64,000 bases of DNA, taken from positions 94,743 to 158,742 of the forward strand of contig DASZRO010000018.1 in the NCBI GenBank assembly GCA_035550055.1, written 5' to 3'. The notes under the pieces were generated by a model. It saw only the letters and a list, made by a program, of their open reading frames with translations. It was not told where the DNA came from and did not search any database. Below, piece after piece: positions 1 through 64,000 of the stretch (positions within the stretch are counted from its first letter, which is position 1; the number at the start of each line of letters is the position of its first letter). The position numbers were made by a program, and so were the translations under genes. The DNA is from Mycobacteriales bacterium. GTDB taxonomy: Bacteria > Actinomycetota > Actinomycetes > JAFAQI01.

Positions 1-1140
1 GTGCTGGTCGGCGTCGTCAGGGAAGCTGCCGCCGGCGAGCGACGGGTCGCACTCACTCCTGACGCCACGCGCCGGCTGGTCGACGACGGCGTGCAGGTCG
101 TGGTCGAGTCCGGCGCCGGGAGCGGCGCCTGGTTCGACGACAGCCAGTACCTCGACGCGGGCGCTTCGACCGCCGACGCGGCGAGCCTTCGCCGCGACTG
201 TGACGTCCTGCTCTGCGTCGGACGTCCCGACTTCACCGCGATCCCCGACGGCAAGACCGTGATCGGCCTGCTCGCGCCGCTGCTCGATGCACCGCTGATG
301 GCACGAGTCGCGGCCCGCCGCATCACCGCGATCAGCCTCGACGGACTGCCGCGCACGTTGACCCGTGCGCAGGGCATGGATGCGCTGACCTCACAGGCGA
401 ACATCGCGGGGTACCGCGCAGTCCTCGTGGCGGCCGAGCATTTCGACCGGTTCTTCCCCCTGCTGATCACCGCTGCGGGAACCTCCAAGCCCGCAGAGGT
501 TCTGGTCCTGGGCGCCGGCGTCGCTGGCCTGTCCGCGATCGGTACGGCGCGACGTCTCGGCGCGATCGTCCGCGGCTACGACGTACGACCGGCCAGCAGC
601 GAGGAGATTCGCTCGCTCGGCGCGCAGCCGGTCGAGCTCACTTCGGTCGCCCAGGGAGCCGGTGAGGGCGGGTACGCACGAGCGCTTACCGACGACGAAC
701 AGCGAGCCCAACAAGACGAGTTGGCCGGCCACATCGCAAAGCACGACATCGTGATCACGACCGCCCATGTCCCCGGCCGCCGGCCCCCGCTGATGGTGAC
801 CGCTGCGGCGATCAATGCGATGCGCCGCGGCTCGGTGATCGTCGACATGGGTGCCTCCGACCTCGGCGGCAACGTCGAGGGATCGCAGCCTGGGGTGGTC
901 ACCGTCACAGACAACGGGGTGACGGTGGTCGGTGCGGGCGACCTGCCCTCACGCATGGCCACGGCAGCGAGTACGGCGTACGCCCGCAACATCAGCGGGC
1001 TGCTGCGTCACTTTCTGGTCGACGGCGTCGTCACGATCGATCTCAGCGACGAGATCACCGCGGGTGTCGTCGTCACCCACGACGGCGCCGTCGTACACGC
1101 CGCGACTGCGGCGTTGCTCGAGGAGAAGGGGCAGCAATGA
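1..1140 (+). CDS. pntAA: NAD(P) transhydrogenase subunit alpha part 1 (AlaDH/PNT dehydrogenase domain); GTG start at window edge
   Basis: Translation shows the Rossmann GAGVAG motif and AlaDH/PNT N- and C-domains. The N-terminus aligns with full-length PntA N-termini. ATGA overlap with the next gene. Confidence 0.85.
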   Translation: MLVGVVREAAAGERRVALTPDATRRLVDDGVQVVVESGAGSGAWFDDSQYLDAGASTADAASLRRDCDVLLCVGRPDFTAIPDGKTVIGLLAPLLDAPLMARVAARRITAISLDGLPRTLTRAQGMDALTSQANIAGYRAVLVAAEHFDRFFPLLITAAGTSKPAEVLVLGAGVAGLSAIGTARRLGAIVRGYDVRPASSEEIRSLGAQPVELTSVAQGAGEGGYARALTDDEQRAQQDELAGHIAKHDIVITTAHVPGRRPPLMVTAAAINAMRRGSVIVDMGASDLGGNVEGSQPGVVTVTDNGVTVVGAGDLPSRMATAASTAYARNISGLLRHFLVDGVVTIDLSDEITAGVVVTHDGAVVHAATAALLEEKGQQ

Positions 1141-1448
1141 CCGGCTCGTTCGTCGGGGACATGACCATCTTCGTGCTCGCTCTGCTCGTCGGGTTCGAGG
1201 TCATCAGCAAGGTCCCGGCGACGCTGCACACTCCGCTGATGTCGGGCGCCAACTCGATCCACGGCGTCGTCCTGGTGGGTGTGGTGATCCTCTCCGGCGA
1301 GACGCGCGGCCTGCTCGGCTACATCCTGTTGTTCGTCGCGGGTGCATTCGCGGCGGCGAACGTCGTCGGCGGCTACGTCGTCACTGACCGGATGCTTCAG
1401 ATGTTCAAGCGCCGTCCCGTCGTACCGGGCAAGGACCAGCCCTCGTGA
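1137..1448 (+). CDS. pntAB: NAD(P) transhydrogenase subunit alpha part 2 (membrane helices)
   Basis: 103 aa hydrophobic protein (MTGSFVGDMTIFVLALLVGFEVI...) typical of PntAB; translationally coupled between pntAA and pntB. Confidence 0.8.
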   Translation: MTGSFVGDMTIFVLALLVGFEVISKVPATLHTPLMSGANSIHGVVLVGVVILSGETRGLLGYILLFVAGAFAAANVVGGYVVTDRMLQMFKRRPVVPGKDQPS

Positions 1449-2854
1449 CGCACTGGGAGACCGGCATCCGGTTCGCCTCGCTGTTCGGCGCGGTCTGCTT
1501 CGTGCTCGGTCTGCACCTGATGAACTCCCCCGCGACGGCCCGGCGGGGCAACGAGCTGTCCGCGTTCGGCATGGTCGTCGCGGTCGCCGCGGTGTTGCTC
1601 AACGTCGGCCACGGCGACGACGGCGCGGTCATGACCGGCACCCGGTGGGCGGTCCTGCTCGCCGGCGCGGCGGTCGGCGGCGCGTGGGGTCTGTACGCCG
1701 CACGGACCGTCCGGATGACGTCGATGCCGCAGCTGGTGTCGTTGTTCAACGCGGTCGGCGGCGGCGCCGCGGCGCTCATCGCGATCGCCGAGTACGACAT
1801 CCACACTCACCCCAGCGCCGGCACCGCGACAGCAACGGTGCTCGACGTGGTGATCGGCGGGGTGACCTTCACCGGGTCGGTGCTCGCGGCCTTGAAGCTG
1901 CAAGGGCACCTGTCCCACCCCGTCGCGTTCCCGGGGGCCCGGCTCGCCTCCGGTCTGTTCGTCGCGGCCGCGGCGGCGGGCAGCGGCTGGGTGATCGCCG
2001 GAGCGGACCGCAAGCTCGTCCTGCTCGCCGTCGTGGTCGCGGCCATGATCTTCGGCGTGCTGATGGTGCTTCCGATCGGCGGCGCCGACATGCCCGTCGT
2101 CATCTCGTTGCTGAACGCGTTCACCGGGACCGCGGTCGCCATGGCCGGTTTCGTGTTGTCCAACGCGACGTTGACGATCGCCGGCGCTCTCGTCGGGGCA
2201 TCCGGTTCGATCCTGACCAAGCTGATGGCCGACGCGATGAACCGATCGGTGGTCAACATCATCGCCGGCGGGTTCGGCACCGGCGACGCCGGCGCGGACA
2301 CCGCCGGCGGCGCGAGCGGCCCGGTCAAGGCGATCGCGGTCGATGACGCTGCCCTCCAGCTCGCCTACGCGAGCAAAGTGATCATCGTGCCGGGCTACGG
2401 GCTGGCCGCCGCCCAGGCTCAGCACGAGTGCCGCGAGCTCGCCGAGGTCCTCGAGTCCCACGGCGTCGACGTCAGCTACGCGATCCATCCGGTCGCGGGA
2501 CGGATGCCGGGCCACATGAACGTGCTGCTCGCCGAGGCCAACGTTCCCTACGACCAGCTCAAGGAGATGGAGGAGATCAACTCGGAGTTCGACCGTACTG
2601 ACGTTGCGCTTGTCATCGGCGCCAACGACGTCACCAACCCGGCGGCGCGGCGGCCGGGCAACGCGGTCTCCGGGATGCCGATCCTCGACGTCGACCACGC
2701 GAAGTCGATCATCGTGATCAAGCGGTCGATGGCCTCCGGCTATGCCGGGATCGACAACGAGCTCTACAGCGACCCGAAGACCTCGATGTTCTTCGCGGAC
2801 GCGAAGCAAGGGCTTGCCGCCCTCGTGGCCGCCGCCAAGACACTGGTCGCCTAG
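1445..2854 (+). CDS. pntB: NAD(P) transhydrogenase subunit beta
   Basis: 469 aa with multiple TM helices then a C-terminal NADP(H)-binding domain (AVDDAALQLAYASKVIIVPGYGLAAAQAQ...GRMPGHMNVLLAEANVPYD) characteristic of PntB. Confidence 0.88.
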   Translation: MTHWETGIRFASLFGAVCFVLGLHLMNSPATARRGNELSAFGMVVAVAAVLLNVGHGDDGAVMTGTRWAVLLAGAAVGGAWGLYAARTVRMTSMPQLVSLFNAVGGGAAALIAIAEYDIHTHPSAGTATATVLDVVIGGVTFTGSVLAALKLQGHLSHPVAFPGARLASGLFVAAAAAGSGWVIAGADRKLVLLAVVVAAMIFGVLMVLPIGGADMPVVISLLNAFTGTAVAMAGFVLSNATLTIAGALVGASGSILTKLMADAMNRSVVNIIAGGFGTGDAGADTAGGASGPVKAIAVDDAALQLAYASKVIIVPGYGLAAAQAQHECRELAEVLESHGVDVSYAIHPVAGRMPGHMNVLLAEANVPYDQLKEMEEINSEFDRTDVALVIGANDVTNPAARRPGNAVSGMPILDVDHAKSIIVIKRSMASGYAGIDNELYSDPKTSMFFADAKQGLAALVAAAKTLVA

Positions 2855-2870
2855 CCGGCCGCTGCCCTTC

Positions 2871-4094
2871 TCAGCCTCGGCTGCCTGCGGCAGGGCTGAA
2901 CCGCACCGGCATCGACTCGTAACCCGACACGAAGTTCGCCGGACGGTACGCCGGCTCGGCGTCGTCGACCAGCGCGATGTCCGGGAGCCGCCGCAGCAGC
3001 GTCTCGAAGAAGCACACCAGCTCGAGGCGAGCCAGGTTGTTCCCGAGACAGAAGTGAGTCCCGATGCCGAACGCAACGTGGTCGTTCGGCGTACGCCCGA
3101 TGTCGAACCGGAACGGGTCGACGAAGACCGACGCGTCGCGGTTCGCCGAGGGATAGAGCAGCAGCAGCTTGTCGCCGGCGGCCAGCCGTTGGCCGCCGAC
3201 CTCGGTGTCGGCGACGACGGTGCGTGCCATGTTCTTGATCGGACTCACCCACCGCAGCATCTCCTCGACCGCCAGCGGGATCCGGGTCGGGTCGTCGATC
3301 AGGGTCTGTTTCGCCTCGGGGTTGCGTAGCAACTGGTAGAGCCCACCGCTGATCACGTGGCGAGTGGTCTCGTCACCGCCGATCAGGATGAGCAGGGCGT
3401 CGTGGATGACGTCTTCGAGGTTGACGTCCTCGCCGTCCGTGCCGCCCTGCACCAGCAGGCTCACCAGGTCTTCTCCCGGTGCGCGCCGCCGATCCTCGAT
3501 CGCCGCCGTCGCGAACTCGCGGAAGCCGGCGTAGGCCTGCGCCGCCGGCAGCATCGCCTCCGGGTCGGCGTTGCCGACGAGTGCCTTCAGCATGTCGTCT
3601 GACCACTCGAGCAGAGACCGCCGCTGCGACTCCGGGAAGCCGAGCATGTCGCCGATGACGTGCATCGGCAGCCACGCGGCGAGATCGCGGACCGCGTCGC
3701 ACTCGCCGCGTTCACAGACGTCGTCGATGATCCGTTCGCACCACGCGTTGATCGGCTCCACCGAGTCGGCGAGGCGGCGGGGCGTGAAGCCGCGGTTGAC
3801 CATGTTGCGGCGGCGTTTGTGCTCCGCACCGTCCTGGTCGATCATCATCGGGATCGCGGCGTTGTCGGGACGGATCCCCCCGCCGTTGCAGAACTGCTCC
3901 GGGTGCAACGAGACGTACTTGAGGTCGGCATGGCAGGCGATGCCCCACACCTGGCCGTCCCAATAGACCGGAGCGTTCTCCCGCAGCCAGGTGAGCTCCC
4001 CGTGCGGGTTTCGCCCCCAGAACTCGCCGCTGACGAGGTCGATCGCCGGATTGACCGGGTGGTCGCCCTTGGCGAGTGTCGTACCGGCGGTCAT
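2871..4094 (-). CDS. cytochrome P450, CYP142-like (steroid C26-monooxygenase family)
   Basis: Heme-binding loop AFGIGTHFCLGNNLARLEL plus motifs NGGGIRPD, PMMIDQD and VCERGECDAVRDLAA that closely recall mycobacterial CYP142. Last gene of the P450 operon; 4 nt overlap with the upstream SBP gene. Confidence 0.85.
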   Translation of the reverse strand: MTAGTTLAKGDHPVNPAIDLVSGEFWGRNPHGELTWLRENAPVYWDGQVWGIACHADLKYVSLHPEQFCNGGGIRPDNAAIPMMIDQDGAEHKRRRNMVNRGFTPRRLADSVEPINAWCERIIDDVCERGECDAVRDLAAWLPMHVIGDMLGFPESQRRSLLEWSDDMLKALVGNADPEAMLPAAQAYAGFREFATAAIEDRRRAPGEDLVSLLVQGGTDGEDVNLEDVIHDALLILIGGDETTRHVISGGLYQLLRNPEAKQTLIDDPTRIPLAVEEMLRWVSPIKNMARTVVADTEVGGQRLAAGDKLLLLYPSANRDASVFVDPFRFDIGRTPNDHVAFGIGTHFCLGNNLARLELVCFFETLLRRLPDIALVDDAEPAYRPANFVSGYESMPVRFSPAAGSRG

Positions 4095-5587
4095 CCGCCC
4101 GACCTCGGCAGGAAGCGGCCGTCGCAGCGGTAGCCGGTGGCAGGGTCGTCCACGCGCTCAAAGCCTCCGTTCTCGAGCTTCCACAGGATGTAACAGTGTG
4201 GCCCGCCCTTTGCGCTCGGATCGACCGGAGCGATCAAGCCGTTGGAGTCGAAGTTCTTGATCCGGCGCAGCGAGGCCAGCAGCGTCTTGCGGTCGAGAGT
4301 CGGTCCGGCGGTCTCGGCAGCCTGCTCCAGCATCCGGTCGTCGGCCCATGCGTACATCGCGTAGAGGTTGATCGGCTGTCCCGGATAGGTCCGCGTGAAC
4401 CAGTACTGGAAGAGCTTGACCTCCGGTGTCTCGTCGGCGGGGTCGGTGTTGAAGAACAGGGCGTAGGAGTTCCAGCCGAGGATTCCGTTGAGGTCGGACT
4501 TCGCTCCTGCGTAGTCGCTGAGGAACGCCTGGTCATAGGCGATCGGGATGATGTTGATCAGACTCGACGGGCAGCCCGCCTGGCGTTCGTTCTGGATCAT
4601 CGTCGCGGCATTGCCCGCCGGCTCGGTCAGCTCGAACAGCACCTGGATGTGCTCCTGCTGGCACAGCTTGACGAAGTCGCCCTGGAAGCTGCTGTTCGTC
4701 GGCTGCTCCAGGATGCTGTCGACGAAGTGCCATCCCTCTGCTTGCGCCGAGTGGACCATGTTGGCCTGTTGCGCGACCGCCGACGGGATGTTCTCGACGA
4801 TCGACCCCACGTGGTCGAGCTTCGTCCCGAACTTCTGCTTGTAGTAGCGGAACATGCCGGTGGAGAACCCGCTGCCGCCGGCGGAGATGTCGAAGTGGTT
4901 GGGCGGGGTGTAGGCGGTCGGATCGAGGGCGACGTGGATGTCGGCGACACCAGGGTTTGCCTTCACGATCGAGGCGCCGCAGCCGTCGTAGAGGGCGAAG
5001 GTGCCCGACAGCGCGAAGCTCCTCCCGATCAAGCTCTGTGTCGCGTTCTCGTCCTGCGTGCAGCTCGCCGCGTCGTCGACCACGTCCACCTTCACCTGCC
5101 GACCGCAGATGCCGCCGGAGGTGCTGTTCACGTAGTTCGCGAACGCCTCGCCGCCTTGGACTGCTCCTTCGAACAGCCCGGACACCGGGCCGCTGAGCGT
5201 CGCGACCTCGCCGAGGGTCATCGTCGTCGCGGTCAAGCCGACGTCGGTCCCGCCCGAACAGCTCTGCGCCACCGGAGCGGTCGCCACCGGTGTGGTTGAC
5301 GGACGTCCGGGATTCGCAGCCGAGCCGGTCGTCACACCTGCCGGCGCGCTGGGCTGCGACACAACGCCTGGTACGCCGGAGGGCGCGGCGGAGGCCACCG
5401 CGCTCGCCGACGCGACCGCAGCCACCGCCGGCGGCGGCGCGACCGCTCGGTCGTTCAGGACCGCGTGCTCTGCCTGGCTGCGCACGTCGCCGGGCAGCCG
5501 GGCGCCGCACGCAGTGGACAGCAGCCCGACCAGGGCGGCCGCCACGCGCAGCCGGCCACCGCGCCGCAGTCGGGTGCGGGTGCTCAT
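4091..5587 (-). CDS. lipoprotein, periplasmic solute-binding protein (type I PBP, LivK-like), orphan
   Basis: Signal peptide plus lipobox (LLSTAC), a long Ala/Pro/Ser/Thr-rich linker, then a PBP1 fold. No permease or ATPase genes nearby. Overlaps both neighbouring genes by 4 nt. Confidence 0.7.
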   Translation of the reverse strand: MSTRTRLRRGGRLRVAAALVGLLSTACGARLPGDVRSQAEHAVLNDRAVAPPPAVAAVASASAVASAAPSGVPGVVSQPSAPAGVTTGSAANPGRPSTTPVATAPVAQSCSGGTDVGLTATTMTLGEVATLSGPVSGLFEGAVQGGEAFANYVNSTSGGICGRQVKVDVVDDAASCTQDENATQSLIGRSFALSGTFALYDGCGASIVKANPGVADIHVALDPTAYTPPNHFDISAGGSGFSTGMFRYYKQKFGTKLDHVGSIVENIPSAVAQQANMVHSAQAEGWHFVDSILEQPTNSSFQGDFVKLCQQEHIQVLFELTEPAGNAATMIQNERQAGCPSSLINIIPIAYDQAFLSDYAGAKSDLNGILGWNSYALFFNTDPADETPEVKLFQYWFTRTYPGQPINLYAMYAWADDRMLEQAAETAGPTLDRKTLLASLRRIKNFDSNGLIAPVDPSAKGGPHCYILWKLENGGFERVDDPATGYRCDGRFLPRSGG

Positions 5588-6003
5588 CGCCGGTCGTCAC
5601 CGGATCCCGGAAAGGCACGCTTGGCGCCGCGACCGCGGTGCGCCGAGACCCGCTCCTCGACCACCCCGTTCAACGACGAACCCCGCGGCCAGCCCACGTA
5701 GTGGGTGAGGAAGACGACGACCTCACGCAGCTCGGCTGCGGTCATCTCGTCGTTGGACAAGATCGCGTCCACCTGGATCGGCAGCACCGACCATTCGCCG
5801 AGCGCCGCGATCACCCCGAGCAGCAGCATCCGGCGGTCGCGGATCGACAACCCGTCGCGCGACCAGACCTCTCCGAAGAGGTGGTCCACCGTCATCGCGA
5901 AGAAGTCACCCGCCACCTCGGGCACGTCGTCCCAGGCATAGACCTCTGCCATCCTCGCCTTGCCCTGCGCATGGCGCTGGGCGCGATCGACGTCCTCAGT
6001 CAT
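5584..6003 (-). CDS. carboxymuconolactone decarboxylase (AhpD-like) family protein
   Basis: ATG chosen internal to the track ORF (MTEDVDRAQ...). CMD-domain-like helical protein of about 139 aa. The longer N-terminal extension is Arg/Ser-rich and overlaps the upstream gene. Confidence 0.6.
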   Translation of the reverse strand: MTEDVDRAQRHAQGKARMAEVYAWDDVPEVAGDFFAMTVDHLFGEVWSRDGLSIRDRRMLLLGVIAALGEWSVLPIQVDAILSNDEMTAAELREVVVFLTHYVGWPRGSSLNGVVEERVSAHRGRGAKRAFPGSGDDRR

Positions 6004-6862
6004 GCGCACCCTCCCGAGGCACTCGCAGCGCCGCCGCCAGCGACGCCAGTCCGAGCCGCCCGAACGGCAGGTCCACGCCCAGCGCGGCGCCGAGGTCGAG
6101 GGCGTGTTGCAGGTCCTTCTCGCCGAGCTCGCGGGTGTGCTCGAAGATCGGCCGCAGCGGGTCGTCATCGGCGTACGGGTCCTGCGTCGGCGAGATCATG
6201 ACCACGGACGGGCCGCCGATGACGGCATCGCTGTGGCGGATCGCGGCGGCGAGATCGAGCACGTCGACGCCCGCGGCATGAGCGAGTCGCGCCACCTCGC
6301 CGGTCGCGGCGTAGCCGACGAACTGGAGCAGGTTTCGGACGACCTTCGCGCGGATTCCCGCTCCCGAAGCCCCGAAGTACAGCAACAGCGACGCCCAGCG
6401 TTCGAACACCGGCTTCGCCCGCTCGTAGGCAATGCGGTCTCCGCCCGCCATCGCGACGAGCTGCCCGGAGTCGGCACCCGCCGGGCCGCCGGTCAGCGCG
6501 ACGTCCAGGACCGCCACGCCGCGCTGCTCCCCGGCGGCGGCCAGTGCGGGCGCCGTCTCCACGTCGATCGTCGAGTGCACCGCGATCACAGTCCCCGGTG
6601 CCGCGTGCTCGATCAGCTCCTTGACGACCTCACGCACCTGCGCGTCGGTCAACACGACGACCGAGATCACGCTCGCGGCCGACGCCAGGTCACGCAGATC
6701 GCCAGCGGCTCGGGCGCCGGCATCGACGAGCGGAGTCGCGGCCGCCGGGTCGACGTCGTACACCGACAGACCACCAGGCCAGTCGATGAGGCGCTTTGCC
6801 AGCGCTCCGCCCATGTTGCCCAGCCCGACGACTCCGACGCCGACGGCCGCCGCCTCACTCAC
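5996..6862 (-). CDS. NAD(P)-dependent oxidoreductase, 3-hydroxyisobutyrate/6-phosphogluconate dehydrogenase family
   Basis: N-terminal GVVGLGNMGG Rossmann motif and the beta-hydroxyacid dehydrogenase fold. The GTG start at 6862 gives a GTGA overlap with the upstream NTF2-like gene. Confidence 0.75.
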   Translation of the reverse strand: MSEAAAVGVGVVGLGNMGGALAKRLIDWPGGLSVYDVDPAAATPLVDAGARAAGDLRDLASAASVISVVVLTDAQVREVVKELIEHAAPGTVIAVHSTIDVETAPALAAAGEQRGVAVLDVALTGGPAGADSGQLVAMAGGDRIAYERAKPVFERWASLLLYFGASGAGIRAKVVRNLLQFVGYAATGEVARLAHAAGVDVLDLAAAIRHSDAVIGGPSVVMISPTQDPYADDDPLRPIFEHTRELGEKDLQHALDLGAALGVDLPFGRLGLASLAAALRVPREGAHD

Positions 6863-7413
6863 GGCAGGGGCGGCCACAGCGGAGCGGGAAGCTCACCGCG
6901 GCGGTAGTGTCCCGGCAGCCGTTCGCCGCTGGCGGCGCGTTCCATCCGCGAGCGCATCCCGTCCGACAGCACGCCGGCGTTGATCATCTCGAAGAACAGC
7001 GAACCGGCGTTCATGTGGTCGAAGAAGTCCCGCTGCCAGGCCCACCCCTGCGGGCTGTAGCCGAACCAGCTCGCACCGAAGCCGGCGACTTCGTACGGCG
7101 AGCCGTCGGGTCGGGTCACGTCGGCGACCTGCTTCCAGAACCCGATGATCATCCCGGCACGGTCGTCGATCATCGTCGCCTGGTACGGGTAGCTCCACCC
7201 CTCGAGCCCTTCCATCTCGAGGCCGAGCGCCTTCTCCCGGATCTCGTCGCGACCGACCGCCATGAACTCGTCGTTCGCACCGCAGTTCCAGCCGTACGTC
7301 GCGTCGGGTGCGAAGAACTCGGCCAGCGCCGACCAGTCGCGATTCGCCTCGCACGACTTGTTGGCGTCCAGCCAGCGCTGCCAGAACGCCTCCATCTCGG
7401 TGCGGTCGGGCAT
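6859..7413 (-). CDS. NTF2-like / SnoaL-like (ketosteroid-isomerase fold) protein
   Basis: About 185 aa from the internal ATG (MPDRTEMEAFWQRWLDANKS...). NTF2-like cone fold signature. 1 nt TGATG overlap with the ferredoxin gene. Confidence 0.65.
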   Translation of the reverse strand: MPDRTEMEAFWQRWLDANKSCEANRDWSALAEFFAPDATYGWNCGANDEFMAVGRDEIREKALGLEMEGLEGWSYPYQATMIDDRAGMIIGFWKQVADVTRPDGSPYEVAGFGASWFGYSPQGWAWQRDFFDHMNAGSLFFEMINAGVLSDGMRSRMERAASGERLPGHYRRGELPAPLWPPLP

Positions 7414-7610
7414 CAGTAGCCTCCCTCGATCGTCAGCGCGCGTGTGGGGCAGTACGTCACCGCCAGCCGAACCGCCTCTTCGTGCTCGGGCGGCACGGAG
7501 TCGACGAGCAGCTCGACCTGGTCGGACCTGCCGACCTGGAAGACCTCGGGCGCCTCGAGCTCGCACATGGCATGGCCCTGACACAGGTCACGATCGACGC
7601 TGACTCTCAT
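7413..7610 (-). CDS. fdx: ferredoxin (single-cluster 3Fe-4S/4Fe-4S), P450 redox partner
   Basis: 65 aa with the CQGHAMC...CP cysteine pattern. Sits immediately downstream of cyp51 with a 4 nt overlap, as in the M. tuberculosis Rv0764c-Rv0763c pair. Confidence 0.85.
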   Translation of the reverse strand: MRVSVDRDLCQGHAMCELEAPEVFQVGRSDQVELLVDSVPPEHEEAVRLAVTYCPTRALTIEGGY

Positions 7611-8962
7611 GACGCCCTCCGGGGACGCACGCGAACGGCACAGGGCTGCTGGAGCTGGACCACCATCTTGGAATGATCATTGCGGTAGGAGTCGGCCGGC
7701 TGCGCCAGCTCGAAGCGGTAGTCGCGCAGCAGCACCGAGAAGATGGCCTTCAGCTGCATCATCGCGAACGCCGCTCCGACGCAGCGATGACGGCCACCAC
7801 CGAACGGGATCCAGGTCCACGGGTTGAGGTCGTCCTCGCGTCGCGGATCGAGATAGCGCGACGGATCGAAGGTGTCGGCGTCGGGAAAGTCCGGGGTGAG
7901 CCGGTTCGAGATCGCCGGGCTCGCCGCCACCAGGTCACCTTTGCGGACCGCGTAGCCACCGACCGCCAGGTCCTCGGTCGCGACACGCAGCAGCAGGATC
8001 AGGGGCGGATGCAGCCGAAGCGCTTCCTTGATCGCAGACTCGAGCCGCGGGATCTCCCGCAGGGCCTGGAAGCTGACAGCTGACCCGTCGGCGTACAGCT
8101 CGTCGAGCTCGGCGGTCACCGCGGCGAGCTCATCGGGATGGCGCAGCAGCTCGATCAGCGTCCAGGCCGCGGTGCCCGACGTCGTGTGGTGGCCGGCGAA
8201 CATCAGCGAGATGAACATCCCCGTGATCTCGTCGGCGGTGAACCGCGGCTGGTCGTCGACGGTGAGCGACATCAGTACGTCGAGCAGGTCTTTGTCGCCG
8301 GTCACCGCGCCCGACGTGCGGGCGGCCATGATGCCGACCACCAGGTCGACGAGCGCCAGCCGCGCTTCGTCTCGTCGACGGAAGCTTTCAATCGGCGCAT
8401 ACGCGTCGACGTAGGCGAGCGCGTCGGTTCCGCGCTCGAGATCGTGGTAGTAGCTCGCGAACCGGCCGTCGAGCTGCTCGCGGAACTTCTGCCCGATCAG
8501 GCAGGCCGAGGACGTGTAGATCGTGAGCTCGGCGAAGAAGTCGAGCAAGTCGATCGTCCGTTCACCCGACCAGTCGGCAACCGCCCGCTCGACTTCCGCC
8601 GCGATGACCTCGGCGTGGCCCTTCATCTGCGGGCCTCGCAGCGACGAGTTCTTCAGCATCTCGGCGCGGCGTTCGGGCGGCGCGTCGAACACCACGCCCT
8701 GACCGAAGATCGGGGTCATGAACGGGTACGCCGCGCCTTGGTCGAGCAGCTCGTCCGGTGCGCGGAAGTACCACTCGTTGACCTCCTTGCCGCAGACCAG
8801 CACGACGTCGCGGCCGGCCAGCTCGAAGCTGCCGACCTCACCGCACTCGTCGTGCACGCGACGCATCAACCCGATCGGGTCGCAGCGCAGCTCCTCGAGA
8901 TGGCCGTGTTCGTGCTCACCTCCGGACACCCGTGGTGGACGCGGCAGGGTCGGGCTCAGCAT
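7607..8962 (-). CDS. cyp51: sterol 14-alpha demethylase, cytochrome P450 CYP51
   Basis: FGGGRHRCVGAAFAMMQLKAIFSVLLRDYRFELAQPADSYRNDHSKMVVQL and long N-terminal stretches are near-identical to M. tuberculosis CYP51. Confidence 0.92.
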   Translation of the reverse strand: MLSPTLPRPPRVSGGEHEHGHLEELRCDPIGLMRRVHDECGEVGSFELAGRDVVLVCGKEVNEWYFRAPDELLDQGAAYPFMTPIFGQGVVFDAPPERRAEMLKNSSLRGPQMKGHAEVIAAEVERAVADWSGERTIDLLDFFAELTIYTSSACLIGQKFREQLDGRFASYYHDLERGTDALAYVDAYAPIESFRRRDEARLALVDLVVGIMAARTSGAVTGDKDLLDVLMSLTVDDQPRFTADEITGMFISLMFAGHHTTSGTAAWTLIELLRHPDELAAVTAELDELYADGSAVSFQALREIPRLESAIKEALRLHPPLILLLRVATEDLAVGGYAVRKGDLVAASPAISNRLTPDFPDADTFDPSRYLDPRREDDLNPWTWIPFGGGRHRCVGAAFAMMQLKAIFSVLLRDYRFELAQPADSYRNDHSKMVVQLQQPCAVRVRPRRAS

Positions 8963-9001
8963 TGCGCGGCCGCCGTCATCGCAGCTCCTCGTGGTCGGAT
9001 C

Positions 9002-10195
9002 TCATTGCAACGTCACCGACGTCGGCAGGTGCGCGAAGCCGCGCACGTTGACCGAATGGACCCGGTGCGCGTTCGCCTCGTCCACGTCGTAGCCCGAGAC
9101 GCGCGACACCAGCTGTTCGAGCACGACCTTCGCCTCGAGCCGGGCGAGTGAGGCTCCGAGACAGAAATGCCGGCCCGACCCGAAGCTGAGCAGTTCGGAG
9201 GTGTCACGGTCGAGGTCATACCGGTCGGGTTGCGGGAACACCCGCTCGTCCCGGTTCGCCGACCCGATGAGCAGCAACACCCGCGAGCCGGCGGGCATCG
9301 TCACGTCCGCGACCGTCACGTCGGTGGTCGTCGTACGCGCCAGCATCTGTGTCGAGTTGTCGTAGCGCAGCGTCTCCTCGACCCACGCCGCCACTGCGGC
9401 GCGGTCACCCAGCGGCTTGGCCAGCTGTTCGGGGTGACGCCATCCCCAGTACCAGCAGTGTCCGAGCAGCTTCGTCGTGGTCTCGTTGCCGGCCACGACC
9501 ATGAGGAACAGGAACGCGCCGAGCTCGTCGTCGCTGAGTCGTTCACCGTCGATCTCCACGTCGAGCAGCGCCGAGGTGAGGTCGTCTCGCGGTTGTCTGC
9601 GCCGGGTCGCAATCAGCTCCAGGTAGTAGACCGCGAGCTCGATCGAGGCGGCCGCTGCCGCTTGCGGCACGTCGTACACACCGTCGTCTCGGTGGACGAC
9701 GACGTCGGCGAGGCGCCGCAGCTCGGCCCGGTCCGCCGTGGGCACCCCCAGCAGCTCGGACACCACGTCCATCGGCACCTTGCCGGCAACGTCCTCGATG
9801 AAGTCGAACGTGCCCCGCTCCAGCGCCGGCATCAGATGTGCGTCCGTGATCGCGCGCACCCGCGGCTCCAGGTCCTGGACGCGCCGTGGCGTGAACCCCT
9901 TCGACACCAGCCGTCGCATCCGGCCGTGGCGCGGCTCGTCCATGGCGAGGAACGACATCACCCTGGCGGCCTGCGGTCCGGTCGCCGCCGGGTCGAGCGA
10001 GACCCCGTCGGCACTGGAGTACCGCTCGTCATCACGGAACGCCGCCGCCACGTCGGCGTGGCGGGAGATCGCATAGAACCCGTGGTCGGTGTTGCGGTAG
10101 ACCGGCGCGTGCGCGCGCAGCACCGCGTAAGTCGGATACGGGTCCTCGTGGATCGCATAGTCGTACGGGTCGTACGCCGGAACGGTCGACGTCAT
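9002..10195 (-). CDS. cytochrome P450 (CYP123-like)
   Basis: Heme loop FGSGRHFCLGASLARLE, EXXR and the P450 fold. The position upstream of cyp51 mirrors M. tuberculosis cyp123. Confidence 0.85.
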   Translation of the reverse strand: MTSTVPAYDPYDYAIHEDPYPTYAVLRAHAPVYRNTDHGFYAISRHADVAAAFRDDERYSSADGVSLDPAATGPQAARVMSFLAMDEPRHGRMRRLVSKGFTPRRVQDLEPRVRAITDAHLMPALERGTFDFIEDVAGKVPMDVVSELLGVPTADRAELRRLADVVVHRDDGVYDVPQAAAAASIELAVYYLELIATRRRQPRDDLTSALLDVEIDGERLSDDELGAFLFLMVVAGNETTTKLLGHCWYWGWRHPEQLAKPLGDRAAVAAWVEETLRYDNSTQMLARTTTTDVTVADVTMPAGSRVLLLIGSANRDERVFPQPDRYDLDRDTSELLSFGSGRHFCLGASLARLEAKVVLEQLVSRVSGYDVDEANAHRVHSVNVRGFAHLPTSVTLQ

Positions 10196-10785
10196 CGCGG
10201 TTCCGTCATCAACGCGGTTGCGTCCGCCATCAGCGAGGGCAGATCGTCGTACCTCGCATAACCCATGCCGGCCGAGAGCAGCGCCCCGATGAACGTGAAC
10301 GTCAGGACCGCAGCAACCCGAGAGTCCTCGTCGCGGCCGAGCGCGTCCGCGAGCCGCTTGCCGATCGCGGAGCCGATTCGGTCGCGCAGGACCTGCACGT
10401 CGGCGTCGTGCGCGAGCAGGGCCGTCGTGACGCCCGCGGCGAGCTCCGGCTCGTCCGCGACGAGCAACGCAACCGACCGCATCGCGTCAGCGACGCGATC
10501 CGCCCGCCGCTGACGTCGGCTCGGCGCCGGCGGGTCGAGCGCGTCGAGCCGGCGCCAGAAGACCTCCGTCAGCAGGTGCTCCTTGCTCGCGAAGTACGTG
10601 TACGCCGTCGCCGGCGACACCCCAGCCCGGCGCGCGACCGCGCGCACGGTCAGACCGTCGAAACCGGTCTCGGTGACCTCGGCCACCGCCGCGTCGACGA
10701 GTGCGGTCACGGTGTCCGCCTGCCGACGCGCGAGCGCCCGACGGGGCGCCTCCGAGGCGGCCGGACTGGACACGTGTCCAGACAC
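10192..10785 (-). CDS. TetR/AcrR family transcriptional regulator
   Basis: HTH segment LTVRAVARRAGVSPATAYTYFASKEHLL. Start uncertain: the GTG at 10785 avoids a 60 nt overlap, whereas the track ORF extends to 10854. 4 nt overlap with the downstream P450. Confidence 0.7.
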   Translation of the reverse strand: MSGHVSSPAASEAPRRALARRQADTVTALVDAAVAEVTETGFDGLTVRAVARRAGVSPATAYTYFASKEHLLTEVFWRRLDALDPPAPSRRQRRADRVADAMRSVALLVADEPELAAGVTTALLAHDADVQVLRDRIGSAIGKRLADALGRDEDSRVAAVLTFTFIGALLSAGMGYARYDDLPSLMADATALMTEPR

Positions 10786-10792
10786 TAGACCG

Positions 10793-12064
10793 TCAGGGCG
10801 AGGTTGTGAAGCCGGCCTGCCGGGAAGGCTCGCGGAACCGGAACGCGGCACCACTGCTGATCTTGGCGATGCTCAGCTCGGGCGGCTCGGCGATCGGCGC
10901 AGCCTCCGGGTCGAGCCGGATCCGATAGGAGTGGAGCTCGCCGGCAGCCGGCGTCGTCGGGGTCAGCCGGGCGTGAGGGTCGAACGCCGCGACGATCTGG
11001 GCGAGCGCGGCGTCGACCGCGCCACCGAGGGCAGTGACCCAGGTGAGCGCGTCACCCTCCTGCGCGGCCGCACAGTCGCGAAAGCCGAGCCGCACCGCGT
11101 CGCCGTCGATCTCGACCGAAGCTGCGACGTAGCGACGCGGGGCGAGCATCGGATGGAGCGCCAACATCGTCGCGAGCCCAGAAAGATCGCCGGCGAGGCC
11201 GAGTGCGTCGCGCAGCCGCTGCGCGGTCAGCCCGCACCAACCGGTCAGCAGCCGCGGCAGGATCTGCGCCGCCCGGTCTGCGCCGAGACGGCGACTCACG
11301 CTGAGCAAGAGAGAGCGCAGCAACAGGTGGCTCTGCAGCGCGAACTCCTCGCAAGCCACCTCGAGGGCGGACCGCGAGAAGTCCTCCAACCGAAGGTCCG
11401 GATCGAAAGGACCGCTGTAGTCGGTGCGTCCGGCGCCGCCGGCGGAGTCGGGCGAGCGGACGTCGAGCTGCGCTGCCCGGGACCGGGCGACCTCCGCTTC
11501 GAGCGGGTGCGGCGCGACAGGAGCAGCCGCGGCGGTGATGTCGATGCGCCAGTGGCAGTGGGGAGTGCGGCCGGCGGGGACGCGCGGCGGCCGGTGCAGC
11601 GGCCGGATGGCGGCACGCGGATTGGTCGCTGCTGCTGTCGCGTCGAACGTCGGATCCTCGATCGTGTGGCACATCCCGTGAACGAAGTCCACGCCCATCG
11701 GCTCGACGTCCATCAGCGCGCCGCAGTGCGCCAGCCAGAACTCCGCGTGCTCGGCGTCGATCAGCCGGAAGCGGAAGTCCATGAACTCGTGCGGCGCGCC
11801 GATGTCGAGCTGCAGGTTCTTGCAGATCGTCTCCACACCGTCGCCGGGGAAGCGCAGCGCCTGCTGCATCCGCCGCGAGTAGACCGGACTGGCTGCCATC
11901 CACTCGTCGATCGCGATCTGCTGCATCTCCTCGCGCCCGACGCTCTCCATCACCAGCGCCATGCCGACCCGGTCCTGCAGATGGCCGTGCAGCAACCACT
12001 CCCGTCCGAGCACCGCAAGGGTCGGGTGATCCAGATCGGACAGGTACGGCGCGGCCGGGCTCAC
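10793..12064 (-). CDS. hypothetical protein (423 aa, no recognisable domain)
   Basis: Long ORF in the coding-strand frame between the MFS and TetR genes. No motif I can assign. Confidence 0.5.
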   Translation of the reverse strand: MSPAAPYLSDLDHPTLAVLGREWLLHGHLQDRVGMALVMESVGREEMQQIAIDEWMAASPVYSRRMQQALRFPGDGVETICKNLQLDIGAPHEFMDFRFRLIDAEHAEFWLAHCGALMDVEPMGVDFVHGMCHTIEDPTFDATAAATNPRAAIRPLHRPPRVPAGRTPHCHWRIDITAAAAPVAPHPLEAEVARSRAAQLDVRSPDSAGGAGRTDYSGPFDPDLRLEDFSRSALEVACEEFALQSHLLLRSLLLSVSRRLGADRAAQILPRLLTGWCGLTAQRLRDALGLAGDLSGLATMLALHPMLAPRRYVAASVEIDGDAVRLGFRDCAAAQEGDALTWVTALGGAVDAALAQIVAAFDPHARLTPTTPAAGELHSYRIRLDPEAAPIAEPPELSIAKISSGAAFRFREPSRQAGFTTSP

Positions 12065-12087
12065 GGCTCCCGGACGCTAGTGGGCGG

Positions 12088-13500
12088 TCACTGCGCGAGC
12101 AAGCCGAAGCAGCCCAGGACGGCGAAGCCGACCAGCGGCCACGCCAGTCCGCCCGATGCGGTGAAGGTGAGCACGGCGAGCGCCGTACCGGCGGCCGTGC
12201 CGAGCCCGCGCGTCATGTTGAGCAGCCCGGCCACCGCGCCCGAGGTGCCGGTCGGCGCCGCGAGCATCACCGAGCGGTTGTTCGCCGGGGTGAACGTGCC
12301 GATGCCGAGTCCGACTGCACCCAGCGTCAGCGCGAGCACCGGGCCGGCCGGACGCGTCACGGCGGTGATCGCCAGCGCAGCGACCGTCAGCATCAGCCCT
12401 GATCGAGCCACTCGGCTCGGCATCCGGTCGGCGAGGCGACCGGCGAGCGGCGCCGCGACTCCGATGCCCAGCGGCAGTGCCGCGGTGAGCAAACCGACTG
12501 CGGTCGTGCCGAGATGACGATCGCGGGTCAGGAACAGCGGCACCACCACCAGCGTCCCGAACAGCGCGGCGTATCCGCACAACGCTGCCGACAGCCCTCG
12601 TCGCAGGCCTGGCGCGCTGAGGACGACCGGCTGCACGAGCGGCGCGGCGCTTCGACGCTGGTGTCGCCCGGTCACGATCGCGACGACGACCGCCGTCGCG
12701 CCCGCGACACCCGCCGCGACCCCGTCGCGCGACTGGCCGGCAAACGACATCGCCAGCAGCCCGACCGCGACCGCGGCGACGAACAGCGCGATGCCGCGCG
12801 GGTCGATCCGGCGGGCAGGTGCGAGGTCACGACTGCGCGGCAGCAGCATCGCAGCGGTGCCCAACCCGACGATCCCAGCGGGCACGTTGACGAGGAACAG
12901 CAGCCGCCAGCTGCCCGCTGACAGCAACAGCCCGCCGAGCGCCGGGCCTCCCGCGAGGCCGATCGCCTGCGCAGCTGCCTGCAGCCCGACCATTCGGCCC
13001 AGCCGGGCGCGCGGCGCCACCGCCGCGATCAGCGCGACACTGTTCGCCTGCATCAGCGCCGCGCCGACCGCCTGCACGACCCGGCAGCCGCACAGCGCGG
13101 GTAGGTCAGGGGCGATGGCGCATGCGGCACTGGCCGCGGCGAACACGGCGAAGCCGGCGATGTAGAGCGCCTTGCGGCCGACGCTGTCCGCCCACGCACC
13201 GATCGGCACGACCAGCGCGACGAGGGTCAGCACGTAGGACAACGACACCCACTCGACCGCTCCGACGCTCGCATGGAACGAGCCGGACATCCGGGGCAGC
13301 GCAACGCTGACGATGCTGGCGTCGAGTTGGCCCATGAACGCGCCGATGCACACCGTCGCGACGGCGAAGATCGGCGCTCGCGGCGATGCCGCGATCCGGC
13401 GGGGCCGGGCCGGCTCGAGCAAGCTGAGCAGGCGATAACCCGGCACACCCTGCGGTGGCCCGACCCTCCCGAGTCCAGCACCGACCGGCTGATTCTGCAT
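12088..13500 (-). CDS. MFS transporter, DHA2 (14-TMS drug:H+ antiporter) family
   Basis: 470 aa with about 14 hydrophobic segments and MFS motifs (GxLaDrxGrk-like). Divergent from a MarR gene. Confidence 0.8.
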   Translation of the reverse strand: MQNQPVGAGLGRVGPPQGVPGYRLLSLLEPARPRRIAASPRAPIFAVATVCIGAFMGQLDASIVSVALPRMSGSFHASVGAVEWVSLSYVLTLVALVVPIGAWADSVGRKALYIAGFAVFAAASAACAIAPDLPALCGCRVVQAVGAALMQANSVALIAAVAPRARLGRMVGLQAAAQAIGLAGGPALGGLLLSAGSWRLLFLVNVPAGIVGLGTAAMLLPRSRDLAPARRIDPRGIALFVAAVAVGLLAMSFAGQSRDGVAAGVAGATAVVVAIVTGRHQRRSAAPLVQPVVLSAPGLRRGLSAALCGYAALFGTLVVVPLFLTRDRHLGTTAVGLLTAALPLGIGVAAPLAGRLADRMPSRVARSGLMLTVAALAITAVTRPAGPVLALTLGAVGLGIGTFTPANNRSVMLAAPTGTSGAVAGLLNMTRGLGTAAGTALAVLTFTASGGLAWPLVGFAVLGCFGLLAQ

Positions 13501-13577
13501 ATTGATACTGTAACAGGATGTTTCTGCCTTAGGAATGCCCTGCGACCGAATAGCACCTGCGGCCGTACGATGCGCAG

Positions 13578-14042
13578 ATGCCCGCCTCCCGCCGGTCGAC
13601 CACCGCCGACCTGGACGCGCTGGCCGACGTCGTCACCAGGCTCCGGCGCGCGCTGCGCCGCGTCGTCCGCTCGGACCTGCCGTTCGAAACGCTGCCGATG
13701 GCTCAGATCGAGGTGATGCAGCTACTGGCTGAGCGACCAGGGCTGCGCGCCGGCGAGGTGGGCGAGGCGCTGCTGCTCGCGCCGACCACCGTCAGCACGC
13801 TGATCGGGACGTTGCTCGCGCAGGACCTGATCGATCGCCAGCCGGATCCGGCGGATCGCCGCGCGTGGCGGTTGGTGCTCACCGCGGAGGGTGAAGCCCG
13901 CCTCGCCGACTGGCAGCAGTCCAACCGCCGGGTCATGCGCTCAGCCGCGAGCGGCTTGGCCGACGAGGACCTGGTGGCGCTACGCAACGCACTGCCCGCG
14001 CTCACCCGGCTCGTCACGGAACTGGACGGAAACCGCCAGTGA
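13578..14042 (+). CDS. MarR family transcriptional regulator
   Basis: Winged-helix segment LPMAQIEVMQLLAERPGLRAGEVGEALLLAPTTVSTLIGTLLAQDLIDRQPDPADRRAWRL. Divergent from the MFS gene. Confidence 0.85.
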   Translation: MPASRRSTTADLDALADVVTRLRRALRRVVRSDLPFETLPMAQIEVMQLLAERPGLRAGEVGEALLLAPTTVSTLIGTLLAQDLIDRQPDPADRRAWRLVLTAEGEARLADWQQSNRRVMRSAASGLADEDLVALRNALPALTRLVTELDGNRQ

Positions 14043-14542
14043 GTCAGGGAGCCGATCCCAGCCGGTGGCCGGTCGACCCCGATGTGACGGCCGACGATGC
14101 CGCAGCGCCCCGGCACACGCTCATCGACGCGCGACGGGTGGCCGTCGTCTTCGCAGGTGGCCTGGTCGGCGGGTGTGCACGGTACGAAGCGGTCACCCAC
14201 TGGGCGAGCGCTGCGGGCCGGTTCCCGTGGTCCACGTTCGTCGTGAACACGGTGGGCGCGTTCGTTCTGGGCGTCCTGGTCGTCGTCGTGTCGGAGGTCC
14301 TCGGACCGTCGACGTACGCCCGACCGTTGATCGGCGCCGGGTTCTGCGGCGCGCTGACCACCTTCAGCTCCGTCGCGGTGCAGTTCGACGAGCTCGCCGC
14401 GCACGGACATCTCGGCCTCGGCTGCGGCTACCTGTTCGCAAGCCTCGTCGCCGGCCTCGTGGTCGCGGCGACAGGTGTGTGGTTCGCTCGCCGGCTGCCC
14501 CCGACCGCAGCGCGGCGCGCCCTGACCGCAGAGCCTGGCTGA
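14039..14542 (+). CDS. crcB: fluoride ion channel CrcB/FluC
   Basis: Motifs GGLVGGxxRY, FPWxTFxVNxxGAFxLG and GFCGALTTFSS. The N-terminal extension means the start may be later. Confidence 0.85.
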   Translation: MSQGADPSRWPVDPDVTADDAAAPRHTLIDARRVAVVFAGGLVGGCARYEAVTHWASAAGRFPWSTFVVNTVGAFVLGVLVVVVSEVLGPSTYARPLIGAGFCGALTTFSSVAVQFDELAAHGHLGLGCGYLFASLVAGLVVAATGVWFARRLPPTAARRALTAEPG

Positions 14543-14910
14543 TGGTCCTCGCGCTGCTCGTCTCGCTCGCCGCGGCACTCGGCGCGGTCGGCCGCTACAC
14601 GCTGGACACAGCGGTCCAACGCCGTCATCGATCCGCGCTGCCGTGGGGCACGTTCGTCATCAACGTGACGGGGTCGTTCGTACTAGGCCTCGTGACCGGC
14701 ATCGCCACTCATCACGGCTTCCCCAGCCGTGCGACGACGACCATCGGCACCGGCCTGTGCGGCGGTTACACCACCTGGAGCACCTTCCTCTGGGAGTCCT
14801 TCGCCCTCGCCGAGCAAGGCCGGCCGCTCGCTGCGGCGAACAATGTGCTCGGCAGCCTCACCATCGGATTGGCCGCCGCGGCTGCCGGGCTTGGTCTAGC
14901 TCTGCTTTAG
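14542..14910 (+). CDS. crcB: fluoride ion channel CrcB/FluC (second protomer)
   Basis: ATG overlaps the previous stop (TGATG). PWGTFVINVTGSFVLG and GLCGGYTTWSTF motifs. Confidence 0.85.
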   Translation: MVLALLVSLAAALGAVGRYTLDTAVQRRHRSALPWGTFVINVTGSFVLGLVTGIATHHGFPSRATTTIGTGLCGGYTTWSTFLWESFALAEQGRPLAAANNVLGSLTIGLAAAAAGLGLALL

Positions 14911-15273
14911 GTGCGGCGGGACCAGATGGTCCGGGAGCTCGTGGTCCACCCCGAGGTGCTCCTTGATGTGGTGCAGGTGGGCGAGCGCCTCGGCGTGGAG
15001 CTTCGAGGCGTGCATCGTGGTCAGTGACGTCGTCAGCAGCGAGAAGGTCGCCGCGAACAACGGAATGACCGTCAGCATCACGAGTACGGCGATGACCCGG
15101 CCGGTGCTCGTGTGCGGAGTGATGTCGCCGTACCCGACGGTCGTCGCGGTCGTGACCGACCAGTACAGCCCGGTGGCGACCGAGATGTTCTCGACGGCGG
15201 CGAACCAGATCGCGCCGATCACGTCGAAGCCGACCGCCGCGGCGATGGTGACCAGTGCGGCTCGGCGGTTCAT
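14896..15273 (-). CDS. 2-TM potassium channel (KcsA-like, Ion_trans_2)
   Basis: Selectivity filter TTVGYGD between two TM helices. ATG at 15273 (MNRRAALVTIAAAV...). Confidence 0.8.
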   Translation of the reverse strand: MNRRAALVTIAAAVGFDVIGAIWFAAVENISVATGLYWSVTTATTVGYGDITPHTSTGRVIAVLVMLTVIPLFAATFSLLTTSLTTMHASKLHAEALAHLHHIKEHLGVDHELPDHLVPPHLKQS

Positions 15274-15632
15274 GTGTCCGCCTTCACGGCCAGCGCGGCG
15301 TGGTGGGCGGCGTGCGCCTCCTCGACGCTGACCGGCCCGGCCGCCGGATGGTGCTTGCGGCACAACAGGTGCCCTGCCGCGGTCGGCCGTTTGAGCTGGA
15401 TCCGCGGGCAACCGGGGATCTCACAGTTGTGGTGGCGGATCAGCAGCACCAAGCCGCCGAGGAGAGGCAGGTCTCCGAGGATGATCGCGCCGGAACCCGA
15501 CTCGAACGCATACCAGCGACTCGCCTCGTTCTTCACGCCGAGGAACTGGATGAAGCCGTCCCACCAGACCACCATCGCGGCCAGGCCCACGACGACCAGC
15601 ACCAGCCCGACCGTCAGGTTTCGTTTGGGCAT
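15270..15632 (-). CDS. small membrane protein with Cys/His-rich C-terminus
   Basis: 120 aa with two TM helices and a tail CEIPGCPRIQLKRPTAAGHLLCRKHH. ATGA overlap with the K+ channel gene. Confidence 0.55.
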   Translation of the reverse strand: MPKRNLTVGLVLVVVGLAAMVVWWDGFIQFLGVKNEASRWYAFESGSGAIILGDLPLLGGLVLLIRHHNCEIPGCPRIQLKRPTAAGHLLCRKHHPAAGPVSVEEAHAAHHAALAVKADT

Positions 15633-15650
15633 GGCCTCAAAGTAAGGCCA

Positions 15651-16391
15651 TCAGCCAACGGTGGCGTGCATCTCCCACACCAGAATCTCCGCGTCCGACG
15701 ACGCCGTCACACGGCGTTCGCCGGCCGCGGTGAGCCGCGCCGCATCCCCTTCGGAGAGCACGCCCGTGGCCTCGACGTCGACCGAGCCGACCGGAACGAA
15801 CAGGTGAACGTAGGGCGCATCGGGCACCGTGACCGCCTCCCCCGGTCGCAGCCTCGCGGCGTACAGCGCGGCGTGACGGTTCCCGATCCGGATCGCGGCC
15901 TCGTCGCGATGGCGCGCCATGCCGGAGGCGACAATGGTCAGCCGTCCTTGCAGCTGATCCGGGGCAATCTCCAGCTGCTCGTAGCCCGGTGTGACGCCCG
16001 CGGTGTCAGGCAGCACCCACATCTGCACGAAGTGAACCGGCTCGTCGGCGCCGGGTGCCCTGACGTCGTTCTTCTCCGAGTGCAGGATGCCGGTTCCGGC
16101 GCTCATGCGCTGCGCGAGCCCCGGATAGAGCACCCCCGAGTTGCCTTCCGAGTCCTGATGCACCAGCGACCCACGCAACACCCACGTCACGATCTCCATG
16201 TCGCGGTGCGGGTGCGTCTCGAAGCCCGTGCCCGGCGCGACGATGTCGTCGTTGTTCACCAGCAGCAGCCCGTGATGGGTGTTCGTCGGGTCGTAGTGCG
16301 ACCCGAACGAGAAAGAGTGCTTCGAGTCCAGCCACGAGATCTTCGTACGATCCCGGTCGACGGCCCGGCGGATCTGCGTCATCTCCGGCAC
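15651..16391 (-). CDS. pirin family protein (bicupin)
   Basis: Metal-binding motif HPHRDMEIVTWVL...HSE and the conserved pirin N-terminus. Confidence 0.85.
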   Translation of the reverse strand: MPEMTQIRRAVDRDRTKISWLDSKHSFSFGSHYDPTNTHHGLLLVNNDDIVAPGTGFETHPHRDMEIVTWVLRGSLVHQDSEGNSGVLYPGLAQRMSAGTGILHSEKNDVRAPGADEPVHFVQMWVLPDTAGVTPGYEQLEIAPDQLQGRLTIVASGMARHRDEAAIRIGNRHAALYAARLRPGEAVTVPDAPYVHLFVPVGSVDVEATGVLSEGDAARLTAAGERRVTASSDAEILVWEMHATVG

Positions 16392-16427
16392 ACCCGGTCA
16401 ACCAAGACCGGGACGTGCACATTCCGG

Positions 16428-17777
16428 CTAGAGCAGGACTCCCGGGTTCAGCAGACCGGCGGGATCGAGGGCCGCCCTGATCGCCCGCATGACGGCGATC
16501 TCGTCGGCCGACCGAGACAGCCCCAGGTACTCCGCCTTCGCGCGGCCGACCCCGTGCTCCGCGCTGATCGAGCCGCCGAAGGCGGACACCAGCTCGAGGA
16601 CGGCGCCTTCCACCTCCGCGTCCCGATCGAGGGCGTCGAGGACGTTGACGTGCAGATTGCCCTCGTTGACGTGGCCGAACAGCACGAGGCGCGCGTTGGG
16701 CGCGGCCGCGGCGATCGCTCCGGGAAGGTCGTCGACGAGCTCGGCCAGCCGGCCGATCGGCACCGCGACGTCCAGCTTCACCGGCACGCCGTTGGCGTTG
16801 ATCGATTCGGTGTGCGCCTCGCGGTAGCGCCACAGCGCGGCGCGGCCTCGCGCGTCTCCCGCGACCGTCGCATCGAGTACGACGTCGCCCGCCTGCTCGA
16901 TCGCTGCGAGAAGCTCGTCGGACGGGTCTTCGCTCGCGGCGCACTCGAGGACGACGTACGCGCCGTGCTCGTCGGGGAACGGCGCCGGCAACCCGGTGTG
17001 CTCGCACACCATCGCCAGGCCCGTTGGGTAGAACAGCTCGGCCGCTTCGAGGTCCGGCAGCGCCCGGGCAGCGCGTACCAGCTCGACCGCGTCGGAGGTC
17101 GACCCCACGGCGACGAGGGCGACCGCGCGCGCAGAGTGCAGCGGATGCAACCGGAGCCGGACTCGGGTGAGGACGCCGAGCGTGCCCTCGGCACCGGCGA
17201 GCAGCGACATCAGGTCGTAGCCGGTGTTGTCCTTCGGCAATCCCGCCAGCCGGGTGAGCACGCTGCCGTCCGCCAGCACGGCCTCGATGCCGGCGACCTG
17301 AGCGCGCATCGTGCCGTACCGCAGCACGCGTTCGCCGCCTGCGTTGGTCGACACCATTCCGCCGATCGTGCACGACTCCCGCGCCGCGAAGTCCACACCG
17401 ACGTCGAAGCCGCTCGGCCGCACCGCTTGCTGCACGCTGGCCAGCGTCGCCCCGGCACCGACGGTGATCTGGGCGGCAGCCCGGTCGATCTCGTCCACCG
17501 CTGACAACCGTCTCGTGCTCAGCAGCACCGCGCCGTCGACCGGGACCGAGCCACCTACGAGCCCAGTGTTCCCGCCCTGCACGCACACCGCGACACCCGC
17601 CTGACGGCAGGTCGTCACGACCGCGGCCGTCTCGGCGGTGTCGGCCGGACGGACCACGAGTCGGGCGTTAGCGCTGAACCGGCCGGTCCAGTCCGACTCG
17701 TACGACGCGCGCATGTCCCCGTCGAGCAGCACGTGGGACTCGCCGACGATCTCGGCGAGCGTTGCCTCGAGGGTCAC
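16428..17777 (-). CDS. FAD-linked oxidase (GlcD/D-2-hydroxyacid dehydrogenase family)
   Basis: FAD_binding_4 N-domain (VVRPADTAETAAVVTTCRQAGVAVCVQGGNTGLVGGSVP) and a FAD-oxidase C-domain. Confidence 0.85.
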   Translation of the reverse strand: MTLEATLAEIVGESHVLLDGDMRASYESDWTGRFSANARLVVRPADTAETAAVVTTCRQAGVAVCVQGGNTGLVGGSVPVDGAVLLSTRRLSAVDEIDRAAAQITVGAGATLASVQQAVRPSGFDVGVDFAARESCTIGGMVSTNAGGERVLRYGTMRAQVAGIEAVLADGSVLTRLAGLPKDNTGYDLMSLLAGAEGTLGVLTRVRLRLHPLHSARAVALVAVGSTSDAVELVRAARALPDLEAAELFYPTGLAMVCEHTGLPAPFPDEHGAYVVLECAASEDPSDELLAAIEQAGDVVLDATVAGDARGRAALWRYREAHTESINANGVPVKLDVAVPIGRLAELVDDLPGAIAAAAPNARLVLFGHVNEGNLHVNVLDALDRDAEVEGAVLELVSAFGGSISAEHGVGRAKAEYLGLSRSADEIAVMRAIRAALDPAGLLNPGVLL

Positions 17778-18991
17778 GACAGGACGCGGAGCCGGACGGT
17801 CTCCGGCATGGCCGCGAGCTCGGCCGGCACGTCCGACGGATAGTCGACGCCGATGTCGGTGATCACGTAGCCGAGCTCACCGCGGGTCCCCAGCAGCTGT
17901 CCCTCGATGTTGACCTTGTTCTCCGCGAGGACGCCGTTGATCGTCGCCAGGACGCCGGGAACGTTCTGGTGGAGGTGCGCGATGCGGTGGCTGTCCGGTC
18001 GAGACGGCAGGACGAGATGCGGGAGGTTGACGCTCATCGTCGTCGTACCGTCGACGACGTAGTCACGCAGCTTGCCCGCGACGTAATGGCCGATGTCCTG
18101 CTGTGCCTCCTCGGTCGAGCCGCCGATGTGCGGCGTGAGGATGACGTTGGGCAAGTCGCGCAGCACCGAGACGAACTCGTCGCCCTGCGCCTTCGGCTCC
18201 TCGGGGAACACGTCGACCGCGGCACCCGCGATGTGCCCGCTCTCCAGATGCGCACGCAACGCGTCGTGGTCGACGAGGAAGCCACGGGACAGGTTGAGGA
18301 ACAGGCTGCCCGGCTTCATCAGCGCGAACTGGTTCTCGCCGAACATGTCGGCGTTCGTCGCCCGCCCGTCGACGTGAAGCGTGACGATGTCCGACGTGCT
18401 GAGCAGCTCGTCGAGTGAGCTGCAGCGGCGCGCGTTGCCGAGCGCCAGCTTGTCGGCGGTGTCGAAGTACGACACGGACATGCCGAGCGCCTCGGCGATC
18501 ACCGACAGCTGCGCGCCGATGTTGCCGTAACCGACGATCCCGATCCGACGGCCCCGAATCTCGTGCGCTCCCGTTGCCGACTTGTCCCACACCCCCGCGT
18601 GGAGGTCGGCGTTCTTCTGCGTCAGTCGGCGGGTGAGCGCGATGATCTCCGCGATCGCGAGCTCGACCACACTGCGGGTGTTGGAAAACGGCGCGTTGAA
18701 GACCGCGATCCCGCGCGACGATGCCGCCGGCAGGTCGATCTGGTTCGTGCCGATGCAGAACGCGCCGATCGCGAGCAAGGAGTCGGCGCCTTCGAGAGCT
18801 GCCTCGGTCACGTCGGTCTTCGAGCGGATCCCGAGCAGCGACACGCCGCGAAGGCGATCGGCGAGCTCCGCGGGGTCGAGCGCACCTTTGGCCGTCTCGA
18901 CGTCGAAGCCTTCGGCAGCGAGCGCGGACGCCGCGTCCGGATGCACGTTCTCGAGCAACAACGCGCGAAGCGGCCCAGCCTGTGCAGTCAA
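17774..18991 (-). CDS. serA: D-3-phosphoglycerate dehydrogenase-like 2-hydroxyacid dehydrogenase with C-terminal ACT-like domain
   Basis: NAD-binding GIVGYGNIGAQ and catalytic R/E/H residues. About 405 aa, the short SerA form. 4 nt overlap with the FAD oxidase gene. Confidence 0.75.
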   Translation of the reverse strand: MTAQAGPLRALLLENVHPDAASALAAEGFDVETAKGALDPAELADRLRGVSLLGIRSKTDVTEAALEGADSLLAIGAFCIGTNQIDLPAASSRGIAVFNAPFSNTRSVVELAIAEIIALTRRLTQKNADLHAGVWDKSATGAHEIRGRRIGIVGYGNIGAQLSVIAEALGMSVSYFDTADKLALGNARRCSSLDELLSTSDIVTLHVDGRATNADMFGENQFALMKPGSLFLNLSRGFLVDHDALRAHLESGHIAGAAVDVFPEEPKAQGDEFVSVLRDLPNVILTPHIGGSTEEAQQDIGHYVAGKLRDYVVDGTTTMSVNLPHLVLPSRPDSHRIAHLHQNVPGVLATINGVLAENKVNIEGQLLGTRGELGYVITDIGVDYPSDVPAELAAMPETVRLRVLS

Positions 18992-19066
18992 CGGATTTTC
19001 CCTTGGATCAAAGGCGTTTTCGAGCCTTCAATCCTACCCGTCGGGGGTCAGCCGACGGCCAGCGCA

Positions 19067-20305
19067 TTACGCGAGCTCGGCACCGATCGCCGGATCCACC
19101 CGGACGACGCCCGCCAGGTCGTTGAGCGGAACCGGCACGTACTCGACGTACTGCCCGGTGTGGGGTGCGACGACCATCATCCCGTTGCCCCAGTAGATCG
19201 CGACGTGGTCGACGTCGGTCGGATCGCTCTTGTTGTAGTGCCAGAACAGCAGGTCACCGGGCCGGGCGTCGGCGTACGGCACGTGTGGACCGGTGAAGAA
19301 CTGCTCCTCCGACACTCGCGGCATGGCGATACCGGCCTGCGCGAACGCCCACTGCACGAGCCCCGAGCAGTCGAAGGCGGACGGGCCGGCCGCGCCCCAG
19401 ACGTAGGGCAACCCGATGCGGCTCTTCGCCGCGTTGAGGAAGTTGTAGATCTGCAGCCGGGTCAGGAACTCGCCCGCGTCCCGGGTGACGATGACCTCAC
19501 GTAGCAGCTCGACGTGCACGCCGTGGCCCAGCATCTCCAGGGCCGTCTTGCGCAGCTTCAGCGGATCCGCTTTCGGCGCACTGATCAAGGCGCCGGTGTC
19601 GTCGGCCAGGCCGACCTGCGCCGCGCGCGCGGCGGACATCACGGCGTCGACCCCCGCCATGCCGACCGACGCGAACGCTCCGATCCGGATCGAGGTCAGG
19701 CCGCGGCGGCTGCCCACCGGCACGGTTCCGCCGAGCGGCAGGTTGGTGTTCTCCCCCATGTCGAAGGATGCGGCGAGCTCGCCTTGCTCGATGGTCTCCC
19801 ACAGCGGGTTGCTGTCGGCGGTCAGCTTCGGCGTCCAGGACCGGAACGTCGTCGGGTCCACGCCGAGGACGAACGCCTTGTGCCCTTCGATCTGCGCGTG
19901 ACCGGCCATCACCGTCTCCACCCGGCGTACCCCGGACAGCTTGTCGAGCCGTCGCACCTGGCGGGCGCTGAGCGGGCGCTTGTCGGAGACCAGCAGGGTC
20001 GCCGAGACGAGATGGCGGCGTTGATGAGCGGGCAGCGGTACGGGGGTCGAGCCGGGGGCTATCAGCTGGCCGAGGTCGCCGGCCGGCGCCGGCGGGAGCG
20101 GCTCGTCGGCGCTCGCGGTGTGGTGATGCTTCGTGACGAGGGCGGCGGTCACCGCCGTCGCGCCGGTCCCGACGGTGAGCACCGCGAGGAGCACAAGCAC
20201 GAGCCCACCGGTCGTGGTTCGCAGCGGCAGCCATCCGGACGCGTGGCGCCGCCACGCGTCACGGGCACCCGTCACGGCGCGGCGCGGCGAGGTGAACCTG
20301 GGCAT
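19067..20305 (-). CDS. NlpC/P60 family peptidoglycan endopeptidase
   Basis: C-terminal YVWGAAGPSAFDCSGLVQWAFAQAGIAMPR...H...H (Cys-His-His). N-terminal TM anchor. Confidence 0.85.
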   Translation of the reverse strand: MPRFTSPRRAVTGARDAWRRHASGWLPLRTTTGGLVLVLLAVLTVGTGATAVTAALVTKHHHTASADEPLPPAPAGDLGQLIAPGSTPVPLPAHQRRHLVSATLLVSDKRPLSARQVRRLDKLSGVRRVETVMAGHAQIEGHKAFVLGVDPTTFRSWTPKLTADSNPLWETIEQGELAASFDMGENTNLPLGGTVPVGSRRGLTSIRIGAFASVGMAGVDAVMSAARAAQVGLADDTGALISAPKADPLKLRKTALEMLGHGVHVELLREVIVTRDAGEFLTRLQIYNFLNAAKSRIGLPYVWGAAGPSAFDCSGLVQWAFAQAGIAMPRVSEEQFFTGPHVPYADARPGDLLFWHYNKSDPTDVDHVAIYWGNGMMVVAPHTGQYVEYVPVPLNDLAGVVRVDPAIGAELA

Positions 20306-20409
20306 CCGCGGCGCGAACCTCCTTGCCCCCGTAGCTCTGCGTCAATTACAACGGCAGATCTCGGCGAAGGTTGACCACAGCGCGTCGGAACCGGGCCGAT
20401 GAAGCGCCG

Positions 20410-21078
20410 CTACCCGGCCAGCGCGGATGCGGCGACTTTCAGATCTGCGACCAGTCCAGCGTATGCGGCGTCTCGGTCGTCGGCGCGCAGCACGGCCGAC
20501 GGATGCAGGGTTGCCATGGCGAACGCGGAGGCGGGCGCGCCGTCGTCGTCCAGGCCGGGAAACGCGTCGGGCTCGGCCGCGGATGCCGGCCACGGCATCA
20601 GGACGCCGCGGGAACGCGTCACCCGAAACGACGCTCCGAACAGCGCCCGTGCCGCGGTCGCGCCGAGCGCCACGACCACCTCCGGGGAGAGCACGGCGAA
20701 CTCGGCGAGCAGCCACGGGCGGCACGCCGCTATGTCGGCGACATCGGGCGTCTGATGGATACGCCGCTTGCCGACTCCCGCCGACCGGAACTTGAAGTGC
20801 TTGACCGCGTTCGTCGTGTAGACGCCGGCCGGATCGATGCCGGCGTCGGCCACGGCCTGGTCCAACATCTTCCCCGCCGGACCGACGAACGGCTCGCCCC
20901 GGCGGTCCTCGATGTCCCCCGGCTGCTCGCCGACGAACACCATGCGCGCCCCGACCGGACCCTTGCTGAAGACGGTCTGGGTGGTGCCCTTGTAGAGCTC
21001 GCACCCGGTGCAGCCCAATGCCGCCTTGCGTAGCTTGTCGATGGTCGCGCCGGGCGGGACGAACTCCGCGGCGCTCAC
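20410..21078 (-). CDS. uracil-DNA glycosylase, family 4
   Basis: GCTGCELYKGTTQTVFSKGPVGARMVFVGEQPGDIEDRRGEPFVGPAGKMLD; family 4 UDG with a 4Fe-4S cysteine pattern. Confidence 0.85.
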   Translation of the reverse strand: MSAAEFVPPGATIDKLRKAALGCTGCELYKGTTQTVFSKGPVGARMVFVGEQPGDIEDRRGEPFVGPAGKMLDQAVADAGIDPAGVYTTNAVKHFKFRSAGVGKRRIHQTPDVADIAACRPWLLAEFAVLSPEVVVALGATAARALFGASFRVTRSRGVLMPWPASAAEPDAFPGLDDDGAPASAFAMATLHPSAVLRADDRDAAYAGLVADLKVAASALAG

Positions 21079-22373
21079 GGGACCGGGTCCTGCGCGTCGT
21101 ACTTGGCGAACGACGGGTACTTGGCGACGAAGGCAAGCAGTCCCACGATGCAGGCGATACCCCCGGAGATCACCGAGAACTCGGTGCTGACCAGGCTGGC
21201 GACCGTCCCGGACTCCAAGTCGCCGATGCGCGGGCCGCCCGCGACGACGACCGTGAACACGCCCTGCAGCCGGCCGCGCAGCGCGTCAGGGGTCGCGACC
21301 TGGAGGATCGTGCTGCGGAAGACCGCGCTCACCATGTCCGCCGCACCGGCGACGGCCAGCAAGATGACGCCGAGCCAGAGCACGTGCGCCAAGCCGAACA
21401 ACGCGATCGCGGCGCCCCACACCGCGATGGAGACGATCACGGCGAGGCCTTGGCGGCGGACTCGCCCGGACCAACCCGAGAACGACGCTCCGAGGAACGC
21501 CCCGATCGACGGCGCGGCGTAGAGCACGCCGGCGGTCTCCGCGCCGCCGTGGAACACCCCCGAGGCGAGCGCGGGGAACAGCGCACGCGGCATTCCGAAC
21601 ACCATCGCCACGATGTCGACGAGGAAGGTCATCATCAGGTTCTTGCGAGGCGCCAGGAACTTGAAGCCTTCGCCAACCGACTTGAAGCCCGCCTTGTGAC
21701 TGACGCTGTCGGGTGGCAGCGGTGGCAGGCGCAGCACGGCGTAGAGCACCGCCGCGAACGACGCGACGTCGATCGCGTACGCCGCGCCGTACCCCGCGGC
21801 CCCGACGACGACGCCGGCCAGCAGCGGCCCGGCCGTCAGTGCGGTGTTCCAACCCAGCTGGCCGAGCGAGTTCGCCGCTGGGAGCAGGTCGGCGCGCACC
21901 AGCCGCGGGAGGGTCGCCCCGCGGGCAGCGGAGTCGACCGAGCTGACGCCCGCCTGCAGACCCAGCAACACGTAGATGATCGAGAGCCGGTTGAGGTGCG
22001 TATCGGCCTGGACCAGGAGCAGCGACGACGTCGTCAACATCACGAGGCTCGTCACCATGACGAGCTTTCGACGATCGACTGCGTCAGCGATCGACCCTCC
22101 GAGCAGGCCGAACACGATCAGCGGGACGACCGTCACCAGTCCGGTGATCCCCACGTCGAACGACGAGTGGGAGATGTGGAACACCTGGAGCTGCGCCGCG
22201 ACGATCGTGAGCTGGCTGCCGATGTTCGACACCGCGTAGCCCGCCCACCAGCGCCGGTAGGTCGGGCTCTCCCGCAACGGCGTGAGGTCGGCGAACAGCC
22301 GCCGGCGGGTGCGCTCCTGAGATCCGGCCGGATCGTCCGGTGATGGCTCGTCCGGCGGGGTGACGTCGCTCAC
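21075..22373 (-). CDS. MFS transporter (12 TMS)
   Basis: Multiple TM segments. Start moved to the GTG at 22373, which gives a GTGA overlap with pdxH; the track ORF extends to 22508. 4 nt overlap with the UDG gene. Confidence 0.7.
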   Translation of the reverse strand: MSDVTPPDEPSPDDPAGSQERTRRRLFADLTPLRESPTYRRWWAGYAVSNIGSQLTIVAAQLQVFHISHSSFDVGITGLVTVVPLIVFGLLGGSIADAVDRRKLVMVTSLVMLTTSSLLLVQADTHLNRLSIIYVLLGLQAGVSSVDSAARGATLPRLVRADLLPAANSLGQLGWNTALTAGPLLAGVVVGAAGYGAAYAIDVASFAAVLYAVLRLPPLPPDSVSHKAGFKSVGEGFKFLAPRKNLMMTFLVDIVAMVFGMPRALFPALASGVFHGGAETAGVLYAAPSIGAFLGASFSGWSGRVRRQGLAVIVSIAVWGAAIALFGLAHVLWLGVILLAVAGAADMVSAVFRSTILQVATPDALRGRLQGVFTVVVAGGPRIGDLESGTVASLVSTEFSVISGGIACIVGLLAFVAKYPSFAKYDAQDPVP

Positions 22374-23086
22374 GGGTTGAGCCGCTCCACACGCCATCCC
22401 GCGGGGTCGCGGAGGTAGCGCAGCCGGTCGTGCAAACGATCGTGACGACCCTGCCAGAACTCGATGGTCTCGGGCACGACCAGGTAGCCGCCCCAGTCCG
22501 GCGGACACGGCACGTCGACACCGTCGTACGCCGCGGCCGTCTCGGCGACTCGGCGCTCGAGAGCCTCGCGGTCGGTCACGACGCGGGACTGCGCGCTTGC
22601 GGTCGCCGACAGCTGGGCGCCGCGCGGGCGCGTGGCGAAGTACGCCTCGGAGTCCTCACGCGCGACCTTGTGGGCGACGCCGTTGACGATCACCTGGCGC
22701 GCCAACGCGTGCCAGGGGAACAACAGGGCGAGCGCCGGCTGCCCGGCGATCGCGACGCCTTTGCGGGAGGCGTAGTTCGTGAAGAACGTGAAGCCGCGTT
22801 CGTCGGCGGCCTTGCAGAGAACCGTTCGGATGCTCGGCCTGCCGTCGAGGTCGACCGTCGACACCACCATCGCGTTGGCTTCCGCGAGGCCGGCGGCCTG
22901 CGCGTCGGCCAGCCAGCGGCGCCACAGCTCGATCGGCTCGGCGGGCAGGTCGGCCCTGCTCAAGCCGGCCGATTGGTAGTCACTGCGCAGCCGCGCGAGA
23001 TCCACCGTCGACCCGGTCTCGCTCACGACTCCTGACGCTCTCACACGGGCACACAGCGCCTGCACCGGTTTGTTCCTGCCCGCCAT
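22370..23086 (-). CDS. pdxH: pyridoxamine 5'-phosphate oxidase
   Basis: LDGRPSIRTVLCK, FFTNYASRKG and the C-terminal IEFWQGRHDRLHDRLRY motif. ATG at 23086 (MAGRNKP...). Confidence 0.88.
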   Translation of the reverse strand: MAGRNKPVQALCARVRASGVVSETGSTVDLARLRSDYQSAGLSRADLPAEPIELWRRWLADAQAAGLAEANAMVVSTVDLDGRPSIRTVLCKAADERGFTFFTNYASRKGVAIAGQPALALLFPWHALARQVIVNGVAHKVAREDSEAYFATRPRGAQLSATASAQSRVVTDREALERRVAETAAAYDGVDVPCPPDWGGYLVVPETIEFWQGRHDRLHDRLRYLRDPAGWRVERLNP

Positions 23087-23155
23087 CACCGGTGCTACTC
23101 GCGAGTAGGAGAATGGGGGCAGCCCACGAGGCGACGCAACCGACAAGGAGTCGAC

Positions 23156-24259
23156 ATGGCCGACGAAACGGTCTTCAAGCCCGGACTGGAAGGCGTCATC
23201 GCCTTCGAAAGCGAGATCGCGGAGCCCGACAAGGAAGGTTCGGCGCTGCGCTACCGAGGCGTCGACATCGAAGATTTGGTCGGCCACGTGAGCTACGGCA
23301 ACGTGTGGGGCCTGCTGGTCGACGGCCGGTTCGCGCCGGGCCTACCGCCCGCCGAGCCGTTCCCGGTCCCCGTCCACTCCGGCGACATCCGGGTCGACGT
23401 ACAAAGCGCTCTGGCCACGTTGGCTCCGGCATGGGGGCTTCAGCAGCTGCTCGACATCGACGACGCGCAGGCGCGCGACGACCTGGCCCGCTGCTCGGTC
23501 ACCGCGATGTCCTTCGTCGCCCAGTCGGCGCGTGGCCTCGGCGAGCCCATGGTGCCGCAGAAGCGGATCGACGAGGCGTCCACCGTGGTCGAGCGGTTCA
23601 TGATCCGCTGGCGGGGCGAACCCGACCCGGCGCACACCAAGGCGGTCGACGCCTACTTCGTCTCGGCGGCGGAGCACGGCATGAACGCGTCCACGTTCAC
23701 CGCGCGGGTCATCGCCTCCACCGGCGCCGATGCGGCCGCGTGCCTGTCCGGAGCGGTCGGGGCGCTGTCCGGTCCCCTGCACGGCGGTGCGCCCTCCCGC
23801 GTCCTGAAGATGCTCGACGAGGTGGCGGCCGAAGGCGACGCGCGTCGCTACGTGAAGCGGCTCTTGGACTCCAAGGAGCGCCTCATGGGGTTCGGCCACC
23901 GCGTCTATCGCGCCGAGGATCCGCGCGCCCGGGTGCTTCGTCGTACCGCGAAGGAGCTCGGCGCTCCCCGCGTCGAGGTCGCGGAGGCGCTCGAGAACGC
24001 CGCGCTCGCCGAGCTGCGGGAGCGCTACCCCGACCGCGTTCTCGCGACCAACGTGGAGTTCTGGTCGGCGGTCGTCCTCGACTTCGCGCAGGTGCCGGCG
24101 CACATGTTCACGTCGATGTTCACCTGCGCCCGGGTGGCCGGCTGGAGCGCCCACATCCTCGAGCAGAAGCGGACCGGCCGGCTGATCCGGCCGTCGGCGA
24201 AGTACGTCGGCCCAGCCAACCGCCCCGTCTCCGCGGTAGAAGGCGCCGACCAGCTCTAA
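23156..24259 (+). CDS. citA: citrate synthase (CitA-type)
   Basis: Citrate synthase fold with the GFGHRVY catalytic His motif. 367 aa. Confidence 0.88.
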   Translation: MADETVFKPGLEGVIAFESEIAEPDKEGSALRYRGVDIEDLVGHVSYGNVWGLLVDGRFAPGLPPAEPFPVPVHSGDIRVDVQSALATLAPAWGLQQLLDIDDAQARDDLARCSVTAMSFVAQSARGLGEPMVPQKRIDEASTVVERFMIRWRGEPDPAHTKAVDAYFVSAAEHGMNASTFTARVIASTGADAAACLSGAVGALSGPLHGGAPSRVLKMLDEVAAEGDARRYVKRLLDSKERLMGFGHRVYRAEDPRARVLRRTAKELGAPRVEVAEALENAALAELRERYPDRVLATNVEFWSAVVLDFAQVPAHMFTSMFTCARVAGWSAHILEQKRTGRLIRPSAKYVGPANRPVSAVEGADQL

Positions 24260-24380
24260 CCCAGCAACGCTCCATTGCTGGGGCTCCCTCCCCAGCAACG
24301 CTGCGTTGCCGGGGGATTGGCCGGGCAACGCTGCGTTGCTGGGGGATAACCCCACGTAATGGAGCGTTGCTGGTCAGTAC
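24260..24380. repeat. tandem array (4 units) of palindromic intergenic repeat CCCCAGCAACGCTGCGTTGCTGGGG
   Basis: Read directly between the citA stop and the serC start. Units are about 25-35 bp, each with a 9 bp inverted arm pair. The same unit recurs at 56922-57014. Confidence 0.8.
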
Positions 24381-24389
24381 CCTTGGCGG

Positions 24390-25514
24390 GTGACTGACGC
24401 CACTCTCGAGATTCCCGCCGACCTGCGGCCAGGCGATGGCCGTTTCGGCTCTGGCCCGACGAAGGTCCGGCCGGAGCAGCTTGCAGCCCTTGCTGCGACC
24501 GGGACGTCCTACCTCGGTACGTCGCACCGGCAGGAGACCGTGCGCTCGGTCGTTCGGCGGGTCCGAGAGGGCATCGCGACGCTGTACGACCTGCCGGACG
24601 GATACGAGGTGATCCTCGGCAACGGCGGCGCGACGATCTTCTGGGACATCGCAACCCTCTGCCTGATCGAGCGTCGCTCGCAGCACATGGCGTTCGGTGA
24701 GTTCTCGACGAAGTTCGCAAAGGCGACCGCCGCGGCACCGCACCTCGAAGAGCCCTCGGTCCTCAAGGCCGACTACGGCCACGCCCCTGACGCCTTCGCG
24801 CCGGAGGCCGGGATCGACGCCTACTGCCTGCCGCACAACGAGACCTCCACCGGCGTGATGACCAGCATCCAGCGACCCGTCGGCGCGGACGCCGGAGCGC
24901 TGATGCTGGTGGATGCGACCAGCGCCGCGGGCGGTCTTCCCGTCGACCTGACGCAGACCGATGCCTATTACTTCGCGCCGCAGAAGGGCTTCGCCTCGGA
25001 CGGCGGGCTGTTCTTCGCGATCCTGTCACCCGCGGCGATCGAGCGCAGCGAGCGGCTCATCCCGCAGCGCTGGGTGCCGTCGACGCTGGACCTCGGAATC
25101 CACATCGAGCAATCGAGGCTCGAGCAGACCTACAACACACCCGCGCTCGCGACGGTGTTCCTCATGGCCGAGCAGGTCGAGTGGATGAACGCGCAGGGTG
25201 GGCTGGCCTGGGCAACCGAGCGCACTGGGGAGTCGGCGCGAATCCTCTACACGTGGGCGGACAAGGCGCCGTACGCCGAAGCCTTCGTCACCGACCCGGC
25301 GAAACGCTCGACCGTCGTCGGCACGATCCGGCTGGACGAGGCGATCGAGGCTGACAAGGTGGTCAAGGCACTGAAAGCCAACGGGATCCTCGACGTCGGC
25401 GCATACCGCGCGGCCGGGTACAACGGCCTGCGCGTCGGCATGTTCCCGGCGATCGATCCGGCAGACGTCGAAGCGCTCACCGCCTGCATCGACTGGGTGG
25501 TCGACCGGCTGTGA
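24390..25514 (+). CDS. serC: phosphoserine aminotransferase (actinobacterial SerC type)
   Basis: N-terminus FGSGPTKVRPEQL and the class-V aminotransferase fold. GTG start. Confidence 0.88.
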   Translation: MTDATLEIPADLRPGDGRFGSGPTKVRPEQLAALAATGTSYLGTSHRQETVRSVVRRVREGIATLYDLPDGYEVILGNGGATIFWDIATLCLIERRSQHMAFGEFSTKFAKATAAAPHLEEPSVLKADYGHAPDAFAPEAGIDAYCLPHNETSTGVMTSIQRPVGADAGALMLVDATSAAGGLPVDLTQTDAYYFAPQKGFASDGGLFFAILSPAAIERSERLIPQRWVPSTLDLGIHIEQSRLEQTYNTPALATVFLMAEQVEWMNAQGGLAWATERTGESARILYTWADKAPYAEAFVTDPAKRSTVVGTIRLDEAIEADKVVKALKANGILDVGAYRAAGYNGLRVGMFPAIDPADVEALTACIDWVVDRL

Positions 25515-27073
25515 CCCGTCGGGTACGCCTCGGCGGCATCGCCACCGCGCTGGCTGCGCTGCTGTCGGTCCTCGTCGTCGCGCTGCCACAGCCGGCAGCC
25601 GCCGCGCACCCGGCCGCCCGCCCCGCCGCCCGCCCCGCCGCGCGGAGCAAGGTGGCGAAGCTGCGCTGGGGCCTGTGCCCGTACTACCTGTACCCGGACC
25701 TGCGCCACAGCGGTGAGCAGTGCGCCCACCTCGATGTACCGCTCGACTACAGCCACCCCGGCGAAGGACACGTCACCCTCGAGCTGTCGATCCTTCGGCA
25801 CACGTCTTCGCACTACAAGGGGGTGATCCTCACCAACCCGGGCGGCCCGGGTGCCCCCGGTCTCGATCTGCCGGCCTCCCTCGAACCGTTCGTGCCACAC
25901 GGCGTCGGCGCGGACTACGACTGGGTCAGCTGGGACCCGCGAGGCGTCGGCGCGAGCAGCCCTGCGATGCACTGCCAGTCCAACTACTTCAAAGGCCCTC
26001 GCCGCCGCTACCAGACGACGAGCTCGAAGGTCCTGAAGTACTGGCTCGCCCGCACCAAGAAGTACGCCGCGGAGTGCGCGAAGAAGTACCCGCGGCTGAT
26101 CAACAACATCTCCACCCGGGACTCCGCCCGCGACATGGATCGGATTCGCCGCGCGCTCGGCGCCAACAAGATCAGCTTCTACGGCTTCTCCTACGGCACC
26201 TATCTCGGCGAGGTCTACTCGACGCTGTTCCCGTCGCACCTGAAGTACATGGTGCTCGACAGCACTGTCGATCCCCGCCGCGTGTGGTGGGGCGCGAACC
26301 TCGACCAGGACAAGACGTTCCAGCGCAACATCGGCATCTTCTTCTCCTGGGTGGCGAGCTACGACGACGTCTACCACCTCGGCTCGACCGAGCAGGAGGT
26401 GTCCACGCGCTACAACACCGAGCTCGCCCGGCTGACCGTCAAGCCGAAGGGCGAACTGGGTCCGGACGAGTTCGCGGACGCGATCACCGAGGCCGCCTAC
26501 TACCGGTTCGGGTGGACCGACCTCGCTCACGCGTGGCACCTGCTGGACGCGTCGGGCAAGCGAGCGCCGATGATCAAGCAGTACGTCGAGACCGACCAGC
26601 CCAGAAACGACAACGAGTTCGCGGTCTACTCGGCGGTGCAGTGCAGCGACGCGCACTGGCCCCGGTCATGGGCGAAGTGGGCGCGGGTCAACAAGGCGTA
26701 CAACGCGAAGTACCCGTTCCTCACCTGGAACAACGCGTGGTTCAACGCACCGTGCCTGTTCTGGCACGCCCGCCAGCAGCACCCGTTGAAGATCAACGGC
26801 CACCGCACCGCGAGTGTGCTGATGGTCGACGAAACGCTCGACGCCGCGACGCCGTACTCGGGCAGTGTCGAGGTCCGCAAGCTCTACCCGCACGCGAGTC
26901 TCATCGCGGAGCCGGGCGGAATGACCCACGCCGACTCGCTGTCGGGCGACGCGTGCGTCGACGACAAGATCGCGACGTACCTGCGCAGCGGCAAGCGGCC
27001 GGTACGGCGGCCGGGCCCCGGCCCCGACGCGCGGTGCAAGCCGCTGCCCAACCCGCGCCCGCACGCCGGGTGA
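25511..27073 (+). CDS. secreted alpha/beta hydrolase, tripeptidyl-aminopeptidase (S33 TAP) family
   Basis: Signal peptide, GFSYGT nucleophile elbow and the TAP C-terminal domain. GTGA overlap with serC. Confidence 0.8.
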   Translation: MTRRVRLGGIATALAALLSVLVVALPQPAAAAHPAARPAARPAARSKVAKLRWGLCPYYLYPDLRHSGEQCAHLDVPLDYSHPGEGHVTLELSILRHTSSHYKGVILTNPGGPGAPGLDLPASLEPFVPHGVGADYDWVSWDPRGVGASSPAMHCQSNYFKGPRRRYQTTSSKVLKYWLARTKKYAAECAKKYPRLINNISTRDSARDMDRIRRALGANKISFYGFSYGTYLGEVYSTLFPSHLKYMVLDSTVDPRRVWWGANLDQDKTFQRNIGIFFSWVASYDDVYHLGSTEQEVSTRYNTELARLTVKPKGELGPDEFADAITEAAYYRFGWTDLAHAWHLLDASGKRAPMIKQYVETDQPRNDNEFAVYSAVQCSDAHWPRSWAKWARVNKAYNAKYPFLTWNNAWFNAPCLFWHARQQHPLKINGHRTASVLMVDETLDAATPYSGSVEVRKLYPHASLIAEPGGMTHADSLSGDACVDDKIATYLRSGKRPVRRPGPGPDARCKPLPNPRPHAG

Positions 27074-27083
27074 CTCGCTTCGG

Positions 27084-28436
27084 CTAGCGGACCGCCAGCG
27101 TCCAGGCGAAGCTGTCGTGCCATGGCACGAACCCGTAGTACGGGCTTCCCGCCGGCAGCTGCAACCCGGACACGACCTTCGCCGCAGTCTGCAGACCAGG
27201 GCCGAGCAACCAGAGGGCACCTCGGCGTACGACGAGCATCGAGCCATCCGTCCCCCAGGTCGGCGCACTCGCCGCCTTGCCGGCCGACACCGCCGCGACC
27301 TGACCGCCCGACGACGCCGTCAGGATCCCGCCGCTGGCCTGCACCTGGTCGACGTAACTGATCCCGAAGCCGTGTTTCGGCGCGACGGCGCGATCCCGCA
27401 CGAACGCCAGCCGTCCGGAGGCGCCGAACGCCGGGTCGAAGCTGACCTGCTTCGCACCCTGCGCGATAGCGCGGCAGGCCGCGACGCTGCACACGACGAC
27501 GTGCTTGTGCTGCATGCTGATCTCGCGGTCGCCGCCGGCGATGAAGGCGACCTGGTTCGTCGCTGCCGATGTGGCGAGCCACTGGGAGTAGTCCAGCGCG
27601 ATCCGGCCGAGCTGGCGCTGCTTGCCGTCAGCCACCGAGACGTCGACCAGTGGCAGGCCGTCCGCCGCCAGCGACGCGGAGCCTTGCGGGTCCAACCGCG
27701 CAAGAATGCCCGATCCGTCGGGCCACCAGCCGGCAACGTCGATGACCTTCTCCGTCGCGGCGGTGACGAGGCGCTTGTGGTCGGTCGCGGCGTCGATCGT
27801 GACCAGGCGGCTGTTGAAGTTGCCCGGCGAGCGGACCAGCCGGTCGCTGGCGAAGGCAAGCTGCGAACCGTCCGGCGACCAGGCGAACCCGGAGATGTCC
27901 GGTGCGGCCAGCAACCCGTCCGCCACCCCGTCCGCCGGGTCGTAGAAGCTCAGCACGTCCCGGTCGTTGCTCGGGTTCTTGGCCTGCAACGTGTACGAGA
28001 CCGCGAGCCGGTCGGCGCCCGGCGACCACGCGGTCGTGACGTCGTACGCCTTCGTTCCGCGCGGGAACTCGCGGAGGACCTTCCCGCGCTGGCCGACGAC
28101 GGCCACGAAGCTCGGCTCCTGCTTGTAAGGGTTGTGCTTCGGTGGCGGCGGGGTCACCACCACCGAGAGCAGCTTGCCGTCGGCCGACCACTGCGGGTCG
28201 CTTGGCTGGTTTCCGAAGCCGACGTAGTGAACCCCACTCACCGGCCCACCGATCAGGAACAGCTCATGCGCATGGATCACCGCGAGCTCCCCGTGCCCGC
28301 TCATCGCTGAGGCACTCGCGGCGGGAGGATCGGGAGCATCCCGCTGTGGCGCCGCCGAAGCGCTCAACGGCGCGATCAGACCGGCGAACGAAAGGACGAC
28401 GGCGGAACCAACCAGCACACGCTTCACAACTCTCAC
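27084..28436 (-). CDS. secreted beta-propeller (TolB/WD40-like) protein
   Basis: Repeated xSPDGxxLAF blades and a signal peptide (VLVGSAVVLSFAGLIAPLSASA). Start is ambiguous among several GTGs (28427-28436); the track ORF extends to 28676. Confidence 0.6.
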   Translation of the reverse strand: MRVVKRVLVGSAVVLSFAGLIAPLSASAAPQRDAPDPPAASASAMSGHGELAVIHAHELFLIGGPVSGVHYVGFGNQPSDPQWSADGKLLSVVVTPPPPKHNPYKQEPSFVAVVGQRGKVLREFPRGTKAYDVTTAWSPGADRLAVSYTLQAKNPSNDRDVLSFYDPADGVADGLLAAPDISGFAWSPDGSQLAFASDRLVRSPGNFNSRLVTIDAATDHKRLVTAATEKVIDVAGWWPDGSGILARLDPQGSASLAADGLPLVDVSVADGKQRQLGRIALDYSQWLATSAATNQVAFIAGGDREISMQHKHVVVCSVAACRAIAQGAKQVSFDPAFGASGRLAFVRDRAVAPKHGFGISYVDQVQASGGILTASSGGQVAAVSAGKAASAPTWGTDGSMLVVRRGALWLLGPGLQTAAKVVSGLQLPAGSPYYGFVPWHDSFAWTLAVR

Positions 28437-28496
28437 GACGCCCGACGCTACGCCGCGGTTGTCGCAGCGCCACGTCGGGCCGGATACCGTCTCCCG

Positions 28497-29276
28497 GTGC
28501 TCATCCTGCTGCCGCCGAGCGAAGGCAAGGCGGCCGGTGGGTCCGAGCCGCCGGTCGATCTCGCCGGGATGTCGTGGCCCGAGCTCGCACCACATCGGCA
28601 ACGCGTGCTGAGCGCCCTCGTCGCGCTCTGCAAGACCAGCCCCGCGAAGGCCCGCGCGGTGCTGGGGCTGTCGCAAGCCCTCGACGCCGACCGCGCCGCG
28701 AACGCGATCGCGGACACCTCACCCACCATGCCCGCCGGCGCGCGGTACTCCGGGGTGTTGCACGACGCGCTCGGCTACCCGACGTTGAAGATCGCGGCGC
28801 GTCGGCGAGCCGACGCCTCGCTCGTGGTCTTCTCCGGCCTGTGGGGCGCGACCCGGCCGACCGATCTGCTGCCGGCGTACCGGATCGGCATCGCCACCAA
28901 GCTGCCGAAGATCGCAGCGCTGCCGGCGTACTGGCGCACCCCGCTGCTCGACGCGCTGGATGCGGACGTCGGTGAGCAGGGTGCGCTCGACCTTCGCTCG
29001 TCCGGCTACTCGCTCATGTATCGCCCGTCGAAGGCTGCGGCCGACCGGCTCGTGACGGTCAACGTCACCGGGGCCGACGGGAAACGCGCCGCGCCGAGCT
29101 ACCAGAGCAAGGTGGCCAAGGGGCGTCTCGTCCGCGCACTGCTCGAACAAGGCGAGCCGACCGCAGCGGCAGTCCCGGCGGCCGCCGAGGCGACCGGCCT
29201 CGAGCCGATCGAGACCGCGAACGGCTTCATCCTGAAGGCCCCGACCGGCTGGGGTCTGGTTGCCACGCGTCGCTAA
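28497..29276 (+). CDS. yaaA: peroxide stress protein YaaA (UPF0246/DUF328)
   Basis: N-terminus MLILLPPSEGK and conserved YaaA blocks. Confidence 0.8.
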   Translation: MLILLPPSEGKAAGGSEPPVDLAGMSWPELAPHRQRVLSALVALCKTSPAKARAVLGLSQALDADRAANAIADTSPTMPAGARYSGVLHDALGYPTLKIAARRRADASLVVFSGLWGATRPTDLLPAYRIGIATKLPKIAALPAYWRTPLLDALDADVGEQGALDLRSSGYSLMYRPSKAAADRLVTVNVTGADGKRAAPSYQSKVAKGRLVRALLEQGEPTAAAVPAAAEATGLEPIETANGFILKAPTGWGLVATRR

Positions 29277-29499
29277 CGTTGTCGCCGTGGAGGTGGACCC
29301 GCCCAACTCCCGCGAGGTCGAGGTGACCGTCGCGGGCATCGTGGCGTGGGTGCTCGCCTTCGTGCTGCTCGCCACCGTGTTCCACCACGACCTGCAGCGC
29401 CATCACGCCACGTGGTGGCTGTGGTCGTGCCCGTGCGGCGTCGTCCTCGGCTTGTACGGGCTGCGCACCGCGCTGCGCCGACGCAACCGCGCCAGCTAA
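29260..29499 (+). CDS. small 2-TM membrane protein (DUF2530-like)
   Basis: 79 aa with two hydrophobic helices. Start uncertain because it overlaps the yaaA end. Confidence 0.4.
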   Translation: MPRVANVVAVEVDPPNSREVEVTVAGIVAWVLAFVLLATVFHHDLQRHHATWWLWSCPCGVVLGLYGLRTALRRRNRAS

Positions 29500-30506
29500 G
29501 AGCGCTCTACCTCGGCGTCGACGTCGAGCTCGATCTCGGCTGCGGTGATGGCGTCGTCGGCGGGTACCGGCTCGTCCGCGGCGTCATCGGCCGCGTCGTC
29601 GGCGGCGTCATCAGCGACCGCGTCGTCGACAACCTCGGCGACCGCGTCGTCGACAACCTCGGCGACCGCTTCGATCACCTCACCGGGCTCGGCCGGCTCG
29701 ACGACGTCGTAGACCGCGTCATCGATCAGCGGCGGCGGCAGCGGCGCAGGCTCGGGCGCCACGATCGCCTCGGAGTGAGCGCCACAACCGTGGTCGACGG
29801 CGACGACCTTGCCGTCATCCGGAGCGAACGCGTTCGCGCAGGCCCCGAAGGCCGAGCGCAGTGCGCCCGACAGCGGCAGGAAGAACCCGCACGTGGCACA
29901 TGCGGCCGGAGCCGAGCGCGCCACCTCCGACCGTGGGCCGGGCGCGCCGGCGTACCACCGGTCCACCGTTTCGAGCCGTCCTTCGTAGGACAGGAGCCGC
30001 TCGCGTCCCAGGCCGATCTCGAAGGCGACCATGGCCGCCTCCTCGTCCTCGGTCGAGAAGTACGCCGGCGTCAGCCGCGGGTCGTCCGGCGCCGTGGGAA
30101 GCAGGTCACCGGCCCCCATGTCGCCGGGGCGCAGCCGCTCGCTCCACGGCAGCCACGCCGGAGCCAGCACCGCTTCCGCCCCCGGAAGCAGCACCACGTC
30201 GTCGACCGTCGCCACCTTGGACCGCGACGCGCGGGCAACGGTAACCGCCCAGCGCCACCCGACGTACGCCGGATCGAGGGTCGCGAAGTAGTGGACGACG
30301 ACTCGCTGCTCGTCGGGCTCGACCCCGAGATGCTCGCCGACCAGACCGGGGGCGTCCGCCTCAGCCGCCGCGCGAGCGAGGTCGACGGCTGCGGCCGCAA
30401 CCTCGTCGAGCACGAGCTCGACGGCAGGAGAGGCGTCCGGCGAGTCCACAGTCTGGACGTCGTCAGGCGCCACGTCGGTTTCGGTCACGTGTTTAGTCTC
30501 GCTCAT
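29496..30506 (-). CDS. DUF3027 domain protein with acidic repeat C-terminal tail
   Basis: Cys cluster CATCGFF...HGCGAH and the conserved DUF3027 core. ATG at 30506 (MSETKHV...). Tail DDAVAEVVDDAVADDAADDAADDAAD is encoded by 24 bp tandem repeats. Confidence 0.7.
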   Translation of the reverse strand: MSETKHVTETDVAPDDVQTVDSPDASPAVELVLDEVAAAAVDLARAAAEADAPGLVGEHLGVEPDEQRVVVHYFATLDPAYVGWRWAVTVARASRSKVATVDDVVLLPGAEAVLAPAWLPWSERLRPGDMGAGDLLPTAPDDPRLTPAYFSTEDEEAAMVAFEIGLGRERLLSYEGRLETVDRWYAGAPGPRSEVARSAPAACATCGFFLPLSGALRSAFGACANAFAPDDGKVVAVDHGCGAHSEAIVAPEPAPLPPPLIDDAVYDVVEPAEPGEVIEAVAEVVDDAVAEVVDDAVADDAADDAADDAADEPVPADDAITAAEIELDVDAEVERS

Positions 30507-31863
30507 GACCACCGACGCGGGCGAATCGCAGCGTCCCGATCCGGGCCGCTTCGCCGAGCAGGATGACCGCGTCGGTCCAGCGCTCGGCCACCTGGCGCGC
30601 GCGACCGCGGCGGCGACCGGGCGCGGCGCGCGGCGGCTGCGCGAGTGGAACCGCCGCGGCGGCGCCGGCGCCTCCGGTCTTGCCGGCCTGGTCGAGACGC
30701 ACGCGCTGCAGGCCGCGGGAGATGCCACCATCACGGTCGCTCTCGCCGGCTCGCTGTTCTTCTCCGTACCGACACACGAGGCCCGCAGCCGGGTCGCGCT
30801 CTACCTGCTCGTCACGATGGCACCGTTCGCCGTCGTCGCACCCGTCCTGGGACCGCTGCTCGACCGGTTGCGTCACGGCCGCCGGATCGCGCTCGCGGCA
30901 ACGATGATCGCCCGCGCGATCCTGGCGATCACCATCGCTCACAGCCTCGGCTCGCACGGCCACACCTCCGTGACGCAGGCGTTGACGCTCTACCCCGCGG
31001 CGCTCGGAGTCCTCGTCGCCAGCAAGGCGTACGGCGTGACGCGCAGCGCCGCGGTCCCCCGACTGCTGCCGCCCGACATGACGCTGGTCCAGGCGAACTC
31101 GCGACTGACCCTCGCCGGGGTGGTGGCACCGAGCGTCGCGGGCTCGCTGGCTGCCGCCGTGATCAAGGTGCTCGGCCACCACGTCGAGCTCGAGCTCGGC
31201 GCGGTGATCTACGTCGTCGCGGCGGTGACCGCCTTCCGGTTGCCCCGCCGCGCCGACGGCGGCGGCAAGGCGCGTCCGGCCGGCGCCCGGCGGACGGGAA
31301 TCCGGATGAACCGCGAGATCCTCGCGGCGCTGCGCACCGCTGCGGCGCTGCGCTGGCTTTCCGGGCTGCTGTTGCTGTTCGGCGCCTTCGTCGTACGCGT
31401 CCACCCGATCGGCGGGCTGTCGGCCAACATCTGTCTCGGCGAGCTCGCTCTCGGCATCGCCGCGGGTAACGTCGTCGGCACGCTCGTCGGTGCGCGCACC
31501 GCTTCCGCGGCCGGGGCCCGGCTGTCCGTCGTGCTGCTTGCGGCGACGATCGCGGTGTGCGCGTACGCCGCGCTCGCCTTCGGGGTGGTGTCGGTGTTCG
31601 CCGTCGCCTCCGTCGCGTCCGCGACCGCCGCGGTGTCGAAGCTCGCGCTCGATGCGACGATCCAGCGGCGCGTGGACGAGAACGTGCGGACGTCGACCTT
31701 CGCGCGATCCGAGACGGTGCTTCAGCTGTCCTGGGTGGTCGGCGGTGCGCTTGGCATCGTCATCCCGACCAAACCGATCGCCGGCTTCGGCCTCGCCGCC
31801 GTCGTACTCGCGGTGGCGCTGATCGCGGCGATCACCCGTCGCGGCAAGCCTGACGGCGCCTGA
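30505..31863 (+). CDS. MFS transporter
   Basis: About 12 TM segments. Its ATG shares the palindrome TCATGA with the divergent DUF3027 start, so the start is uncertain. Confidence 0.65.
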   Translation: MTTDAGESQRPDPGRFAEQDDRVGPALGHLARATAAATGRGARRLREWNRRGGAGASGLAGLVETHALQAAGDATITVALAGSLFFSVPTHEARSRVALYLLVTMAPFAVVAPVLGPLLDRLRHGRRIALAATMIARAILAITIAHSLGSHGHTSVTQALTLYPAALGVLVASKAYGVTRSAAVPRLLPPDMTLVQANSRLTLAGVVAPSVAGSLAAAVIKVLGHHVELELGAVIYVVAAVTAFRLPRRADGGGKARPAGARRTGIRMNREILAALRTAAALRWLSGLLLLFGAFVVRVHPIGGLSANICLGELALGIAAGNVVGTLVGARTASAAGARLSVVLLAATIAVCAYAALAFGVVSVFAVASVASATAAVSKLALDATIQRRVDENVRTSTFARSETVLQLSWVVGGALGIVIPTKPIAGFGLAAVVLAVALIAAITRRGKPDGA

Positions 31864-31867
31864 CCGG

Positions 31868-32254
31868 TCAGCCTTCGAGCTCGGCCGCGATCGCCCGCAT
31901 CATCTGCGCCAGGCGCGGCCCGGTTGTCTTGTCCGGGTAGCGGCCGCGACGCAGATCGGGCTGGACCTTCGCCTCGAAGAGCTTGATGAGGTCGTCGATC
32001 AGCCCGTGCAGCTCCTCGGCAGGCCGGCGCGTCGCGGCGGCAACCGACGGCAACGGGTCGAGCACCCGCACCGACAGCGCCTGCTCGCCGCGGCGACCTT
32101 CGGCGACCCCGAACTCCACCCGCGCGCCCGGCTTGAGCGTGGTCGCGTCGGGCAGCGACGAAGCGTGGACGTATACGTCGCTACCGCCGTCGTCACGGGA
32201 CAGGAAGCCGAAGCCCTTGTCCGTGTCGAACCACTTCACCTTGCCCGTGGGCAC
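31868..32254 (-). CDS. cold-shock protein with C-terminal extension (CspB-like)
   Basis: CSD motifs [15 protein letters not shown] and VYVHAS. 128 aa. Confidence 0.85.
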
Positions 32255-32329
32255 CGCTGACCTCTTCGCTCGCTGTTGGCATACCCCGACCGGTACGCCC
32301 GAACAAGGCTACTTGGAATATCGAAACGG

Positions 32330-33157
32330 TTATTCGCCGAGCGCTTCGTTCATCGAACCGGACCGAAACCCCCTCGGGTCCACCTCCACCGACGCGAATC
32401 CGGAGACCGCCGCGAGCAGGTCGCCCCGCCGCGCGAGTGAGGCCACCATGTCGGCATCCACCTCGACGCGGGCGACGTCGCCGAGATCACGAACTCGCAG
32501 GTCCCGTACATCGAGGCCGGCCTCGCGCAGGGCGGAGCGCAGGCCGGCCTCGGCCCGCTCGACGCGGGCCAGCCGGTACGGCGAGACCTCGATCCCATAG
32601 GCGATCCGGCTCGACAGGCAGGCCGCCGCCGGCTTGTCCCAGGTCGGCAGGTCCCACGCCCGGCTGAGCTCGCGGACCTGCGGCTTGGTGAGCCCCGCGT
32701 CCAGTAGCGGGGTGACTGCGCCGCGTTCGGCCGCGGCCCGGATCCCAGGACGGAACCCGGCGACGGCGTCGTCGGCGTTGGTGCCGGTCGCGACGTACGC
32801 CAGGCCGAGGTCATCCGCCAGCGGCGTGAGCACGTCGAGCAGCTCCGCCTTGCAGAAGAAGCAACGGTCGGCGCCGTTGGCCCGGTACCCCTCGCGCGAC
32901 ATCTCGTCGGTGCGCGGCGTCAGGTGACGTACGCCGAGGCCGGCCGCGAAGTCCCTGGCCTGGTCGAGCTCGCTGGCCGGCAGGCTCGCCGACACCGCGG
33001 TCGCCGCCGCGACCCGGTCGGCCCCGAGCGCGCGCGCCGCGGCGGCCACCAGGAACGCGGAGTCGGCGCCCCCGCTGAAGGCGACCAGCACGCTGCCGAG
33101 CTCGGCAAGCCGCGCCTGCAGGACCTCGAGCCTCTCGCGCGATCCGGCCGAACCCAC
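32330..33157 (-). CDS. larE: PP-loop ATP pyrophosphatase, LarE-type sacrificial sulfur transferase family
   Basis: SGGADS PP-loop plus CFFCK and the conserved LarE/TIGR00268 core. Confidence 0.75.
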   Translation of the reverse strand: MGSAGSRERLEVLQARLAELGSVLVAFSGGADSAFLVAAAARALGADRVAAATAVSASLPASELDQARDFAAGLGVRHLTPRTDEMSREGYRANGADRCFFCKAELLDVLTPLADDLGLAYVATGTNADDAVAGFRPGIRAAAERGAVTPLLDAGLTKPQVRELSRAWDLPTWDKPAAACLSSRIAYGIEVSPYRLARVERAEAGLRSALREAGLDVRDLRVRDLGDVARVEVDADMVASLARRGDLLAAVSGFASVEVDPRGFRSGSMNEALGE

Positions 33158-33215
33158 CCCGCGAGGCTATCCACCCCGCGCGGCTATCCACCCCGCGCGG
33201 CTATCCACCCCGCCG
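33153..33215. repeat. 17 bp tandem repeat GCTATCCACCCCGCGCG, 3-4 copies, first copy overlapping the larE start
   Basis: Direct reading of ccaccccgcg recurring with a 17 bp period. Confidence 0.7.
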
Positions 33216-33270
33216 AGCCCAACGTTGTTGGTCTCTCAGGGCCGTCGAAAGACCAACAACGTTGGGCTCG
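33211..33270. repeat. long perfect hairpin repeat (22 bp stem) CCGAGCCCAACGTTGTTGGTCT-15nt-AGACCAACAACGTTGGGCTCGG
   Basis: Perfect inverted repeat read in the sequence, followed by a G-rich tract. A second copy lies at about 53057-53115. Confidence 0.8.
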
Positions 33271-33302
33271 GCGTTGGGGGGCGGCGTTGGGAGGGCGGGG
33301 GG

Positions 33303-35315
33303 TCAGGCCAGGGCGGCGACGAGGGCCGGGGCGTTCGGCGTACCGAGGCCGGTCGAGTCGTCGTAGCCGGGCAACGCCTGCAAGGTTCCGAGTACGCCGA
33401 TCGTTCGCAGCGTGTAGATGACCGCGGACTTCGGGTTGTCCCCGGTCGTGTAGTCCGGCCGGACGTCGGCCAGGCGGGTCAGCGCACCGCGCTTGGCCAC
33501 CGGCACCGGGTCGTAGAACAGCCGCTGCCGCTGCGCCGCGGTGCGCGAGTCGGCGTACATCGTCGGTGTCACCAGCCCGAGCCGGTGATGCGCCTCGGCG
33601 TCCGCGAGCGCCAGCAAGCCGGTGAACAGCGGCGAGGCCAGACTGGTCCCGCCGATCCGGTACTCGCCATAGCGGGTCGCGCCATCGGCGAAGCTCTGCG
33701 TCAGCCCGAGCGCGATCCCGGTGGTCGGGTCGGCGACCATCGACACGTCCGGCTCGACGCGGCCCGGCTGCATCAACCCGCCGTACGTCGCCTCGTCAGC
33801 CGGCACGATCCCGTACTGCCAGGCCGGCTCGCGGAAGATCGTGCTGTCGCCGCCGCCCCCGCCGTACATGTAGACCTTGTGCTGGTAGTCCCACTTCCCC
33901 TTGGTGAACGGGATCTTCTGCGTCCCCCAGTACGACTCGGAGACGCGCGCTCCGGTTCGCCCGATCTGCAGCGTCGTGCCGCCGACCGTGACGACCCCGG
34001 GGCTGGTGGTCGGGAAGTCCGCGACCCGATGCCCGGTGAGGGCGAGCTCGTCGCCGTCGTCACCGGAGGAGAAGGCGATCGTGACACCTTCGGCGGCGGC
34101 CTCGTTCGTGATCGCGTTGAGCACCTGTACGTCGCCGAGCACGGTGTCTTCGCTGTCATCCCCCCACGAGTTGCTCACCAGGTCGACCTTGCCGCTCTCG
34201 ACGGCTTGCGCCAGCGCGAGCAGGAGGTTGTCGACGCCGACCCCGATGCCTGCGACCTCTTCGTACGGGAGGTTGGCGACGGCCGAGTAGTAGGCGATGC
34301 TCGCGTCGGGCGCCATCCCGTGAACCGCTTCGATGTCGAGGGTCTCCTCACCGGCCCAACCCTGTCCGTCGAGGATCGGTACGCCGAGCAACGACAGCTC
34401 CGGCAGGCTCGACTCACCGGGGAAGGTGTGCTGCGTGAGCTGGCCGGGCCGCAACCGCGGCAGCCCCATCCGCTGCGACCACGTGTCGACGTCGGACTCG
34501 ACGGTCGGCGAGGCGTAGGCGTCGACGATCCCGACGGTGACGCCGCGGCCGGTCGAGTGCACCTGGTTCACGCCGTACGCCGAACGGATCTGGCCCATCG
34601 TGTAGCCGCAGACCGCGTACGGCGCGTGCCGGCCCTGGTAGGAGGGCAGCGTCGAGGCGACCTTCTGCCCGTAGTAGCGCGAGCACGGATGCGCGTTGAT
34701 GTACCCCGTCGGTGGTGACGCGTCCGACACCGCCGGGGTCTGCGCGAGCCCGACCACTGTCGCCGCGAGCGGCCGCAGCGCAGTGGGCATCGTCGGCTGC
34801 GACAGCGGCGCGCGCAGCAGGCGGCCGGCGACGTCGAACAGGCCGAAGGTCGTGGCGAACACCTTCCCGACCAGCGCGGACGTGGCGTGTGCCGTGATCA
34901 GCGTGCCGCCGGGCGTCGTGTTGTCGATCGTGAACCCCGCGTGCCGCAGCCAGGTCCGCGCCGCGGCCGTCTCGGCCGGCGCCGGTCCGAACCGGCGGGC
35001 GAACTCGGCGCGGGTCAGGAAGTGCCGGTACGACGCCGACGTCGGGTCGCTGACCGCCGCGTCGAAGCGCCGCAACGCGGCCGGATGACGACCCTTCAGC
35101 AGCACCGAGAACTGCACCAGCGCGTCCGGCGACTCGAGCTTCGCCGGCAGGACGTCTCGCGCCCACGCCGGGATCGCCTCGATCACCGACGCGAGGCTCC
35201 GCACCGGTTGCGCGGTCGGGCCAGCGGCGAGCGCCGGCGCTTCCAGGGCGGTGACCGCGAGTACTGCGGCGGCCGCGGCGAGGCGCAGGGTCGACCCGGT
35301 CTTCACCCCGCTCAT
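33303..35315 (-). CDS. secreted S53 family peptidase (sedolisin) with pro-kumamolisin activation domain
   Basis: Signal peptide, N-terminal pro-kumamolisin activation domain, and a catalytic Ser in GGTSLASPLFTG. Confidence 0.85.
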   Translation of the reverse strand: MSGVKTGSTLRLAAAAAVLAVTALEAPALAAGPTAQPVRSLASVIEAIPAWARDVLPAKLESPDALVQFSVLLKGRHPAALRRFDAAVSDPTSASYRHFLTRAEFARRFGPAPAETAAARTWLRHAGFTIDNTTPGGTLITAHATSALVGKVFATTFGLFDVAGRLLRAPLSQPTMPTALRPLAATVVGLAQTPAVSDASPPTGYINAHPCSRYYGQKVASTLPSYQGRHAPYAVCGYTMGQIRSAYGVNQVHSTGRGVTVGIVDAYASPTVESDVDTWSQRMGLPRLRPGQLTQHTFPGESSLPELSLLGVPILDGQGWAGEETLDIEAVHGMAPDASIAYYSAVANLPYEEVAGIGVGVDNLLLALAQAVESGKVDLVSNSWGDDSEDTVLGDVQVLNAITNEAAAEGVTIAFSSGDDGDELALTGHRVADFPTTSPGVVTVGGTTLQIGRTGARVSESYWGTQKIPFTKGKWDYQHKVYMYGGGGGDSTIFREPAWQYGIVPADEATYGGLMQPGRVEPDVSMVADPTTGIALGLTQSFADGATRYGEYRIGGTSLASPLFTGLLALADAEAHHRLGLVTPTMYADSRTAAQRQRLFYDPVPVAKRGALTRLADVRPDYTTGDNPKSAVIYTLRTIGVLGTLQALPGYDDSTGLGTPNAPALVAALA

Positions 35316-37354
35316 CTTGCCGCCCGGCGCGGGCCGGCGTGCCCTCGCACGCCGGCCAGCGCCGCGACCAGCGGGCCGGCGTTCGGCGTACCGAGACCGG
35401 TCGAGTCGTCGTAACCACGCAGCGACTGGAGCGTGCCGAGGTTCGACAGGATCCGCAGGCTGTAGGCGACCGGCGACTTGGGGTTGTCGGTGGCGGTGTG
35501 GTCCGGCCGGACGTCAGCCAACGTCGACAGGTCGTCGCGCAGCGGCACCGTCACCGGGTCGTAGAACAACCGCTTGCGCTCGGCCGCCTTGCCGGCCTCG
35601 GCGTAGAGGGTGGGCGTGACCAGCCCGAGCCGCTGGTGGCGTTCGGCGGCCGCCAGCGCGAGCAGCCCGGAGAACAGCGGACACGACACGCTCGTCCCAC
35701 CGATCCGGAACTCGCCGTAGCGGTTCGAGCCGTCGGCGAAGTGCTCCGTCAGTCCGATCAGCATGCCGGTGGTGGTGTCGGCCACCATCGACACGTCGGG
35801 CACGACCCGACCCGGCGCGCTCAGCCCGCCGTACGTCGCCTCGGCCGGCGGGACGACGCCGCGCTGCCATGCCGGCTCGGCGTACGCCGTGCTCACGCCG
35901 CCTCCGGCGCCGGAGCTGAACGCCTTGTCCTTCAAGTCCCACGAACCCTTGTCCAGCTTCGCGATGTCGGTGCCCCAGTACGACTCGGAGATCCGCTTGC
36001 CGTTGGCGCCGACCTCCAGCGTGGTGCCGCCGACCGCCGTCACCTCGGGGCTGGTCGCCGGGAAGTCCGCCTGCCGCTTGCCGCTGGCGGCCAGCTCGTC
36101 GCCGGAGTCGCCGGAGGAGAAGTCGAGCGTGATGCCCTCCGCCGCGGCCTGGTTGGCGACGGCGTCGAAGATCTGCAGGTCGCCCGGGGTCAGGTGCTCG
36201 CCGGCCGCTCCCCAGGAGTTGCTGATGATCGCGACCTTGTCATCGGACACCGCCTGCGCCAGCGCGACGAACAGCGGCTCGATCCCGATCTCGAAGCCGA
36301 CCTCGTTGAGACCGATCGCTCCGCCAATCGCGGCGTAGTAGTCGATGTCGGCACCGGGCGCCATCGCGTGGACCGCCTCGACATCGAGGCTCTCCTCCGG
36401 CTCGACGTCCTGCGGGTCGATGATCGGCAGGACCACCGACACCTCCGGCAGGCTCGACAGACCCGGAAGGACGTGTTGGGTGAGCTGGCCGGACCGCAGC
36501 GCCGGAAGACCCATGTGACGCGACCAGGTGTCGACGTCGGACTCGATCGTCGGCGACGCGTACGGGTCGACGATGCCGACCGCGGCGCCCTTGCCGGTCG
36601 AGGCGACCTGGTTGACGCCGTACGCCGACCGCAGCTGCCCGGCGGTGTAGCCGCACAACGCGTAGGGCTGGTGCTTGCCGAGGTAGGTCGGCAGCGACTT
36701 GGCGATCTTCTGGCCGTAGAAGTGCGAGCACGGCCGGGCGTTCACGTACGCCGGCGCCGGCCCGGCGTCCGTCACGGCGCGGTTCTGGGCGAGTCCCATC
36801 ACGGCCGACACGAACGGGTGCAGCGCACCGGGCAGCGACGGCTCGGTCAGCGGCGAGCGCAGCAGCTCACCGGCCACCCGGAACAACCCGAACGTCGTGT
36901 CGAACACCTTGCCGACGACCGACGCCGCCGCGTGCGCGGTGATCAGCGACGTGCTCGTCGAGTCGATCACGAAGCCGGCGTCGCGAAGCCACGACGTGGC
37001 GGCGGCCACCTCGGCCGCAGTCGGGCCGAACCGCCGCTGGTACTCCGCCCTGGTCAGGAAGTGCCGGTACGACGGCGAGGCCGGGTCGCTGACCCGGGCC
37101 ACCAGCTCGTTGAGCGCGGCCGGGTGGCGGCCCTTCAACAGCAGCGAGACCTGGACCGGCGCGGCCGCGGGCTCGACCCGTGCCGGTGCCACGCCGCGGG
37201 CCCACGACGGGATGGCGTCGAGCACGGCGTCAAGCCGCGGCGCCGACCGGTCCGACGCGGTGGCGGCGAGTGCCGGCGCCCCTGTCGCGGCGATTGCGAC
37301 GACGGCCGCGACCGAGATGAAACGCATGGCGGGGCGAGGCTTCATCGGGCTCAT
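35312..37354 (-). CDS. secreted S53 family peptidase (sedolisin), tandem paralog
   Basis: Same architecture as the previous gene, with GGTSVSCPLFSG. ATGA overlap with the paralog. Confidence 0.85.
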   Translation of the reverse strand: MSPMKPRPAMRFISVAAVVAIAATGAPALAATASDRSAPRLDAVLDAIPSWARGVAPARVEPAAAPVQVSLLLKGRHPAALNELVARVSDPASPSYRHFLTRAEYQRRFGPTAAEVAAATSWLRDAGFVIDSTSTSLITAHAAASVVGKVFDTTFGLFRVAGELLRSPLTEPSLPGALHPFVSAVMGLAQNRAVTDAGPAPAYVNARPCSHFYGQKIAKSLPTYLGKHQPYALCGYTAGQLRSAYGVNQVASTGKGAAVGIVDPYASPTIESDVDTWSRHMGLPALRSGQLTQHVLPGLSSLPEVSVVLPIIDPQDVEPEESLDVEAVHAMAPGADIDYYAAIGGAIGLNEVGFEIGIEPLFVALAQAVSDDKVAIISNSWGAAGEHLTPGDLQIFDAVANQAAAEGITLDFSSGDSGDELAASGKRQADFPATSPEVTAVGGTTLEVGANGKRISESYWGTDIAKLDKGSWDLKDKAFSSGAGGGVSTAYAEPAWQRGVVPPAEATYGGLSAPGRVVPDVSMVADTTTGMLIGLTEHFADGSNRYGEFRIGGTSVSCPLFSGLLALAAAERHQRLGLVTPTLYAEAGKAAERKRLFYDPVTVPLRDDLSTLADVRPDHTATDNPKSPVAYSLRILSNLGTLQSLRGYDDSTGLGTPNAGPLVAALAGVRGHAGPRRAAR

Positions 37355-37393
37355 TTCGCTGGGTGGATCAGACCATCCTGCACGTGAAACGAC

Positions 37394-37429
37394 GAAAGGG
37401 ACCAGCCCGGTACGGGGCTGGTCCCTTTC
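37394..37429 (-). terminator. intrinsic terminator downstream of groEL2
   Basis: GAAAGGGACCAGCCC-ggtacg-GGGCTGGTCCCTTTC, a 15 bp perfect stem followed on the minus strand by a U-rich stretch (TTTCGTCGTTT). Confidence 0.7.
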
Positions 37430-37445
37430 GGGAGTTGGCTGGACT

Positions 37446-39210
<1,765 letters not shown>

Positions 39211-39218
39211 AGCCATTG

Positions 39219-39245
39219 TTAGCACTCGACCCGGTCGAGTGCAAG
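39219..39245. promoter_or_regulatory. CIRCE element (HrcA operator) 2 upstream of groEL2
   Basis: TTAGCACTC-N9-GAGTGCAAG. Confidence 0.75.
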
Positions 39246-39439
39246 CCGTCGGTCGGGGCCCGAAATCCCCGGTCGGTGAGCTCGCGGCGCGTCCCGCGTC
39301 ACGCCCGGCCGAACGTGTCGTTATTGTGTGCGGGCGCGCCCAACCGGGCGCGCGTCGCATTCGCACCGCCAAACCTGTCCGGCGAATGCGTCGCCTTCAA
39401 TCCCAGACGGACGGGGCCGGGGACCCAAAAGTTCTACCC

Positions 39440-39556
39440 AGCAACTGGAACGCGCACGCGCGTTTCACGGAGCGATTCGCTCCTTGGGGTGAAGCCGTCT
39501 CACGACGGCCGGGTGATCCACTCACCCGAACCCGACAGCTAACTCGGCAGGCGTCG
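39440..39556 (+). ncRNA. candidate ydaO-type (c-di-AMP) riboswitch in the NlpC/P60 leader
   Basis: Segments TTGGGGTGAAGCC, CCGGGTGATCC and ACCCGAACCCGACAGCTAACTCGGCAGGCG resemble conserved ydaO blocks. The SD sequence GGAG lies just downstream. Confidence 0.4.
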
Positions 39557-39567
39557 GAGTGGACTTC

Positions 39568-40377
39568 ATGCTGCCTTCGCATACCTGTGCCCGCTTTCGC
39601 ACCGTCGTACTCGCCGGCCTGACCGCCGGTTTGGTCGTGTCCGCCGCCGGTACTGCCTCCGCCGCCCCGACCGGGCGACCCACGAGCACCGCGACCGACA
39701 CCGAGACCCACTCGGGGACGAACTCCGGGTCCCACTCGGGGACGAACTCCGGGACGGCGAGCCCCGCCGACCCCACCCCGACCGACCCGACCACGACGAG
39801 CCCGTCCGACCCGACCGCGCCCACATCTCCTGGCGATCCGGGCGCGGCGACCGGCGATCCGAGCGATCCGACGACCGGCCCGACACTTCCGATCGACCCG
39901 AACCTGCCGGCCATCACCTTCGAGCTGCCGCAGGCCAGCGCCCACTTGCGCTACGAGCGCGCCCGGTTGCGCCGCCGCGAATGGCACCAGCACGCGGTGA
40001 GCGCGGTGCTCACGGAGGCGCGCCGCCAGGCCGGCAAGCCGTACGTCTACGGCGCAGCCGGACCGAGTTCCTTCGACTGCTCCGGGCTGGTCCGCTACGT
40101 CTTCGGCCACGCGATCGGTGACTGGCTGCCGCACAACGCCGCCGCGCAGTACGCCGTCATCGAACACATCAAGCGTCGTGACCTCGAGCCGGGCGACCTT
40201 GTCTTCCAGGAGTCGGGCGGCTACCCGTTCCACGTCGGGATCTACGCCGGCCACGACAAGTGGTGGCACGCGCCGCACACCGGCGCGGTCGTGCACAAGC
40301 AGACGATCTACCGCGGCCACCTGTTCTACGGCCGAGTCCTCACCAGCCGGATGGCCCGGCAGCGCACCCGCCACTAA
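39568..40377 (+). CDS. secreted NlpC/P60 family peptidoglycan hydrolase
   Basis: Signal peptide, a Thr/Pro/Ser-rich linker, and C-terminal YVYGAAGPSSFDCSGLVRYVFGHAIG...H...H. The ATG at 39568 has an RBS; the track's alternative start is at 39559. Confidence 0.8.
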   Translation: MLPSHTCARFRTVVLAGLTAGLVVSAAGTASAAPTGRPTSTATDTETHSGTNSGSHSGTNSGTASPADPTPTDPTTTSPSDPTAPTSPGDPGAATGDPSDPTTGPTLPIDPNLPAITFELPQASAHLRYERARLRRREWHQHAVSAVLTEARRQAGKPYVYGAAGPSSFDCSGLVRYVFGHAIGDWLPHNAAAQYAVIEHIKRRDLEPGDLVFQESGGYPFHVGIYAGHDKWWHAPHTGAVVHKQTIYRGHLFYGRVLTSRMARQRTRH

Positions 40378-40458
40378 GAAAACACAAACGTGACGCGTGA
40401 GCCCTCCTGAGGCGGGTCACCCACCTCAGGAGGCTGCTCTCGTCACGTTTGTGTTCGC
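40378..40458. repeat. nested palindrome P1: GAAAACACAAACGTGACG..[CCTCCTGAGG-loop-CCTCAGGAGG]..CGTCACGTTTGTGTTCGC
   Basis: 15 bp outer arms and 10 bp inner arms read directly. The right arm encodes the C-terminus of the 40426-41352 gene. Confidence 0.8.
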
Positions 40459-41352
40459 TTCGGCACCGAGGTCGAGCAGCCGGCGTACCGCGGTCACGAC
40501 GTACGCCGGATCCTGCGTGACGTCGAACCACGTCACGACGGCAAGGCGCCAGCCGGCGGCGGTGATCGCCGTCCAACGACGCCGATCCCGGCGGAAGTAC
40601 TCGCGCGAGGAGTGATAGGCGTAGCCGTCGCATTCGAGTACGGCGCGCAGCTGCGGCCAGGCGAAGTCGACGAAGCCGACCCAGCCGGTTGCGCTGCTCT
40701 TCAACGAGAGCTGAGTGACCGGGATCGGCAGCCCTTCGCGCCAGAGCAGGACGCGGGTCAGTGACTCGAGCACCGAGCCGCTGAGCGGATCGACCAGGCC
40801 GGCGACGGTCTGGATGCGCAGCCGGCCCGGCCCTTTGGCGCCGCGAGCGACCGCCGCGAACTCCGCGTCGGTGAAGTGGCGCTGCCGGATGAAGGCATCG
40901 ATGATCGCGACCGCCTGGTCGATCGGTGCGTGCCGGGCGATGTCGAGACAGGTACGCAGCGGCGTCGTCACCAGGGCGCCGTTGCGGAACTCGACGTCGG
41001 TGCGCGCAAGGTCCGCACGGTGCAGCCGGACGCCTGCCACCGCCTCGGCGTACCGCCCTCGATGGCGCGGCACCGTCACGTGGATCTGGGTCAACGGCGT
41101 CGGCAGGTCGACGCCGTGCCAGGCGACCGCGGATTGGTAGCTGATCACGGCGTACCAGCCGTTGGCGATCCGACGCGGCTCGGGCAGCGGGTCGCCGACG
41201 GCGTACACCCCGCGTGCGATGCGGGCGACCGAGCCGGTGCTCACGAGCTCACTCAGCACCCGGGCGCTGACCCCGGTCGCGAGCACTTGCGAGCGGGTCA
41301 GGACCCCGCCGTTGTCACGCGCGATCGGGGCGATGAGGGTGAGCGCATCCAC
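40426..41352 (-). CDS. AbiEi_4 (type IV TA antitoxin-like N-domain) plus DUF559 (Vsr/PD-(D/E)xK-like endonuclease fold) protein
   Basis: N-terminal segment GVLTRSQVLATGVSARVLSELVSTGSVARIARGVYAV and C-terminal segment VDFAWPQLRAVLECDGYAYHSSREYFRRDRRRWTAITAAGWRLAVVTWFDV. Confidence 0.75.
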   Translation of the reverse strand: MDALTLIAPIARDNGGVLTRSQVLATGVSARVLSELVSTGSVARIARGVYAVGDPLPEPRRIANGWYAVISYQSAVAWHGVDLPTPLTQIHVTVPRHRGRYAEAVAGVRLHRADLARTDVEFRNGALVTTPLRTCLDIARHAPIDQAVAIIDAFIRQRHFTDAEFAAVARGAKGPGRLRIQTVAGLVDPLSGSVLESLTRVLLWREGLPIPVTQLSLKSSATGWVGFVDFAWPQLRAVLECDGYAYHSSREYFRRDRRRWTAITAAGWRLAVVTWFDVTQDPAYVVTAVRRLLDLGAEANTNVTRAAS

Positions 41353-41439
41353 GGCGGCAACCGTGACGGAGGCAACCTGCGCCGCCCAGACCCAATCGCC
41401 CCCCTGTGGAAATCACCCGCAGGGCGCCCCGGTACGCAA

Positions 41440-41520
41440 GGAAACACAAACGTTGCGGAATCCCGTTATCGCGTTGGAGGTCGCTGGCGAGAACGTGATT
41501 CCTGCAACGTTTGTGTTTCC
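41440..41520. repeat. nested palindrome P2: GGAAACACAAACGTTGC..[GGAATCCCGTT..AACGTGATTCC]..GCAACGTTTGTGTTTCC
   Basis: 17 bp perfect outer arms sharing the AACACAAACGT core with P1. Confidence 0.8.
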
Positions 41521-41577
41521 TTCGGTACGTCGAAGGGCTACGGCGGGTACGGCGGGTCAGCCGGCGGGTACGGCGGG

Positions 41578-41853
41578 TCAGCCGCCGGCTACGGCGGGGA
41601 TGATCGACACCGATGCGCCGTCGGGCGTTGGCGTCTGCAGGCCTTCGGCGAAGCGGACGTCGTCGTCGTTGACGTAGACGTTGACGAACCTGCGGAGCTT
41701 GCCGTCCTCGTCGAGCACCCGCGCCCGGATGCCGGTGTGGTCGGCTTCGAGGGCGTCGAGTACGTCGGCGAGGGTCGCACCCTCCGCGGTGACCTCGGCC
41801 GCGCCGCCGGTCAGCGATCGCAGGATCGTGGGCACGCGCACTGTCACTGCCAT
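41578..41853 (-). CDS. MoaD/ThiS-family sulfur-carrier protein (CysO/MetO-like), C-terminal GG
   Basis: MAVTVRVPTILRSLTGG...RFVNVYVNDDDVRFAEGLQTPTPDGASVSIIPAVAGG* closely parallels M. tuberculosis CysO. Confidence 0.8.
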   Translation of the reverse strand: MAVTVRVPTILRSLTGGAAEVTAEGATLADVLDALEADHTGIRARVLDEDGKLRRFVNVYVNDDDVRFAEGLQTPTPDGASVSIIPAVAGG

Positions 41854-41908
41854 GTCGAGGCCCCCGCGAAGTCGTGGCGCGCGCCGAGACGACGGCGTCG
41901 GATGTCGG

Positions 41909-43165
41909 TCATTGGTGCAATCCTGCCGCACGGAACGCGTCGAGCGTCGCCGGGATCGTCGCCGTCGGCCGGGCGACCGGCTCGACCGCGTCGAGGGTCT
42001 TTAGGCCGTCGCCGGTGTTGAGGATCACCGTCTCGGCCGCTGGGTCGAGCTGGCCCGACGCGAGCAGCTTGCGCAGCGTCGCGACGGTCACCCCGCCGGC
42101 GGTCTCGCCGAAGATGCCGGTCGTCCGCGCGAGCAGCTGGATGCCCTCGACCACCTCGTCGTCGCTGACGTCCTCGATCGCGCCACCGGTACGACGTGCC
42201 ACGTCGAGCGCGTAGGGCCCGTCCGCCGGGTTGCCGATCGCGAGCGACTTCGCGATGCCGCTCGGGCGCACCGGCTGCACGACGTCGTGCCCAGCCCGGA
42301 AGGCGGTCGCCACCGGAGAGCACCCGGACGACTGCGCGCCGAACACCTTGTACGGCGTCGCGTCGACCAGCCCGAGCTTGCCGAGCTCGCGCCAGGCCTT
42401 GTCGACCTTGGTGAGCAGCGAACCCGACGCGATCGGGATGACGACCTGCTCGGGCAACCGCCAGCCGAGCTGTTCGGCGATCTCGTAGCCGACGGTCTTG
42501 GAGCCTTCGGCGTAGAACGGCCGGACGTTGACGTTGACGAACGCCCACGGCAGCTCGCCCGCGACCTCCGCACACAGCCGGTTCACGTCGTCGTAGGAGC
42601 CTTCGACGGCGACGAGCGTGCCGCCGTACACCGCCGTCGTGACGACCTTGCCCGCCTCGAGGTCGTGCGGGATGAACACGACCGACTTCATCCCGCAGCT
42701 GGCGGCAGCGGCGGCGACGGCGTTGGCCAGGTTGCCCGTCGACGCGCAGGACAGTACGTCGAAGCCGAGCGCACGGGCAGCGTTGGCCGCGACGCCGACC
42801 ACCCGGTCCTTGAACGAGTGCGTCGGGTTGCCGCTGTCGTCTTTGACCCACAGCGTCTTCATGCCGAGCTCACGGGCGAGGTTGTCCGCCCGCACCAGTC
42901 GTGTCATGCCGACCTGCAGGTCGACGACCGGCGCGGCCGGCAGCAGGCCGGCGTAGCGCCACATCGTCTGCGGGCCGGCCGCGACCGACTCGCGGGTGAC
43001 CAGGCGTTGCAGGTCCTCGTCATAGGCGATCTCGAGCGGGCCGAAACACATCTCGCAGACGTGCGACGGACCGATCTCGTACTGCGTGCCGCACTCGCGA
43101 CAGACCAGGTGGGACGCCGAGCCGAAGGCAGCGGCGCGCTCTAGCACCGAAGTGGGTGACATCAA
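41909..43165 (-). CDS. threonine synthase homolog with N-terminal zinc ribbon (ThrC/MetM-like PLP fold-II enzyme)
   Basis: Zn ribbon CRECGTQYE...CEMC and the PLP-lysine motif HSFKDR. This is not the canonical thrC type. The sulfur-carrier gene is 55 nt downstream. Confidence 0.8.
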   Translation of the reverse strand: MMSPTSVLERAAAFGSASHLVCRECGTQYEIGPSHVCEMCFGPLEIAYDEDLQRLVTRESVAAGPQTMWRYAGLLPAAPVVDLQVGMTRLVRADNLARELGMKTLWVKDDSGNPTHSFKDRVVGVAANAARALGFDVLSCASTGNLANAVAAAAASCGMKSVVFIPHDLEAGKVVTTAVYGGTLVAVEGSYDDVNRLCAEVAGELPWAFVNVNVRPFYAEGSKTVGYEIAEQLGWRLPEQVVIPIASGSLLTKVDKAWRELGKLGLVDATPYKVFGAQSSGCSPVATAFRAGHDVVQPVRPSGIAKSLAIGNPADGPYALDVARRTGGAIEDVSDDEVVEGIQLLARTTGIFGETAGGVTVATLRKLLASGQLDPAAETVILNTGDGLKTLDAVEPVARPTATIPATLDAFRAAGLHQ

Positions 43166-43288
43166 AGAGGCCTTCCGTCCTCATCTTCCCCCCGGACGGT
43201 TGCCCGAAGGCCGGATGTGGCACCTGCCCGAGACGGGTGGTTGCCGGGGCTTCAACGGGCCGGTTCCCTCAGCCCCTCTTGATGAGAG

Positions 43289-44767
43289 GTGCGCCCGCCC
43301 GAAAGCGGGTGCAGTGATCAGTTTGCCATACGCCGGCCGGCGACAGCCGCCGGGTTTCTTTCGGCTCCTAGTCTTTTGGTCGTGGCAAGCGCCTCGGTTG
43401 TCATCGCGTCGAACCGCGGGCCGCTGTCGTTCTCACGCGACGACGACGGCCGAACCACGTCGCGGCGAGGCGGCGGGGGGCTGGTCTCCGCCATGGCGAT
43501 CGCGGCCGCGGCGCCCGGCGCCGTCTGGGTGTGCGCCGCGTTGTCCGACACCGACCGCGAGGTCGCAGCTGCCGCCGAAGGCGGGCGGGTCGATCTCGCC
43601 GGGTTCGACACCGAAGGCGCCGCGGTACGCATGCTCGGCATCGACGCAGGGGTGCTCGACGGCGCGTACACATCTATCTCGAACTCGACGCTGTGGCCGC
43701 TCAACCACGGCCTCGGGAAGCCGGCGGCGTACGACGAGCGGTGGCGCGAGGACTGGCAGCGCTACGTCGCCTACAACGAGACGTTCGCCGCGGCGATCGC
43801 CGAGGAAGCCGAGCCGCACGCCCGGATCCTGGTGCAGGACTACCACCTGAACCTGGTGCCCGCGGCGCTGCGGGAGCGGCGTCCCGACCTGCGAATCGCG
43901 CACTTCACCCACACGCCGTGGGCGGCTCCCCGAGACTTCGCAACGCTGCCGGACGACGTCGCGCGCGCGGTGATCGAGGGCCTGCTCGGTGCCGACTCTC
44001 TCGGCTTCCACTCCCCGCGCTGGGCCGCGGAGTTCGCGGAGTGCGCGTCGGCACTGGGCATCGAGGTCGCGGTGCCGCTGCGCGTCCATCCGCTGGGGGT
44101 CGACGCAGCGCCGCTGCGCGCCCGGGCAAGCGAGCCTGACGTCGCGCAGCGGCGCGCGGAGCTTCGCGCCGAGGTGGGCGGGGCACGCATCATCGGCCGC
44201 GTCGACCGCACGGAACCGGCGAAGAACATCCATCGCGGGCTGCTGGCCTTCGCCGACCTGCTGCGCCGTCATCCGGAGCACGTCGGCAACGTCGTCCACG
44301 TTGCGCTCGCCTATCCCAGTCGGCAGGACGTCGCGGAGTACCGCGACTACACCGACCTGTGCCGCCAGACCGCGGCGGCGATCAACGCCGAGCTCGGTGA
44401 CGGCGGCTGGCAACCGGTCCACCTCGACGTCAAGGACGACTACGCGCGCTCGCTGGCGACCCTGTCGTCCGCCGACGTCCTGCTGGTGAACTCGTTGCGC
44501 GACGGGATGAACCTCGTCGCCAAGGAAGGTGTGCTCCTCAACGACTGCGCCGGTCTCGTGCTGTCACGGGAGACCGGCGCCGCCGACGAGATGACCGAGG
44601 CGCTGCTGGTCGATCCGCTCGACGTCGAGGCGACCACGGCGGCGATGCACGCCGCGCTGACGATGCCGGACGGCGAGCGCGCCGCTCGCTATGCCGAGCT
44701 CGCCCGGGTCGCGGCCGCCCTGCCGCCGCGCGAGTGGCTCCAGCAGCAGCTCGACGTACTGGGTTGA
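43289..44767 (+). CDS. otsA: alpha,alpha-trehalose-phosphate synthase
   Basis: GT20 signatures (VVIASNRGP, LVQDYHL, GADSLGFHSPRWA, NSLRDGMNLVAKE). An alternative GTG start lies near 43382. Confidence 0.85.
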   Translation: MRPPESGCSDQFAIRRPATAAGFLSAPSLLVVASASVVIASNRGPLSFSRDDDGRTTSRRGGGGLVSAMAIAAAAPGAVWVCAALSDTDREVAAAAEGGRVDLAGFDTEGAAVRMLGIDAGVLDGAYTSISNSTLWPLNHGLGKPAAYDERWREDWQRYVAYNETFAAAIAEEAEPHARILVQDYHLNLVPAALRERRPDLRIAHFTHTPWAAPRDFATLPDDVARAVIEGLLGADSLGFHSPRWAAEFAECASALGIEVAVPLRVHPLGVDAAPLRARASEPDVAQRRAELRAEVGGARIIGRVDRTEPAKNIHRGLLAFADLLRRHPEHVGNVVHVALAYPSRQDVAEYRDYTDLCRQTAAAINAELGDGGWQPVHLDVKDDYARSLATLSSADVLLVNSLRDGMNLVAKEGVLLNDCAGLVLSRETGAADEMTEALLVDPLDVEATTAAMHAALTMPDGERAARYAELARVAAALPPREWLQQQLDVLG

Positions 44768-44768
44768 G

Positions 44769-45578
44769 TCAGCCGGCGTCGAGCATGTCGGCCAGACCGG
44801 CCAGCCACGCGACCGCCGCAACCGGACCCGCCAGCACGAGGTCGGCGCGTGCCGCCACCTCCCGCGGCGAGTCCGGGTCCGCGGGGTCGGCGACCGCCAC
44901 CGTCAAGCCCGACACCGCCGCGTCGCGACGCAGCCGTTCCACCTCGGCGTACGCCGGCAGGTCGCCGAGGTCGTCGCCGAGGTAGATCACCGTTCGCGCG
45001 CCGGAGTCGGTGACCAGCCGGCGCAGCGCCTCCCCCTTGTCGACCCCGCGCGGGCGCAGCTCGATGACATAGCGGCCGGGCACCGCCTCCAGGTCGCAGT
45101 CGGCCGCGAGCTCCAGCAGCGCCGGGCGCAGCGCCGCGAGCGCTGCGGTCGGGTCGGCGGCGCCCCGGGTGTGGACCGCGACCGAGTGCGTCTTGTCCTC
45201 CGTCTGTACGCCGGGATCGGCCGTCGCGAGCAGCTCGGCCAGCCGGGCGCGGGCACGTCCGACGCCTTCGACCGGCGCAGGCGTGGTCAGCGAACCCTCG
45301 CGCCAGCTCTGCAAGCCGTAGTGGCCGAGCACCTGGATCCCGGACTGCGCGGTCAGCCCGGCGAGGCCGAGGACCTCCTCGGCGGCCCGACCGCTGACGA
45401 TCGCGACGGCGCCGATCCGGGCCGCGAGTGCGGTCAGCGCGTCGACCGCACCGGGCGCCGGCCGGGCGTCCTGCGGGCGGGACACGATCGGAGCCAGGGT
45501 CCCGTCGAAGTCCACCGCCACAACCGCCGACGACGGGTCGGCCAGCAACGCCGCAACGGCATCAGACGTGACCGCCAT
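44769..45578 (-). CDS. otsB: trehalose-phosphate phosphatase (HAD-IIB)
   Basis: HAD motif I VAVDFDGTL and the conserved OtsB core. Confidence 0.85.
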   Translation of the reverse strand: MAVTSDAVAALLADPSSAVVAVDFDGTLAPIVSRPQDARPAPGAVDALTALAARIGAVAIVSGRAAEEVLGLAGLTAQSGIQVLGHYGLQSWREGSLTTPAPVEGVGRARARLAELLATADPGVQTEDKTHSVAVHTRGAADPTAALAALRPALLELAADCDLEAVPGRYVIELRPRGVDKGEALRRLVTDSGARTVIYLGDDLGDLPAYAEVERLRRDAAVSGLTVAVADPADPDSPREVAARADLVLAGPVAAVAWLAGLADMLDAG

Positions 45579-45588
45579 CGTCGTCGGT

Positions 45589-46134
45589 CTAGTCGTGCCA
45601 GGAGGCGGTCAGGATCAAGGTGAGCCCGCTGAAGGTGATGCCGGCGGCGGAGTCCGGCACGACCCGCTGGATCCCGGAGAACTCGCCGGCCAGGTGCTGC
45701 GCGGCGGCATGCAGACCCGGCGCGTAGTACAGCGTGGTCAGTGACGAGGCGCCGCTGACGTTGCCGACGTCGATCACGGTCCAGCCGCGCGCCTGGATCT
45801 CCTCGGCGACGTGATGGGCCAAGCCGGTGATCGTGGTGCTGTTGTAGACCCGCACCGGCGCCATGGCGGTCTGATCGGGCTTGGGCTTCGGCTTGGCCGC
45901 AGGCGCGGTGTGCCGGGCCGGTGGACTCGCCGGGCGACTCGCGGTCGGGGTCGGACCAGCGCTGCTCGCGGTCACCGTGGGCGTCGGGTCGGGTGTCAGT
46001 GTCGGCGTCGTCGCCGCCGTGACCACGCCGGGACCGGGGCCCTTGCCCGACGAGTGGCCGTTTACCTTGTACACGACGAGGACGACGGCAGCGACCGCCA
46101 CGACGGCAACCACCGGCGCGACGAGGCGCACCAT
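45589..46134 (-). CDS. LytR_C (LytR cell-envelope C-terminal) domain membrane-anchored protein
   Basis: N-terminal TM helix, a Pro/Thr-rich linker, and a C-terminal LytR_C-like block (VRVYNSTTITGLAHHVAEEIQARGWTV). Confidence 0.65.
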   Translation of the reverse strand: MVRLVAPVVAVVAVAAVVLVVYKVNGHSSGKGPGPGVVTAATTPTLTPDPTPTVTASSAGPTPTASRPASPPARHTAPAAKPKPKPDQTAMAPVRVYNSTTITGLAHHVAEEIQARGWTVIDVGNVSGASSLTTLYYAPGLHAAAQHLAGEFSGIQRVVPDSAAGITFSGLTLILTASWHD

Positions 46135-46227
46135 GACCCTGCGAACGGCGCTCGGCGGCGCGCGATGCCTACCGACCCACGGCCCTTTCGAGCCCGAGCC
46201 CCGCGGTGCGATGGCGAAAGCCTTGGG

Positions 46228-46521
46228 TCAGGCCTCGAAGCCGAGGCGGCGCGCCGAACGCTGACGCTGCCGGGCAGCCCGCATCCGGCGCAGCCGCTTG
46301 ACCAGCATCGGGTCGGCAGCCAGCGCCTCCGGCCGGTCGAGCAGGGCGTTGAGGACCTGGTAGTAGCGCGTGGCCGACATGTCGAACAGGTCGCGGATCG
46401 CCTGCTCCTTGGCTCCGGCGTACTTCCACCACTGCCGCTCGAACTCCAGAATCGCGCTGTCGCGCTCAGAGAGCTCGCCGTTGGCGGGTTCGCGGTCAGA
46501 GACCGCTCCAACAACGCTCAT
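46228..46521 (-). CDS. DUF3263 domain protein
   Basis: 97 aa matching the conserved actinobacterial DUF3263 pattern (LSERDSAILEFERQWWKYAGAKEQAIRDLF). Confidence 0.65.
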   Translation of the reverse strand: MSVVGAVSDREPANGELSERDSAILEFERQWWKYAGAKEQAIRDLFDMSATRYYQVLNALLDRPEALAADPMLVKRLRRMRAARQRQRSARRLGFEA

Positions 46522-46607
46522 GGCAGACTCCTGCGATCGTTCGGCGCCGAACTACAGCGATGTCATTCTGGCACGCCTGGGCTCACAGGTCACGCAACAG
46601 GGGCCCG

Positions 46608-47879
46608 TCACGGGTAGAGACCGCGGATCTGATGCGCCTCCGCCACCCGCCCGACGGCGATGATCTGCGCCGCGATCCGCTTGGACACCCCCCGTTCGCG
46701 CGCCACGGCGGCGACGTCGGCGTACGAGCGCTCCATGATCGCCTTCATCCGGTTGACCACCTCTTGCTCGGACCACCAGTACACCTGGATGTCCTGCACC
46801 CACTCGAAGTAGGACACCGCCACCCCGCCCGAGTTGGCCAGGATGTCGGGTACGACGACGGTGCCCTTGCTCTCGAGCACCGCGTCCGCGTCGGGCGTGG
46901 TCGGGCCGTTGGCGCCCTCGACCACGAACCGCGCCTTGATCGCGTCGGCGTTGCCGTTGTGGATCACGCCTTCGAGCGCTGCCGGCACGAGTACGTCGAC
47001 GTCGAGGGTCAGCAGGTCCTCGTTGGTGATCGAGTCCGTGCCCGGATAGCCCGCGACCGTGGCCAGCCCGCCGCGGACGTCGCGGAGCATCGCGGCGGGA
47101 TCGAGTCCGGCCGCGTTGTAGGCACCGCCCCCCACATCGGAGACCGCGACCACCTTGCAGCCGGCTTCCTGAAGGAACTGTGCGGCCAGCCCCCCGACCT
47201 TGCCGAAGCCCTGCACCGCGACGGTCGCGCCGACCGGGTCGACGCCCGCCTCGCGCAGCGCTGCGAAGACCGCGATCTGCACCCCACGGCTGGTCGCACC
47301 GCCGCGGCCTTCGGACCCGCCGACGCTGAGCGGCTTGCCGGTGACCACCCCAGGGGTGGTGTAGCCCTTCTGCACCGAGAAGGTGTCCATGAACCACGCC
47401 ATGGTCTGCTCGTCGGTGCCGACGTCAGGCGCCGGGATGTCCTTTTCCGGACCGACGATCGGGAACAGCTCGCTGGCGTAACGCCGCGTCACCCGTTCCA
47501 GCTCGTAGTGGCTGTAACGGCGCGGGTCGATCGTGACGCCGCCCTTGGCGCCGCCGTACGGGATGCCGATCAACGCGCACTTCCAGGTCATCCACATCGC
47601 GAGGGCGCGCACCTCGTCGATGTCGGTGGACGGGTGATAGCGGATCCCGCCCTTGGCCGGGCCCCGCGCGTCGTTGTGCTGGACGCGATAGCCGCGCAGT
47701 ACCTCTACGTTGCCGTCGTCTCGGCGCAGCGGAATGGCCACCGTCAGCTCACGCCGAGGCGTCGCGAGCGTCCGGTACATCCCGTCGTCGAGCCCGAGGT
47801 GCTTGACCGCCTCCGCGAGCTGCAGCTGCGCCGACTGCCACGCCGACTGCCGGACCGGTTGGGACGTCTGATCGGCCAC
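46608..47879 (-). CDS. gdh: NAD(P)-specific glutamate dehydrogenase (Glu/Leu/Phe/Val dehydrogenase family)
   Basis: KGGIRYHP, GGAKGGV and the GxGxxG NAD domain. GTG start. Confidence 0.88.
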   Translation of the reverse strand: MADQTSQPVRQSAWQSAQLQLAEAVKHLGLDDGMYRTLATPRRELTVAIPLRRDDGNVEVLRGYRVQHNDARGPAKGGIRYHPSTDIDEVRALAMWMTWKCALIGIPYGGAKGGVTIDPRRYSHYELERVTRRYASELFPIVGPEKDIPAPDVGTDEQTMAWFMDTFSVQKGYTTPGVVTGKPLSVGGSEGRGGATSRGVQIAVFAALREAGVDPVGATVAVQGFGKVGGLAAQFLQEAGCKVVAVSDVGGGAYNAAGLDPAAMLRDVRGGLATVAGYPGTDSITNEDLLTLDVDVLVPAALEGVIHNGNADAIKARFVVEGANGPTTPDADAVLESKGTVVVPDILANSGGVAVSYFEWVQDIQVYWWSEQEVVNRMKAIMERSYADVAAVARERGVSKRIAAQIIAVGRVAEAHQIRGLYP

Positions 47880-47909
47880 GGGCTCATCCTGCCACCGACG
47901 ACAGCACCG

Positions 47910-47982
47910 AGCCCCGTGTCCGGATTGAACGGACGACCGCTCGCTTACAAGGCGAGTGCTCTACCACTGAGCTAACGGGGCA
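47910..47982 (-). tRNA. tRNA-Thr (anticodon UGU)
   Basis: Cloverleaf read on the minus strand: GCCCCGT-TA-GCTC-AGTGGT-AGAGC-A-CTCGC-CTTGTAA-GCGAG-CGGTC-GTCCG-TTCAATC-CGGAC-ACGGGGC-T. No encoded CCA. Confidence 0.85.
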
Positions 47983-47995
47983 AGCGCCCCAAGGT

Positions 47996-48162
47996 TAGGG
48001 AATCACTGATCCATGCATGTCCTGCTGCGCGTCGCCCGGATCGACGGCTGGACCGCGTTGTCGTCGTCGGCGGTAGCGCTGCTACCGCGCTCCTCCTCCG
48101 CCTTGCCAGCCGCCGCCCGGATCGCCGCTCGCGACGGACGGCATTAATCAGTGATTCCCTAG
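47996..48162. repeat. 167 bp segment bounded by 16 bp inverted repeats TTAGGGAATCACTGAT / ATCAGTGATTCCCTAG, containing a 44-codon ORF
   Basis: Inverted repeats read directly (15/16 match). The ORF ATG (about 48014) through TAA (about 48147) fits exactly between them. Lower GC than the surroundings. Confidence 0.7.
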
Positions 48163-48209
48163 AGCGCGGCGGCTGCCAACCGAATCGGCGCTTCGAGAGT
48201 CTTCTGTGC

Positions 48210-49799
48210 ATGCCGGGGGTGCCGCTGACTCGTCGGCGGGCGCTCGGCCTGCTGGCGGGGACGGGAGCGGCGGGCGTCCTCGCCGCGTGCAGTGGCGGCT
48301 CCGGCCGGCCGGTGGCGCCGAGCGGTACGCGGGCCCCGACACCGACGCCCAAGCCGCCGAGCGCCCCCGCCACCGCAGCCGCCACCGACTGGCGGGCGCT
48401 GCGACAGGCCATGACCGGTGAGCTGCGACGGCGTGGTGAGGCGGGGTACGAGGAGGCTTCCCTGCTCTTCGACCCCCGCTTCGACCACGTCCGCCCGGCG
48501 GCCGTCGCGACGGTCGCGACCGAGAGCGACGTCGCGGCATGCGTCGCGTTCGCGCACCGGTTCGGTCTGCCGCTGTCGATCAGGTCCGGCGGCCACTCCT
48601 ACATCGGTGCCTCCACCGGACCCGGGCTGGTGATCGACCTGCGTGGGCTGCACGACATCGACGTCGGCGACGGCACCGCGACGATCGGCGCCGGCGCGGC
48701 GCTGGTCGACGTGTACGCCGGCCTCGCTGCGCAGGGTGTCGCGATCCCTGCGGGGTCCTGCCCGTCCGTCGGGTTGTCCGGGCTGGCACTCGGCGGCGGG
48801 GTCGGAGTCGTCACCCGCAAGTACGGCCTGACCTGTGACCGGATCGCCGCCGCCCGGGTAATCACCGCCGACAGCACGGCGCAGACCGTCGACGCCGACC
48901 ACGACGGCGAGCTCTTCTGGGCACTGCGCGGCGGCGGTGGCAGCTTCGGCGTGGTGACCTCGCTGACCGTGCAGACCCATCCGACCGAAGCGCTCTCGCA
49001 CGCCTTCCTGGTCTGGCCGTGGTCGGCGGCCGCCGACGTGGTGAGCGCCTGGCAGGCGTTCGCCGTCGCGGCGCCCCGCGAGCTGTGGTCGGCCTGCCAC
49101 GTCCTCGCGCCCGACACCAAGTCGGCCGGCCCGAACGTGTCGGTCGTCGCGGTCCACGTCGGTCCGAGCAGCGCCCTGTCGGGCCACCTCGACAGCTTGC
49201 TTGCCGCGGTGCCGCTCGCGCCGACGACCCGCTCGATCACCGACGACGACTACGAGTCGACGATGCTGCTCGAAGCGGGGTGCGCCGACCTCACGCTCGC
49301 GCAATGCCACGTCGGCGCCGAGACGCCGGGCGGCACGCTGCCGCGCGCGGCGTTCCTCGGCGCCTCGGACTACTTCCACGACCCGATCCCCGCGGCAGGC
49401 ATCGCGGCGATGGTGCAAGCCGTCGAACGCCGCGCGGCCGATCCACTCCTCGGCAACGGCGGCGTGTCGCTCGACGCGCTCGGCGGCGCGGTCGACGACC
49501 TCGCCCCCGACGCCACGGCGTACGTCCATCGGGGTGCGCTGTTCAACGCGCAGTACACGGCGGGATGGCGCGGCGGCGGCGATGCAGCGCTGGCCCGCAA
49601 CCGGTCGTCGCTGGCCGCGATTCATGCGACGCTGCGGCCCTACGGCACCGGCCAGGCGTACCAGAACTACGCGGACGCGACGCTGGTCGACCCGCAGCGG
49701 GCGTACTACGGCGCGAACCTGCCGCGGCTGGTCGAAGTCAAACGGAGCTACGACCGGCGCAACGTCTTCGACCAACCTCAGGGCATCAAGCCCCGGTGA
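48210..49799 (+). CDS. Tat-secreted lipoprotein, FAD-linked oxidoreductase of the BBE/VAO family
   Basis: Twin-arginine signal TRRRALGLLAGTGAAGVLAAC. FAD_binding_4 with the covalent-His motif RSGGHSY, and a BBE-like C-terminus. Confidence 0.85.
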   Translation: MPGVPLTRRRALGLLAGTGAAGVLAACSGGSGRPVAPSGTRAPTPTPKPPSAPATAAATDWRALRQAMTGELRRRGEAGYEEASLLFDPRFDHVRPAAVATVATESDVAACVAFAHRFGLPLSIRSGGHSYIGASTGPGLVIDLRGLHDIDVGDGTATIGAGAALVDVYAGLAAQGVAIPAGSCPSVGLSGLALGGGVGVVTRKYGLTCDRIAAARVITADSTAQTVDADHDGELFWALRGGGGSFGVVTSLTVQTHPTEALSHAFLVWPWSAAADVVSAWQAFAVAAPRELWSACHVLAPDTKSAGPNVSVVAVHVGPSSALSGHLDSLLAAVPLAPTTRSITDDDYESTMLLEAGCADLTLAQCHVGAETPGGTLPRAAFLGASDYFHDPIPAAGIAAMVQAVERRAADPLLGNGGVSLDALGGAVDDLAPDATAYVHRGALFNAQYTAGWRGGGDAALARNRSSLAAIHATLRPYGTGQAYQNYADATLVDPQRAYYGANLPRLVEVKRSYDRRNVFDQPQGIKPR

Positions 49800-50462
49800 T
49801 CACGACGCGTCAGCGATCTCCCGCGCCCGCAGGTGACCGTCGAGCTTGCGCTTGATCCGCTGCAGCGCGTTGTCGATCGACTTCACGTGCCGGTCGAGCA
49901 CCGCCGCGATCTCGTGGTAGCTCTTGCCGTCGATGTAGAGCCGCAGCACCTCGGCTTCGAGGTCGGACAGCGCCGCGTCGAAGTGGGCCTGCAGCGCCCG
50001 GATCCGCTCGGCGGAGATCACCAGGTCGGCTGGGTCGCAGACCGCGGTCATCGGGAGTACGTCGGCGAGCGTGCGGTCCCCGTCCTCGTCAGCGACGACC
50101 GGGCGGGAGAACGAGACGTAGTTGTTCAGCGGTCCGTGCTTCTGGCGGGTCGCGGTCTTGATCGCGGTGATGATCTGGCGGGTCACGCAGAGCTCGGCGA
50201 AGGCGCGAAAGCTCGACGTGAGCTCCGGGTTGAAGTCGCGGATCGCCTTGTAGAGGCCGATCATGCCCTCCTGGACGATGTCCTCGTGGTCGGCCCCGAC
50301 CAGGAAGTAGGAGCGTGCCTTCGACCGGGCGAAGCCGCGGTACTTGGTGAGCAGGTCGCTGAGTGCGTAGTCGTCGCCCGCCCGGGCGGCGGCGACGAGC
50401 GCGTCGTCGTCGTCCTCACGGCGTGCCACGGGCGCAACCGGGTGCACCCTCGCTGAACGCAT
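49800..50462 (-). CDS. RNA polymerase sigma factor, Bacillus SigH (Spo0H)-like sigma-70 family
   Basis: Regions 2-4 (KARSYFLVGADHEDIVQEGMIGLYKAIRDF, FAELCVTRQIITAIKTATRQKH, RHVKSIDNALQRIKRKL) are almost identical to B. subtilis SigH. Confidence 0.8.
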   Translation of the reverse strand: MRSARVHPVAPVARREDDDDALVAAARAGDDYALSDLLTKYRGFARSKARSYFLVGADHEDIVQEGMIGLYKAIRDFNPELTSSFRAFAELCVTRQIITAIKTATRQKHGPLNNYVSFSRPVVADEDGDRTLADVLPMTAVCDPADLVISAERIRALQAHFDAALSDLEAEVLRLYIDGKSYHEIAAVLDRHVKSIDNALQRIKRKLDGHLRAREIADAS

Positions 50463-50726
50463 AGGTCAGGCCTCTCAACGCTGGGCAACTGGCACGACCA
50501 GTGACGAATCGTAGGTTCGTGACCGGCCGGTGAACATCGGGCCTCGTCACAACAACGAGCGAGCGACCTTGGAGTTGCGGGCGGATAAATCCGACTTTTC
50601 GGACAAAACCCTGTGACCCGGGTCTCACCGGGAAAATGCCCCTCGTCGCGTCTCACAAGATCGGCGAGGAAAACCGGCCGCGCCGGCCGGCCCTACCGGG
50701 CCCGCTGCACCGAGCGCTGACCGCCC

Positions 50727-51656
50727 TCAGCCGCGCCGGCGACGGGCCACTTCGGCGAGTGCGATCCCGGCGGCGACCGAGGCGTTGAGCGACTCCACCG
50801 GCCCGGCCAGCGGGATCCGCAGGGTGAGGTCGCAGCGCTCCCGGACCAGTCGCGACAGCCCCGCGCCCTCGGCGCCGACCACCACGACCAGGGGCCCGGT
50901 CGCCAGCTCGAAGCCGTCGAGGTCGAGCTCGCCCCGGCCGTCGAGACCGACGACCATCAGCCCGGCGTCGGCGTACGACGTGAGCGCCCGGACCAGGTTC
51001 GTCGCGCGAGCGACCGGCAACCGGGCGAGCGCCCCCGCGCTCGCCTTCCACGCCGACGGCGTCACCCCCACCGACCTGCGCTGCGGCAGCAGCACGCCGT
51101 GGGCGCCGAACGCCGCAGCCGAGCGCACCACCGCGCCGAGGTTGTGCGGGTCCGTCACCCCGTCGAGTGCCACGACGAGCGGCGCATCGGTCGACTCGAG
51201 CACCCGGCGCAGCAAGTCGTCGGGATGGGCGTAGTCGAACGGACGCACCGCGAGCGCGATGCCTTGGTGCGCAGCGCCGCCACTGAGCCGGTCGAGCTCC
51301 GGGCGGCCGGTCTCGATGATCGCGATCTCGTGCTCCTTGGCCAGCCGGGCCGCCTCGATCAGCCGATCGTCGCGGTCCAGGCCTGACGCGAGGTACATCG
51401 TCGTGGCCGGCACCGCGGCGCGCAGCGCCTCGACGACCGCGTTGCGGCCGGCGACCACGTCCGCGGCGCCCTCGCGGCGACGGGTGTCCTGGCGGGCCGG
51501 GCGCGGCTGGGCCGTCGCTCGCTTGGCCGCCGCCCGGGCCCGGCGAGCGGCCGGATGCTTCGTCCGGTCCTCTGCCTTCGGGGTCGGGCCGCGGCCCTGC
51601 AGCTTGCGACGGCCGTGACCTCCGGTGCCGCTGGTCGGACCCTTCTTGCTCGCCAC
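50727..51656 (-). CDS. rlmB: 23S rRNA (guanosine-2'-O)-methyltransferase RlmB (SpoU/TrmH family)
   Basis: Lys/Arg-rich N-terminus, a SpoU substrate-binding domain, and SPOUT motifs ([40 protein letters not shown]). Confidence 0.85.
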
Positions 51657-51660
51657 GGCG

Positions 51661-53037
<1,377 letters not shown>

Positions 53038-53056
53038 CGACCCACCCTATTGATCC

Positions 53057-53115
53057 GCCGAGCCCAACGTTGTTGGTCTTTCGCGGCGCCCGAAAGACCA
53101 AAAAGGTTGGGCTCG
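53057..53115. repeat. second copy of the long hairpin repeat GAGCCCAACGTTGTTGGTCTTTCG-7nt-CGAAAGACCAAAAAGGTTGGGCTC
   Basis: Read directly. Shares CCGCCGAGCCCAACGTTGTTGGTCT with the copy at 33211-33270. Confidence 0.75.
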
Positions 53116-53119
53116 ACGC

Positions 53120-53629
53120 TTAGACGGCGACGAGGAGGGCGGTGGCGATGGCCGCGAGGCCCTCGCCGCGACCGGTCAGCCCGAGACCGTCGGTGGTCGT
53201 CGCCGACACCGAGACCGGCGCCCCGATGGCACTGGACAGGGCAGCCTCCGCCTCGACGCGGCGGGAGCCGAGCTTGGGCGTCTCGCCGATCAGCTGCACC
53301 GCGACGTTGCCGATCGCCCAACCCGCCACGATGAGCCGGCGGGCGGTCTCGGTCAGCAGCGCCACGCCGGAGGCGCCCGCCCACCGGGGATCCCCGGTCC
53401 CGAACTGTGCGCCGAGGTCGCCCATGCCCGCCGCCGACAGCAACGCGTCGCACGCGGCGTGCGCGACGACGTCCCCGTCCGAATGACCGGCGAGCCCTCG
53501 CTCGCCCGGCCAGGCCAGCCCGGCGAGAGCGAGCGGACGATCGTCGGCGAACGGATGCACGTCGACCCCGATGCCGATTCGGGGTACGCCGGCCAACGCC
53601 TGGTTGAGCGGGACGACCTCCTCGCTCAT
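53120..53629 (-). CDS. ispF: 2-C-methyl-D-erythritol 2,4-cyclodiphosphate synthase
   Basis: [20 protein letters not shown] and the full IspF fold. 169 aa. Confidence 0.9.
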
Positions 53630-54750
53630 GCTCCTGCCTTGGCCGCCGGCGCCGGCCCGGTCACGTCCCCGAAGACCAGACGCCCGTTGGCGGTCACGAC
53701 CACACTGCTGATGCGCACCGTCACATCCTTGCCGACCAGCGAGCGACCTCGCTCGACCACGACCATCGTGCCGTCGTCGAGATACCCGACACCCTGTCCC
53801 GCCTCACGCCCGGGCTTCGTGACCTGGACGGTCACGTCCTCGCCGACCACCACCGGTGGGCGCAGCGCGAGGGAGAGGGCGTGGAAGTTGAGGACGGCAA
53901 CCCCGGAGATCGCGGCCGACTTCGCCAGGTTCGAGTCCAGCGTGAGCAACGCGTAGTCGAGGTCGAGGCAGGTCCGGACCAGCTTCTCGTCGACGGCGTC
54001 GACCTCGGGCTGCGGGTCGGGGATCACGTCGAGGTCCACGAACGGCTCACGACGCAGCGTCTCCAGGACCTCGATGCCGCGCCGGCCGCGGCTGCGGCGG
54101 GTCGGGTCCGAGGTCTTGACGAGCCGATCGAGCTCGTCGAGCACAGGCTGAATCACGACGAACCGGCCGTGGACGAACCCGGCGCGGACCACGTCGACGA
54201 TCCGCCCGTCGATCGCCACCGAGGTGTCGACCAGCTTCACCAGCGCGGAGCCCGAGACCCGCCGCGGCATGACCCCGGTGCGGAACCCGATGACCCCGAG
54301 CACCTCGTCGCGCTTGGCGGCGCCCACTCGGAAGCCGACGTAGGCGAGCAGTACGACGACGATGCTGAACAGCGACACCGCAAGGGCGAGCCCTGGGATG
54401 AAGAACAGCGGCCAGCCGGTGACCACGCCGATGAGCGCACCGACCAGCGCACCGAAGCTGCCGGCGACAAGGGTGTCGGCCGAGACCTCACGCAGGACCG
54501 CCTCGGTGCGGTCCGCGGTGGTCGCGGCGGTTCGCCCGAGGATGCCGCCGACGACGTACCCGACCCCCGAGCCGACGATGACGCCGAGCCCGGCGCCGCG
54601 GAACGGGCCGATCGAGACGTTGTGCAGATGGCGCGAGCTGACCTGGCCGACCTCGACCCCGAGGCCGATGAAGAACACGACCGTGAGCAGCCGCAGTACC
54701 TCGACAAGGCTGTTCGGGGTACGGCGGCTCGGCACGCGGGTCCGGCTCAC
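53626..54750 (-). CDS. membrane-anchored PIN plus TRAM domain protein (YacL-like)
   Basis: N-terminal TM helices, a PIN domain ([15 protein letters not shown]), and a C-terminal TRAM beta-barrel. 4 nt overlap with ispF. Confidence 0.7.
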
Positions 54751-54816
54751 CTAGCGATTCTCGGCCTCTCGGGCCCTCGCCACTTCACCCAGAAGGGCTA
54801 ATCAAGATCGCGGCGG

Positions 54817-55299
54817 CTAGCTGGCGAGGACCTCGTCCAGAATGGCTTCGGCCTTGTCCTCGTTGGTGCCTTCGGCGAGCGCGAGCTCGCTGACCAGGAT
54901 CTGGCGGGCCTTGGCGAGCATCCGCTTCTCGCCCGCCGACAGGCCGCGCTCCCGGTCCCGCCGCCACAGGTCGCGGACCACCTCGGCGACCTTGTTCACG
55001 TCACCCGATGCGATCTTCTCGACGTTGGCCTTGTACCGGCGCGACCAGTTCGTCGGCTCCTCGGTGTGGGGGGCCTTGAGGATCTCGAAGACCCGCTCCA
55101 GGCCGTCCGCGCCGACGACGTCACGGACCCCGACGTACTCGGCGTTGTCGGCGGGAACCCGGACCGTCAGGTCGCCCTGCGCAACCTTCAGGACGAGGTA
55201 GGTCTTCTCCTCGCCCTTGATGGTCCTGGTCTCGATTGCCTCGATGAGCGCCGCCCCGTGGTGGGGGTAAACGACAGTCTCGCCGACCGTGAACGTCAT
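54817..55299 (-). CDS. carD: RNA polymerase-binding transcription factor CarD
   Basis: [32 protein letters not shown].... 162 aa from the ATG at 55299. Confidence 0.9.
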
Positions 55300-55429
55300 G
55301 CGCGTTGATCCCTTCGCTGACCTCCAGGATATCACGCAAAATCGCTGCCCCGACCGGCCGCCAAAGAGCAAAACCGCAGGTCAGAGGCCTGTTCTGCGCA
55401 AATCCAGGTCTTGACAGGACGTCCGGCAC

Positions 55430-56263
55430 GTGCATGTGCACAACGCTGGGGACGACCTCGATCTGGTGTGTTCAGGGTATGTCGCGACAGCGACATCGAG
55501 CGCATACTCGAACCCGATGCGGGACGACGACGACCGACCGGGTGAGGCGGCACATGCCGCTGATGAGAGCTGGGCGGACCTCGTCGTACCCGACGACATC
55601 TCCGAGCTGGCAGCCGACATCGCCGCCTACCACCGCGAGCTGCGGCGCGCCCGCCGGGGCCGGCGGTTCACCCGCTCGAATGCCCGCCGCGCGACCGGCC
55701 CGATCTTCGCGCTGGCCCTCGCCACCGCGTTGGCCGGCCTCGTGGCCTTGATGCTGACCGTGATGGCGCCGCAAGCCGTGCAACCGCCGTCGGCCGCGCC
55801 GCTGGCCGCCCCGACCGTTGCCGACGGCTCGGTCGGCGGGCTGCTGCCCGAGGTGACGTTGACCGGCCCGAACGGACCGGTCGACTCTCGCGCGGTTGCG
55901 TTGCGTCCGGCGGTGTTCGCTCTCGTGCCGGTCGGCTGTGCGTGCAAGGCGTTGCTCGATGGGCTCGGCGGGGAGGCGTACAGCGAAGGGCTACCGCTGG
56001 CCGTCGTCGTACCGTCCGCCAGCGACCCGAGCACAGCCGCGGTGGTCGCCTCGCTGGACCGCGGGGTGACGCTGTATCTCGACCCGAGCGCGGCGCTCGC
56101 GACCGCCGTGACCGGCAGCGCCGCGCCTGACCCGACCGCGATCTCGGCCACCGTCGTCGTCGTGAACAAGGACGGCACGATCTACGACATCGACCGCGAC
56201 GTCAGCAACGCCTCGCAGTCCTCACTGGAGGCGGAGCTGCAGAGCATGCTGGTGCGCCACTAG
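55430..56263 (+). CDS. hypothetical membrane-anchored protein
   Basis: Coding-frame ORF with one TM segment (IFALALATALAGLVALMLTV). No assignable domain. Start uncertain. Confidence 0.45.
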   Translation: MHVHNAGDDLDLVCSGYVATATSSAYSNPMRDDDDRPGEAAHAADESWADLVVPDDISELAADIAAYHRELRRARRGRRFTRSNARRATGPIFALALATALAGLVALMLTVMAPQAVQPPSAAPLAAPTVADGSVGGLLPEVTLTGPNGPVDSRAVALRPAVFALVPVGCACKALLDGLGGEAYSEGLPLAVVVPSASDPSTAAVVASLDRGVTLYLDPSAALATAVTGSAAPDPTAISATVVVVNKDGTIYDIDRDVSNASQSSLEAELQSMLVRH

Positions 56264-56357
56264 CGAGGTGGCGGGTCCGCCTCCGGCCTCGCACGGGCAC
56301 CTCAGTAGGCTGGCCGCGCCTGCCAAGTAGGCAACGCCGGACCGGAGGACTCGAGGA

Positions 56358-56921
56358 GTGTCTGTGATCGCGCGCCGTGCCACACAGCGCAGCATCGCCG
56401 CGGGCGCGCTCGCGCTCGTGCTGCCTGTCCTTGCCGGATGCGGCATGGAGGCCAAGGACGAGACGAGCAAGGAACACACCCAGATCCAGGCCGCGAGCAA
56501 CCACATCGGCGCGATCAAGATCCGCAACGCATTCCTCACGACGCTGCCCTCGGCGACGTCGGTCGACTCCGGCACGACCTACCTCGTGGTCACCCTCGTC
56601 AACGACGGCCGGACCCCGGACGCCCTCACGGGTGTCACCACGCCACTGGGCACCGCATCCCTTCAGGGCGGGCCGGTGACGCTGCCACCCGGAGTCGTCG
56701 TCTCGATCAGCGACCCGGAGCTCGACCCGAGCGCGACCACGCTCGCCGTCACTACGGCGACCGCGCCGACGGTGGGGACGACCGAGCCGGTGTCCTTCAG
56801 CTTCGCGACCGCGGGAACCACCGAGAACCTCGACGTACCGGTGGTCGCGCCCGGCGGCAGCCTCTCACCCGACCAGGTGATCCCGACCACCCAGGCCACG
56901 GTCGCCACCCCCATCGTCTGA
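56358..56921 (+). CDS. lipoprotein of unknown function
   Basis: Signal peptide plus lipobox LAGC. A Thr/Val-rich beta-rich body. Confidence 0.55.
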   Translation: MSVIARRATQRSIAAGALALVLPVLAGCGMEAKDETSKEHTQIQAASNHIGAIKIRNAFLTTLPSATSVDSGTTYLVVTLVNDGRTPDALTGVTTPLGTASLQGGPVTLPPGVVVSISDPELDPSATTLAVTTATAPTVGTTEPVSFSFATAGTTENLDVPVVAPGGSLSPDQVIPTTQATVATPIV

Positions 56922-57014
56922 CCTTCCCCCCAGCAACGCTGCGTTGCTGGGGGATCTCCCGGGCGACGCTGCGTTGCTGGGCAAAAAGCCGAGGCAACGC
57001 TGCGTTGCTGGGGT
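56922..57014. repeat. tandem array (3 units) of palindromic repeat CCCCAGCAACGCTGCGTTGCTGGGG
   Basis: Same unit as at 24260-24380, between convergent genes. Confidence 0.8.
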
Positions 57015-57052
57015 GGGGTGGGGGTCGGGGTGGGGTGGGGGTGGGGTGGGGT
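57014..57052 (+). repeat. GGGGT-type G-tract (8 runs of G4-5), potential G-quadruplex, abutting the gpmA stop
   Basis: TGGGGTGGGGTGGGGGTCGGGGTGGGGTGGGGGTGGGGTGGGGTC read directly. Confidence 0.75.
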
Positions 57053-57798
57053 CAGCGGCCTTGGTTGGCGACGGCTTCCGCCGCGGCCTTGGCGGCGTCG
57101 GCGTCGAGATAGGTCCCACCCGCGACCAGCGGCCTCAGCTGGTCGTCGAGCTCGTACGCCAGCGGGATGCCGGTCGGGATGTTGAGCTCGACGATCGCCT
57201 TGTCGCTGATCCCGTCGAGGTGCTTGACCATCGCCCGCAGCGAGTTCCCGTGCGCCACCACGAGCACCGTCTTGCCGGTACGCAGGTCCGGCACGATCGC
57301 GTCGTACCAGTACGGCAGCATCCGCGCGATCACGTCGGCGAGGCACTCGGTACGCGGCACGATCTCCGGTGGCAGCGACGCGTACCGCGGATCGCCGACC
57401 TGAGAGAACTCGTCGTCATCAGGCAGCGGCGGCGGCGGGGTGTCGAACGAACGCCGCCACACCATGAACTGGTCGTCGCCGAACTCCGCCCGCACCTGCG
57501 CCTTGTCCTTGCCCTGCAACGCCCCGTAGTGGCGCTCGTTGAGCCGCCAGCTCCGGCGTACCGGAATCCACTGCCGGTCGCAGGCGACCAGTGCGTTGCC
57601 GGCCGTGACGATCGCGCGCTTGAGCACGGACGTGTGAAGTACGTCGGGAAGCAGCCCGTGCTCGGCGAGCAGCTCACCCGCGCGGACCGCCTCGGCGAAT
57701 CCCTTGTCCGTCAGCCCGACGTCGACCCAGCCGGTGAACAGGTTCTTCGAGTTCCACTCGCTCTCGCCGTGGCGAAGCAAGACCAGCCGTCCCGTCAC
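57052..57798 (-). CDS. gpmA: 2,3-bisphosphoglycerate-dependent phosphoglycerate mutase
   Basis: [12 protein letters not shown]... and HGNSLRA. GTG at 57798 gives a GTGA overlap with the upstream gene; the track ORF extends to 57909. Confidence 0.85.
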
Positions 57799-58328
57799 GG
57801 GGTGCCATTCTGCTGTGCGCCGCGAGCCGCCCGGTTGTCGGGATCGGCGAAGCGCGCGAACGCGGCGAGATTCGCCAGCGACTCGCCCCGTTTCACCCGC
57901 CAGTCCCATTCCCGTTCGATCGAGGTGCGGAAGCCGATTTCGAGGGCGGTGTCGAACAGGTCGTCGGAAGCGGTGAGTACGGCGCCGAGCACCCGGTCGA
58001 TCTCCTCCGGGGTCACCGACGACAGCGGCAGCCGCCCGACGAGGTAGACGTCACCGAGCAGGTCCACCGAGAACGCGACGGCGTAGAGCTTCGCGTTGCG
58101 TTCGAGCAGCCACCGCCAGAACCGCTCCTCGTTCTCGTCCGGCTTGCGGCAGAAGAACGCTTCGACGTGCAGCGAATGGTCGCCGATGACCAGCCACGTC
58201 ATGGTGGCGAGCTTGTGCGAGCCAGGCAGCTTGACGAAGAACGCGCCCGGGTTGGGCTCTTCGAACTCGAGTTCTCGCTCGCCGAGCTCCTCGCGCAGCA
58301 CCGCCGCCAGGCGGTCGACGTCGGTCAT
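57795..58328 (-). CDS. YbjN domain-containing protein
   Basis: Conserved actinobacterial YbjN-family pattern, as in the M. tuberculosis mshA-downstream gene. ATGA overlap with mshA. Confidence 0.65.
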
Positions 58329-59563
58329 GGCACGACGGAGGTGTAGACCTCGAGGACCCGCTCGACGGTCGCGCCCCACCCGAACCGTTCGGCGTGGCGG
58401 ATCGCTCCTTCGGCCAGGGCGAGCCGGCTCGCCGGCTGGGCGAGCAGGCCGCCGAGCACCCGGGCGTAGTCCCGCGGATCGTGACCGTCGATGAGCAGAC
58501 CCGAGCCGCCGTCACACACGGCCGTGACGAGCCCGCCGACCCGGGCCGCGACCACCGGCGTCCCGCAGGCCTGCGACTCCAGCGCCACCAGACCGAACGA
58601 CTCGTTGTACGACGGGACGACGGTCACGTCGGCCGCCCGGTAGTAGTCGGCGAGCAGCGCGCGCGGCGCGGGTCGCTCGAAACGGACCAGGTCCGCGATG
58701 CCGAGGGAGACCGCGAGCTTCGACAGCTCTTCGGGCTTGTCCAGCCCGTTGCCCGACGGGCCGCCGACCACCAGCACCACTAGCCGGTCGCGAAGCGCGG
58801 GGTCGGCCTCGACCAGTCCGGCGGCGGCACGCAGGAGGACGTCCGGCGCCTTGAGCGGTTGGATCCGCCCGACGAACAGCAGCACGTGGGCGTCGGCCGC
58901 GATGCCCAGCGCGAGCCGGGCGAGGACCCGGTCACCAGGCGTGAAGGTCTCGAGGTCGACCCCGGGGGCCACCACGTCGACCTTCGCGGCGTCCGCGCCG
59001 TACAGCTCGACCAGCTGCGTCGCCTCGTCGGTGGTGGAGGCGATCAGCCGGTCGGCGGCCTCGACCACCTGCGCCTCACCGATCGCCCGCATCGCGGGCT
59101 CCGGCGCGTCGCCGTCGGCCAGCAGCGCGTTCTTGACCTTCGCCATGGTGTGCATCGTGTGGACCAGCGGGACGCCCCAGCGTTCCTTCGCCAGCCACCC
59201 GACCTGGCCGGACAGCCAGTAGTGGGAGTGGACCAGGTCGTACCAGCCGGGTTCGTGCGCGGCCTCCTCGCGCAGCACCGCGCTGGTGAAGGCGCACAGC
59301 TGCGCCGGCAGGTCGTTCTTGTGGAGGCCCTCATACGGGCCGGCCGTCACGTGGCGGACGAGTACGCCGGGCGAGAGCTCCACGGTGGGCGGCAGCTCGC
59401 TGCTCGTCGCCCGGGTGAAGATCTCGACGCTGATGCCGTGCTCGGCGAGGCGGCGGCTCACCTCGGTGACGTAGACGTTCATTCCGCCGGCGTCGCCGCA
59501 CCCAGGCTGCTCCAGCGGGGAGGTGTGGACCGACAGCGTCGCGACCCGACGTGGCAGTCCCAT
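58325..59563 (-). CDS. mshA: D-inositol-3-phosphate glycosyltransferase (mycothiol biosynthesis)
   Basis: GT4 fold with the characteristic N-terminus [29 protein letters not shown] at 59563. Confidence 0.88.
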
Positions 59564-59637
59564 GCTCTCAATCCTGCCCGAAAGGCCCGGTTCGCTCACC
59601 TGGCCGGCCGCGGCAGCCCGACTCATAGGCTCGTCCT

Positions 59638-60381
59638 GTGCAACGAACCGCTGTCGTGACCGGGGCGAGCAGCGGCATCGGCGCCGCGACCGCTCGCCGG
59701 CTGGCCGCCGAGGGGTACGACGTGATCGCCGCGGCGCGCCGCCTCGACCGACTGGAGGCGCTCGCCGCCGAAGCCGGCGTGCGACCGGTCGTGCTCGACG
59801 TCACCGACGAGGCCTCGGTACGCGCCCTCGCCGACTCGCTGGCCACCTGTCATGTCCTGGTCAACAACGCGGGCGGGGCTTTCGGTCTCGAGCCGGTCGC
59901 CGACGCCGACGAAGCCGCCTGGCGACAGATGTGGGAGACCAACGTCCTCGGCATGATGCGCGTGACCCGCGCGTTGCTCCCGGCGCTCGAGCGCAGCGGC
60001 GACGGGGTGGTCGTCACGGTGACCTCCGTCGCCGGGCACATCGTTTACGAAAACGGTGCGGGGTACGCCGCGGCGAAGCATGCGGAGCGCGCGGTGTCGG
60101 AGACGCTGCGCCTCGAGGTGTTCGGCAAGCCGATCCGCGTAGTGGAGGTCGCGCCGGGCATGGTCGCCACGGAGGAGTTCTCACTAAATCGGTTGGGCGG
60201 GGACCGCGCCAAGGCGGATGCTGTCTACGCCGGAGTGCCCGGGCCGCTGTCCGCCGACGACGTCGCCGACTGCATCGCGTGGGCCGCCACCCGGCCGTGG
60301 AACGTCAACGTCGACCTCCTCGTGGTGCGCCCTCGCGCGCAAGCCGCGCAACACAAGCTCTACCGGGAGACGACAGCGTGA
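59638..60381 (+). CDS. SDR family NAD(P)-dependent oxidoreductase
   Basis: [12 protein letters not shown] and YxxxK motifs. Confidence 0.85.
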
Positions 60382-60836
60382 CCGAACCGACACCGGCGGC
60401 AGGCGACCACACCCACGTCGTACACAACGGCAAACGCGAGCTGACCATCGACGAGCTCGCCCTGATGCAGCCGGGCATGGACCGGCTGATGGCGGAGGTC
60501 GGCCAGCGGACCCACCGGCTCTACTACGCCGCGAAGGCCGGCAACTGGAAGCTCGCGGAGTACTTCTACACCTCCACGTACAAGCAGCTGCGGCTGTGCG
60601 CCACCAGCCGGCCGAAGTACGCCGAGGACATGGCCGCCTACCTCGAGCAGGACTGCGCGCCGGTCCGCGAGGCGTTGCGCAACCGCGACCAGGACGCCTT
60701 CGACGTGGCCTACCAGCGACTCGTCGACCGCGCCAACCACTACCACGACGTGTGGAAGAAGCCCTGGCTGCACTGGGTGACACCGGACAGCCCGCCCAAC
60801 GACCTCGACCTCACCGCCGGCATCGAGGACCAGTGA
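60378..60836 (+). CDS. hypothetical protein (152 aa)
   Basis: GTG start inside a GTGA overlap with the SDR stop. Coding frame continues into the next GTGA overlap. No domain assigned. Confidence 0.5.
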   Translation: MTEPTPAAGDHTHVVHNGKRELTIDELALMQPGMDRLMAEVGQRTHRLYYAAKAGNWKLAEYFYTSTYKQLRLCATSRPKYAEDMAAYLEQDCAPVREALRNRDQDAFDVAYQRLVDRANHYHDVWKKPWLHWVTPDSPPNDLDLTAGIEDQ

Positions 60837-61564
60837 CCACCCCCGCGTACGCAGAGCTCGTCAGCGCCGTCCGGCGCGAGGGTGAGGCACTCGTCGCCGC
60901 CGCCCGGCAGGGCAGCGAAGCCGCCGTGCCGACGTGCGGGGCGTGGACCGTCGCCGACCTCGCCCGCCACGTCTGGCAGGTCTACGCCAACGTCACGATG
61001 TACGTGACGACGCGCGCCACACGACGTCCGGACCAGTTCCCGGAGCTGCCCGACGGCGACCCCGTCGACCTGCTCGAGGCACAGCTCGACCAGCTGGTCG
61101 CCGCGTTGAGCGACGTGGCTGCCGACACCCCGATCTGGACGTGGGTGTTCGACGCTCCCGCGGGCGCGGTGTTCTGGGCGCGACGGATGGCCCACGAGTC
61201 GGCGGTGCACCGGTTCGACGCCCAGAACGCCCACGGCATCCAGGAGCCGATCAACGCGGAGCTGGCGGGCGACGGGATCGACGAGCTGGTCGACGTCATC
61301 GCGCCTCGGGTCTACGGTCGCGACGAGCTCAGCGGCCCGACCGGCTCGCTGGCCCTGCACTCCACCGACGGCGACGCCTGGTTCCTGGAGCTGCATCCGA
61401 GCGGGGTGCGCAAGGTGGAGCGGCTCGAGTCACCGGCCGTGACCGCGACCGGCACCAGCAGCGGGCTGCTGCTGACCGTCTACGGCCGCGTCCCGATCAG
61501 CACGGTCGAGGTCACTGGCGACGCGTCGCTGCTCGAAGCCTGGACCGACGTCCTCAACTTCTGA
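60833..61564 (+). CDS. maleylpyruvate isomerase-family mycothiol-dependent enzyme (DinB/TIGR03083-like)
   Basis: N-terminal WTVADLARHV and a conserved His pattern. GTGA overlap with the upstream gene. Confidence 0.65.
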   Translation: MTTPAYAELVSAVRREGEALVAAARQGSEAAVPTCGAWTVADLARHVWQVYANVTMYVTTRATRRPDQFPELPDGDPVDLLEAQLDQLVAALSDVAADTPIWTWVFDAPAGAVFWARRMAHESAVHRFDAQNAHGIQEPINAELAGDGIDELVDVIAPRVYGRDELSGPTGSLALHSTDGDAWFLELHPSGVRKVERLESPAVTATGTSSGLLLTVYGRVPISTVEVTGDASLLEAWTDVLNF

Positions 61565-62063
61565 GGGCGCGGGCGAACTCGTCGTACGCGTCCTGGCTGA
61601 ACAGCACGAACCGTACGTCGGTCACGTCCGTCGGGGTCGCCGTCACGGTCGCCACAGCGATGTCGGCCGCCGAGGCCATCGGCCAGCCGTACACCCCGGC
61701 GGAGACCGCCGGGAACGCGACGCTTGCCGCGCCGAGCTCGTCGGCGACCCGCAGCGCCTCCCGGTAGCAGGACGCCAGCAGCTCGGAGCGGTCCGTCGTC
61801 CGGCTGTAGACCGGCCCGACGACGTGGATCACCCAGCGGCAGCGCATGTCGCCGGCGTCGGTGGCGGCCGCCTGCCCCGCCGGTAGCGAGCCGATCCGGT
61901 CGCGCAGCTCGCGACGGGCCTCCAGCTGCGCGTCGCCGCCGGCGCGCAGGATCGCGCCGTCGACGCCACCGCCACCCATCAGGCCGCTGTTCGCGGCGTT
62001 GACGACGGCGTCCACCTCCTGCTCGACGATGTCGCCGAGGACGAGACTGATCTGTGCTGTCAC
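61554..62063 (-). CDS. macro domain protein (O-acetyl-ADP-ribose deacetylase-like)
   Basis: DAVVNAANSGLMGGGGVDGAILRAGG...VIHVVGPVY. Confidence 0.85.
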   Translation of the reverse strand: MTAQISLVLGDIVEQEVDAVVNAANSGLMGGGGVDGAILRAGGDAQLEARRELRDRIGSLPAGQAAATDAGDMRCRWVIHVVGPVYSRTTDRSELLASCYREALRVADELGAASVAFPAVSAGVYGWPMASAADIAVATVTATPTDVTDVRFVLFSQDAYDEFARALRS

Positions 62064-63211
62064 GCCGTCGCGGTGAGCAGCGGCACGAGCAGCTCCTCAT
62101 CGGTCAGCGCTCCGTGATGGCCGGGCAGCGCCGACATCCGCGACTCGCGCTTGCGCTGGACGATGCCGAGGCGGCCCTGCGCGATCGCGACGACGTCACC
62201 GATCCGCGCCCGCGCGGTCGGCGTGACCACCGCGCCGAACAACCCGGCCGCGATCGCGGTCTCGGCGTCCAGGACCCACGCCCGGTCGCCGAGCACCGCA
62301 CGCCAGGTGGCGAGTACGTCGGCGGCGGCCCCGGGTTTCGCGTGGACGTGTCTCATCCGGGGCTCGCCGGCGATCGCGACGACGCCTTCCCGCAGCGGCG
62401 AGTTCGGCTCGTCCGCGTCGACCGCCTCGTCCTGCGCGACGTCCGTCATGCCGTGATCTGCGGTGACGAACAACGACGTGCCCGTCGGCAGCCGCTCGGC
62501 GAGCAGCTGGATCCGCCGGTCGATCAACGACAGCTGCGCCGACCACGAGTCACTCGACGGCCCCCGGATGTGACCGACGAAGTCGAGCTCGGAGGCGTAG
62601 GTGTAGACCAGCGAGCGATGACCGCGGTCGGCCGCGTCGGCGGCGAGCGCAACCATGTCACCGCCGGTCGTCACCCCGCGAAACCCACCGCCGCGAAACA
62701 CCGCCCGGGTCAGGCCGGTTCCCTCGAAGTCGCGCGAGCTCGCAATCGTCACCGAGACACCGGCGTCGGCGGCCTGCTGCCAGACCGTGGTGCGGGACTG
62801 GATCTCCTCGGGTTCGAGGACCTCGCGCAAGTCGTCCTTGCCGGACAGCTGACGCCACGACAGCCAGTTGACCGGCTCGCCGACCTCGGCGACGTAGGAC
62901 GAGTAGCCGGTCATGGCGTGCTCACCGGCCGGCAGGCCGGTCGACAGCGAGGCGAGGGAGGTGACGGTGGTCGACGGGAACCCAGCCGTCAGCTCGCGGC
63001 AGGCCAGTGACGACAGGAACGGCGCCGCCGCCGCGCCCGCCTGCATCCCCACCAGGCCCATTCCGTCGACCAGCACGACGACCGCCCGGGCGGTGTCGGG
63101 CAGGCCCAGCCGGTTGTCCTCGCCGACGCCGAGCGCCGCAAGCACCGACGGCATGACGTCGCAGAGCGAGGCTTCGCCGTAGCGCGGCACAGGCATCGCG
63201 GCGTCGGTCAC
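62060..63211 (-). CDS. alkaline phosphatase family protein (type I phosphodiesterase/nucleotide pyrophosphatase-like)
   Basis: VVLVDGMG, GFPSTTVTSLASLSTG and a metal-ligand pattern. Confidence 0.7.
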   Translation of the reverse strand: MTDAAMPVPRYGEASLCDVMPSVLAALGVGEDNRLGLPDTARAVVVLVDGMGLVGMQAGAAAAPFLSSLACRELTAGFPSTTVTSLASLSTGLPAGEHAMTGYSSYVAEVGEPVNWLSWRQLSGKDDLREVLEPEEIQSRTTVWQQAADAGVSVTIASSRDFEGTGLTRAVFRGGGFRGVTTGGDMVALAADAADRGHRSLVYTYASELDFVGHIRGPSSDSWSAQLSLIDRRIQLLAERLPTGTSLFVTADHGMTDVAQDEAVDADEPNSPLREGVVAIAGEPRMRHVHAKPGAAADVLATWRAVLGDRAWVLDAETAIAAGLFGAVVTPTARARIGDVVAIAQGRLGIVQRKRESRMSALPGHHGALTDEELLVPLLTATA

Positions 63212-63927
63212 TGTGGCAGCCGCACTCTGAGCCTGCGAAACCCTTTGCCTTTGTTCTCGATCTTGACTACCTCGATCGCACCGATCTGCCGGGTCGACGC
63301 GACGTGAGTACCACCGTCGGCCTGGGTGTCGAGCCCGACGATGTCGACGATCCGCACCTCGGACAGACCTGGCGGCAACAGGTTCGTCGCCGTGCGGATG
63401 ATGTCCGGGATCGCGAAGGCCTCGTCGTAGGGCAGGACCTTCACCTCGATCCGGCGGTCGGCGGCGATCTCGGTTGCGCAGGCCTCGGCGATCGCGTCGC
63501 GGAAGCCGTCCGGCACCTCGGGAAGGTTGAAGTCCATCCGTGCCTCGAGCGGTTCCATGTTGCCGCCGGTGACCAGTGCGCCGTAGTCGCGGAACACGAC
63601 ACCGGCCAGCAGGTGCAGCGCCGAGTGGGTGCGCATGAGAGCGGTACGTCGCTCGTCGTCGATCGCCCCCTGCACCGCGGTGCCGACGGCGGGCAGCGGC
63701 TCACCATCGACCGGGATCAGGTAGACGTCGTCACCGGTCTTGCGTGCGCCGGCGATTTTCGTCTGGACCCCGCCCCAGAGGAGGACGCCCTCATCCGGTG
63801 GCTGTCCCCCGCCGCCGGGGTAGAACGCCGAGCGATCGAGGACGAGGCCCTCGTCGTCCGCACGGAGCACGACCGCCTGCCACTCGCGAAGAGTCGCATC
63901 TGCCAGCTCGAGACGGTCGGTCGCCAT
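63208..63927 (-). CDS. alaX: alanyl-tRNA editing protein AlaX-M (Ser-tRNA(Ala) deacylase)
   Basis: HSALHLL...GGTHV zinc-binding motifs of the AlaRS editing domain. Confidence 0.8.
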   Translation of the reverse strand: MATDRLELADATLREWQAVVLRADDEGLVLDRSAFYPGGGGQPPDEGVLLWGGVQTKIAGARKTGDDVYLIPVDGEPLPAVGTAVQGAIDDERRTALMRTHSALHLLAGVVFRDYGALVTGGNMEPLEARMDFNLPEVPDGFRDAIAEACATEIAADRRIEVKVLPYDEAFAIPDIIRTATNLLPPGLSEVRIVDIVGLDTQADGGTHVASTRQIGAIEVVKIENKGKGFRRLRVRLPQ

Positions 63928-64000
63928 CGGTGCTGAGAGTACGGGAACCTTGTGGCGGGTACCGACGTCTGACGACCATGAGGTGGCGCATGAACGGCGT

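Follow-up and report, generated by a model that had tools for sequence, protein, structure and literature searches.

A rearranged, lineage-specific variant of the mycobacterial CYP51/CYP123 hpoR cluster in an uncultured member of the Mycobacteriales

Introduction

The closest described system is the hpoR operon of mycobacteria, which is repressed by HpoR and responsive to c-di-GMP and H2O2, both of which de-repress it, and whose phenotype in M. smegmatis and BCG is H2O2 resistance (Li et al., 2018, PMC5909442). In M. smegmatis this operon has already been reported with three P450s, and the 12-bp HpoR box, GGACANNTGTCC, which overlaps the start of the regulator gene, has been experimentally defined (Li et al., 2018, PMC5909442). 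A regulon governed by an orthologue of Rv0767c responds to phytosterol with more than 3-fold induction and includes a "steroid delta-isomerase", three P450s and cyp125 (PMC6593523), while the CYP123 of M. abscessus hydroxylates progesterone and 11-deoxycorticosterone in vitro (PMC12799577). The cyp51 and cyp123 genes of M. tuberculosis (Mtb) are non-essential, on cholesterol too (PMC6469627). Under aldehyde stress the entire Mtb Rv0762c-Rv0771 set shifts together (PMC10470581), and bacterial CYP51 has been proposed to have been recruited to non-sterol lipid pathways (PMC7947880). The view of the initial annotation that the role of the Mtb locus is still unknown is thus outdated, as three of these reports bear on its regulation and on CYP123 activity (PMC5909442, PMC6593523, PMC12799577).

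Organization of the predicted operon

The window, a 64-kb stretch of DNA from an uncultured Mycobacteriales MAG, carries nine minus-strand genes, from 10773 to 2871, that are predicted to form an operon (Table 1). The open reading frames proposed in the initial annotation exist and agree with an independent gene caller, which finds the same genes in another assembly of this organism (L081), and their domain assignments are backed by Pfam and NCBIfam. The chain of 1-8 nt overlaps described there is borne out by the junctions read from the sequence, to which the TetR/third P450 junction, missing from that list, is added. These overlaps support an operon, but they are statistically ordinary and a habit of this genome: beyond the cluster, 7 of 12 junctions between same-strand genes overlap by 1-4 nt as well. 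The sole spacer occupies the site of an Rv0765c-type SDR in relatives; it holds a candidate mini-ORF whose stop lies 2 nt beyond the cyp51 ATG, and any role for it would be speculative. Two further co-directional genes, encoding hyp423 and an MFS transporter, lie directly upstream.

Table 1. Coordinates of the predicted features in the window
Feature	Position	Strand	Basis or remark
CYP142-family P450, 407 aa	2871..4094	minus	Scores and identity to CYP142A1; last gene of the operon
Lipoprotein SBP (Peripla_BP_6)	4091..5587	minus	Pfam; lipobox, invariant Cys, Ala/Pro/Ser-rich linker
CMD-family (carboxymuconolactone decarboxylase-like) protein	5584..6003	minus	Pfam CMD; Rv0771 counterpart
Beta-hydroxyacid dehydrogenase-like oxidoreductase (HIBADH family)	5996..6862	minus	Pfam NAD_binding_2 and NAD_binding_11; Rv0770 counterpart
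NTF2/SnoaL-fold protein, 184 aa	6859..7413	minus	Positional counterpart of Rv0762c
Small ferredoxin, 65 aa	7413..7610	minus	Pfam Fer4_15/Fer4_13; counterpart of Mtb Fdx Rv0763c
CYP51 (sterol 14-alpha-demethylase family), 451 aa	7607..8962	minus	Match scores, identity, motifs
Third P450	9002..10195	minus	Pfam p450; cyp123 (Rv0766c) positional orthologue; start overlaps TetR stop
TetR-family repressor, HpoR orthologue, 193 aa	10192..10773	minus	Pfam TetR_N, conserved N-terminus, synteny
Predicted HpoR-type operator, CTGGACACGTGTCCAG	10766..10781	.	Perfect 16-bp palindrome
Candidate -10 hexamer TAGTGT (TANNNT)	10782..10787	minus	8 nt upstream of TetR start codon
hyp423, conserved protein	10793..12064	minus	Invariant Cys/His; no Pfam family
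MFS transporter	12088..13500	minus	Pfam MFS_1; 23 nt upstream of hyp423
MarR gene, divergent	13578-14042		Pfam MarR
SBP/CYP142-like junction	4091-4094	minus	ATGA
CMD/SBP junction	5584-5587	minus	ATGA
Dehydrogenase/CMD junction	5996-6003	minus	8-nt overlap
NTF2/dehydrogenase junction	6859-6862	minus	GTGA
fdx/NTF2 junction	7413	minus	TGATG, 1-nt overlap
cyp51/fdx junction	7607-7610	minus	ATGA
TetR/third P450 junction	10192-10195	minus	ATGA
Third P450 to cyp51 spacer	8963-9001	minus	39 nt; sole gap in the nine-gene cluster
Candidate mini-ORF, seven codons (MTAAAQC, stop)	8956..8979	minus	Within the spacer; GAGGAG upstream at 8985-8990

The regulator and its operator

The regulator is, by sequence and synteny, an orthologue of HpoR (Rv0767c/MSMEG_5860), sharing its "MSS.." N-terminus and helix-turn-helix with positional orthologues in Mycobacterium. 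Its start, placed at 10785 or 10854 in the initial annotation, is corrected to a GTG at 10773, because this codon is homologous to the ATG that opens the conserved "MSS..." N-terminus in relatives. The GTG forms the centre of the palindrome, a single copy in the window, whose core GGACACGTGTCC (10768-10779) agrees with the published HpoR box; this exact match supports the earlier suggestion that the cluster is under the TetR. At the cluster promoter of related loci, spanning Actinomycetes and Acidimicrobiia, TGGACAnnTGTCCA is found in 37 of 80. Relatives carry other TANNNT hexamers (TACTGT, TATATT, TAATCT, TAACTT) at the position of the candidate -10 element, whose proximity to the start codon suggests a leaderless or near-leaderless transcript that would begin inside the operator.

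The three P450s and the ferredoxin

The family guesses first made for the three P450s hold. Compared with known CYP51B1 enzymes, CYP51 scores 691 bits for that of M. marinum and 685 bits for that of Mtb, with 69.7% identity to the latter over 439 residues, and it keeps the B'-helix motif AYPFMTPIFGQGVVFDA and the I-helix AGHHTTSG. The Mtb CYP51 homologue reportedly demethylates sterols in vitro, a result attributed to Bellamine in 1999. The CYP142-like P450 reaches 410 bits with Mtb CYP142A1, well above the 311 with a reconstructed CYP125 ancestor and the 220 with CYP124; its 51% identity to CYP142A1 over the full length falls short of the 55% subfamily line, which places it in the same family but in a new subfamily. 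PDB entries for CYP142 enzymes bear the annotation steroid C26-monooxygenase. The third P450 is assigned by its cyp123 position and by 59% identity to a positional orthologue from Mycobacterium sp.; the PDB holds no CYP123 structure. The ferredoxin carries the cluster motif CxxHxxC...CP, with the actual sequence CQGHAMC...CP.

Accessory genes and the upstream region

The dehydrogenase, whose NCBIfam HIBADH score is under the cut-off, and the CMD protein, whose PcaC matches are weak and far under equivalog cut-offs, are, by sequence and position, the Rv0770/Rv0771 counterparts, relocated into the operon from the divergent unit in which they are paired in most loci. The CMD protein contains no cysteine, so an AhpD-type peroxidase, which needs CxxC, is ruled out. 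The SBP, called an orphan in the initial annotation, is indeed a lipoprotein, and no partner transporter for it occurs in the 64-kb window. Its lipoprotein signal (...AC|GARLP) is kept in six relatives, it has no sequence match in the PDB, and just 1,219 of 1.84 billion representative clusters match it at E<=1e-3; among the surveyed loci, L001-L004 and L007 alone have it at this position.

Upstream, hyp423 matches neither a Pfam family nor a PDB sequence, yet has 4,605 homologues, with invariant residues H26, H28, H106, C114, C132, H133, H157, H169, C170 and H186. Its AF2 model (pLDDT 88.5) gives a best Foldseek match to 7vqf (prob 0.97, E 0.057), with the phenol-sensing domains of MopR and DmpR as best fold matches and further matches to Bet3 and H-NOX, weakly suggesting two tandem copies of a V4R/MopR-sensor/Bet3-like fold. 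It accompanies the cluster in several lineages, with an HpoR box upstream of it in L006 and L008. The MFS transporter, conserved in L001-L003 and L007, is possibly a separate unit.

Peripla_BP_6 includes aromatic-acid binders. This membership of the SBP, the hyp423 fold matches, and the CMD family name, taken from a protocatechuate-pathway enzyme, would together fit an aromatic or phenolic substrate, such as an alkylphenol or a lignin-derived acid, in place of a sterol, as would the altered expression of the homologous Mtb genes with p-hydroxybenzaldehyde (PMC10470581). We give this reading very little probability, as the likenesses are weak, at family or fold level (for hyp423, the Foldseek E value above), ring-cleavage dioxygenases and beta-ketoadipate genes are absent nearby, and CYP51 and CYP142 are steroid-specific families.

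Conservation and lineage-specific changes

The synteny survey covered 80 loci in Actinomycetota. The ferredoxin gene directly follows cyp51 in 78/78 loci, the NTF2-fold gene comes next in 77/78, and a cyp123-type P450 lies upstream of cyp51 in 65/70. The window agrees in synteny with a Mycobacterium locus whose genes stand in exactly the Mtb order (as given in PMC10470581), so the echo of the Mtb locus noted at the outset reflects homology to Rv0761c-Rv0771. The suggested expansion of this locus stands for the CYP142-family P450, found with the cluster, among the surveyed loci, solely in the window's clade and L067, but not for the "KSI-fold" gene, which is the Rv0762c orthologue and no addition, given the essentially invariant CYP51-ferredoxin-NTF2 order. 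An SDR-sized gap separates the cyp123-type gene from cyp51 in 61 of 65 loci and is absent here and in L002-L005; counterparts of the Rv0765c SDR, the Rv0769 SDR, aldA and adhB are absent across the whole 64 kb. Judged by gene content and order, three features are lineage-specific: the lipoprotein SBP, the P450 of the CYP142 family and the loss of an SDR of the Rv0765c type; relative to the common form, Rv0770/Rv0771 appear to have moved into the operon, the SBP and CYP142 to have been gained, and the SDR, ALDH and ADH to have been lost.

Retention of CYP51-fdx-NTF2 across the phylum argues for a housekeeping-like selective pressure, and, with the proposed recruitment of CYP51 to non-sterol lipid pathways (PMC7947880), would suit the tailoring of an endogenous envelope isoprenoid lipid (hopanoid-like, carotenoid-derived or another polycyclic triterpenoid), either in biosynthesis or as a remnant of an ancestral sterol pathway (cf. 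Lamb et al., 2020). We consider this improbable: neither the window nor the surveyed loci have genes for a cyclase, squalene epoxidase or the prenyl pathway beside the cluster, a TetR-repressed, inducible design with a surface binding protein suits uptake and catabolism over constitutive biosynthesis, and phytosterol induction is on record (PMC6593523).

Proposed function

We lean, with moderate confidence, towards oxidative tailoring of an exogenous sterol-like lipid, triterpenoid or steroid, as the role of the operon. The repressor on its operator would block a leaderless transcript starting at its own GTG; an inducer, for which c-di-GMP/H2O2 (PMC5909442) and phytosterol (PMC6593523) are the conditions reported in mycobacteria, would free it and allow TetR, CYP123-like, CYP51, Fdx, NTF2, dehydrogenase, CMD, SBP and CYP142-like to be expressed as one translationally coupled unit. 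The SBP could bind the lipid on the cell surface; CYP51, supplied with electrons by the adjacent 3Fe-4S-type ferredoxin, would remove or oxidise an angular methyl, the CYP123-type P450 could hydroxylate the ring system, and the CYP142-type P450 could oxidise the side-chain terminus. Hydroxy- and carboxy-intermediates would be handled by the dehydrogenase and the CMD-type decarboxylase, with the NTF2-fold protein acting as an isomerase, hydrolase or carrier. This proposal draws on the CYP51 signature motifs, the CYP142 annotation, the conserved SBP lipoprotein signal, phytosterol induction (PMC6593523) and steroid hydroxylation by CYP123 (PMC12799577). It is weakened by the generic fold match of the NTF2 protein and by the window itself, in which genes for steroid catabolism (kst/hsa/mce4) or sterol synthesis (cyclase, squalene epoxidase) were not found. 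The binding protein also weakens it, since the ligands of characterised Peripla_BP_6 members are amino acids, amides or aromatic acids, and these proteins are not known to bind sterols. The non-essentiality of Mtb cyp51/cyp123 even on cholesterol (PMC6469627) counts against it as well, as does the sole reported phenotype of the homologous operon, which is H2O2 resistance and not sterol use (PMC5909442).

That phenotype, with de-repression by H2O2/c-di-GMP in M. smegmatis and BCG (PMC5909442), HpoR orthology, the exact operator and the joint shift of Mtb Rv0762c-Rv0771 under aldehyde stress (PMC10470581), is what a general redox or oxidative-stress defence cluster, the reading put forward for the M. 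smegmatis hpoR operon, would predict. In such a cluster HpoR would sense c-di-GMP rising under H2O2, and the targets repaired or removed by the P450s and dehydrogenases would be oxidised lipids of the cell or aldehydes, without any sterol as dedicated substrate. We regard this as unlikely, because CYP51 retains the sterol-demethylase signature and ~70% identity to a sterol-demethylating enzyme, the operon has recruited a steroid side-chain oxidase of the CYP142 family, the CxxC typical of AhpD-type peroxidases is missing from the CMD protein, the ALDH and SDRs that aldehyde detoxification would call for are precisely the genes lost, and phytosterol induces the regulon (PMC6593523). The stress phenotype could be indirect, and would then be compatible with sterol tailoring.

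Comparison with described systems

The locus is best described, from its sequence and synteny, as a rearranged, lineage-specific variant of the CYP51/CYP123 "hpoR" cluster of mycobacteria. As to whether it simply repeats a pathway already characterised in close relatives, a possibility raised at the outset, the regulation has been characterised there and the pathway has not. With the hpoR operon (M. smegmatis MSMEG_5855-5865, Mtb Rv0762c-Rv0771; Li et al., 2018, PMC5909442) it shares an orthologous TetR repressor, the 12-bp box over the regulator start, the order of regulator, CYP123-type P450, CYP51, ferredoxin and NTF2-fold protein, and Rv0770- and Rv0771-type genes, which lie in a divergent unit there and within the same transcription unit here. 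M. smegmatis also has three P450s, the third being of the CYP142 family here; the window differs in having no counterparts of the two SDRs, aldA and adhB, an inserted lipoprotein SBP, and hyp423 and the MFS gene directly upstream. The c-di-GMP control and H2O2 phenotype are those reported for mycobacteria.

The motif X regulon of Mycobacterium sp. VKM Ac-1817D (G155_05115; Bragin et al., 2019, PMC6593523) has the same regulator family, a palindrome at the start codon of the regulator gene, an NTF2-type "steroid delta-isomerase", CYP51/CYP123-type P450s and a steroid C26-monooxygenase. In that organism this enzyme is CYP125, encoded in the cluster for cholesterol catabolism and controlled through both KstR and motif X; here the CYP142-family gene is physically inside the operon, with no KstR regulon genes in view.

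The steroid C26-monooxygenases CYP142A1/A2/A3 from the cholesterol pathway of mycobacteria (PDB 2xkr, 2yoo, 7smz) are the best sequence matches to the latter gene's product (394-410 bits), with the heme-binding and I-helix regions of CYP142A1 conserved at a sub-threshold identity; their context is the kstR regulon, whereas this gene, of predicted activity, lies in a CYP51 operon beside an SBP. Methylococcus capsulatus CYP51fx (PDB 6mcw; Lamb et al., 2020), an example from sterol-producing bacteria in which the ferredoxin is fused to the sterol 14-alpha-demethylase or adjacent to it, likewise pairs CYP51 with a dedicated small ferredoxin, but the window CYP51 scores ~429 bits to it against 685-691 to the mycobacterial enzymes. 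The window, unlike sterol-producing bacteria, has no sterol-synthesis genes nearby, and its ferredoxin, unlike that of CYP51fx, is a separate, translationally coupled gene.

Architecture of the operon

The operon runs on the minus strand in the order TetR regulator, CYP123-type P450, cyp51, ferredoxin (fdx), NTF2-fold protein, beta-hydroxyacid dehydrogenase, carboxymuconolactone decarboxylase-like protein (CMD), lipoprotein solute-binding protein (SBP) and CYP142-like P450. The initial annotation described a seven-gene coupled unit here, and that unit is real: nine ORFs are present, and the organism's second assembly has the same operon genes in its public gene call. Read on the minus strand, ATGA is common to the cyp51/fdx, CMD/SBP and SBP/CYP142-like junctions and GTGA forms the NTF2/dehydrogenase junction, while fdx and the NTF2-fold gene have one base in common (TGATG) and the dehydrogenase and CMD genes overlap by 8 nt. 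An additional ATGA, missing from the initial list, joins the TetR gene to the third P450. The sole break in the chain is a 39-nt spacer before cyp51; because all other junctions overlap, the coupled chain spans the operon from its regulator to the last P450. We rejected the notion that this chain is statistically unusual, as 7 of the 12 same-strand junctions outside the cluster in the same genome also overlap, by 1-4 nt. A consensus scan was uninformative in this DNA of 70% GC, giving no promoters and about as many terminators as chance alone would produce.

The spacer before cyp51, a remnant of the loss of the Rv0765c-type short-chain dehydrogenase (SDR), contains a mini-ORF of seven codons (MTAAAQC*) with its own GAGGAG Shine-Dalgarno sequence. 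Its stop codon falls 2 nt beyond the cyp51 ATG, and cyp51 itself is without a good Shine-Dalgarno sequence. More speculatively, the mini-ORF may preserve translational coupling across the spacer as a termination-reinitiation relay.

Pfam and NCBIfam models identify three P450s, Peripla_BP_6, CMD, NAD_binding_2/11, Fer4_15 and TetR_N in the operon, with the SnoaL_2 score on the NTF2-fold protein slightly below cut-off. Together with the ORFs and junctions, these domains bear out most of the gene assignments made initially; several of the genes read then as expansions of the locus belong to its core. The coordinates of the operon features, and of other features in the window, are collected in the table.

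Features of the operon and of the remaining window
Feature	Coordinates	Strand	Remarks
Operon	2871-10773	minus	nine ORFs
Mini-ORF before cyp51	8956-8990	minus	includes Shine-Dalgarno sequence
TetR/third P450 junction	10192-10195	minus	ATGA
TetR gene	10192-10773	minus	193 aa; GTG start at 10773
Operator palindrome	10766-10781		CTGGACACGTGTCCAG
Operator core	10768-10779		GGACACGTGTCC
TANNNT hexamer	10782-10787		TAGTGT
hyp423	10793-12064	minus	423 aa, Cys/His-rich; directly upstream of TetR
MarR and two CrcB (fluoride channel) genes	13578-14910	plus	unit divergent from the MFS gene preceding hyp423; public gene call disagrees with longest-ORF list
Two tandem peptidase genes	33303-37354	minus	about 670-680 aa; pro-kumamolisin-activation and subtilase domains
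c-di-AMP (ydaO-type) riboswitch	39382-39568	plus	70.8 bits; directly upstream of NlpC/P60 hydrolase gene 39559-40377
AbiEi antitoxin-like gene	40426-41352	minus	AbiEi-like N-terminus; weak REase_MTES_1575 C-terminus
SAM riboswitch	43178-43288	minus	81.6 bits; upstream of PLP-dependent enzyme gene 41909-43165

The remaining window is housekeeping in character, encoding pntAB, citrate synthase, GroEL, OtsA/OtsB, glutamate dehydrogenase and CarD-IspF-CysS.

The three P450s

Membership in the CYP51 (sterol 14-alpha-demethylase) family was defined by at least 40% identity to named CYP51 members together with the B'-helix and I-helix motifs. The window protein scores 685-691 bits against the M. tuberculosis and M. 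marinum CYP51B1 proteins, is 69.7% identical to M. tuberculosis CYP51B1 over 439 residues, and keeps both signatures, AYPFMTPIFGQGVVFDA in the B'-helix and AGHHTTSG in the I-helix. The CYP51 call made initially thus holds, and on sequence criteria the protein is a member of the family. The operon ferredoxin carries the motif CxxHxxC...CP.

The CYP142-like P450 had likewise been named correctly, lying nearer to CYP142 (394-410 bits against CYP142A1, A2 and A3) than to a reconstructed CYP125 ancestor (311 bits) or CYP124 (about 220 bits). In P450 nomenclature at least 40% identity places a protein in a family and less than 55% places it outside a subfamily, so that 51% identity to CYP142A1 assigns this P450 to the CYP142 family, outside subfamily A. 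CYP142 enzymes are steroid C26-monooxygenases that oxidize C26 of cholest-4-en-3-one and belong to the cholesterol catabolic genes under KstR control; none of the genes of the kstR regulon was found in the 64-kb window around this P450.

For the third P450, the initial CYP123-like call is consistent with its location in the cyp123 position and with 59% identity to the gene in the Rv0766c position of a Mycobacterium sp. locus (L069); database homologues are called only 'cytochrome P450' or 'hypothetical', with no direct CYP123 label among them. The PDB holds no CYP123 structure for comparison. In vitro, the CYP123 enzyme of M. abscessus hydroxylates both progesterone and 11-deoxycorticosterone (PMC12799577), and Leishmania CYP5122A1 provides a precedent for a P450 acting as a sterol C4-methyl oxidase (PMC11528044).

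Regulator and operator

HpoR (Rv0767c/MSMEG_5860) is a TetR repressor modulated by c-di-GMP; its binding site, GGACANNTGTCC, lies upstream of the 'hpoR operon' (Ms5855-5865), which is needed for H2O2 resistance (PMC5909442). Twelve bases past the hyp423 stop codon, the window carries a perfect palindrome whose core matches this published 12-bp operator and occurs once in the 64 kb. The central GTG of the palindrome is in frame with the TetR gene and aligns with the ATG from which the conserved 'MSS...' N-terminus starts in relatives, Mycobacterium among them, which sets the protein at 193 aa. The 172-aa start of the public gene call was rejected, as it cuts into helix 1 and disregards the conserved MSS start.

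The protein has a TetR_N domain, keeps the 'MSS' N-terminus and helix-turn-helix of the Mycobacterium sequences, shows 42-43% identity by tblastn, and is the positional orthologue of the regulator in a locus with the exact M. tuberculosis gene order. We therefore assign this TetR, the first gene of the operon, as the orthologue of HpoR; with the exact match to the HpoR box, this agrees with the initial proposal that the operon is under TetR control. The TANNNT hexamer lies 8 nt upstream of the TetR start, in the same arrangement as in relatives, which suggests a leaderless operon transcript starting inside the operator.

Of the 80 compared loci, 37 contain the strict motif TGGACAnnTGTCCA, with 39 occurrences in all, at cluster promoters; about 0.1 occurrences would be expected by chance in 1.6 Mb (estimated from base frequencies). 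The sites fall on the TetR start or a short way before it, on the P450 start in Saccharopolyspora and, in two Frankiales MAGs, upstream of hyp423. In the Saccharopolyspora loci (L036, L041, L042, L046 and L053, at about 8019-8032) it is the cyp123-type P450 whose start codon the box overlaps, not the TetR, which is 2.5 kb away.

Gene order across Actinomycetota loci

The 80 loci were drawn from species-representative genomes of Mycobacteriales, Rhodococcus, Saccharopolyspora, Streptosporangiaceae and many Acidimicrobiia, the nearest by CYP51 being soil Mycobacteriales and Frankiales MAGs (80-89% identity). Ferredoxin lies immediately 3′ of cyp51 in 78 of 78 loci, followed by an NTF2-fold gene in 77 of 78; a cyp123-type P450 precedes cyp51 in 65 of 70, and an SDR-sized gene separates both P450s in 61 of those 65. 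The Mycobacterium sp. locus L069 has the M. tuberculosis order of Rv0761c-Rv0771 (PMC10470581), with CMD, HIBADH-like, SDR and ALDH genes on one strand and TetR, P450, SDR, CYP51, fdx, NTF2 and ADH genes on the other. Through L069, the synteny with Rv0761c-Rv0767c proposed initially proves to be homology: in the window, too, the regulator is followed by CYP123-type and CYP51 P450s, a ferredoxin and an Rv0762c-type gene. The last of these had been read as a KSI-fold expansion of the locus, a reading that fails, since the NTF2-fold gene is the Rv0762c counterpart and part of the invariant core.

By the same comparison, the beta-hydroxyacid dehydrogenase and CMD genes correspond to Rv0770 and Rv0771. 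This pair sits in a divergent unit in most lineages, and lies 3′ of the NTF2 gene only in the window's clade (L001-L005 and L007) among the 80 loci. Three traits are lineage-specific: the SBP, the CYP142-family P450 and the loss of the Rv0765c-type SDR. Outside the window's clade, the only cluster with a linked CYP142-family P450 is that of one Streptosporangiaceae MAG; the third P450s of other lineages are unrelated to this P450. The SDR is missing from the window and L002-L005 and present in L001, L006 and L007. Because the junction sequences left by its loss differ between the window and L002-L004, and because L001, the window's closest relative, still carries the gene between its P450s, repeated independent loss is suggested. 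With Mycobacterium and L001 proteins as tblastn queries, ALDH and ADH had no match anywhere in the window, and three SDR queries found a single generic SDR at 59.6 kb, with 31-38% identity.

The accessory proteins

The SBP has a Peripla_BP_6 domain and an export signal ending in a lipobox (...AC|GARLP) conserved in six relatives. As the initial annotation stated, it is an orphan binding protein, since the 64-kb window contains no ABC permease or ATPase genes. Its subfamily is small (1,219 representative clusters among 1.84 billion), with no relative in the PDB by sequence and no match on plasmids by tblastn; the NTF2-fold protein also had no PDB sequence match. A metagenome scan recovered three distant loci (L083-L085, 36% identity), outside any CYP51 cluster, where the SBP relative lies directly downstream of a different TetR (32% identical to that of the window). 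HpoR control of the SBP in Acidimicrobiia was considered and rejected, as the sequence of the second GGAC-N4-GTCC sites in that group, GGACC/GGACT..., is not that of an HpoR box. The CMD protein was likewise rejected as an AhpD-like peroxidase behind the H2O2 phenotype: its 139 residues include no cysteine, and the CxxC site is missing.

The protein hyp423 has 4,605 homologues, no Pfam model and no PDB sequence match, and accompanies the CYP51 cluster in Rhodococcus, Aldersonia, Mycobacterium and Frankiales MAGs. Its ten invariant Cys/His residues suggest a metal site. The confident AF2 model (pLDDT 88.5) shows a tandem duplication, and the best structural matches, weak and mutually consistent, are the phenol-sensor domains of MopR and DmpR (V4R), TRAPP Bet3 and H-NOX. 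All are domains that bind small hydrophobic ligands. One rival account of the operon has it metabolizing an aromatic or phenolic compound.

Proposed role of the operon

We infer that the operon serves the oxidative tailoring of an exogenous sterol-like lipid. This reading draws on the steroid-specific P450 families, the recruitment of a CYP142-family enzyme, the surface binding protein, and phytosterol induction in mycobacteria: in Mycobacterium sp. VKM Ac-1817D the regulon of the Rv0767c orthologue, which includes a 'steroid delta-isomerase', three P450s, ADH, ALDH, SDRs and cyp125, is induced more than 3-fold by phytosterol (PMC6593523). HpoR-type autorepression would act on one leaderless nine-gene transcript, whose enzymes would oxidize this lipid. 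An endogenous triterpenoid is a rival substrate. No oxidosqualene cyclase, squalene epoxidase or kst/hsa/mce4 genes were found in the window. Another rival, a general role in oxidative stress, is the sole phenotype demonstrated for the homologous operon. Both the HpoR box and the core of CYP51, ferredoxin and NTF2 are conserved well outside mycobacteria, as far as Acidimicrobiia, which argues for a phylum-wide system and not a mycobacterial stress device.

Within the sterol reading, a more specific and rather unlikely version is that the core set forms a complete P450-based module that strips nuclear methyls from foreign sterol precursors (lanosterol, cycloartenol, obtusifoliol and 4-methyl sterols) and feeds the products into steroid degradation. 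CYP51 would remove the C14 methyl and the CYP123-type P450 would take the C4 methyl to the acid. The resulting 3-beta-hydroxy-4-carboxy intermediate is chemically a beta-hydroxy acid; the beta-hydroxyacid dehydrogenase would oxidize it, the CMD-type protein would decarboxylate the beta-keto acid so formed, and the NTF2-fold protein would shift the double bond. In the window's lineage, a sterol-binding lipoprotein at the cell surface and a CYP142 oxidase acting on the side chain would complete the module. If true, this would be a third, independent bacterial solution to sterol C4-demethylation.

Comparison with the hpoR cluster

Ever since the M. tuberculosis genome was sequenced, it has been asked what the physiological substrate of CYP51 is in bacteria without sterol synthesis, and the window contributes to this question without answering it. 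The joining of a CYP142-family oxidase and a surface binding protein to the operon in one soil lineage is an independent pointer to a sterol-like exogenous substrate. The functional tie between CYP51 and the Rv0770/Rv0771 pair is strong enough for all of them to have been joined in one translationally coupled unit, and the SDR, ALDH and ADH genes are dispensable; combined, these facts define a small, minimal set of genes with which the system could be reconstituted in a heterologous host.

New here are the addition of the SBP and CYP142-family P450, the fusion of Rv0770/Rv0771 into the unit and the loss of SDR, ALDH and ADH, together with the association of hyp423 and an HpoR box conserved throughout the phylum. 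The hpoR cluster has SDRs and an aldehyde dehydrogenase (Ms5858, Ms5862 and Ms5859; Rv0765c, Rv0769 and aldA), whereas the window operon is without these. The initial caution that the locus might simply mirror a characterized pathway was right in part: the regulation of the cluster had already been published, and the operon is a genuine, rearranged member of it.

Follow-up and report, generated by a model that had tools for sequence, protein, structure and literature searches.

The window analysed here is a 64 kb stretch of DNA with a G+C content of approximately 70%, and its 55 or so open reading frames (ORFs) correspond to ordinary chromosomal genes, among them pntB, P450 genes, a serA-like gene, pdxH, groEL, a thrC-like gene, otsA/B, gdh, cysS, ispF, carD, a mshA-like gene and gpm. 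The source is a soil actinobacterium, which the homologues of SerC and Gpm place among the uncultured "Mycobacteriales bacterium" metagenome-assembled genomes (MAGs). Two intergenic spacers are occupied by clusters of a palindrome of approximately 25 nt with the consensus CCCCAGCAACGC-T-GCGTTGCTGGGG, present in seven units in the window. The four units of array A separate a citA-type citrate synthase gene from serC, and the three units of array B separate gpm from an LpqE-like gene (Table 1).

Table 1. Position of the repeat units, of the neighbouring genes and of associated features. Positions refer to the window unless the locus of a relative (L134 and following) is named; scores in bits are those of the covariance model of the unit.
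Feature	Position	Strand	Remarks
Citrate synthase gene (citA type)	23156–24259	+	Pfam PF00285, E = 8e-92; upstream of array A
Array A, four units	24260–24373		citA–serC spacer
Unit u1	24260–24283	+	CCCAGCAACGCTCCATTGCTGGGG; variant centre TCCA; partner of u4 in the long hairpin; 31.7 bits
Unit u2	24290–24315	+	CCCCAGCAACGCTGCGTTGCCGGGGG; near-consensus; arms with 11 matched pairs and one mismatch; 40.1 bits
Unit u3	24321–24345	+	CCGGGCAACGCTGCGTTGCTGGGGG; left arm degenerate (CAGC to GGGC), pairs with the right arm of u2; 28.2 bits
Unit u4	24350–24373	−	Inverted, half-degenerate; + strand reads CCCCACGTAATGGAGCGTTGCTGG; 28.0 bits on the − strand
TACCCT, −10-like TANNNT hexamer	24378–24383	+	6 nt before the serC GTG (24390); 4 nt past the end of array A
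Phosphoserine aminotransferase gene, serC	24390–25514	+	Pfam PF00266; homologues named phosphoserine aminotransferase/transaminase; downstream of array A
LpqE-like gene	56364–56921	+	Gene call and Pfam PF04314 taken from L156, a 99.9%-identical locus
Array B, three units	56926–57013		gpm–lpqE spacer
Unit v1	56926–56954		Perfect, 13-bp arms
Unit v2	56958–56982		Array B; has, as a variant, the single GACG occurrence
Unit v3	56989–57013		Array B
(GGGGT)n tract, ~8 copies	57009–57052		Reads (ACCCC)n on the − strand
Phosphoglycerate mutase gene, gpm	57052–57798	−	248 aa; Pfam PF00300; 100% identical to P0121, named phosphoglyceromutase
~72-nt palindrome of relatives	L134 7963–8036; L135 4305–4378; L161 651–735; L162 546–630		citA–serC spacer

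The repetition was far beyond chance. With up to three mismatches, the 19-mer core of the unit (CAGCAACGCTGCGTTGCTG) gave 11 strand-matches in the window, all of them at 24262–24341 and 56931–57010, for a mean of 0.02 in shuffled sequences, and none of 100 shuffles reached 11 matches. Over the 64 kb, an unfiltered search with a covariance model of the unit recovered the seven units only, the next match having an E-value of 0.38. The two arrays lie 32.6 kb apart, their flanks have nothing in common, and in register they are 82% identical across 84 nt, linkers included. The identical unit had been placed at 56922–57014 in the preliminary description; the recurrence is real and consists of three units. 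The units follow a regular period of 30–31 nt, measured between starts in array A and in the array of a second genome presented below and between centres in array B, instead of the 25–35 bp first reported, and they are joined by very short (4–7 nt) and partly conserved linkers.

When the central T was used to orient the units, CCAGCAACGCT, the left arm, was nearly invariant and the right arm frequently degenerate. Long clean arms were seen only in v1 (13 matched pairs) and u2 (11), those of u1, u3, v2 and v3 being imperfect, which corrects the 9-bp inverted arms first given for each unit of array A. Every array shows a conserved 12–14-mer, CCAGCAACGCT(S)C, in forward orientation at its left end and inverted at its right end. 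In a stem alignment of 13 units, 78% of the cells were paired. Covariation in this stem was not above that of shuffled alignments (107 of 500 shuffles equalled it), so that selection for a hairpin and inheritance of a symmetric sequence are inseparable in these data.

Array A begins at the base that follows the citA stop codon (TAA, 24257–24259), with unit starts spaced by 31, 30 and 31 nt. The existence of four palindromic units in the citA–serC spacer was confirmed; their head-to-tail arrangement was not, as the degenerate u4 is inverted. The reverse complement of u4 has CCAGCAACGCTCCATT in common with u1, including the derived TCCA/TGGA centre, and the inverted position of u4 together with its u1-like centre makes of array A a single inverted repeat. 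This repeat is imperfect, with 53-nt arms (24261–24313 and 24321–24373) that are 81% complementary, and it is bounded by perfect terminal inverted repeats of 16 nt (CCAGCAACGCTCCATT and AATGGAGCGTTGCTGG). Inside, the altered right arm of u2 (GCCGG) is complementary to the altered left arm of u3 (CCGGGC). The predicted pairing is nested, u1 with u4 and u2 with u3, with predicted folding energies of −99.2 kcal/mol for the RNA (z −9.2) and −58.6 kcal/mol for the DNA (z −9.8). Contrary to the first description, part of the spacer is left free by the array: its last 16 nt (24374–24389, TCAG TACCCT TGGCGG) are unique sequence and are conserved in relatives. The SerC, CitA and PntB products of the window had no exact match, and array A is thus known from one assembly.

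Array B sits between the 3' ends of two convergent genes, the LpqE-like gene and gpm. The stop codon of the LpqE-like gene is located 4–6 nt upstream of the array, depending on the chosen unit start, and the unit centres are 30 and 31 nt apart (TRF period 30). The array was recovered base-for-base in two independent assemblies, L156 (GCA_964558155.1) and L157 (SRR12170510), of strains that are 99.9% identical, and an assembly artefact is thereby ruled out. Strong folding is predicted for both of its strands, with the nested long hairpin formed only in part. The (GGGGT)n tract abuts the array and reaches the gpm stop codon. Read on the gpm strand, the stop codon is followed by the (ACCCC)n tract and then by the hairpins, and the same order was seen at 33205–33300 and in the array of the second genome. 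Rho-terminator predictors look for a comparable arrangement, in which a pause hairpin comes after a C-rich rut site. The (ACCCC)n tract could be a C-rich rut-like tract or, on the other strand, a G-quadruplex.

Exact matches to the 19-mer were searched in the genomes of 185,579 species (one per species), in the JGI metagenome contigs and in the IMG/VR viral contigs. Thirteen stretches were found in the species genomes, 16 in the JGI metagenomes and none in IMG/VR, and the 19-mer was not found in plasmid and phage collections. Most matches in genomes and metagenomes appear to be lone copies without neighbouring units and to lie in coding sequence, and chance is their best explanation. A 15-mer scan of the viral contigs had yielded, among the matches listed, single-copy and chance-like occurrences, and 19-mers were used instead. 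Lone intergenic 19-mers, without flanking C or G runs and retrieved by the query itself, were observed in a Frankiaceae MAG (L127) and in L148, and we leave them unassigned.

The only other true array across the scans was found at 4564–4680 of L128, a contig of a Mycobacteriales MAG. It comprises four units (a to d) with starts 30, 31 and 31 nt apart, has a TAA stop codon inside the first unit, and lies between apparently convergent ORFs. The same nested hairpin is predicted, a with d and b with c (−91.7 kcal/mol, z −6.3). Apart from the array, L128 and the window have no nucleotide similarity, and the two loci are non-homologous. This MAG contains one exact consensus 19-mer in its whole assembly, and it is the only other carrier in the species-representative collection. 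The unit family is not confined to one genome, yet it is rare. According to the preliminary description, a motif present only at two sites and not conserved in relatives would point to a local duplication; conservation is indeed lacking at the orthologous sites, as detailed below, whereas L128 extends the family beyond two local copies.

Such a local and non-mobile origin would start from a hairpin arisen in place and amplified by slippage, the second site being then copied by ectopic recombination or gene conversion, with neither mobility nor function. The regular tandem period suits slippage, only two sites (seven units) exist within approximately 68 kb of DNA from the source strain, at 32.6 kb from each other, and no transposase, target duplication or end tag was found. 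We nevertheless hold this origin to be improbable. The same unit, with the same period and nested layout, occurs at an unrelated locus of a different MAG, the flanks of arrays A and B share nothing, and the same spacers of relatives have been independently struck by other palindromic elements, which points to a general insertion process.

The unit was absent from the citA–serC spacers (16–98 nt) of all seven relatives compared, whose SerC proteins are 86–95% identical to that of the window. L139 offers a clean empty site, with a 16-nt spacer that reads TAACCC/GTACCCTTGG (the slash marking the junction). Compared with it, the window possesses approximately 114 extra nucleotides precisely at this junction (blastn break 24262/24377), and this comparison revealed no duplicated flank that could correspond to a target-site duplication. 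At the same spot, L134, L135, L161 and L162 possess a different palindrome of approximately 72 nt (GCAGAGTGGCTCTAC...GTAGAGCCACTCTGC; −58.6 kcal/mol, z −9.9), at varying stages of decay among the four relatives and decaying in L161. The spacers of L136 and L137 showed no significant structure (z about 0). Within a single clade, two or more unrelated hairpin elements have struck the citA–serC spacer.

The situation was similar at the second site. The gpm–lpqE spacer is reduced to 6 nt in L158, and in L159 and L160 it contains two identical perfect palindromes, GGGCAATGTGACATTGCCC (10753–10771 and 10805–10823 in L159). The (GGGGT)n tract, like array B, is missing from L158 and L159. The outer arms of GGGCAATGTGACATTGCCC are the GGGCAA...TTGCCC arms of u2 and u3, and the inner 3 bp are symmetrically changed (CGC/GCG to TGT/ACA). 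GGGCAATGTGACATTGCCC was considered as a compensated variant of the unit; a model built without it gave an E-value above 2.7, and homology is not claimed. No unit was present in any of the DNA fetched from relatives. The presence in these spacers of other palindromes in place of the unit indicates that citA–serC and gpm–lpqE are hot spots of gain and loss, and the existence of orthologous spacers without arrays indicates that the arrays are dispensable.

A −10-like hexamer followed by a GTG start codon (TANNNT-N6-GTG) is kept in front of serC in the window and in the seven relatives (as TACCCT, TACTCT or TAGAAT), even in the otherwise unalignable L137. It is located at 24378–24392 in the window, 8039–8054 in L134, 4471–4485 in L136, 9602–9619 in L137 and 967–982 in L139, with equivalents in L161 and L162. 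The mycobacterial −10 consensus and its spacing are the established basis for reading such a motif as a leaderless promoter. The conservation of the motif suggests that serC may have its own leaderless promoter just beyond array A. Only 4 nt separate the end of the array from the conserved hexamer downstream, and from this position it is plausible that the array could affect serC expression, as first proposed.

A second proposal of the preliminary description was a reiterated operator for a dimeric regulator. In a fuller version of it, a dimeric transcription factor would bind each unit, and serC would be cooperatively controlled by an array phased at approximately three helical turns per unit. 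The unit has a perfect dyad symmetry, the 30–31 bp spacing is near three helical turns, and array A covers the −35 region of serC up to the vicinity of its putative −10 element. However, no promoter lies near array B, which is flanked by the stop codons of convergent genes, or near the L128 array, which is flanked by the ends of apparently convergent ORFs; this location, together with the dispensability of the arrays in close relatives, disfavours a sequence-specific operator. In addition, no regulator gene adjoins array A or B, and the units are missing upstream of serC in the seven relatives in which the −10-like element is conserved. The near invariance of the left arm and the degeneracy of the right arm also fit inter-unit pairing better than two equal half-sites. 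An inverted duplication or inter-unit pairing would explain this asymmetry, and the changes that match between partners (u1 and u4, u2 and u3, a and d of L128), better than equivalent protein half-sites. We regard a role as operator as very improbable. Actinobacterial operator consensuses were also considered, and none is known to fit.

We favour, with moderate confidence, the interpretation that the arrays are clusters of a lineage-specific extragenic palindrome of the REP/BIME or REPIN kind, low in copy number in the approximately 68 kb available and situated at gene 3' ends. The dispersed REP- or MITE-like family first suggested is thus retained in kind, on the basis of two unlinked sites, of the third array in L128 and of the empty site of a relative; no transposase and no target duplication were found, and the copy number appears low. 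Like a REP, which is an imperfect palindrome of 20–40 nt able to form a stem-loop, the 25-nt unit has pairing arms of up to 13 bp. REPs are extragenic and lie mostly just downstream of coding regions, and each of the three arrays (A, B and L128) either overlaps a stop codon or starts within 0 to approximately 6 nt past it. Both unit orientations separated by short linkers, as in BIMEs, are seen in array A and L128, and the arrays are species-specific and polymorphic between relatives. The REPs of Enterobacteria, Pseudomonas and Stenotrophomonas have been proposed to play roles in mRNA stabilisation, termination and DNA structure (PMC3733652; PMC3993855). Actinobacteria, to which the present host belongs, are not mentioned in the text of a REP survey of 2013 (PMC3733652).

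There are also differences. The GTAG/CGTC tag of REPs is missing, with neither GTAG nor CTAC in 24260–24377 or in array B, the linkers are very short (4–7 nt) and the period strict, and the apparent copy number (two arrays in approximately 68 kb) is low compared with the hundreds of copies of classical REPs. No RAYT was found nearby: a Pfam search of the 55 or so ORFs of the window detected neither a transposase domain (IS200/RAYT-type or other) nor a cas domain. RAYT genes are typically single-copy, and one may lie outside these 64 kb.

The resemblance to REPINs lies in the whole element, approximately 110 nt of inverted REP copies giving one long hairpin (predicted for array A and L128, and in part for array B), and the empty orthologous sites in relatives fit an insertion. 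REPINs are REP doublets forming hairpins, which also occur as higher-order tandem clusters and are found in some lineages but not in others (Bertels and Rainey 2011, PMC3116915). Here, each arm contains two sub-repeats (a nested 2+2 arrangement) as compared with one REP per arm, and neither a cognate RAYT nor a population of near-identical copies was demonstrated. MITEs such as Correia/NEMIS, RUP or ERIC share with the arrays a size of approximately 115 nt, terminal inverted repeats, an intergenic location, the potential to be transcribed into a hairpin and an empty site in a relative. They differ in that neither a target-site duplication nor a full-length IS related to the arrays was found here, and in that a single short palindrome, repeated in tandem, makes up the interior in place of unique sequence.

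Other classes of repeats were considered. CRISPR repeats are separated by unique spacers of similar length (about 26–72 nt) and usually have cas genes nearby; with linkers of 4–7 nt and no cas gene in the window, the arrays are not CRISPR repeats, in agreement with the first assessment. Integron attC sites were rejected, as the R' and R'' cores do not fit. In Rfam, no family reached its gathering score for the arrays, and the low-scoring hits, far below gathering scores, were generic hairpin models of plant and animal microRNA precursors.

We propose the following model for the REP- or REPIN-like palindrome. The element would have been inserted, or would have expanded in place, in very short spacers (formerly 6–16 nt) just past the stop codons of housekeeping genes. 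The whole array, as RNA, single-stranded DNA or cruciform DNA, can fold into one long nested hairpin or into separate unit hairpins. It may have spread or expanded as DNA, either by the transposition of folded single strands by some enzyme, as in the REP/RAYT systems, or by slippage and recombination between units. The host would tolerate it only at gene ends, where an insertion is probably harmless.

The stability predicted for the arrays is very high on both strands, as RNA and as DNA. A hairpin followed by a U-tract was not found on either strand of either array, the only T5 run being in a linker, 6 nt from the stem. A canonical intrinsic terminator was rejected, as no U-tract lies within 0–2 nt of a GC-rich hairpin at either array. 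The mycobacterial RNA polymerase requires a U-tract for intrinsic termination, and gene-end hairpins without one have been proposed to act like REPs by stabilising 3' ends (PMC3993855). These two points favour an exonuclease barrier or a pause over termination. The likeliest effect of the arrays would thus be that of a strong 3'-end hairpin acting as a barrier to 3'-5' exonucleases. The hairpin may also be a point of pausing or insulation for read-through and convergent transcription, rather than of autonomous termination. At citA–serC, the array would separate the read-through from citA from the probable leaderless initiation of serC 4 nt downstream, and it would have replaced whatever held the −35 region of serC.

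A different explanation would be a terminator family selected by the host and conserved in sequence, comparable to TRIT, in which transcripts would be ended or processed by a factor that recognises the conserved motif as double-stranded RNA or DNA; under this explanation the arrays are reiterated terminators and not selfish DNA. TRIT, the "Tuberculosis Rho-independent terminator" motif, is a palindrome conserved in sequence, mostly bidirectional and located very near stop codons, with approximately 147 copies scattered through the genome and a proposed binding factor; reports of it are confined to the genus Mycobacterium (Gardner et al. 2011, PMC3152330). Like TRIT, the arrays consist of a palindrome that is conserved in sequence and reads almost identically on either strand, lie in a narrow window at stop codons (0 to approximately 6 nt past them, or overlapping one in L128), lack a canonical U-tract and are hosted by Mycobacteriales, and the succession of stop codon, C-rich tract and hairpins on the gpm strand is close to a rut site with its pause hairpin. 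Unlike TRIT, with which the comparison was made by description only, they are tandem arrays of three or four units, an arrangement that is not among the described features of TRIT, and they belong to an uncultured lineage outside Mycobacterium. Moreover, relatives do with a spacer of 6 or 16 nt and no hairpin, which makes the arrays dispensable, no U-tract exists at the arrays, and TRIT predictions themselves coincide with few of the 3' ends mapped in M. tuberculosis. We consider this explanation unlikely, while giving it some weight.

REP/RAYT systems are not known to have been described in uncultured Mycobacteriales. If the family is dispersed, the arrays would represent actinobacterial repeats of REP or REPIN type devoid of the usual GTAG tag, and would offer a handle on their origin without a known RAYT. 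Two bolder readings, which we regard as quite doubtful, are that the units belong to a REPIN-like and vertically inherited mobile system of uncultured Mycobacteriales, whose cognate enzyme would recognise the CCAGCAACGCT arm on folded single-stranded DNA, or that a termination or processing factor binds their hairpins in a sequence-specific manner, in which case the TRIT idea would apply outside the genus Mycobacterium as well. The arrays also bear on the role of the many 3' hairpins without U-tract in high-GC actinobacteria, a question still open for mycobacteria. Annotators working on this clade may treat the citA–serC and gpm–lpqE spacers as hot spots of changing palindromic elements. Otherwise, the unit is an ordinary kind of bacterial intergenic repeat, in a lineage where clustered extragenic palindromes are little described.

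Additional features were observed in the window. A second family of long hairpins is present at 33210–33273 and 53055–53118 (86% mutual identity, −65 and −44 kcal/mol, core CCCAACGTTGTTGG...CCAACAACGTTGGG), each copy being located just past the stop codon of a − strand gene (a sedolisin-like gene and ispF). On the transcript, a C-rich tract (33274–33300) comes before the hairpin at 33210–33273, whose spacer also contains a 17-nt tandem repeat, CCACCCCGCGCGGCTAT, at 33154–33213 (3.5 copies, 97% matches). L136 has approximately 50 nt where the window has approximately 183 nt for this spacer. A hairpin with a similar core, ACGTTGTTGG...CCAACAACGT, was noticed by eye only at another site of L134 (48–112), for which blastn gave no match. 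Two tandem paralogous genes for proteases of the sedolisin type (pro-kumamolisin / S8-S53) are found at 33303–35315 and 35312–37354, with approximately 75–79% DNA identity, for a single copy in L136.

An 18-bp bidirectional terminator-like hairpin (37393–37430) is located past the end of the groEL-type gene (37446–39155, − strand). Approximately 65 nt upstream of this gene, a CIRCE-like inverted repeat occupies positions 39197–39246 (TTAGCACTC-N9-GAGTGCAA, overlapped upstream by GAGTGCTAG), and we take it to be the expected HrcA operator. Two riboswitches scored above the Rfam gathering threshold: a c-di-AMP riboswitch of the ydaO type (39382–39568, + strand), upstream of an NlpC/P60 hydrolase gene, and a SAM riboswitch (43178–43288, − strand), upstream of a PALP-family (threonine-synthase-like) gene that is followed by a ThiS-family gene. 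An imperfect palindrome of 85 nt (40376–40460), with 42-nt arms that are 81% complementary, lies past the NlpC/P60 stop codon, before the end of a convergent gene of the AbiEi-antitoxin-like / REase_MTES_1575 type.

Follow-up and report, generated by a model that had tools for sequence, protein, structure and literature searches.

Candidate REP-like extragenic palindromes and local tandem duplications in the larE spacer of uncultured Mycobacteriales

Much is known about the dispersed extragenic palindromes of Proteobacteria. In high-GC actinobacteria, where the ending of transcripts is poorly understood, such elements have hardly been described. Classically, a REP acts as a 3′ hairpin that shields the upstream mRNA and partly blocks read-through, a role that we propose here for a set of palindromes that we call family A. 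Tagged REPs typically exceed 100 copies per genome and are accompanied by a RAYT transposase. Those carrying GTAG or CGTC tags have not been reported in Actinobacteria (PMC3733652). A second kind of hairpin, TRIT, has been reported only in Mycobacterium, where its centre lies about 8 nt inside the coding sequence (Gardner et al., 2011; PMC3152330). By Term-seq in M. tuberculosis, hairpins without a U-tail, TRIT included, overlap only 2–4% of mapped 3′ ends (bioRxiv 10.1101/2022.06.01.494293). The TANNNT motif of leaderless promoters and its spacing have also been mapped in this species (PMC3898074).

We analyzed a 64-kb stretch of Mycobacteriales DNA, referred to here as the window, in which the spacer between an S53 peptidase gene and larE holds several repeated sequences. 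The features of this region are as follows.

32330..33157, minus strand: larE (NCBIfam TIGR00268 LarE, 281.7 bits against a cut-off of 150)
33154..33213, minus strand: 17-nt tandem array, 3.5 copies of CGGGGTGGATAGCC(G/T)CG, in which the larE -10 hexamer, a 6-nt spacer and GTG are triplicated
33164..33169, minus strand: TAGCCT, putative larE -10 hexamer, at -12..-7 from the GTG, a leaderless-type spacing
33211..33273, no strand assigned: family-A palindrome copy 1 (W1), 63 nt, with 27-28-nt arms and a 7-9-nt loop
33274..33302, no strand assigned: 13-nt tandem repeats of the arm end (CGTTGGGCTCGG / CGTTGGGGGGCGG / CGTTGGGAGGGCGG), directly after the S53 stop
33303..35315, minus strand: S53/sedolisin-type peptidase gene, 5′ neighbour of W1 (Pfam Pro-kuma_activ and Peptidase_S8)

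Our best explanation, which we hold with fair confidence, is that the larE spacer is a composite of three parts that differ in age: a REP-like palindrome at the 3′ end of the upstream gene, and two local duplications, one of a larE start module and the other of the end of a palindrome arm. The core of the spacer would then be one copy of a dispersed, REP-like extragenic palindrome of 63-64 bp.

This copy, W1, lies 29 nt downstream of the peptidase stop codon. A 22-bp perfect stem had been predicted here; it is real, and it extends to arms of 27 nt (33211-33237 and 33247-33273) with 96% complementarity. Folded as RNA, W1 reaches -54.2 kcal/mol (z = -11.8 against shuffles), and it is the best match to our covariance model R1, at 84.8 bits. 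A 20-mer from the arm has four matches with at most three mismatches, where 0.01 would be expected by chance. The gene order S53, larE, cspA is kept in relatives, and at the orthologous S53-larE site the palindrome is present in L069/L070 and absent from L072/L068.

The other copy in the window, W2, is found between ispF and cysS.

53120..53629, minus strand: ispF, 5′ neighbour of W2 (Pfam YgbB, 1.2e-51)
53056..53118, no strand assigned: family-A palindrome copy 2 (W2), beginning 1 nt past the ispF stop and ending 18 nt before the cysS GTG
53044..53049, minus strand: TAGGGT, putative cysS -10 hexamer, at -12..-7 from the GTG at 53035-53037
51661..53037, minus strand: cysS, 3′ neighbour of W2 (Pfam tRNA-synt_1e, 1.2e-118)

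The original prediction had placed a second hairpin in this spacer, which we confirm at 53056-53118, and had sited both hairpins between a minus-strand stop and the next start, as is indeed the case, the starts being on the minus strand too (S53 stop 33303 and larE GTG 33157; ispF stop 53120 and cysS GTG 53037). Its remark that the two copies share an orientation carries little meaning, since the direction of a near-perfect palindrome is set only by its loop and mismatches. The arms of W2 are 28 nt long, with 89% complementarity, and as RNA the copy folds to -42.7 kcal/mol (z = -7.7). One arm is of the W1 type (CGTTGTT), and the other is of the type found at this site in relatives (CCTTTTT). 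Orthologs of W2 occur in L065, in L066/L067 and, as a half copy, in L062, and the site is empty in L063/L064. Covariance model R1 finds no further copy in the window.

In total, we identified eight copies of family A, which occupy four unrelated (non-orthologous) loci; the uncultured Mycobacteriales assemblies that carry them are related and number at least five. The element is 63-64 bp long and has a conserved outer stem, CG(C/T)CGAGCCC(A/T)AC, and a variable inner stem and loop. Each of the eight copies sits in an intergenic position 1-30 nt past a stop codon, with the outer base of the arm at +1 to +5 nt in W2, L065, L066, L069, L062 and L073, and at about +25-30 nt in W1 and L005. Identical or near-identical arms are present at ispF-cysS in L065 and L066/L067, at S53-larE in L069/L070, and between convergent genes in L005 (a Mycobacteriales MAG, contig DASZPL010000109.1). 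The relatives are all metagenome assemblies, labelled only ‘Mycobacteriales bacterium’; the named homologues are from Protofrankia for LarE (79% identity) and from Frankiaceae for IspF (75%).

Copies at the ispF site carry a common CCTTTT signature and copies at the larE site a common CGTTGT, which argues that each has been inherited vertically. In L063/L064, whose flanks are those of L066, the palindrome is reduced to CCGC joined to TCGGCG, the outermost stem bases. Between the empty site of L063 and the filled site of L066 the difference is 55 nt, and the junction shows a microhomology of 2 nt (GC). Because the empty site retains the outermost stem bases, a deletion fits better than a target that predates insertion. 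As far as sequence comparison can tell, these alignments show copies that were inherited at orthologous sites, whose arms diverged yet stayed paired, and which were sometimes deleted.

The palindrome had been predicted to be repetitive, extragenic and genome-specific. It is a palindromic repeat, occurring at four loci and in several related genomes, but it is lineage-specific rather than genome-specific, and the distribution of its sequence supports a family common to a clade of uncultured Mycobacteriales. A scan of 185,579 species genomes for the exact arm GAGCCCAACNTTNTTGGTCT returned seven loci, six of which are chance matches in unrelated phyla and only one of which, L005, is real. Scanning metagenomes for the inner stem TTGGTCTYTC..GAAAGACCAA, the variable part of the element, gave 51 matches, all of them unrelated hairpins on low- or medium-GC contigs. 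Viral contigs, scanned with the outer stem and then with covariance model R1, yielded only unrelated terminator-like hairpins or coding sequence, and thus no sign of a phage origin. Rfam gave no gathering-level match; at E up to 10, only sub-threshold microRNA-precursor models came up, because those models detect generic long hairpins. Among the copies found, no transposase or other mobilising gene is linked to the family. The flanks, where target-site duplications had been suggested as a check, hold no clear one: no direct repeats flank W1, W2, L005 or L069.

The arms pair across the family. In alignment A1, 94.6% of the cells of a 28-pair stem are paired, compared to 35-45% in slid controls, and 9 of the 28 pairs are changed on both sides, a number reached by none of 500 shuffles. 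All six copies folded as RNA have z between -7.7 and -12.5. Two-sided changes in the arms of a DNA palindrome can also come from templated (quasipalindrome) correction, without selection on RNA. On the sense strand, G-U pairs outnumber A-C mispairs by six cells to two, a count too small to decide between RNA-level and DNA-level selection.

It is worth weighing a reading in which family A is a selfish or neutral DNA palindrome that has no role as RNA and survives only where an insertion does no harm, in the few dispensable bases separating a stop codon from the next promoter. Templated repair of the DNA, together with conversion between copies, would then uphold its symmetry. We regard this as a genuine possibility, if not a probable one. 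The W1-type arm of W2 suggests conversion of this kind, a copy has been lost in L063/L064 without visible consequence, and L072 and L068 have no palindrome at S53-larE. Moreover, the palindromes have no U-tract, and such hairpins are rarely termination sites in M. tuberculosis. However, the two orthologous sites keep near-perfect pairing even though LarE and IspF are only 82-88% identical, placement relative to stop codons is tight at four independent loci, and long perfect palindromes are usually unstable.

Two copies of family A have themselves been interrupted. In GCA_036267875.1, two IS30-family copies are bordered by family-A arm sequence (the half copies L062 and L073). They are 100% identical to each other up to GGCGGATTCA..., and their terminus, GGCGGATTCAGCCGGTCGTCGCAAC, bears no resemblance to the arms; it aligns with the terminal inverted repeats of L074 and L075, two complete IS30-family relatives. 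Beyond this terminus come 33 nt, made up of a 28-nt arm and 5 nt of loop, in which identity is only 67% and which finish in ACGT(T/A)GGGCTCGGCG. As identity drops from 100% to 67% at the IS terminus, and as 33 nt correspond to an arm plus half a loop, the arms are the target of the IS and not a part of it. Read in this way, the junctions show IS30-family elements inserted in the loop, at the centre of symmetry, of two copies. IS30 is known to prefer near-palindromic hot spots (PMC9333248), and REPs are known IS targets (PMC1525189). The same two borders could be taken to mean that family A is a miniature element, made of two terminal inverted repeats of an IS30-family element and moved by its transposase. 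We find this hardly credible: CGCCGAGCCC... would be needed as the terminal repeat of the IS, whose actual end is unlike the arms. We thus reject an origin of the palindromes as a MITE of the neighbouring IS30-family element, its inverted repeat being unrelated and the arms being its insertion target.

The IS30-family transposase evidently recognises the element, and conservation is much stronger in the outer stem CG(C/T)CGAGCCC(A/T)AC than in the inner one, which fits sequence-specific recognition. Both points would suit a protein-binding DNA site, in which the outer 13 bp of each arm are recognised by a dimeric protein such as a nucleoid-associated factor or a recombinase; sequence-specific recognition has been proposed for TRIT too (PMC3152330). 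Still, the half-sites are about 40 bp apart and the stem between them is paired, which a simple operator does not need, and no candidate protein is linked to the family. We consider such a site very unlikely to be the explanation.

Both genes that follow a palindrome in the window carry a promoter signature of their own. At larE and cysS, a TANNNT hexamer stands exactly 6 nt before the GTG in every relative, and the intervening 6 nt vary. For larE, TAGCC and the final T are invariant among the proximal unit of the window, L072, L068 and L069; for cysS, TAGG(G/C)T occupies the same position in L063, L065, L066 and L060. The hexamer is infrequent in the window, with 47 TANNNT sites over the two strands, and is strongly enriched ahead of ORF starts: ten of these sites lie 5-7 nt before the start codon of a long ORF. 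This placement before GTG is that of a leaderless sigma-A-type promoter, and both genes appear from it to start as leaderless mRNAs. The association of palindrome and leaderless promoter rests on only two independent co-directional loci. We rejected the hairpin as a supplier of a -35 element or a promoter, as the -10 hexamers are present at empty sites too (L072, L063).

The hairpins had been proposed to act as a terminator or attenuator. With their own -10 hexamers downstream of the hairpin, larE and cysS would have transcripts that do not include it, so that it would not be a leader attenuator; nor is there a U-tract in any copy. A canonical intrinsic terminator or attenuator of larE, in which the hairpin stops transcription of the S53 gene and the repeats tune initiation of larE translation, strikes us as quite unlikely. 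It would account for a very stable GC-rich hairpin directly past a stop codon and for the mRNA upstream of the W1 hairpin, which is C-rich, G-poor and rut-like. But of the stem-loop and U-tract that define such terminators, only the stem-loop is present: a terminator scan is empty at the hairpin, and no copy has a T-run on either strand. The C-rich tract is missing at the other copies, the -10 hexamers that place the hairpin outside the downstream transcripts are conserved, and cysS, an aminoacyl-tRNA synthetase gene, would be cut off if it depended on read-through.

Turning to the larE start, Tandem Repeats Finder reports an array at 33154-33213 with a period of 17, 3.5 copies and 97% matches (score 113, tied for the highest in the window). 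The original prediction counted four copies at this period. The array is there, with three copies in register at 33154, 33171 and 33188; the fourth ‘CCACCCCGCG’, at 33205, is only a 9/10 match (CCACCCCGCC) that runs into the palindrome. The first copy does overlap the larE initiation region, as the minus-strand GTG start (33155-33157) lies inside it. This start, GTGGGTTCG, is conserved in relatives, and GCA_964558155.1 has a call for the same 275-aa gene. L072, L068 and L069 each have a single homologue of the 17-nt unit, which is triplicated both in the window and in L008, a second assembly of the same organism with equal array copy number and one SNP in the array. Judged from these sequences, the array is best explained as specific to the lineage of the window.

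A role of the repeats in modulating initiation had also been suggested. The place is right, and the idea can be refined: what has been duplicated is the larE initiation module, the upstream copies of which are without the last T of the hexamer. Both paralogous hexamers, located at 33181-33186 and at 33198-33203, have the sequence TAGCCG, and these copies of the promoter are probably dead. We also tried the in-frame TAG and GTG of each unit as a sign of translational coupling or a 13-codon upstream ORF and consider this the less likely reading, the conservation of the TAG being better accounted for by its place as the first half of the conserved TANNNT. For annotation, the array calls for caution, as each extra unit carries an upstream GTG that is not the start of larE.

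On the other side of the palindrome, what had been described as a separate G-rich run is not independent of it: the arm end CGTTGGGCTCGG recurs here as a tandem repeat of 13 nt. Tandem Repeats Finder reports it as two rows of period 13 (33260-33291 and 33269-33298). The tract at 33274-33302 is G-rich on the plus strand and C-rich in the mRNA, and 33276-33302 forms a canonical G-quadruplex motif, one of seven in the window. L069 has no such 13-nt repeats in its orthologous spacer, where the palindrome abuts the stop codon.

Collectively, we favour a model in which the mRNA of the upstream gene carries the palindrome at its 3′ end, where it would fold into a hairpin of -43 to -57 kcal/mol. By analogy with REP hairpins, it may serve as a barrier to 3′ exonucleases and as a pause or weak termination point, and at larE and cysS it would separate the upstream transcript from the promoter that directly follows. 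In this sense, we infer a terminator or insulator function for the palindrome. The 17-bp array would be a triplicated larE start module and the G-rich run a 13-nt duplication of the arm end; for both, the most likely origin is replication slippage or template switching beside the strong hairpin. A bolder version, which we consider unlikely, is that the palindromes are a selected, sequence-specific gene-boundary module, TRIT-like but outside Mycobacterium. A factor that binds the conserved outer stem would turn the hairpin into an efficient bidirectional terminator or insulator and so shield the adjacent leaderless promoter from read-through, and the larE triplication would be a slippage-prone switch, with expression altered as units are gained or lost.

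Family A offers a clean comparative case, with two gene boundaries followed across diverged genomes, paired changes in the arms, one loss, and IS30-family insertions exactly at the centre of symmetry. The recurrent layout of stop codon, palindrome and leaderless promoter marks it as a candidate boundary element, and, if the proposed function is true, actinobacterial engineering would gain a compact part for termination or insulation.

Among known systems, the REP/BIME/REPIN elements of Proteobacteria are similar in being dispersed, imperfectly conserved extragenic palindromes that lie at gene 3′ ends or between the genes of an operon, keep their structure and are hot spots for IS insertion (PMC1525189). 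Family A shares their extragenic 3′-end placement but not their size, having 63-64 bp and 27-28-bp arms where REPs have 20-40 bp and 6-13-bp stems (PMC3733652). Nor does it have the unpaired GTAG/CGTC head, as its ends, CGCC/CGTC, pair with GGCG/GACG in every copy; with a paired CG(T/C)C head and far longer stems, it is ruled out as a CGTC-tagged REP. It also differs in having no known RAYT transposase, and its copy number is probably modest.

TRIT, whose own terminator role is doubtful, resembles family A as a scattered palindromic hairpin with a conserved sequence and no U-tail, tightly placed relative to stop codons and bidirectional by symmetry. Family A belongs to another lineage and begins 1-30 nt past the stop, and so has neither the position of about -8 nor the restriction to Mycobacterium by which TRIT is described. 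MITEs such as Correia, ERIC and RUP are likewise small non-coding inverted repeats with presence/absence polymorphism at orthologous sites, and terminal inverted repeats are trivially present in family A, the whole element being one. In contrast to MITEs, family A has no clear target-site duplication, the 2-nt microhomology fitting deletion equally well, and no autonomous parent IS with matching ends is known; the IS nearby uses family A as a target.

Finally, mycobacterial leaderless promoters, with a TANNNT -10, no -35 and transcription starting at the start codon, are matched by TAGCCT of larE and TAGGGT of cysS at -12..-7, with the difference that here the whole larE module is tandemly triplicated. 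We know of no described counterpart to such a triplication of hexamer, spacer and GTG. The repeat of the larE spacer adds a further case to a well-known class of bacterial repeats and does not represent a new mechanism.

The original prediction of a 17-bp tandem array, a hairpin beside it and a second hairpin copy between ispF and cysS was confirmed by a repeat finder, arm complementarity, arm counts and predicted folds. Both palindrome-bearing spacers are flanked on each side by minus-strand genes:

33303-35315, minus strand, S53/sedolisin-type peptidase gene, upstream gene of the first spacer
32330-33157, minus strand, larE, downstream gene of the first spacer
53120-53629, minus strand, ispF, upstream gene of the second spacer
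51661-53037, minus strand, cysS, downstream gene of the second spacer

Tandem Repeats Finder reports an array of period 17 at 33154-33213 (3.5 copies, 97% matches, score 113). Adjoining it is the first copy of the palindrome, W1, an inverted repeat with 27-nt arms (33211-33237 and 33247-33273, 96% complementarity); the ispF-cysS copy, W2, has 28-nt arms (53056-53083 and 53091-53118, 89% complementarity). With up to three mismatches allowed, a 20-nt arm occurs four times in the window against 0.01 expected. As RNA, W1 is predicted to fold at -54.2 kcal/mol (z = -11.8) and W2 at -42.7 kcal/mol (z = -7.7). A predicted 171-nt fold, in which flanks lengthen the W1 hairpin, reaches -114 kcal/mol (z = -7.5), which at such high G+C (70.5% for the window) is weak evidence of anything. 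The predicted G-rich run is also present (33274-33302); what had been overlooked is that it consists of tandem 13-nt repeats of the arm end: CGTTGGGCTCGG, CGTTGGGGGGCGG, CGTTGGGAGGGCGG. Read in gene direction, the spacer from the S53 gene to larE is:

TGA; CCCCCCGCCCTCCCAACG CCGCCCCCCAACG; palindrome; CGGGGTGGATAGCCGCG CGGGGTGGATAGCCGCG CGGGGTGGATAGCCTCG; CGGG GTG GGT TCG...

Relatives have a single ...GG(G/A)TAGCCTC(G/A)C...GTGGG(T/G)TCG at larE. In two related loci (L072 and L068), as in the window, TAGCCT lies exactly at -12 to -7 of the larE GTG, and in a third (L069) it sits one base off; cysS has TAGGGT or TAGGCT at -12 to -7 in the window, L063, L065, L066 and L060. TANNNT is rare in the window (47 sites on both strands, 3.7e-4 per position), and at 10 of the 47 a long GC3-rich ORF opens with ATG or GTG 5-7 nt downstream. 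Mycobacterial sigma-A promoters of leaderless mRNAs carry TANNNT 7-12 nt upstream of the transcription start and lack a -35 consensus (PMC3898074); judged by sequence, the placement at larE and cysS is the signature of such promoters. Given this conserved spacing and the single copy in relatives, we therefore read the 17-nt unit as '-10 hexamer + 6 nt + GTG', a putative module that became triplicated in the lineage of the window. The larE-adjacent unit alone retains the hexamer's last T, and the other two units read TAGCCG. The array also places extra GTGs 17, 34 and 51 nt upstream. Neither of the first two shares the larE reading frame; the third does, but the TAG in the proximal hexamer closes that frame. 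We regard these GTGs as by-products. The link between palindrome and leaderless promoter rests on two independent co-directional loci.

When one genome per species was scanned for the exact pattern, one true relative emerged, a Mycobacteriales MAG (L005). It has the window's 63-nt palindrome at a locus of its own, unrelated to those in the window, ~24 nt 3' of a stop codon, and a convergent gene appears to end on the far side. Orthologous loci were fetched via IspF and LarE homologues from related assemblies (LarE/IspF 82-88% identical), and all relatives are metagenome assemblies. Between ispF and cysS, the palindrome stands at the same place in L065 and L066/L067, beginning 1-3 nt after the stop codon, and in L062 the left arm runs into an IS. 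In L063/L064 the spacer is 28 nt long and just CCGC joined to TCGGCG is left in it, with flanks nearly identical to those of L066. Because the outermost right-arm bases, CTCGGCG, are fully kept and the junction shows 2-nt microhomology, this 'empty' site looks like a deleted palindrome rather than a virgin target. In L060 (GCA_035547515.1, 6465-8369), an unrelated 1.9-kb lower-GC insert with two small ORFs replaces the palindrome, and the cysS TAGGCT-N6-GTG module is intact beside it. Between the S53 gene and larE, the palindrome immediately follows the stop codon in L069/L070, on the same contig as L066, and is absent from L072 (23-nt spacer) and L068 (44 nt). The second assembly of the window's organism, L008, has the window's spacer with two SNPs.

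The copy lost in L063 and the empty larE sites favor a serious rival reading, that the element is neutral 'tolerated junk'. In the alignment of copies, the outer stem, CG(C/T)CGAGCCC(A/T)AC, hardly varies, and differences among genomes lie in the inner stem and loop. Standard pairs fill 94.6% of cells in the 28-pair stem, and nine pairs have changed on both sides (for example CGTTGTT/AACAACG vs CCTTTTT/AAAAAGG, and TTGGTC vs TGCGTC or ACGCGTC); none of 500 shuffles reached these statistics, and slid controls gave 35-45% pairing. The pattern shows a symmetry that is actively kept, which would fit selection for a hairpin, whether of RNA or of DNA, and templated correction in a DNA palindrome alike. 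Sense-strand mispairs (G-U 6 vs A-C 2) are too few to discriminate an RNA-level from a DNA-level cause. Site-specific signatures shared across genomes, CCTTTT at ispF-cysS and CGTTGT at S53-larE, point to vertical inheritance of copies; W2 has one arm of each type, suggesting conversion between copies within a genome.

In total there are eight copies at four distinct loci, two IS-bordered halves included, and no convincing target-site duplication was seen at any locus examined. A covariance model built from six copies found no further copy in the window or in ~250 kb of related loci, so the family is not densely spread. One more relative (LarE homologue P0131, JGI 3300056388) has, on its gene map, a 432-aa gene (no Pfam hit) and a 54-aa ORF between the S53 gene and larE, which suggests that this spacer is a recurrent insertion site. 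The S53 gene itself is tandemly duplicated in the window's organism, L008 included (33303-35315 and about 35312-37330), and single between groEL and larE in L068, L069 and L072.

Adjoining the L062 arm is a gene fragment for an IS30-family transposase (NCBIfam NF033563, 117 bits, cut-off 80). The element is inserted in two different family palindromes in GCA_036267875.1; each contig ends inside the IS, with one junction seen:

L062 10479-10840, IS30-family element, at the ispF-cysS arm
L073 1-372, second copy, beside a PQQ-repeat gene's stop codon

Between the two IS copies, identity is 95% across 312 nt and reaches 100% in the final ~100 nt, which run to ...CTGTTGCGACGACCGGCTGAATCCGCC. The 33 nt past this break are 67% identical, and both end ACGT(T/A)GGGCTCGGCG, followed by the neighbor's stop codon. 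In complete IS30-family relatives from plasmids of Curtobacterium and Mycobacterium, the terminal repeats are CGGGTTCAGCTGGTCGTTGCAAC and GACTCAAGTGGTCGCTGTAAC, which align with GGCGGATTCAGCCGGTCGTCGCAAC; given this alignment and the identity break there, we place the IS end at that point. The 33 nt outside it comprise in each case a 28-nt arm and 5 nt of loop, the two cases being different palindromes of the family, so the palindrome is an IS target, struck at its center of symmetry. A preference for near-palindromic hot spots is known for IS30 (PMC9333248), as is IS insertion into REPs (PMC1525189). Derivation of the palindrome from this IS30-family element was rejected, as the IS terminus ends before the arm sequence begins.

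The element is located at the 3' end of the upstream gene, upstream of and outside the presumed larE and cysS transcripts. It has no U-tract on either strand and matched no Rfam family. As part of the upstream mRNA it would form a very stable terminal hairpin that, by analogy with REPs, would block 3' exonucleases. The hairpin would also pause or partly stop RNA polymerase, and such pausing would curb read-through into the promoter starting ~7 nt further on. At W1, and also at 57010-57051 beside palindromes of a separate family, a stop codon is followed by a C-rich tract and then hairpins, a layout that resembles predicted Rho-dependent terminators and is missing from the other copies of W1's family. 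Both tracts are G4 motifs on the template strand, of which the window has seven. Going by what is known so far, a strong terminator role is unlikely: in M. tuberculosis, predicted hairpin-only terminators and TRIT, the 'Tuberculosis Rho-independent terminator' motif, coincide with just 2-4% of mapped 3' ends (bioRxiv 10.1101/2022.06.01.494293).

The window holds other repeats. Short palindromes of a separate family (CCCAGCAACGCTGCGTTGCTGGG) occur as four units at 24260-24373, filling the spacer from a plus-strand stop (TAA 24257-24259) to a leaderless-type start (TACCCT-N6-GTG at 24390), and as three units at 56929-57005, between convergent genes; none was found in the fetched loci of relatives. 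A (TGGGG)n run at 57009-57052 lies directly after the latter and directly before a minus-strand gene's stop codon; 57009-57052 and 33276-33302 account for three of the window's seven canonical G-quadruplex motifs, and all three abut palindromic repeats. Two long inverted repeats (40376-40460 and 41432-41528), with a common core AACACAAACGT in four arms, lie either side of the minus-strand gene 40426-41412. Their A+T content is unusually high for this genome, and a regulator could use them as operators; after the second comes a 21-nt tandem repeat (41541-41598). L063 has an unrelated perfect palindrome at 13743-13805 (30-bp arms, 3-nt loop, 63 nt, the overall size of our family); on either side of it lie the 3' ends of two oppositely oriented genes, for a sigma factor and a BBE-type oxidase. 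Downstream of groEL, a perfect 16-bp hairpin (37393-37430, CGAAAGGGACCAGCCC...) has conserved counterparts at the orthologous sites of L068 and L072, and is therefore an ordinary gene-specific 3' hairpin, unlike the dispersed family. Three features pass the Rfam gathering threshold:

43178-43288, minus strand, SAM riboswitch
39382-39568, plus strand, c-di-AMP (ydaO) riboswitch
47910-47981, minus strand, tRNA gene

Among known systems, the dispersed palindrome would work like a REP, by analogy, but it differs from tagged REPs (PMC3733652) in size and in the unpaired GTAG/CGTC head. It shares with TRIT (PMC3152330) a sequence-conserved palindrome at actinobacterial gene ends, but differs in position and genus. 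A matching parent IS and, probably, target-site duplication set MITEs apart from it, as the U-tract does intrinsic terminators. We class the element broadly with the dispersed extragenic palindromes, as a new member that has two uncommon local features: IS30-family targeting of its loop and a tandemly triplicated leaderless promoter/start module alongside.
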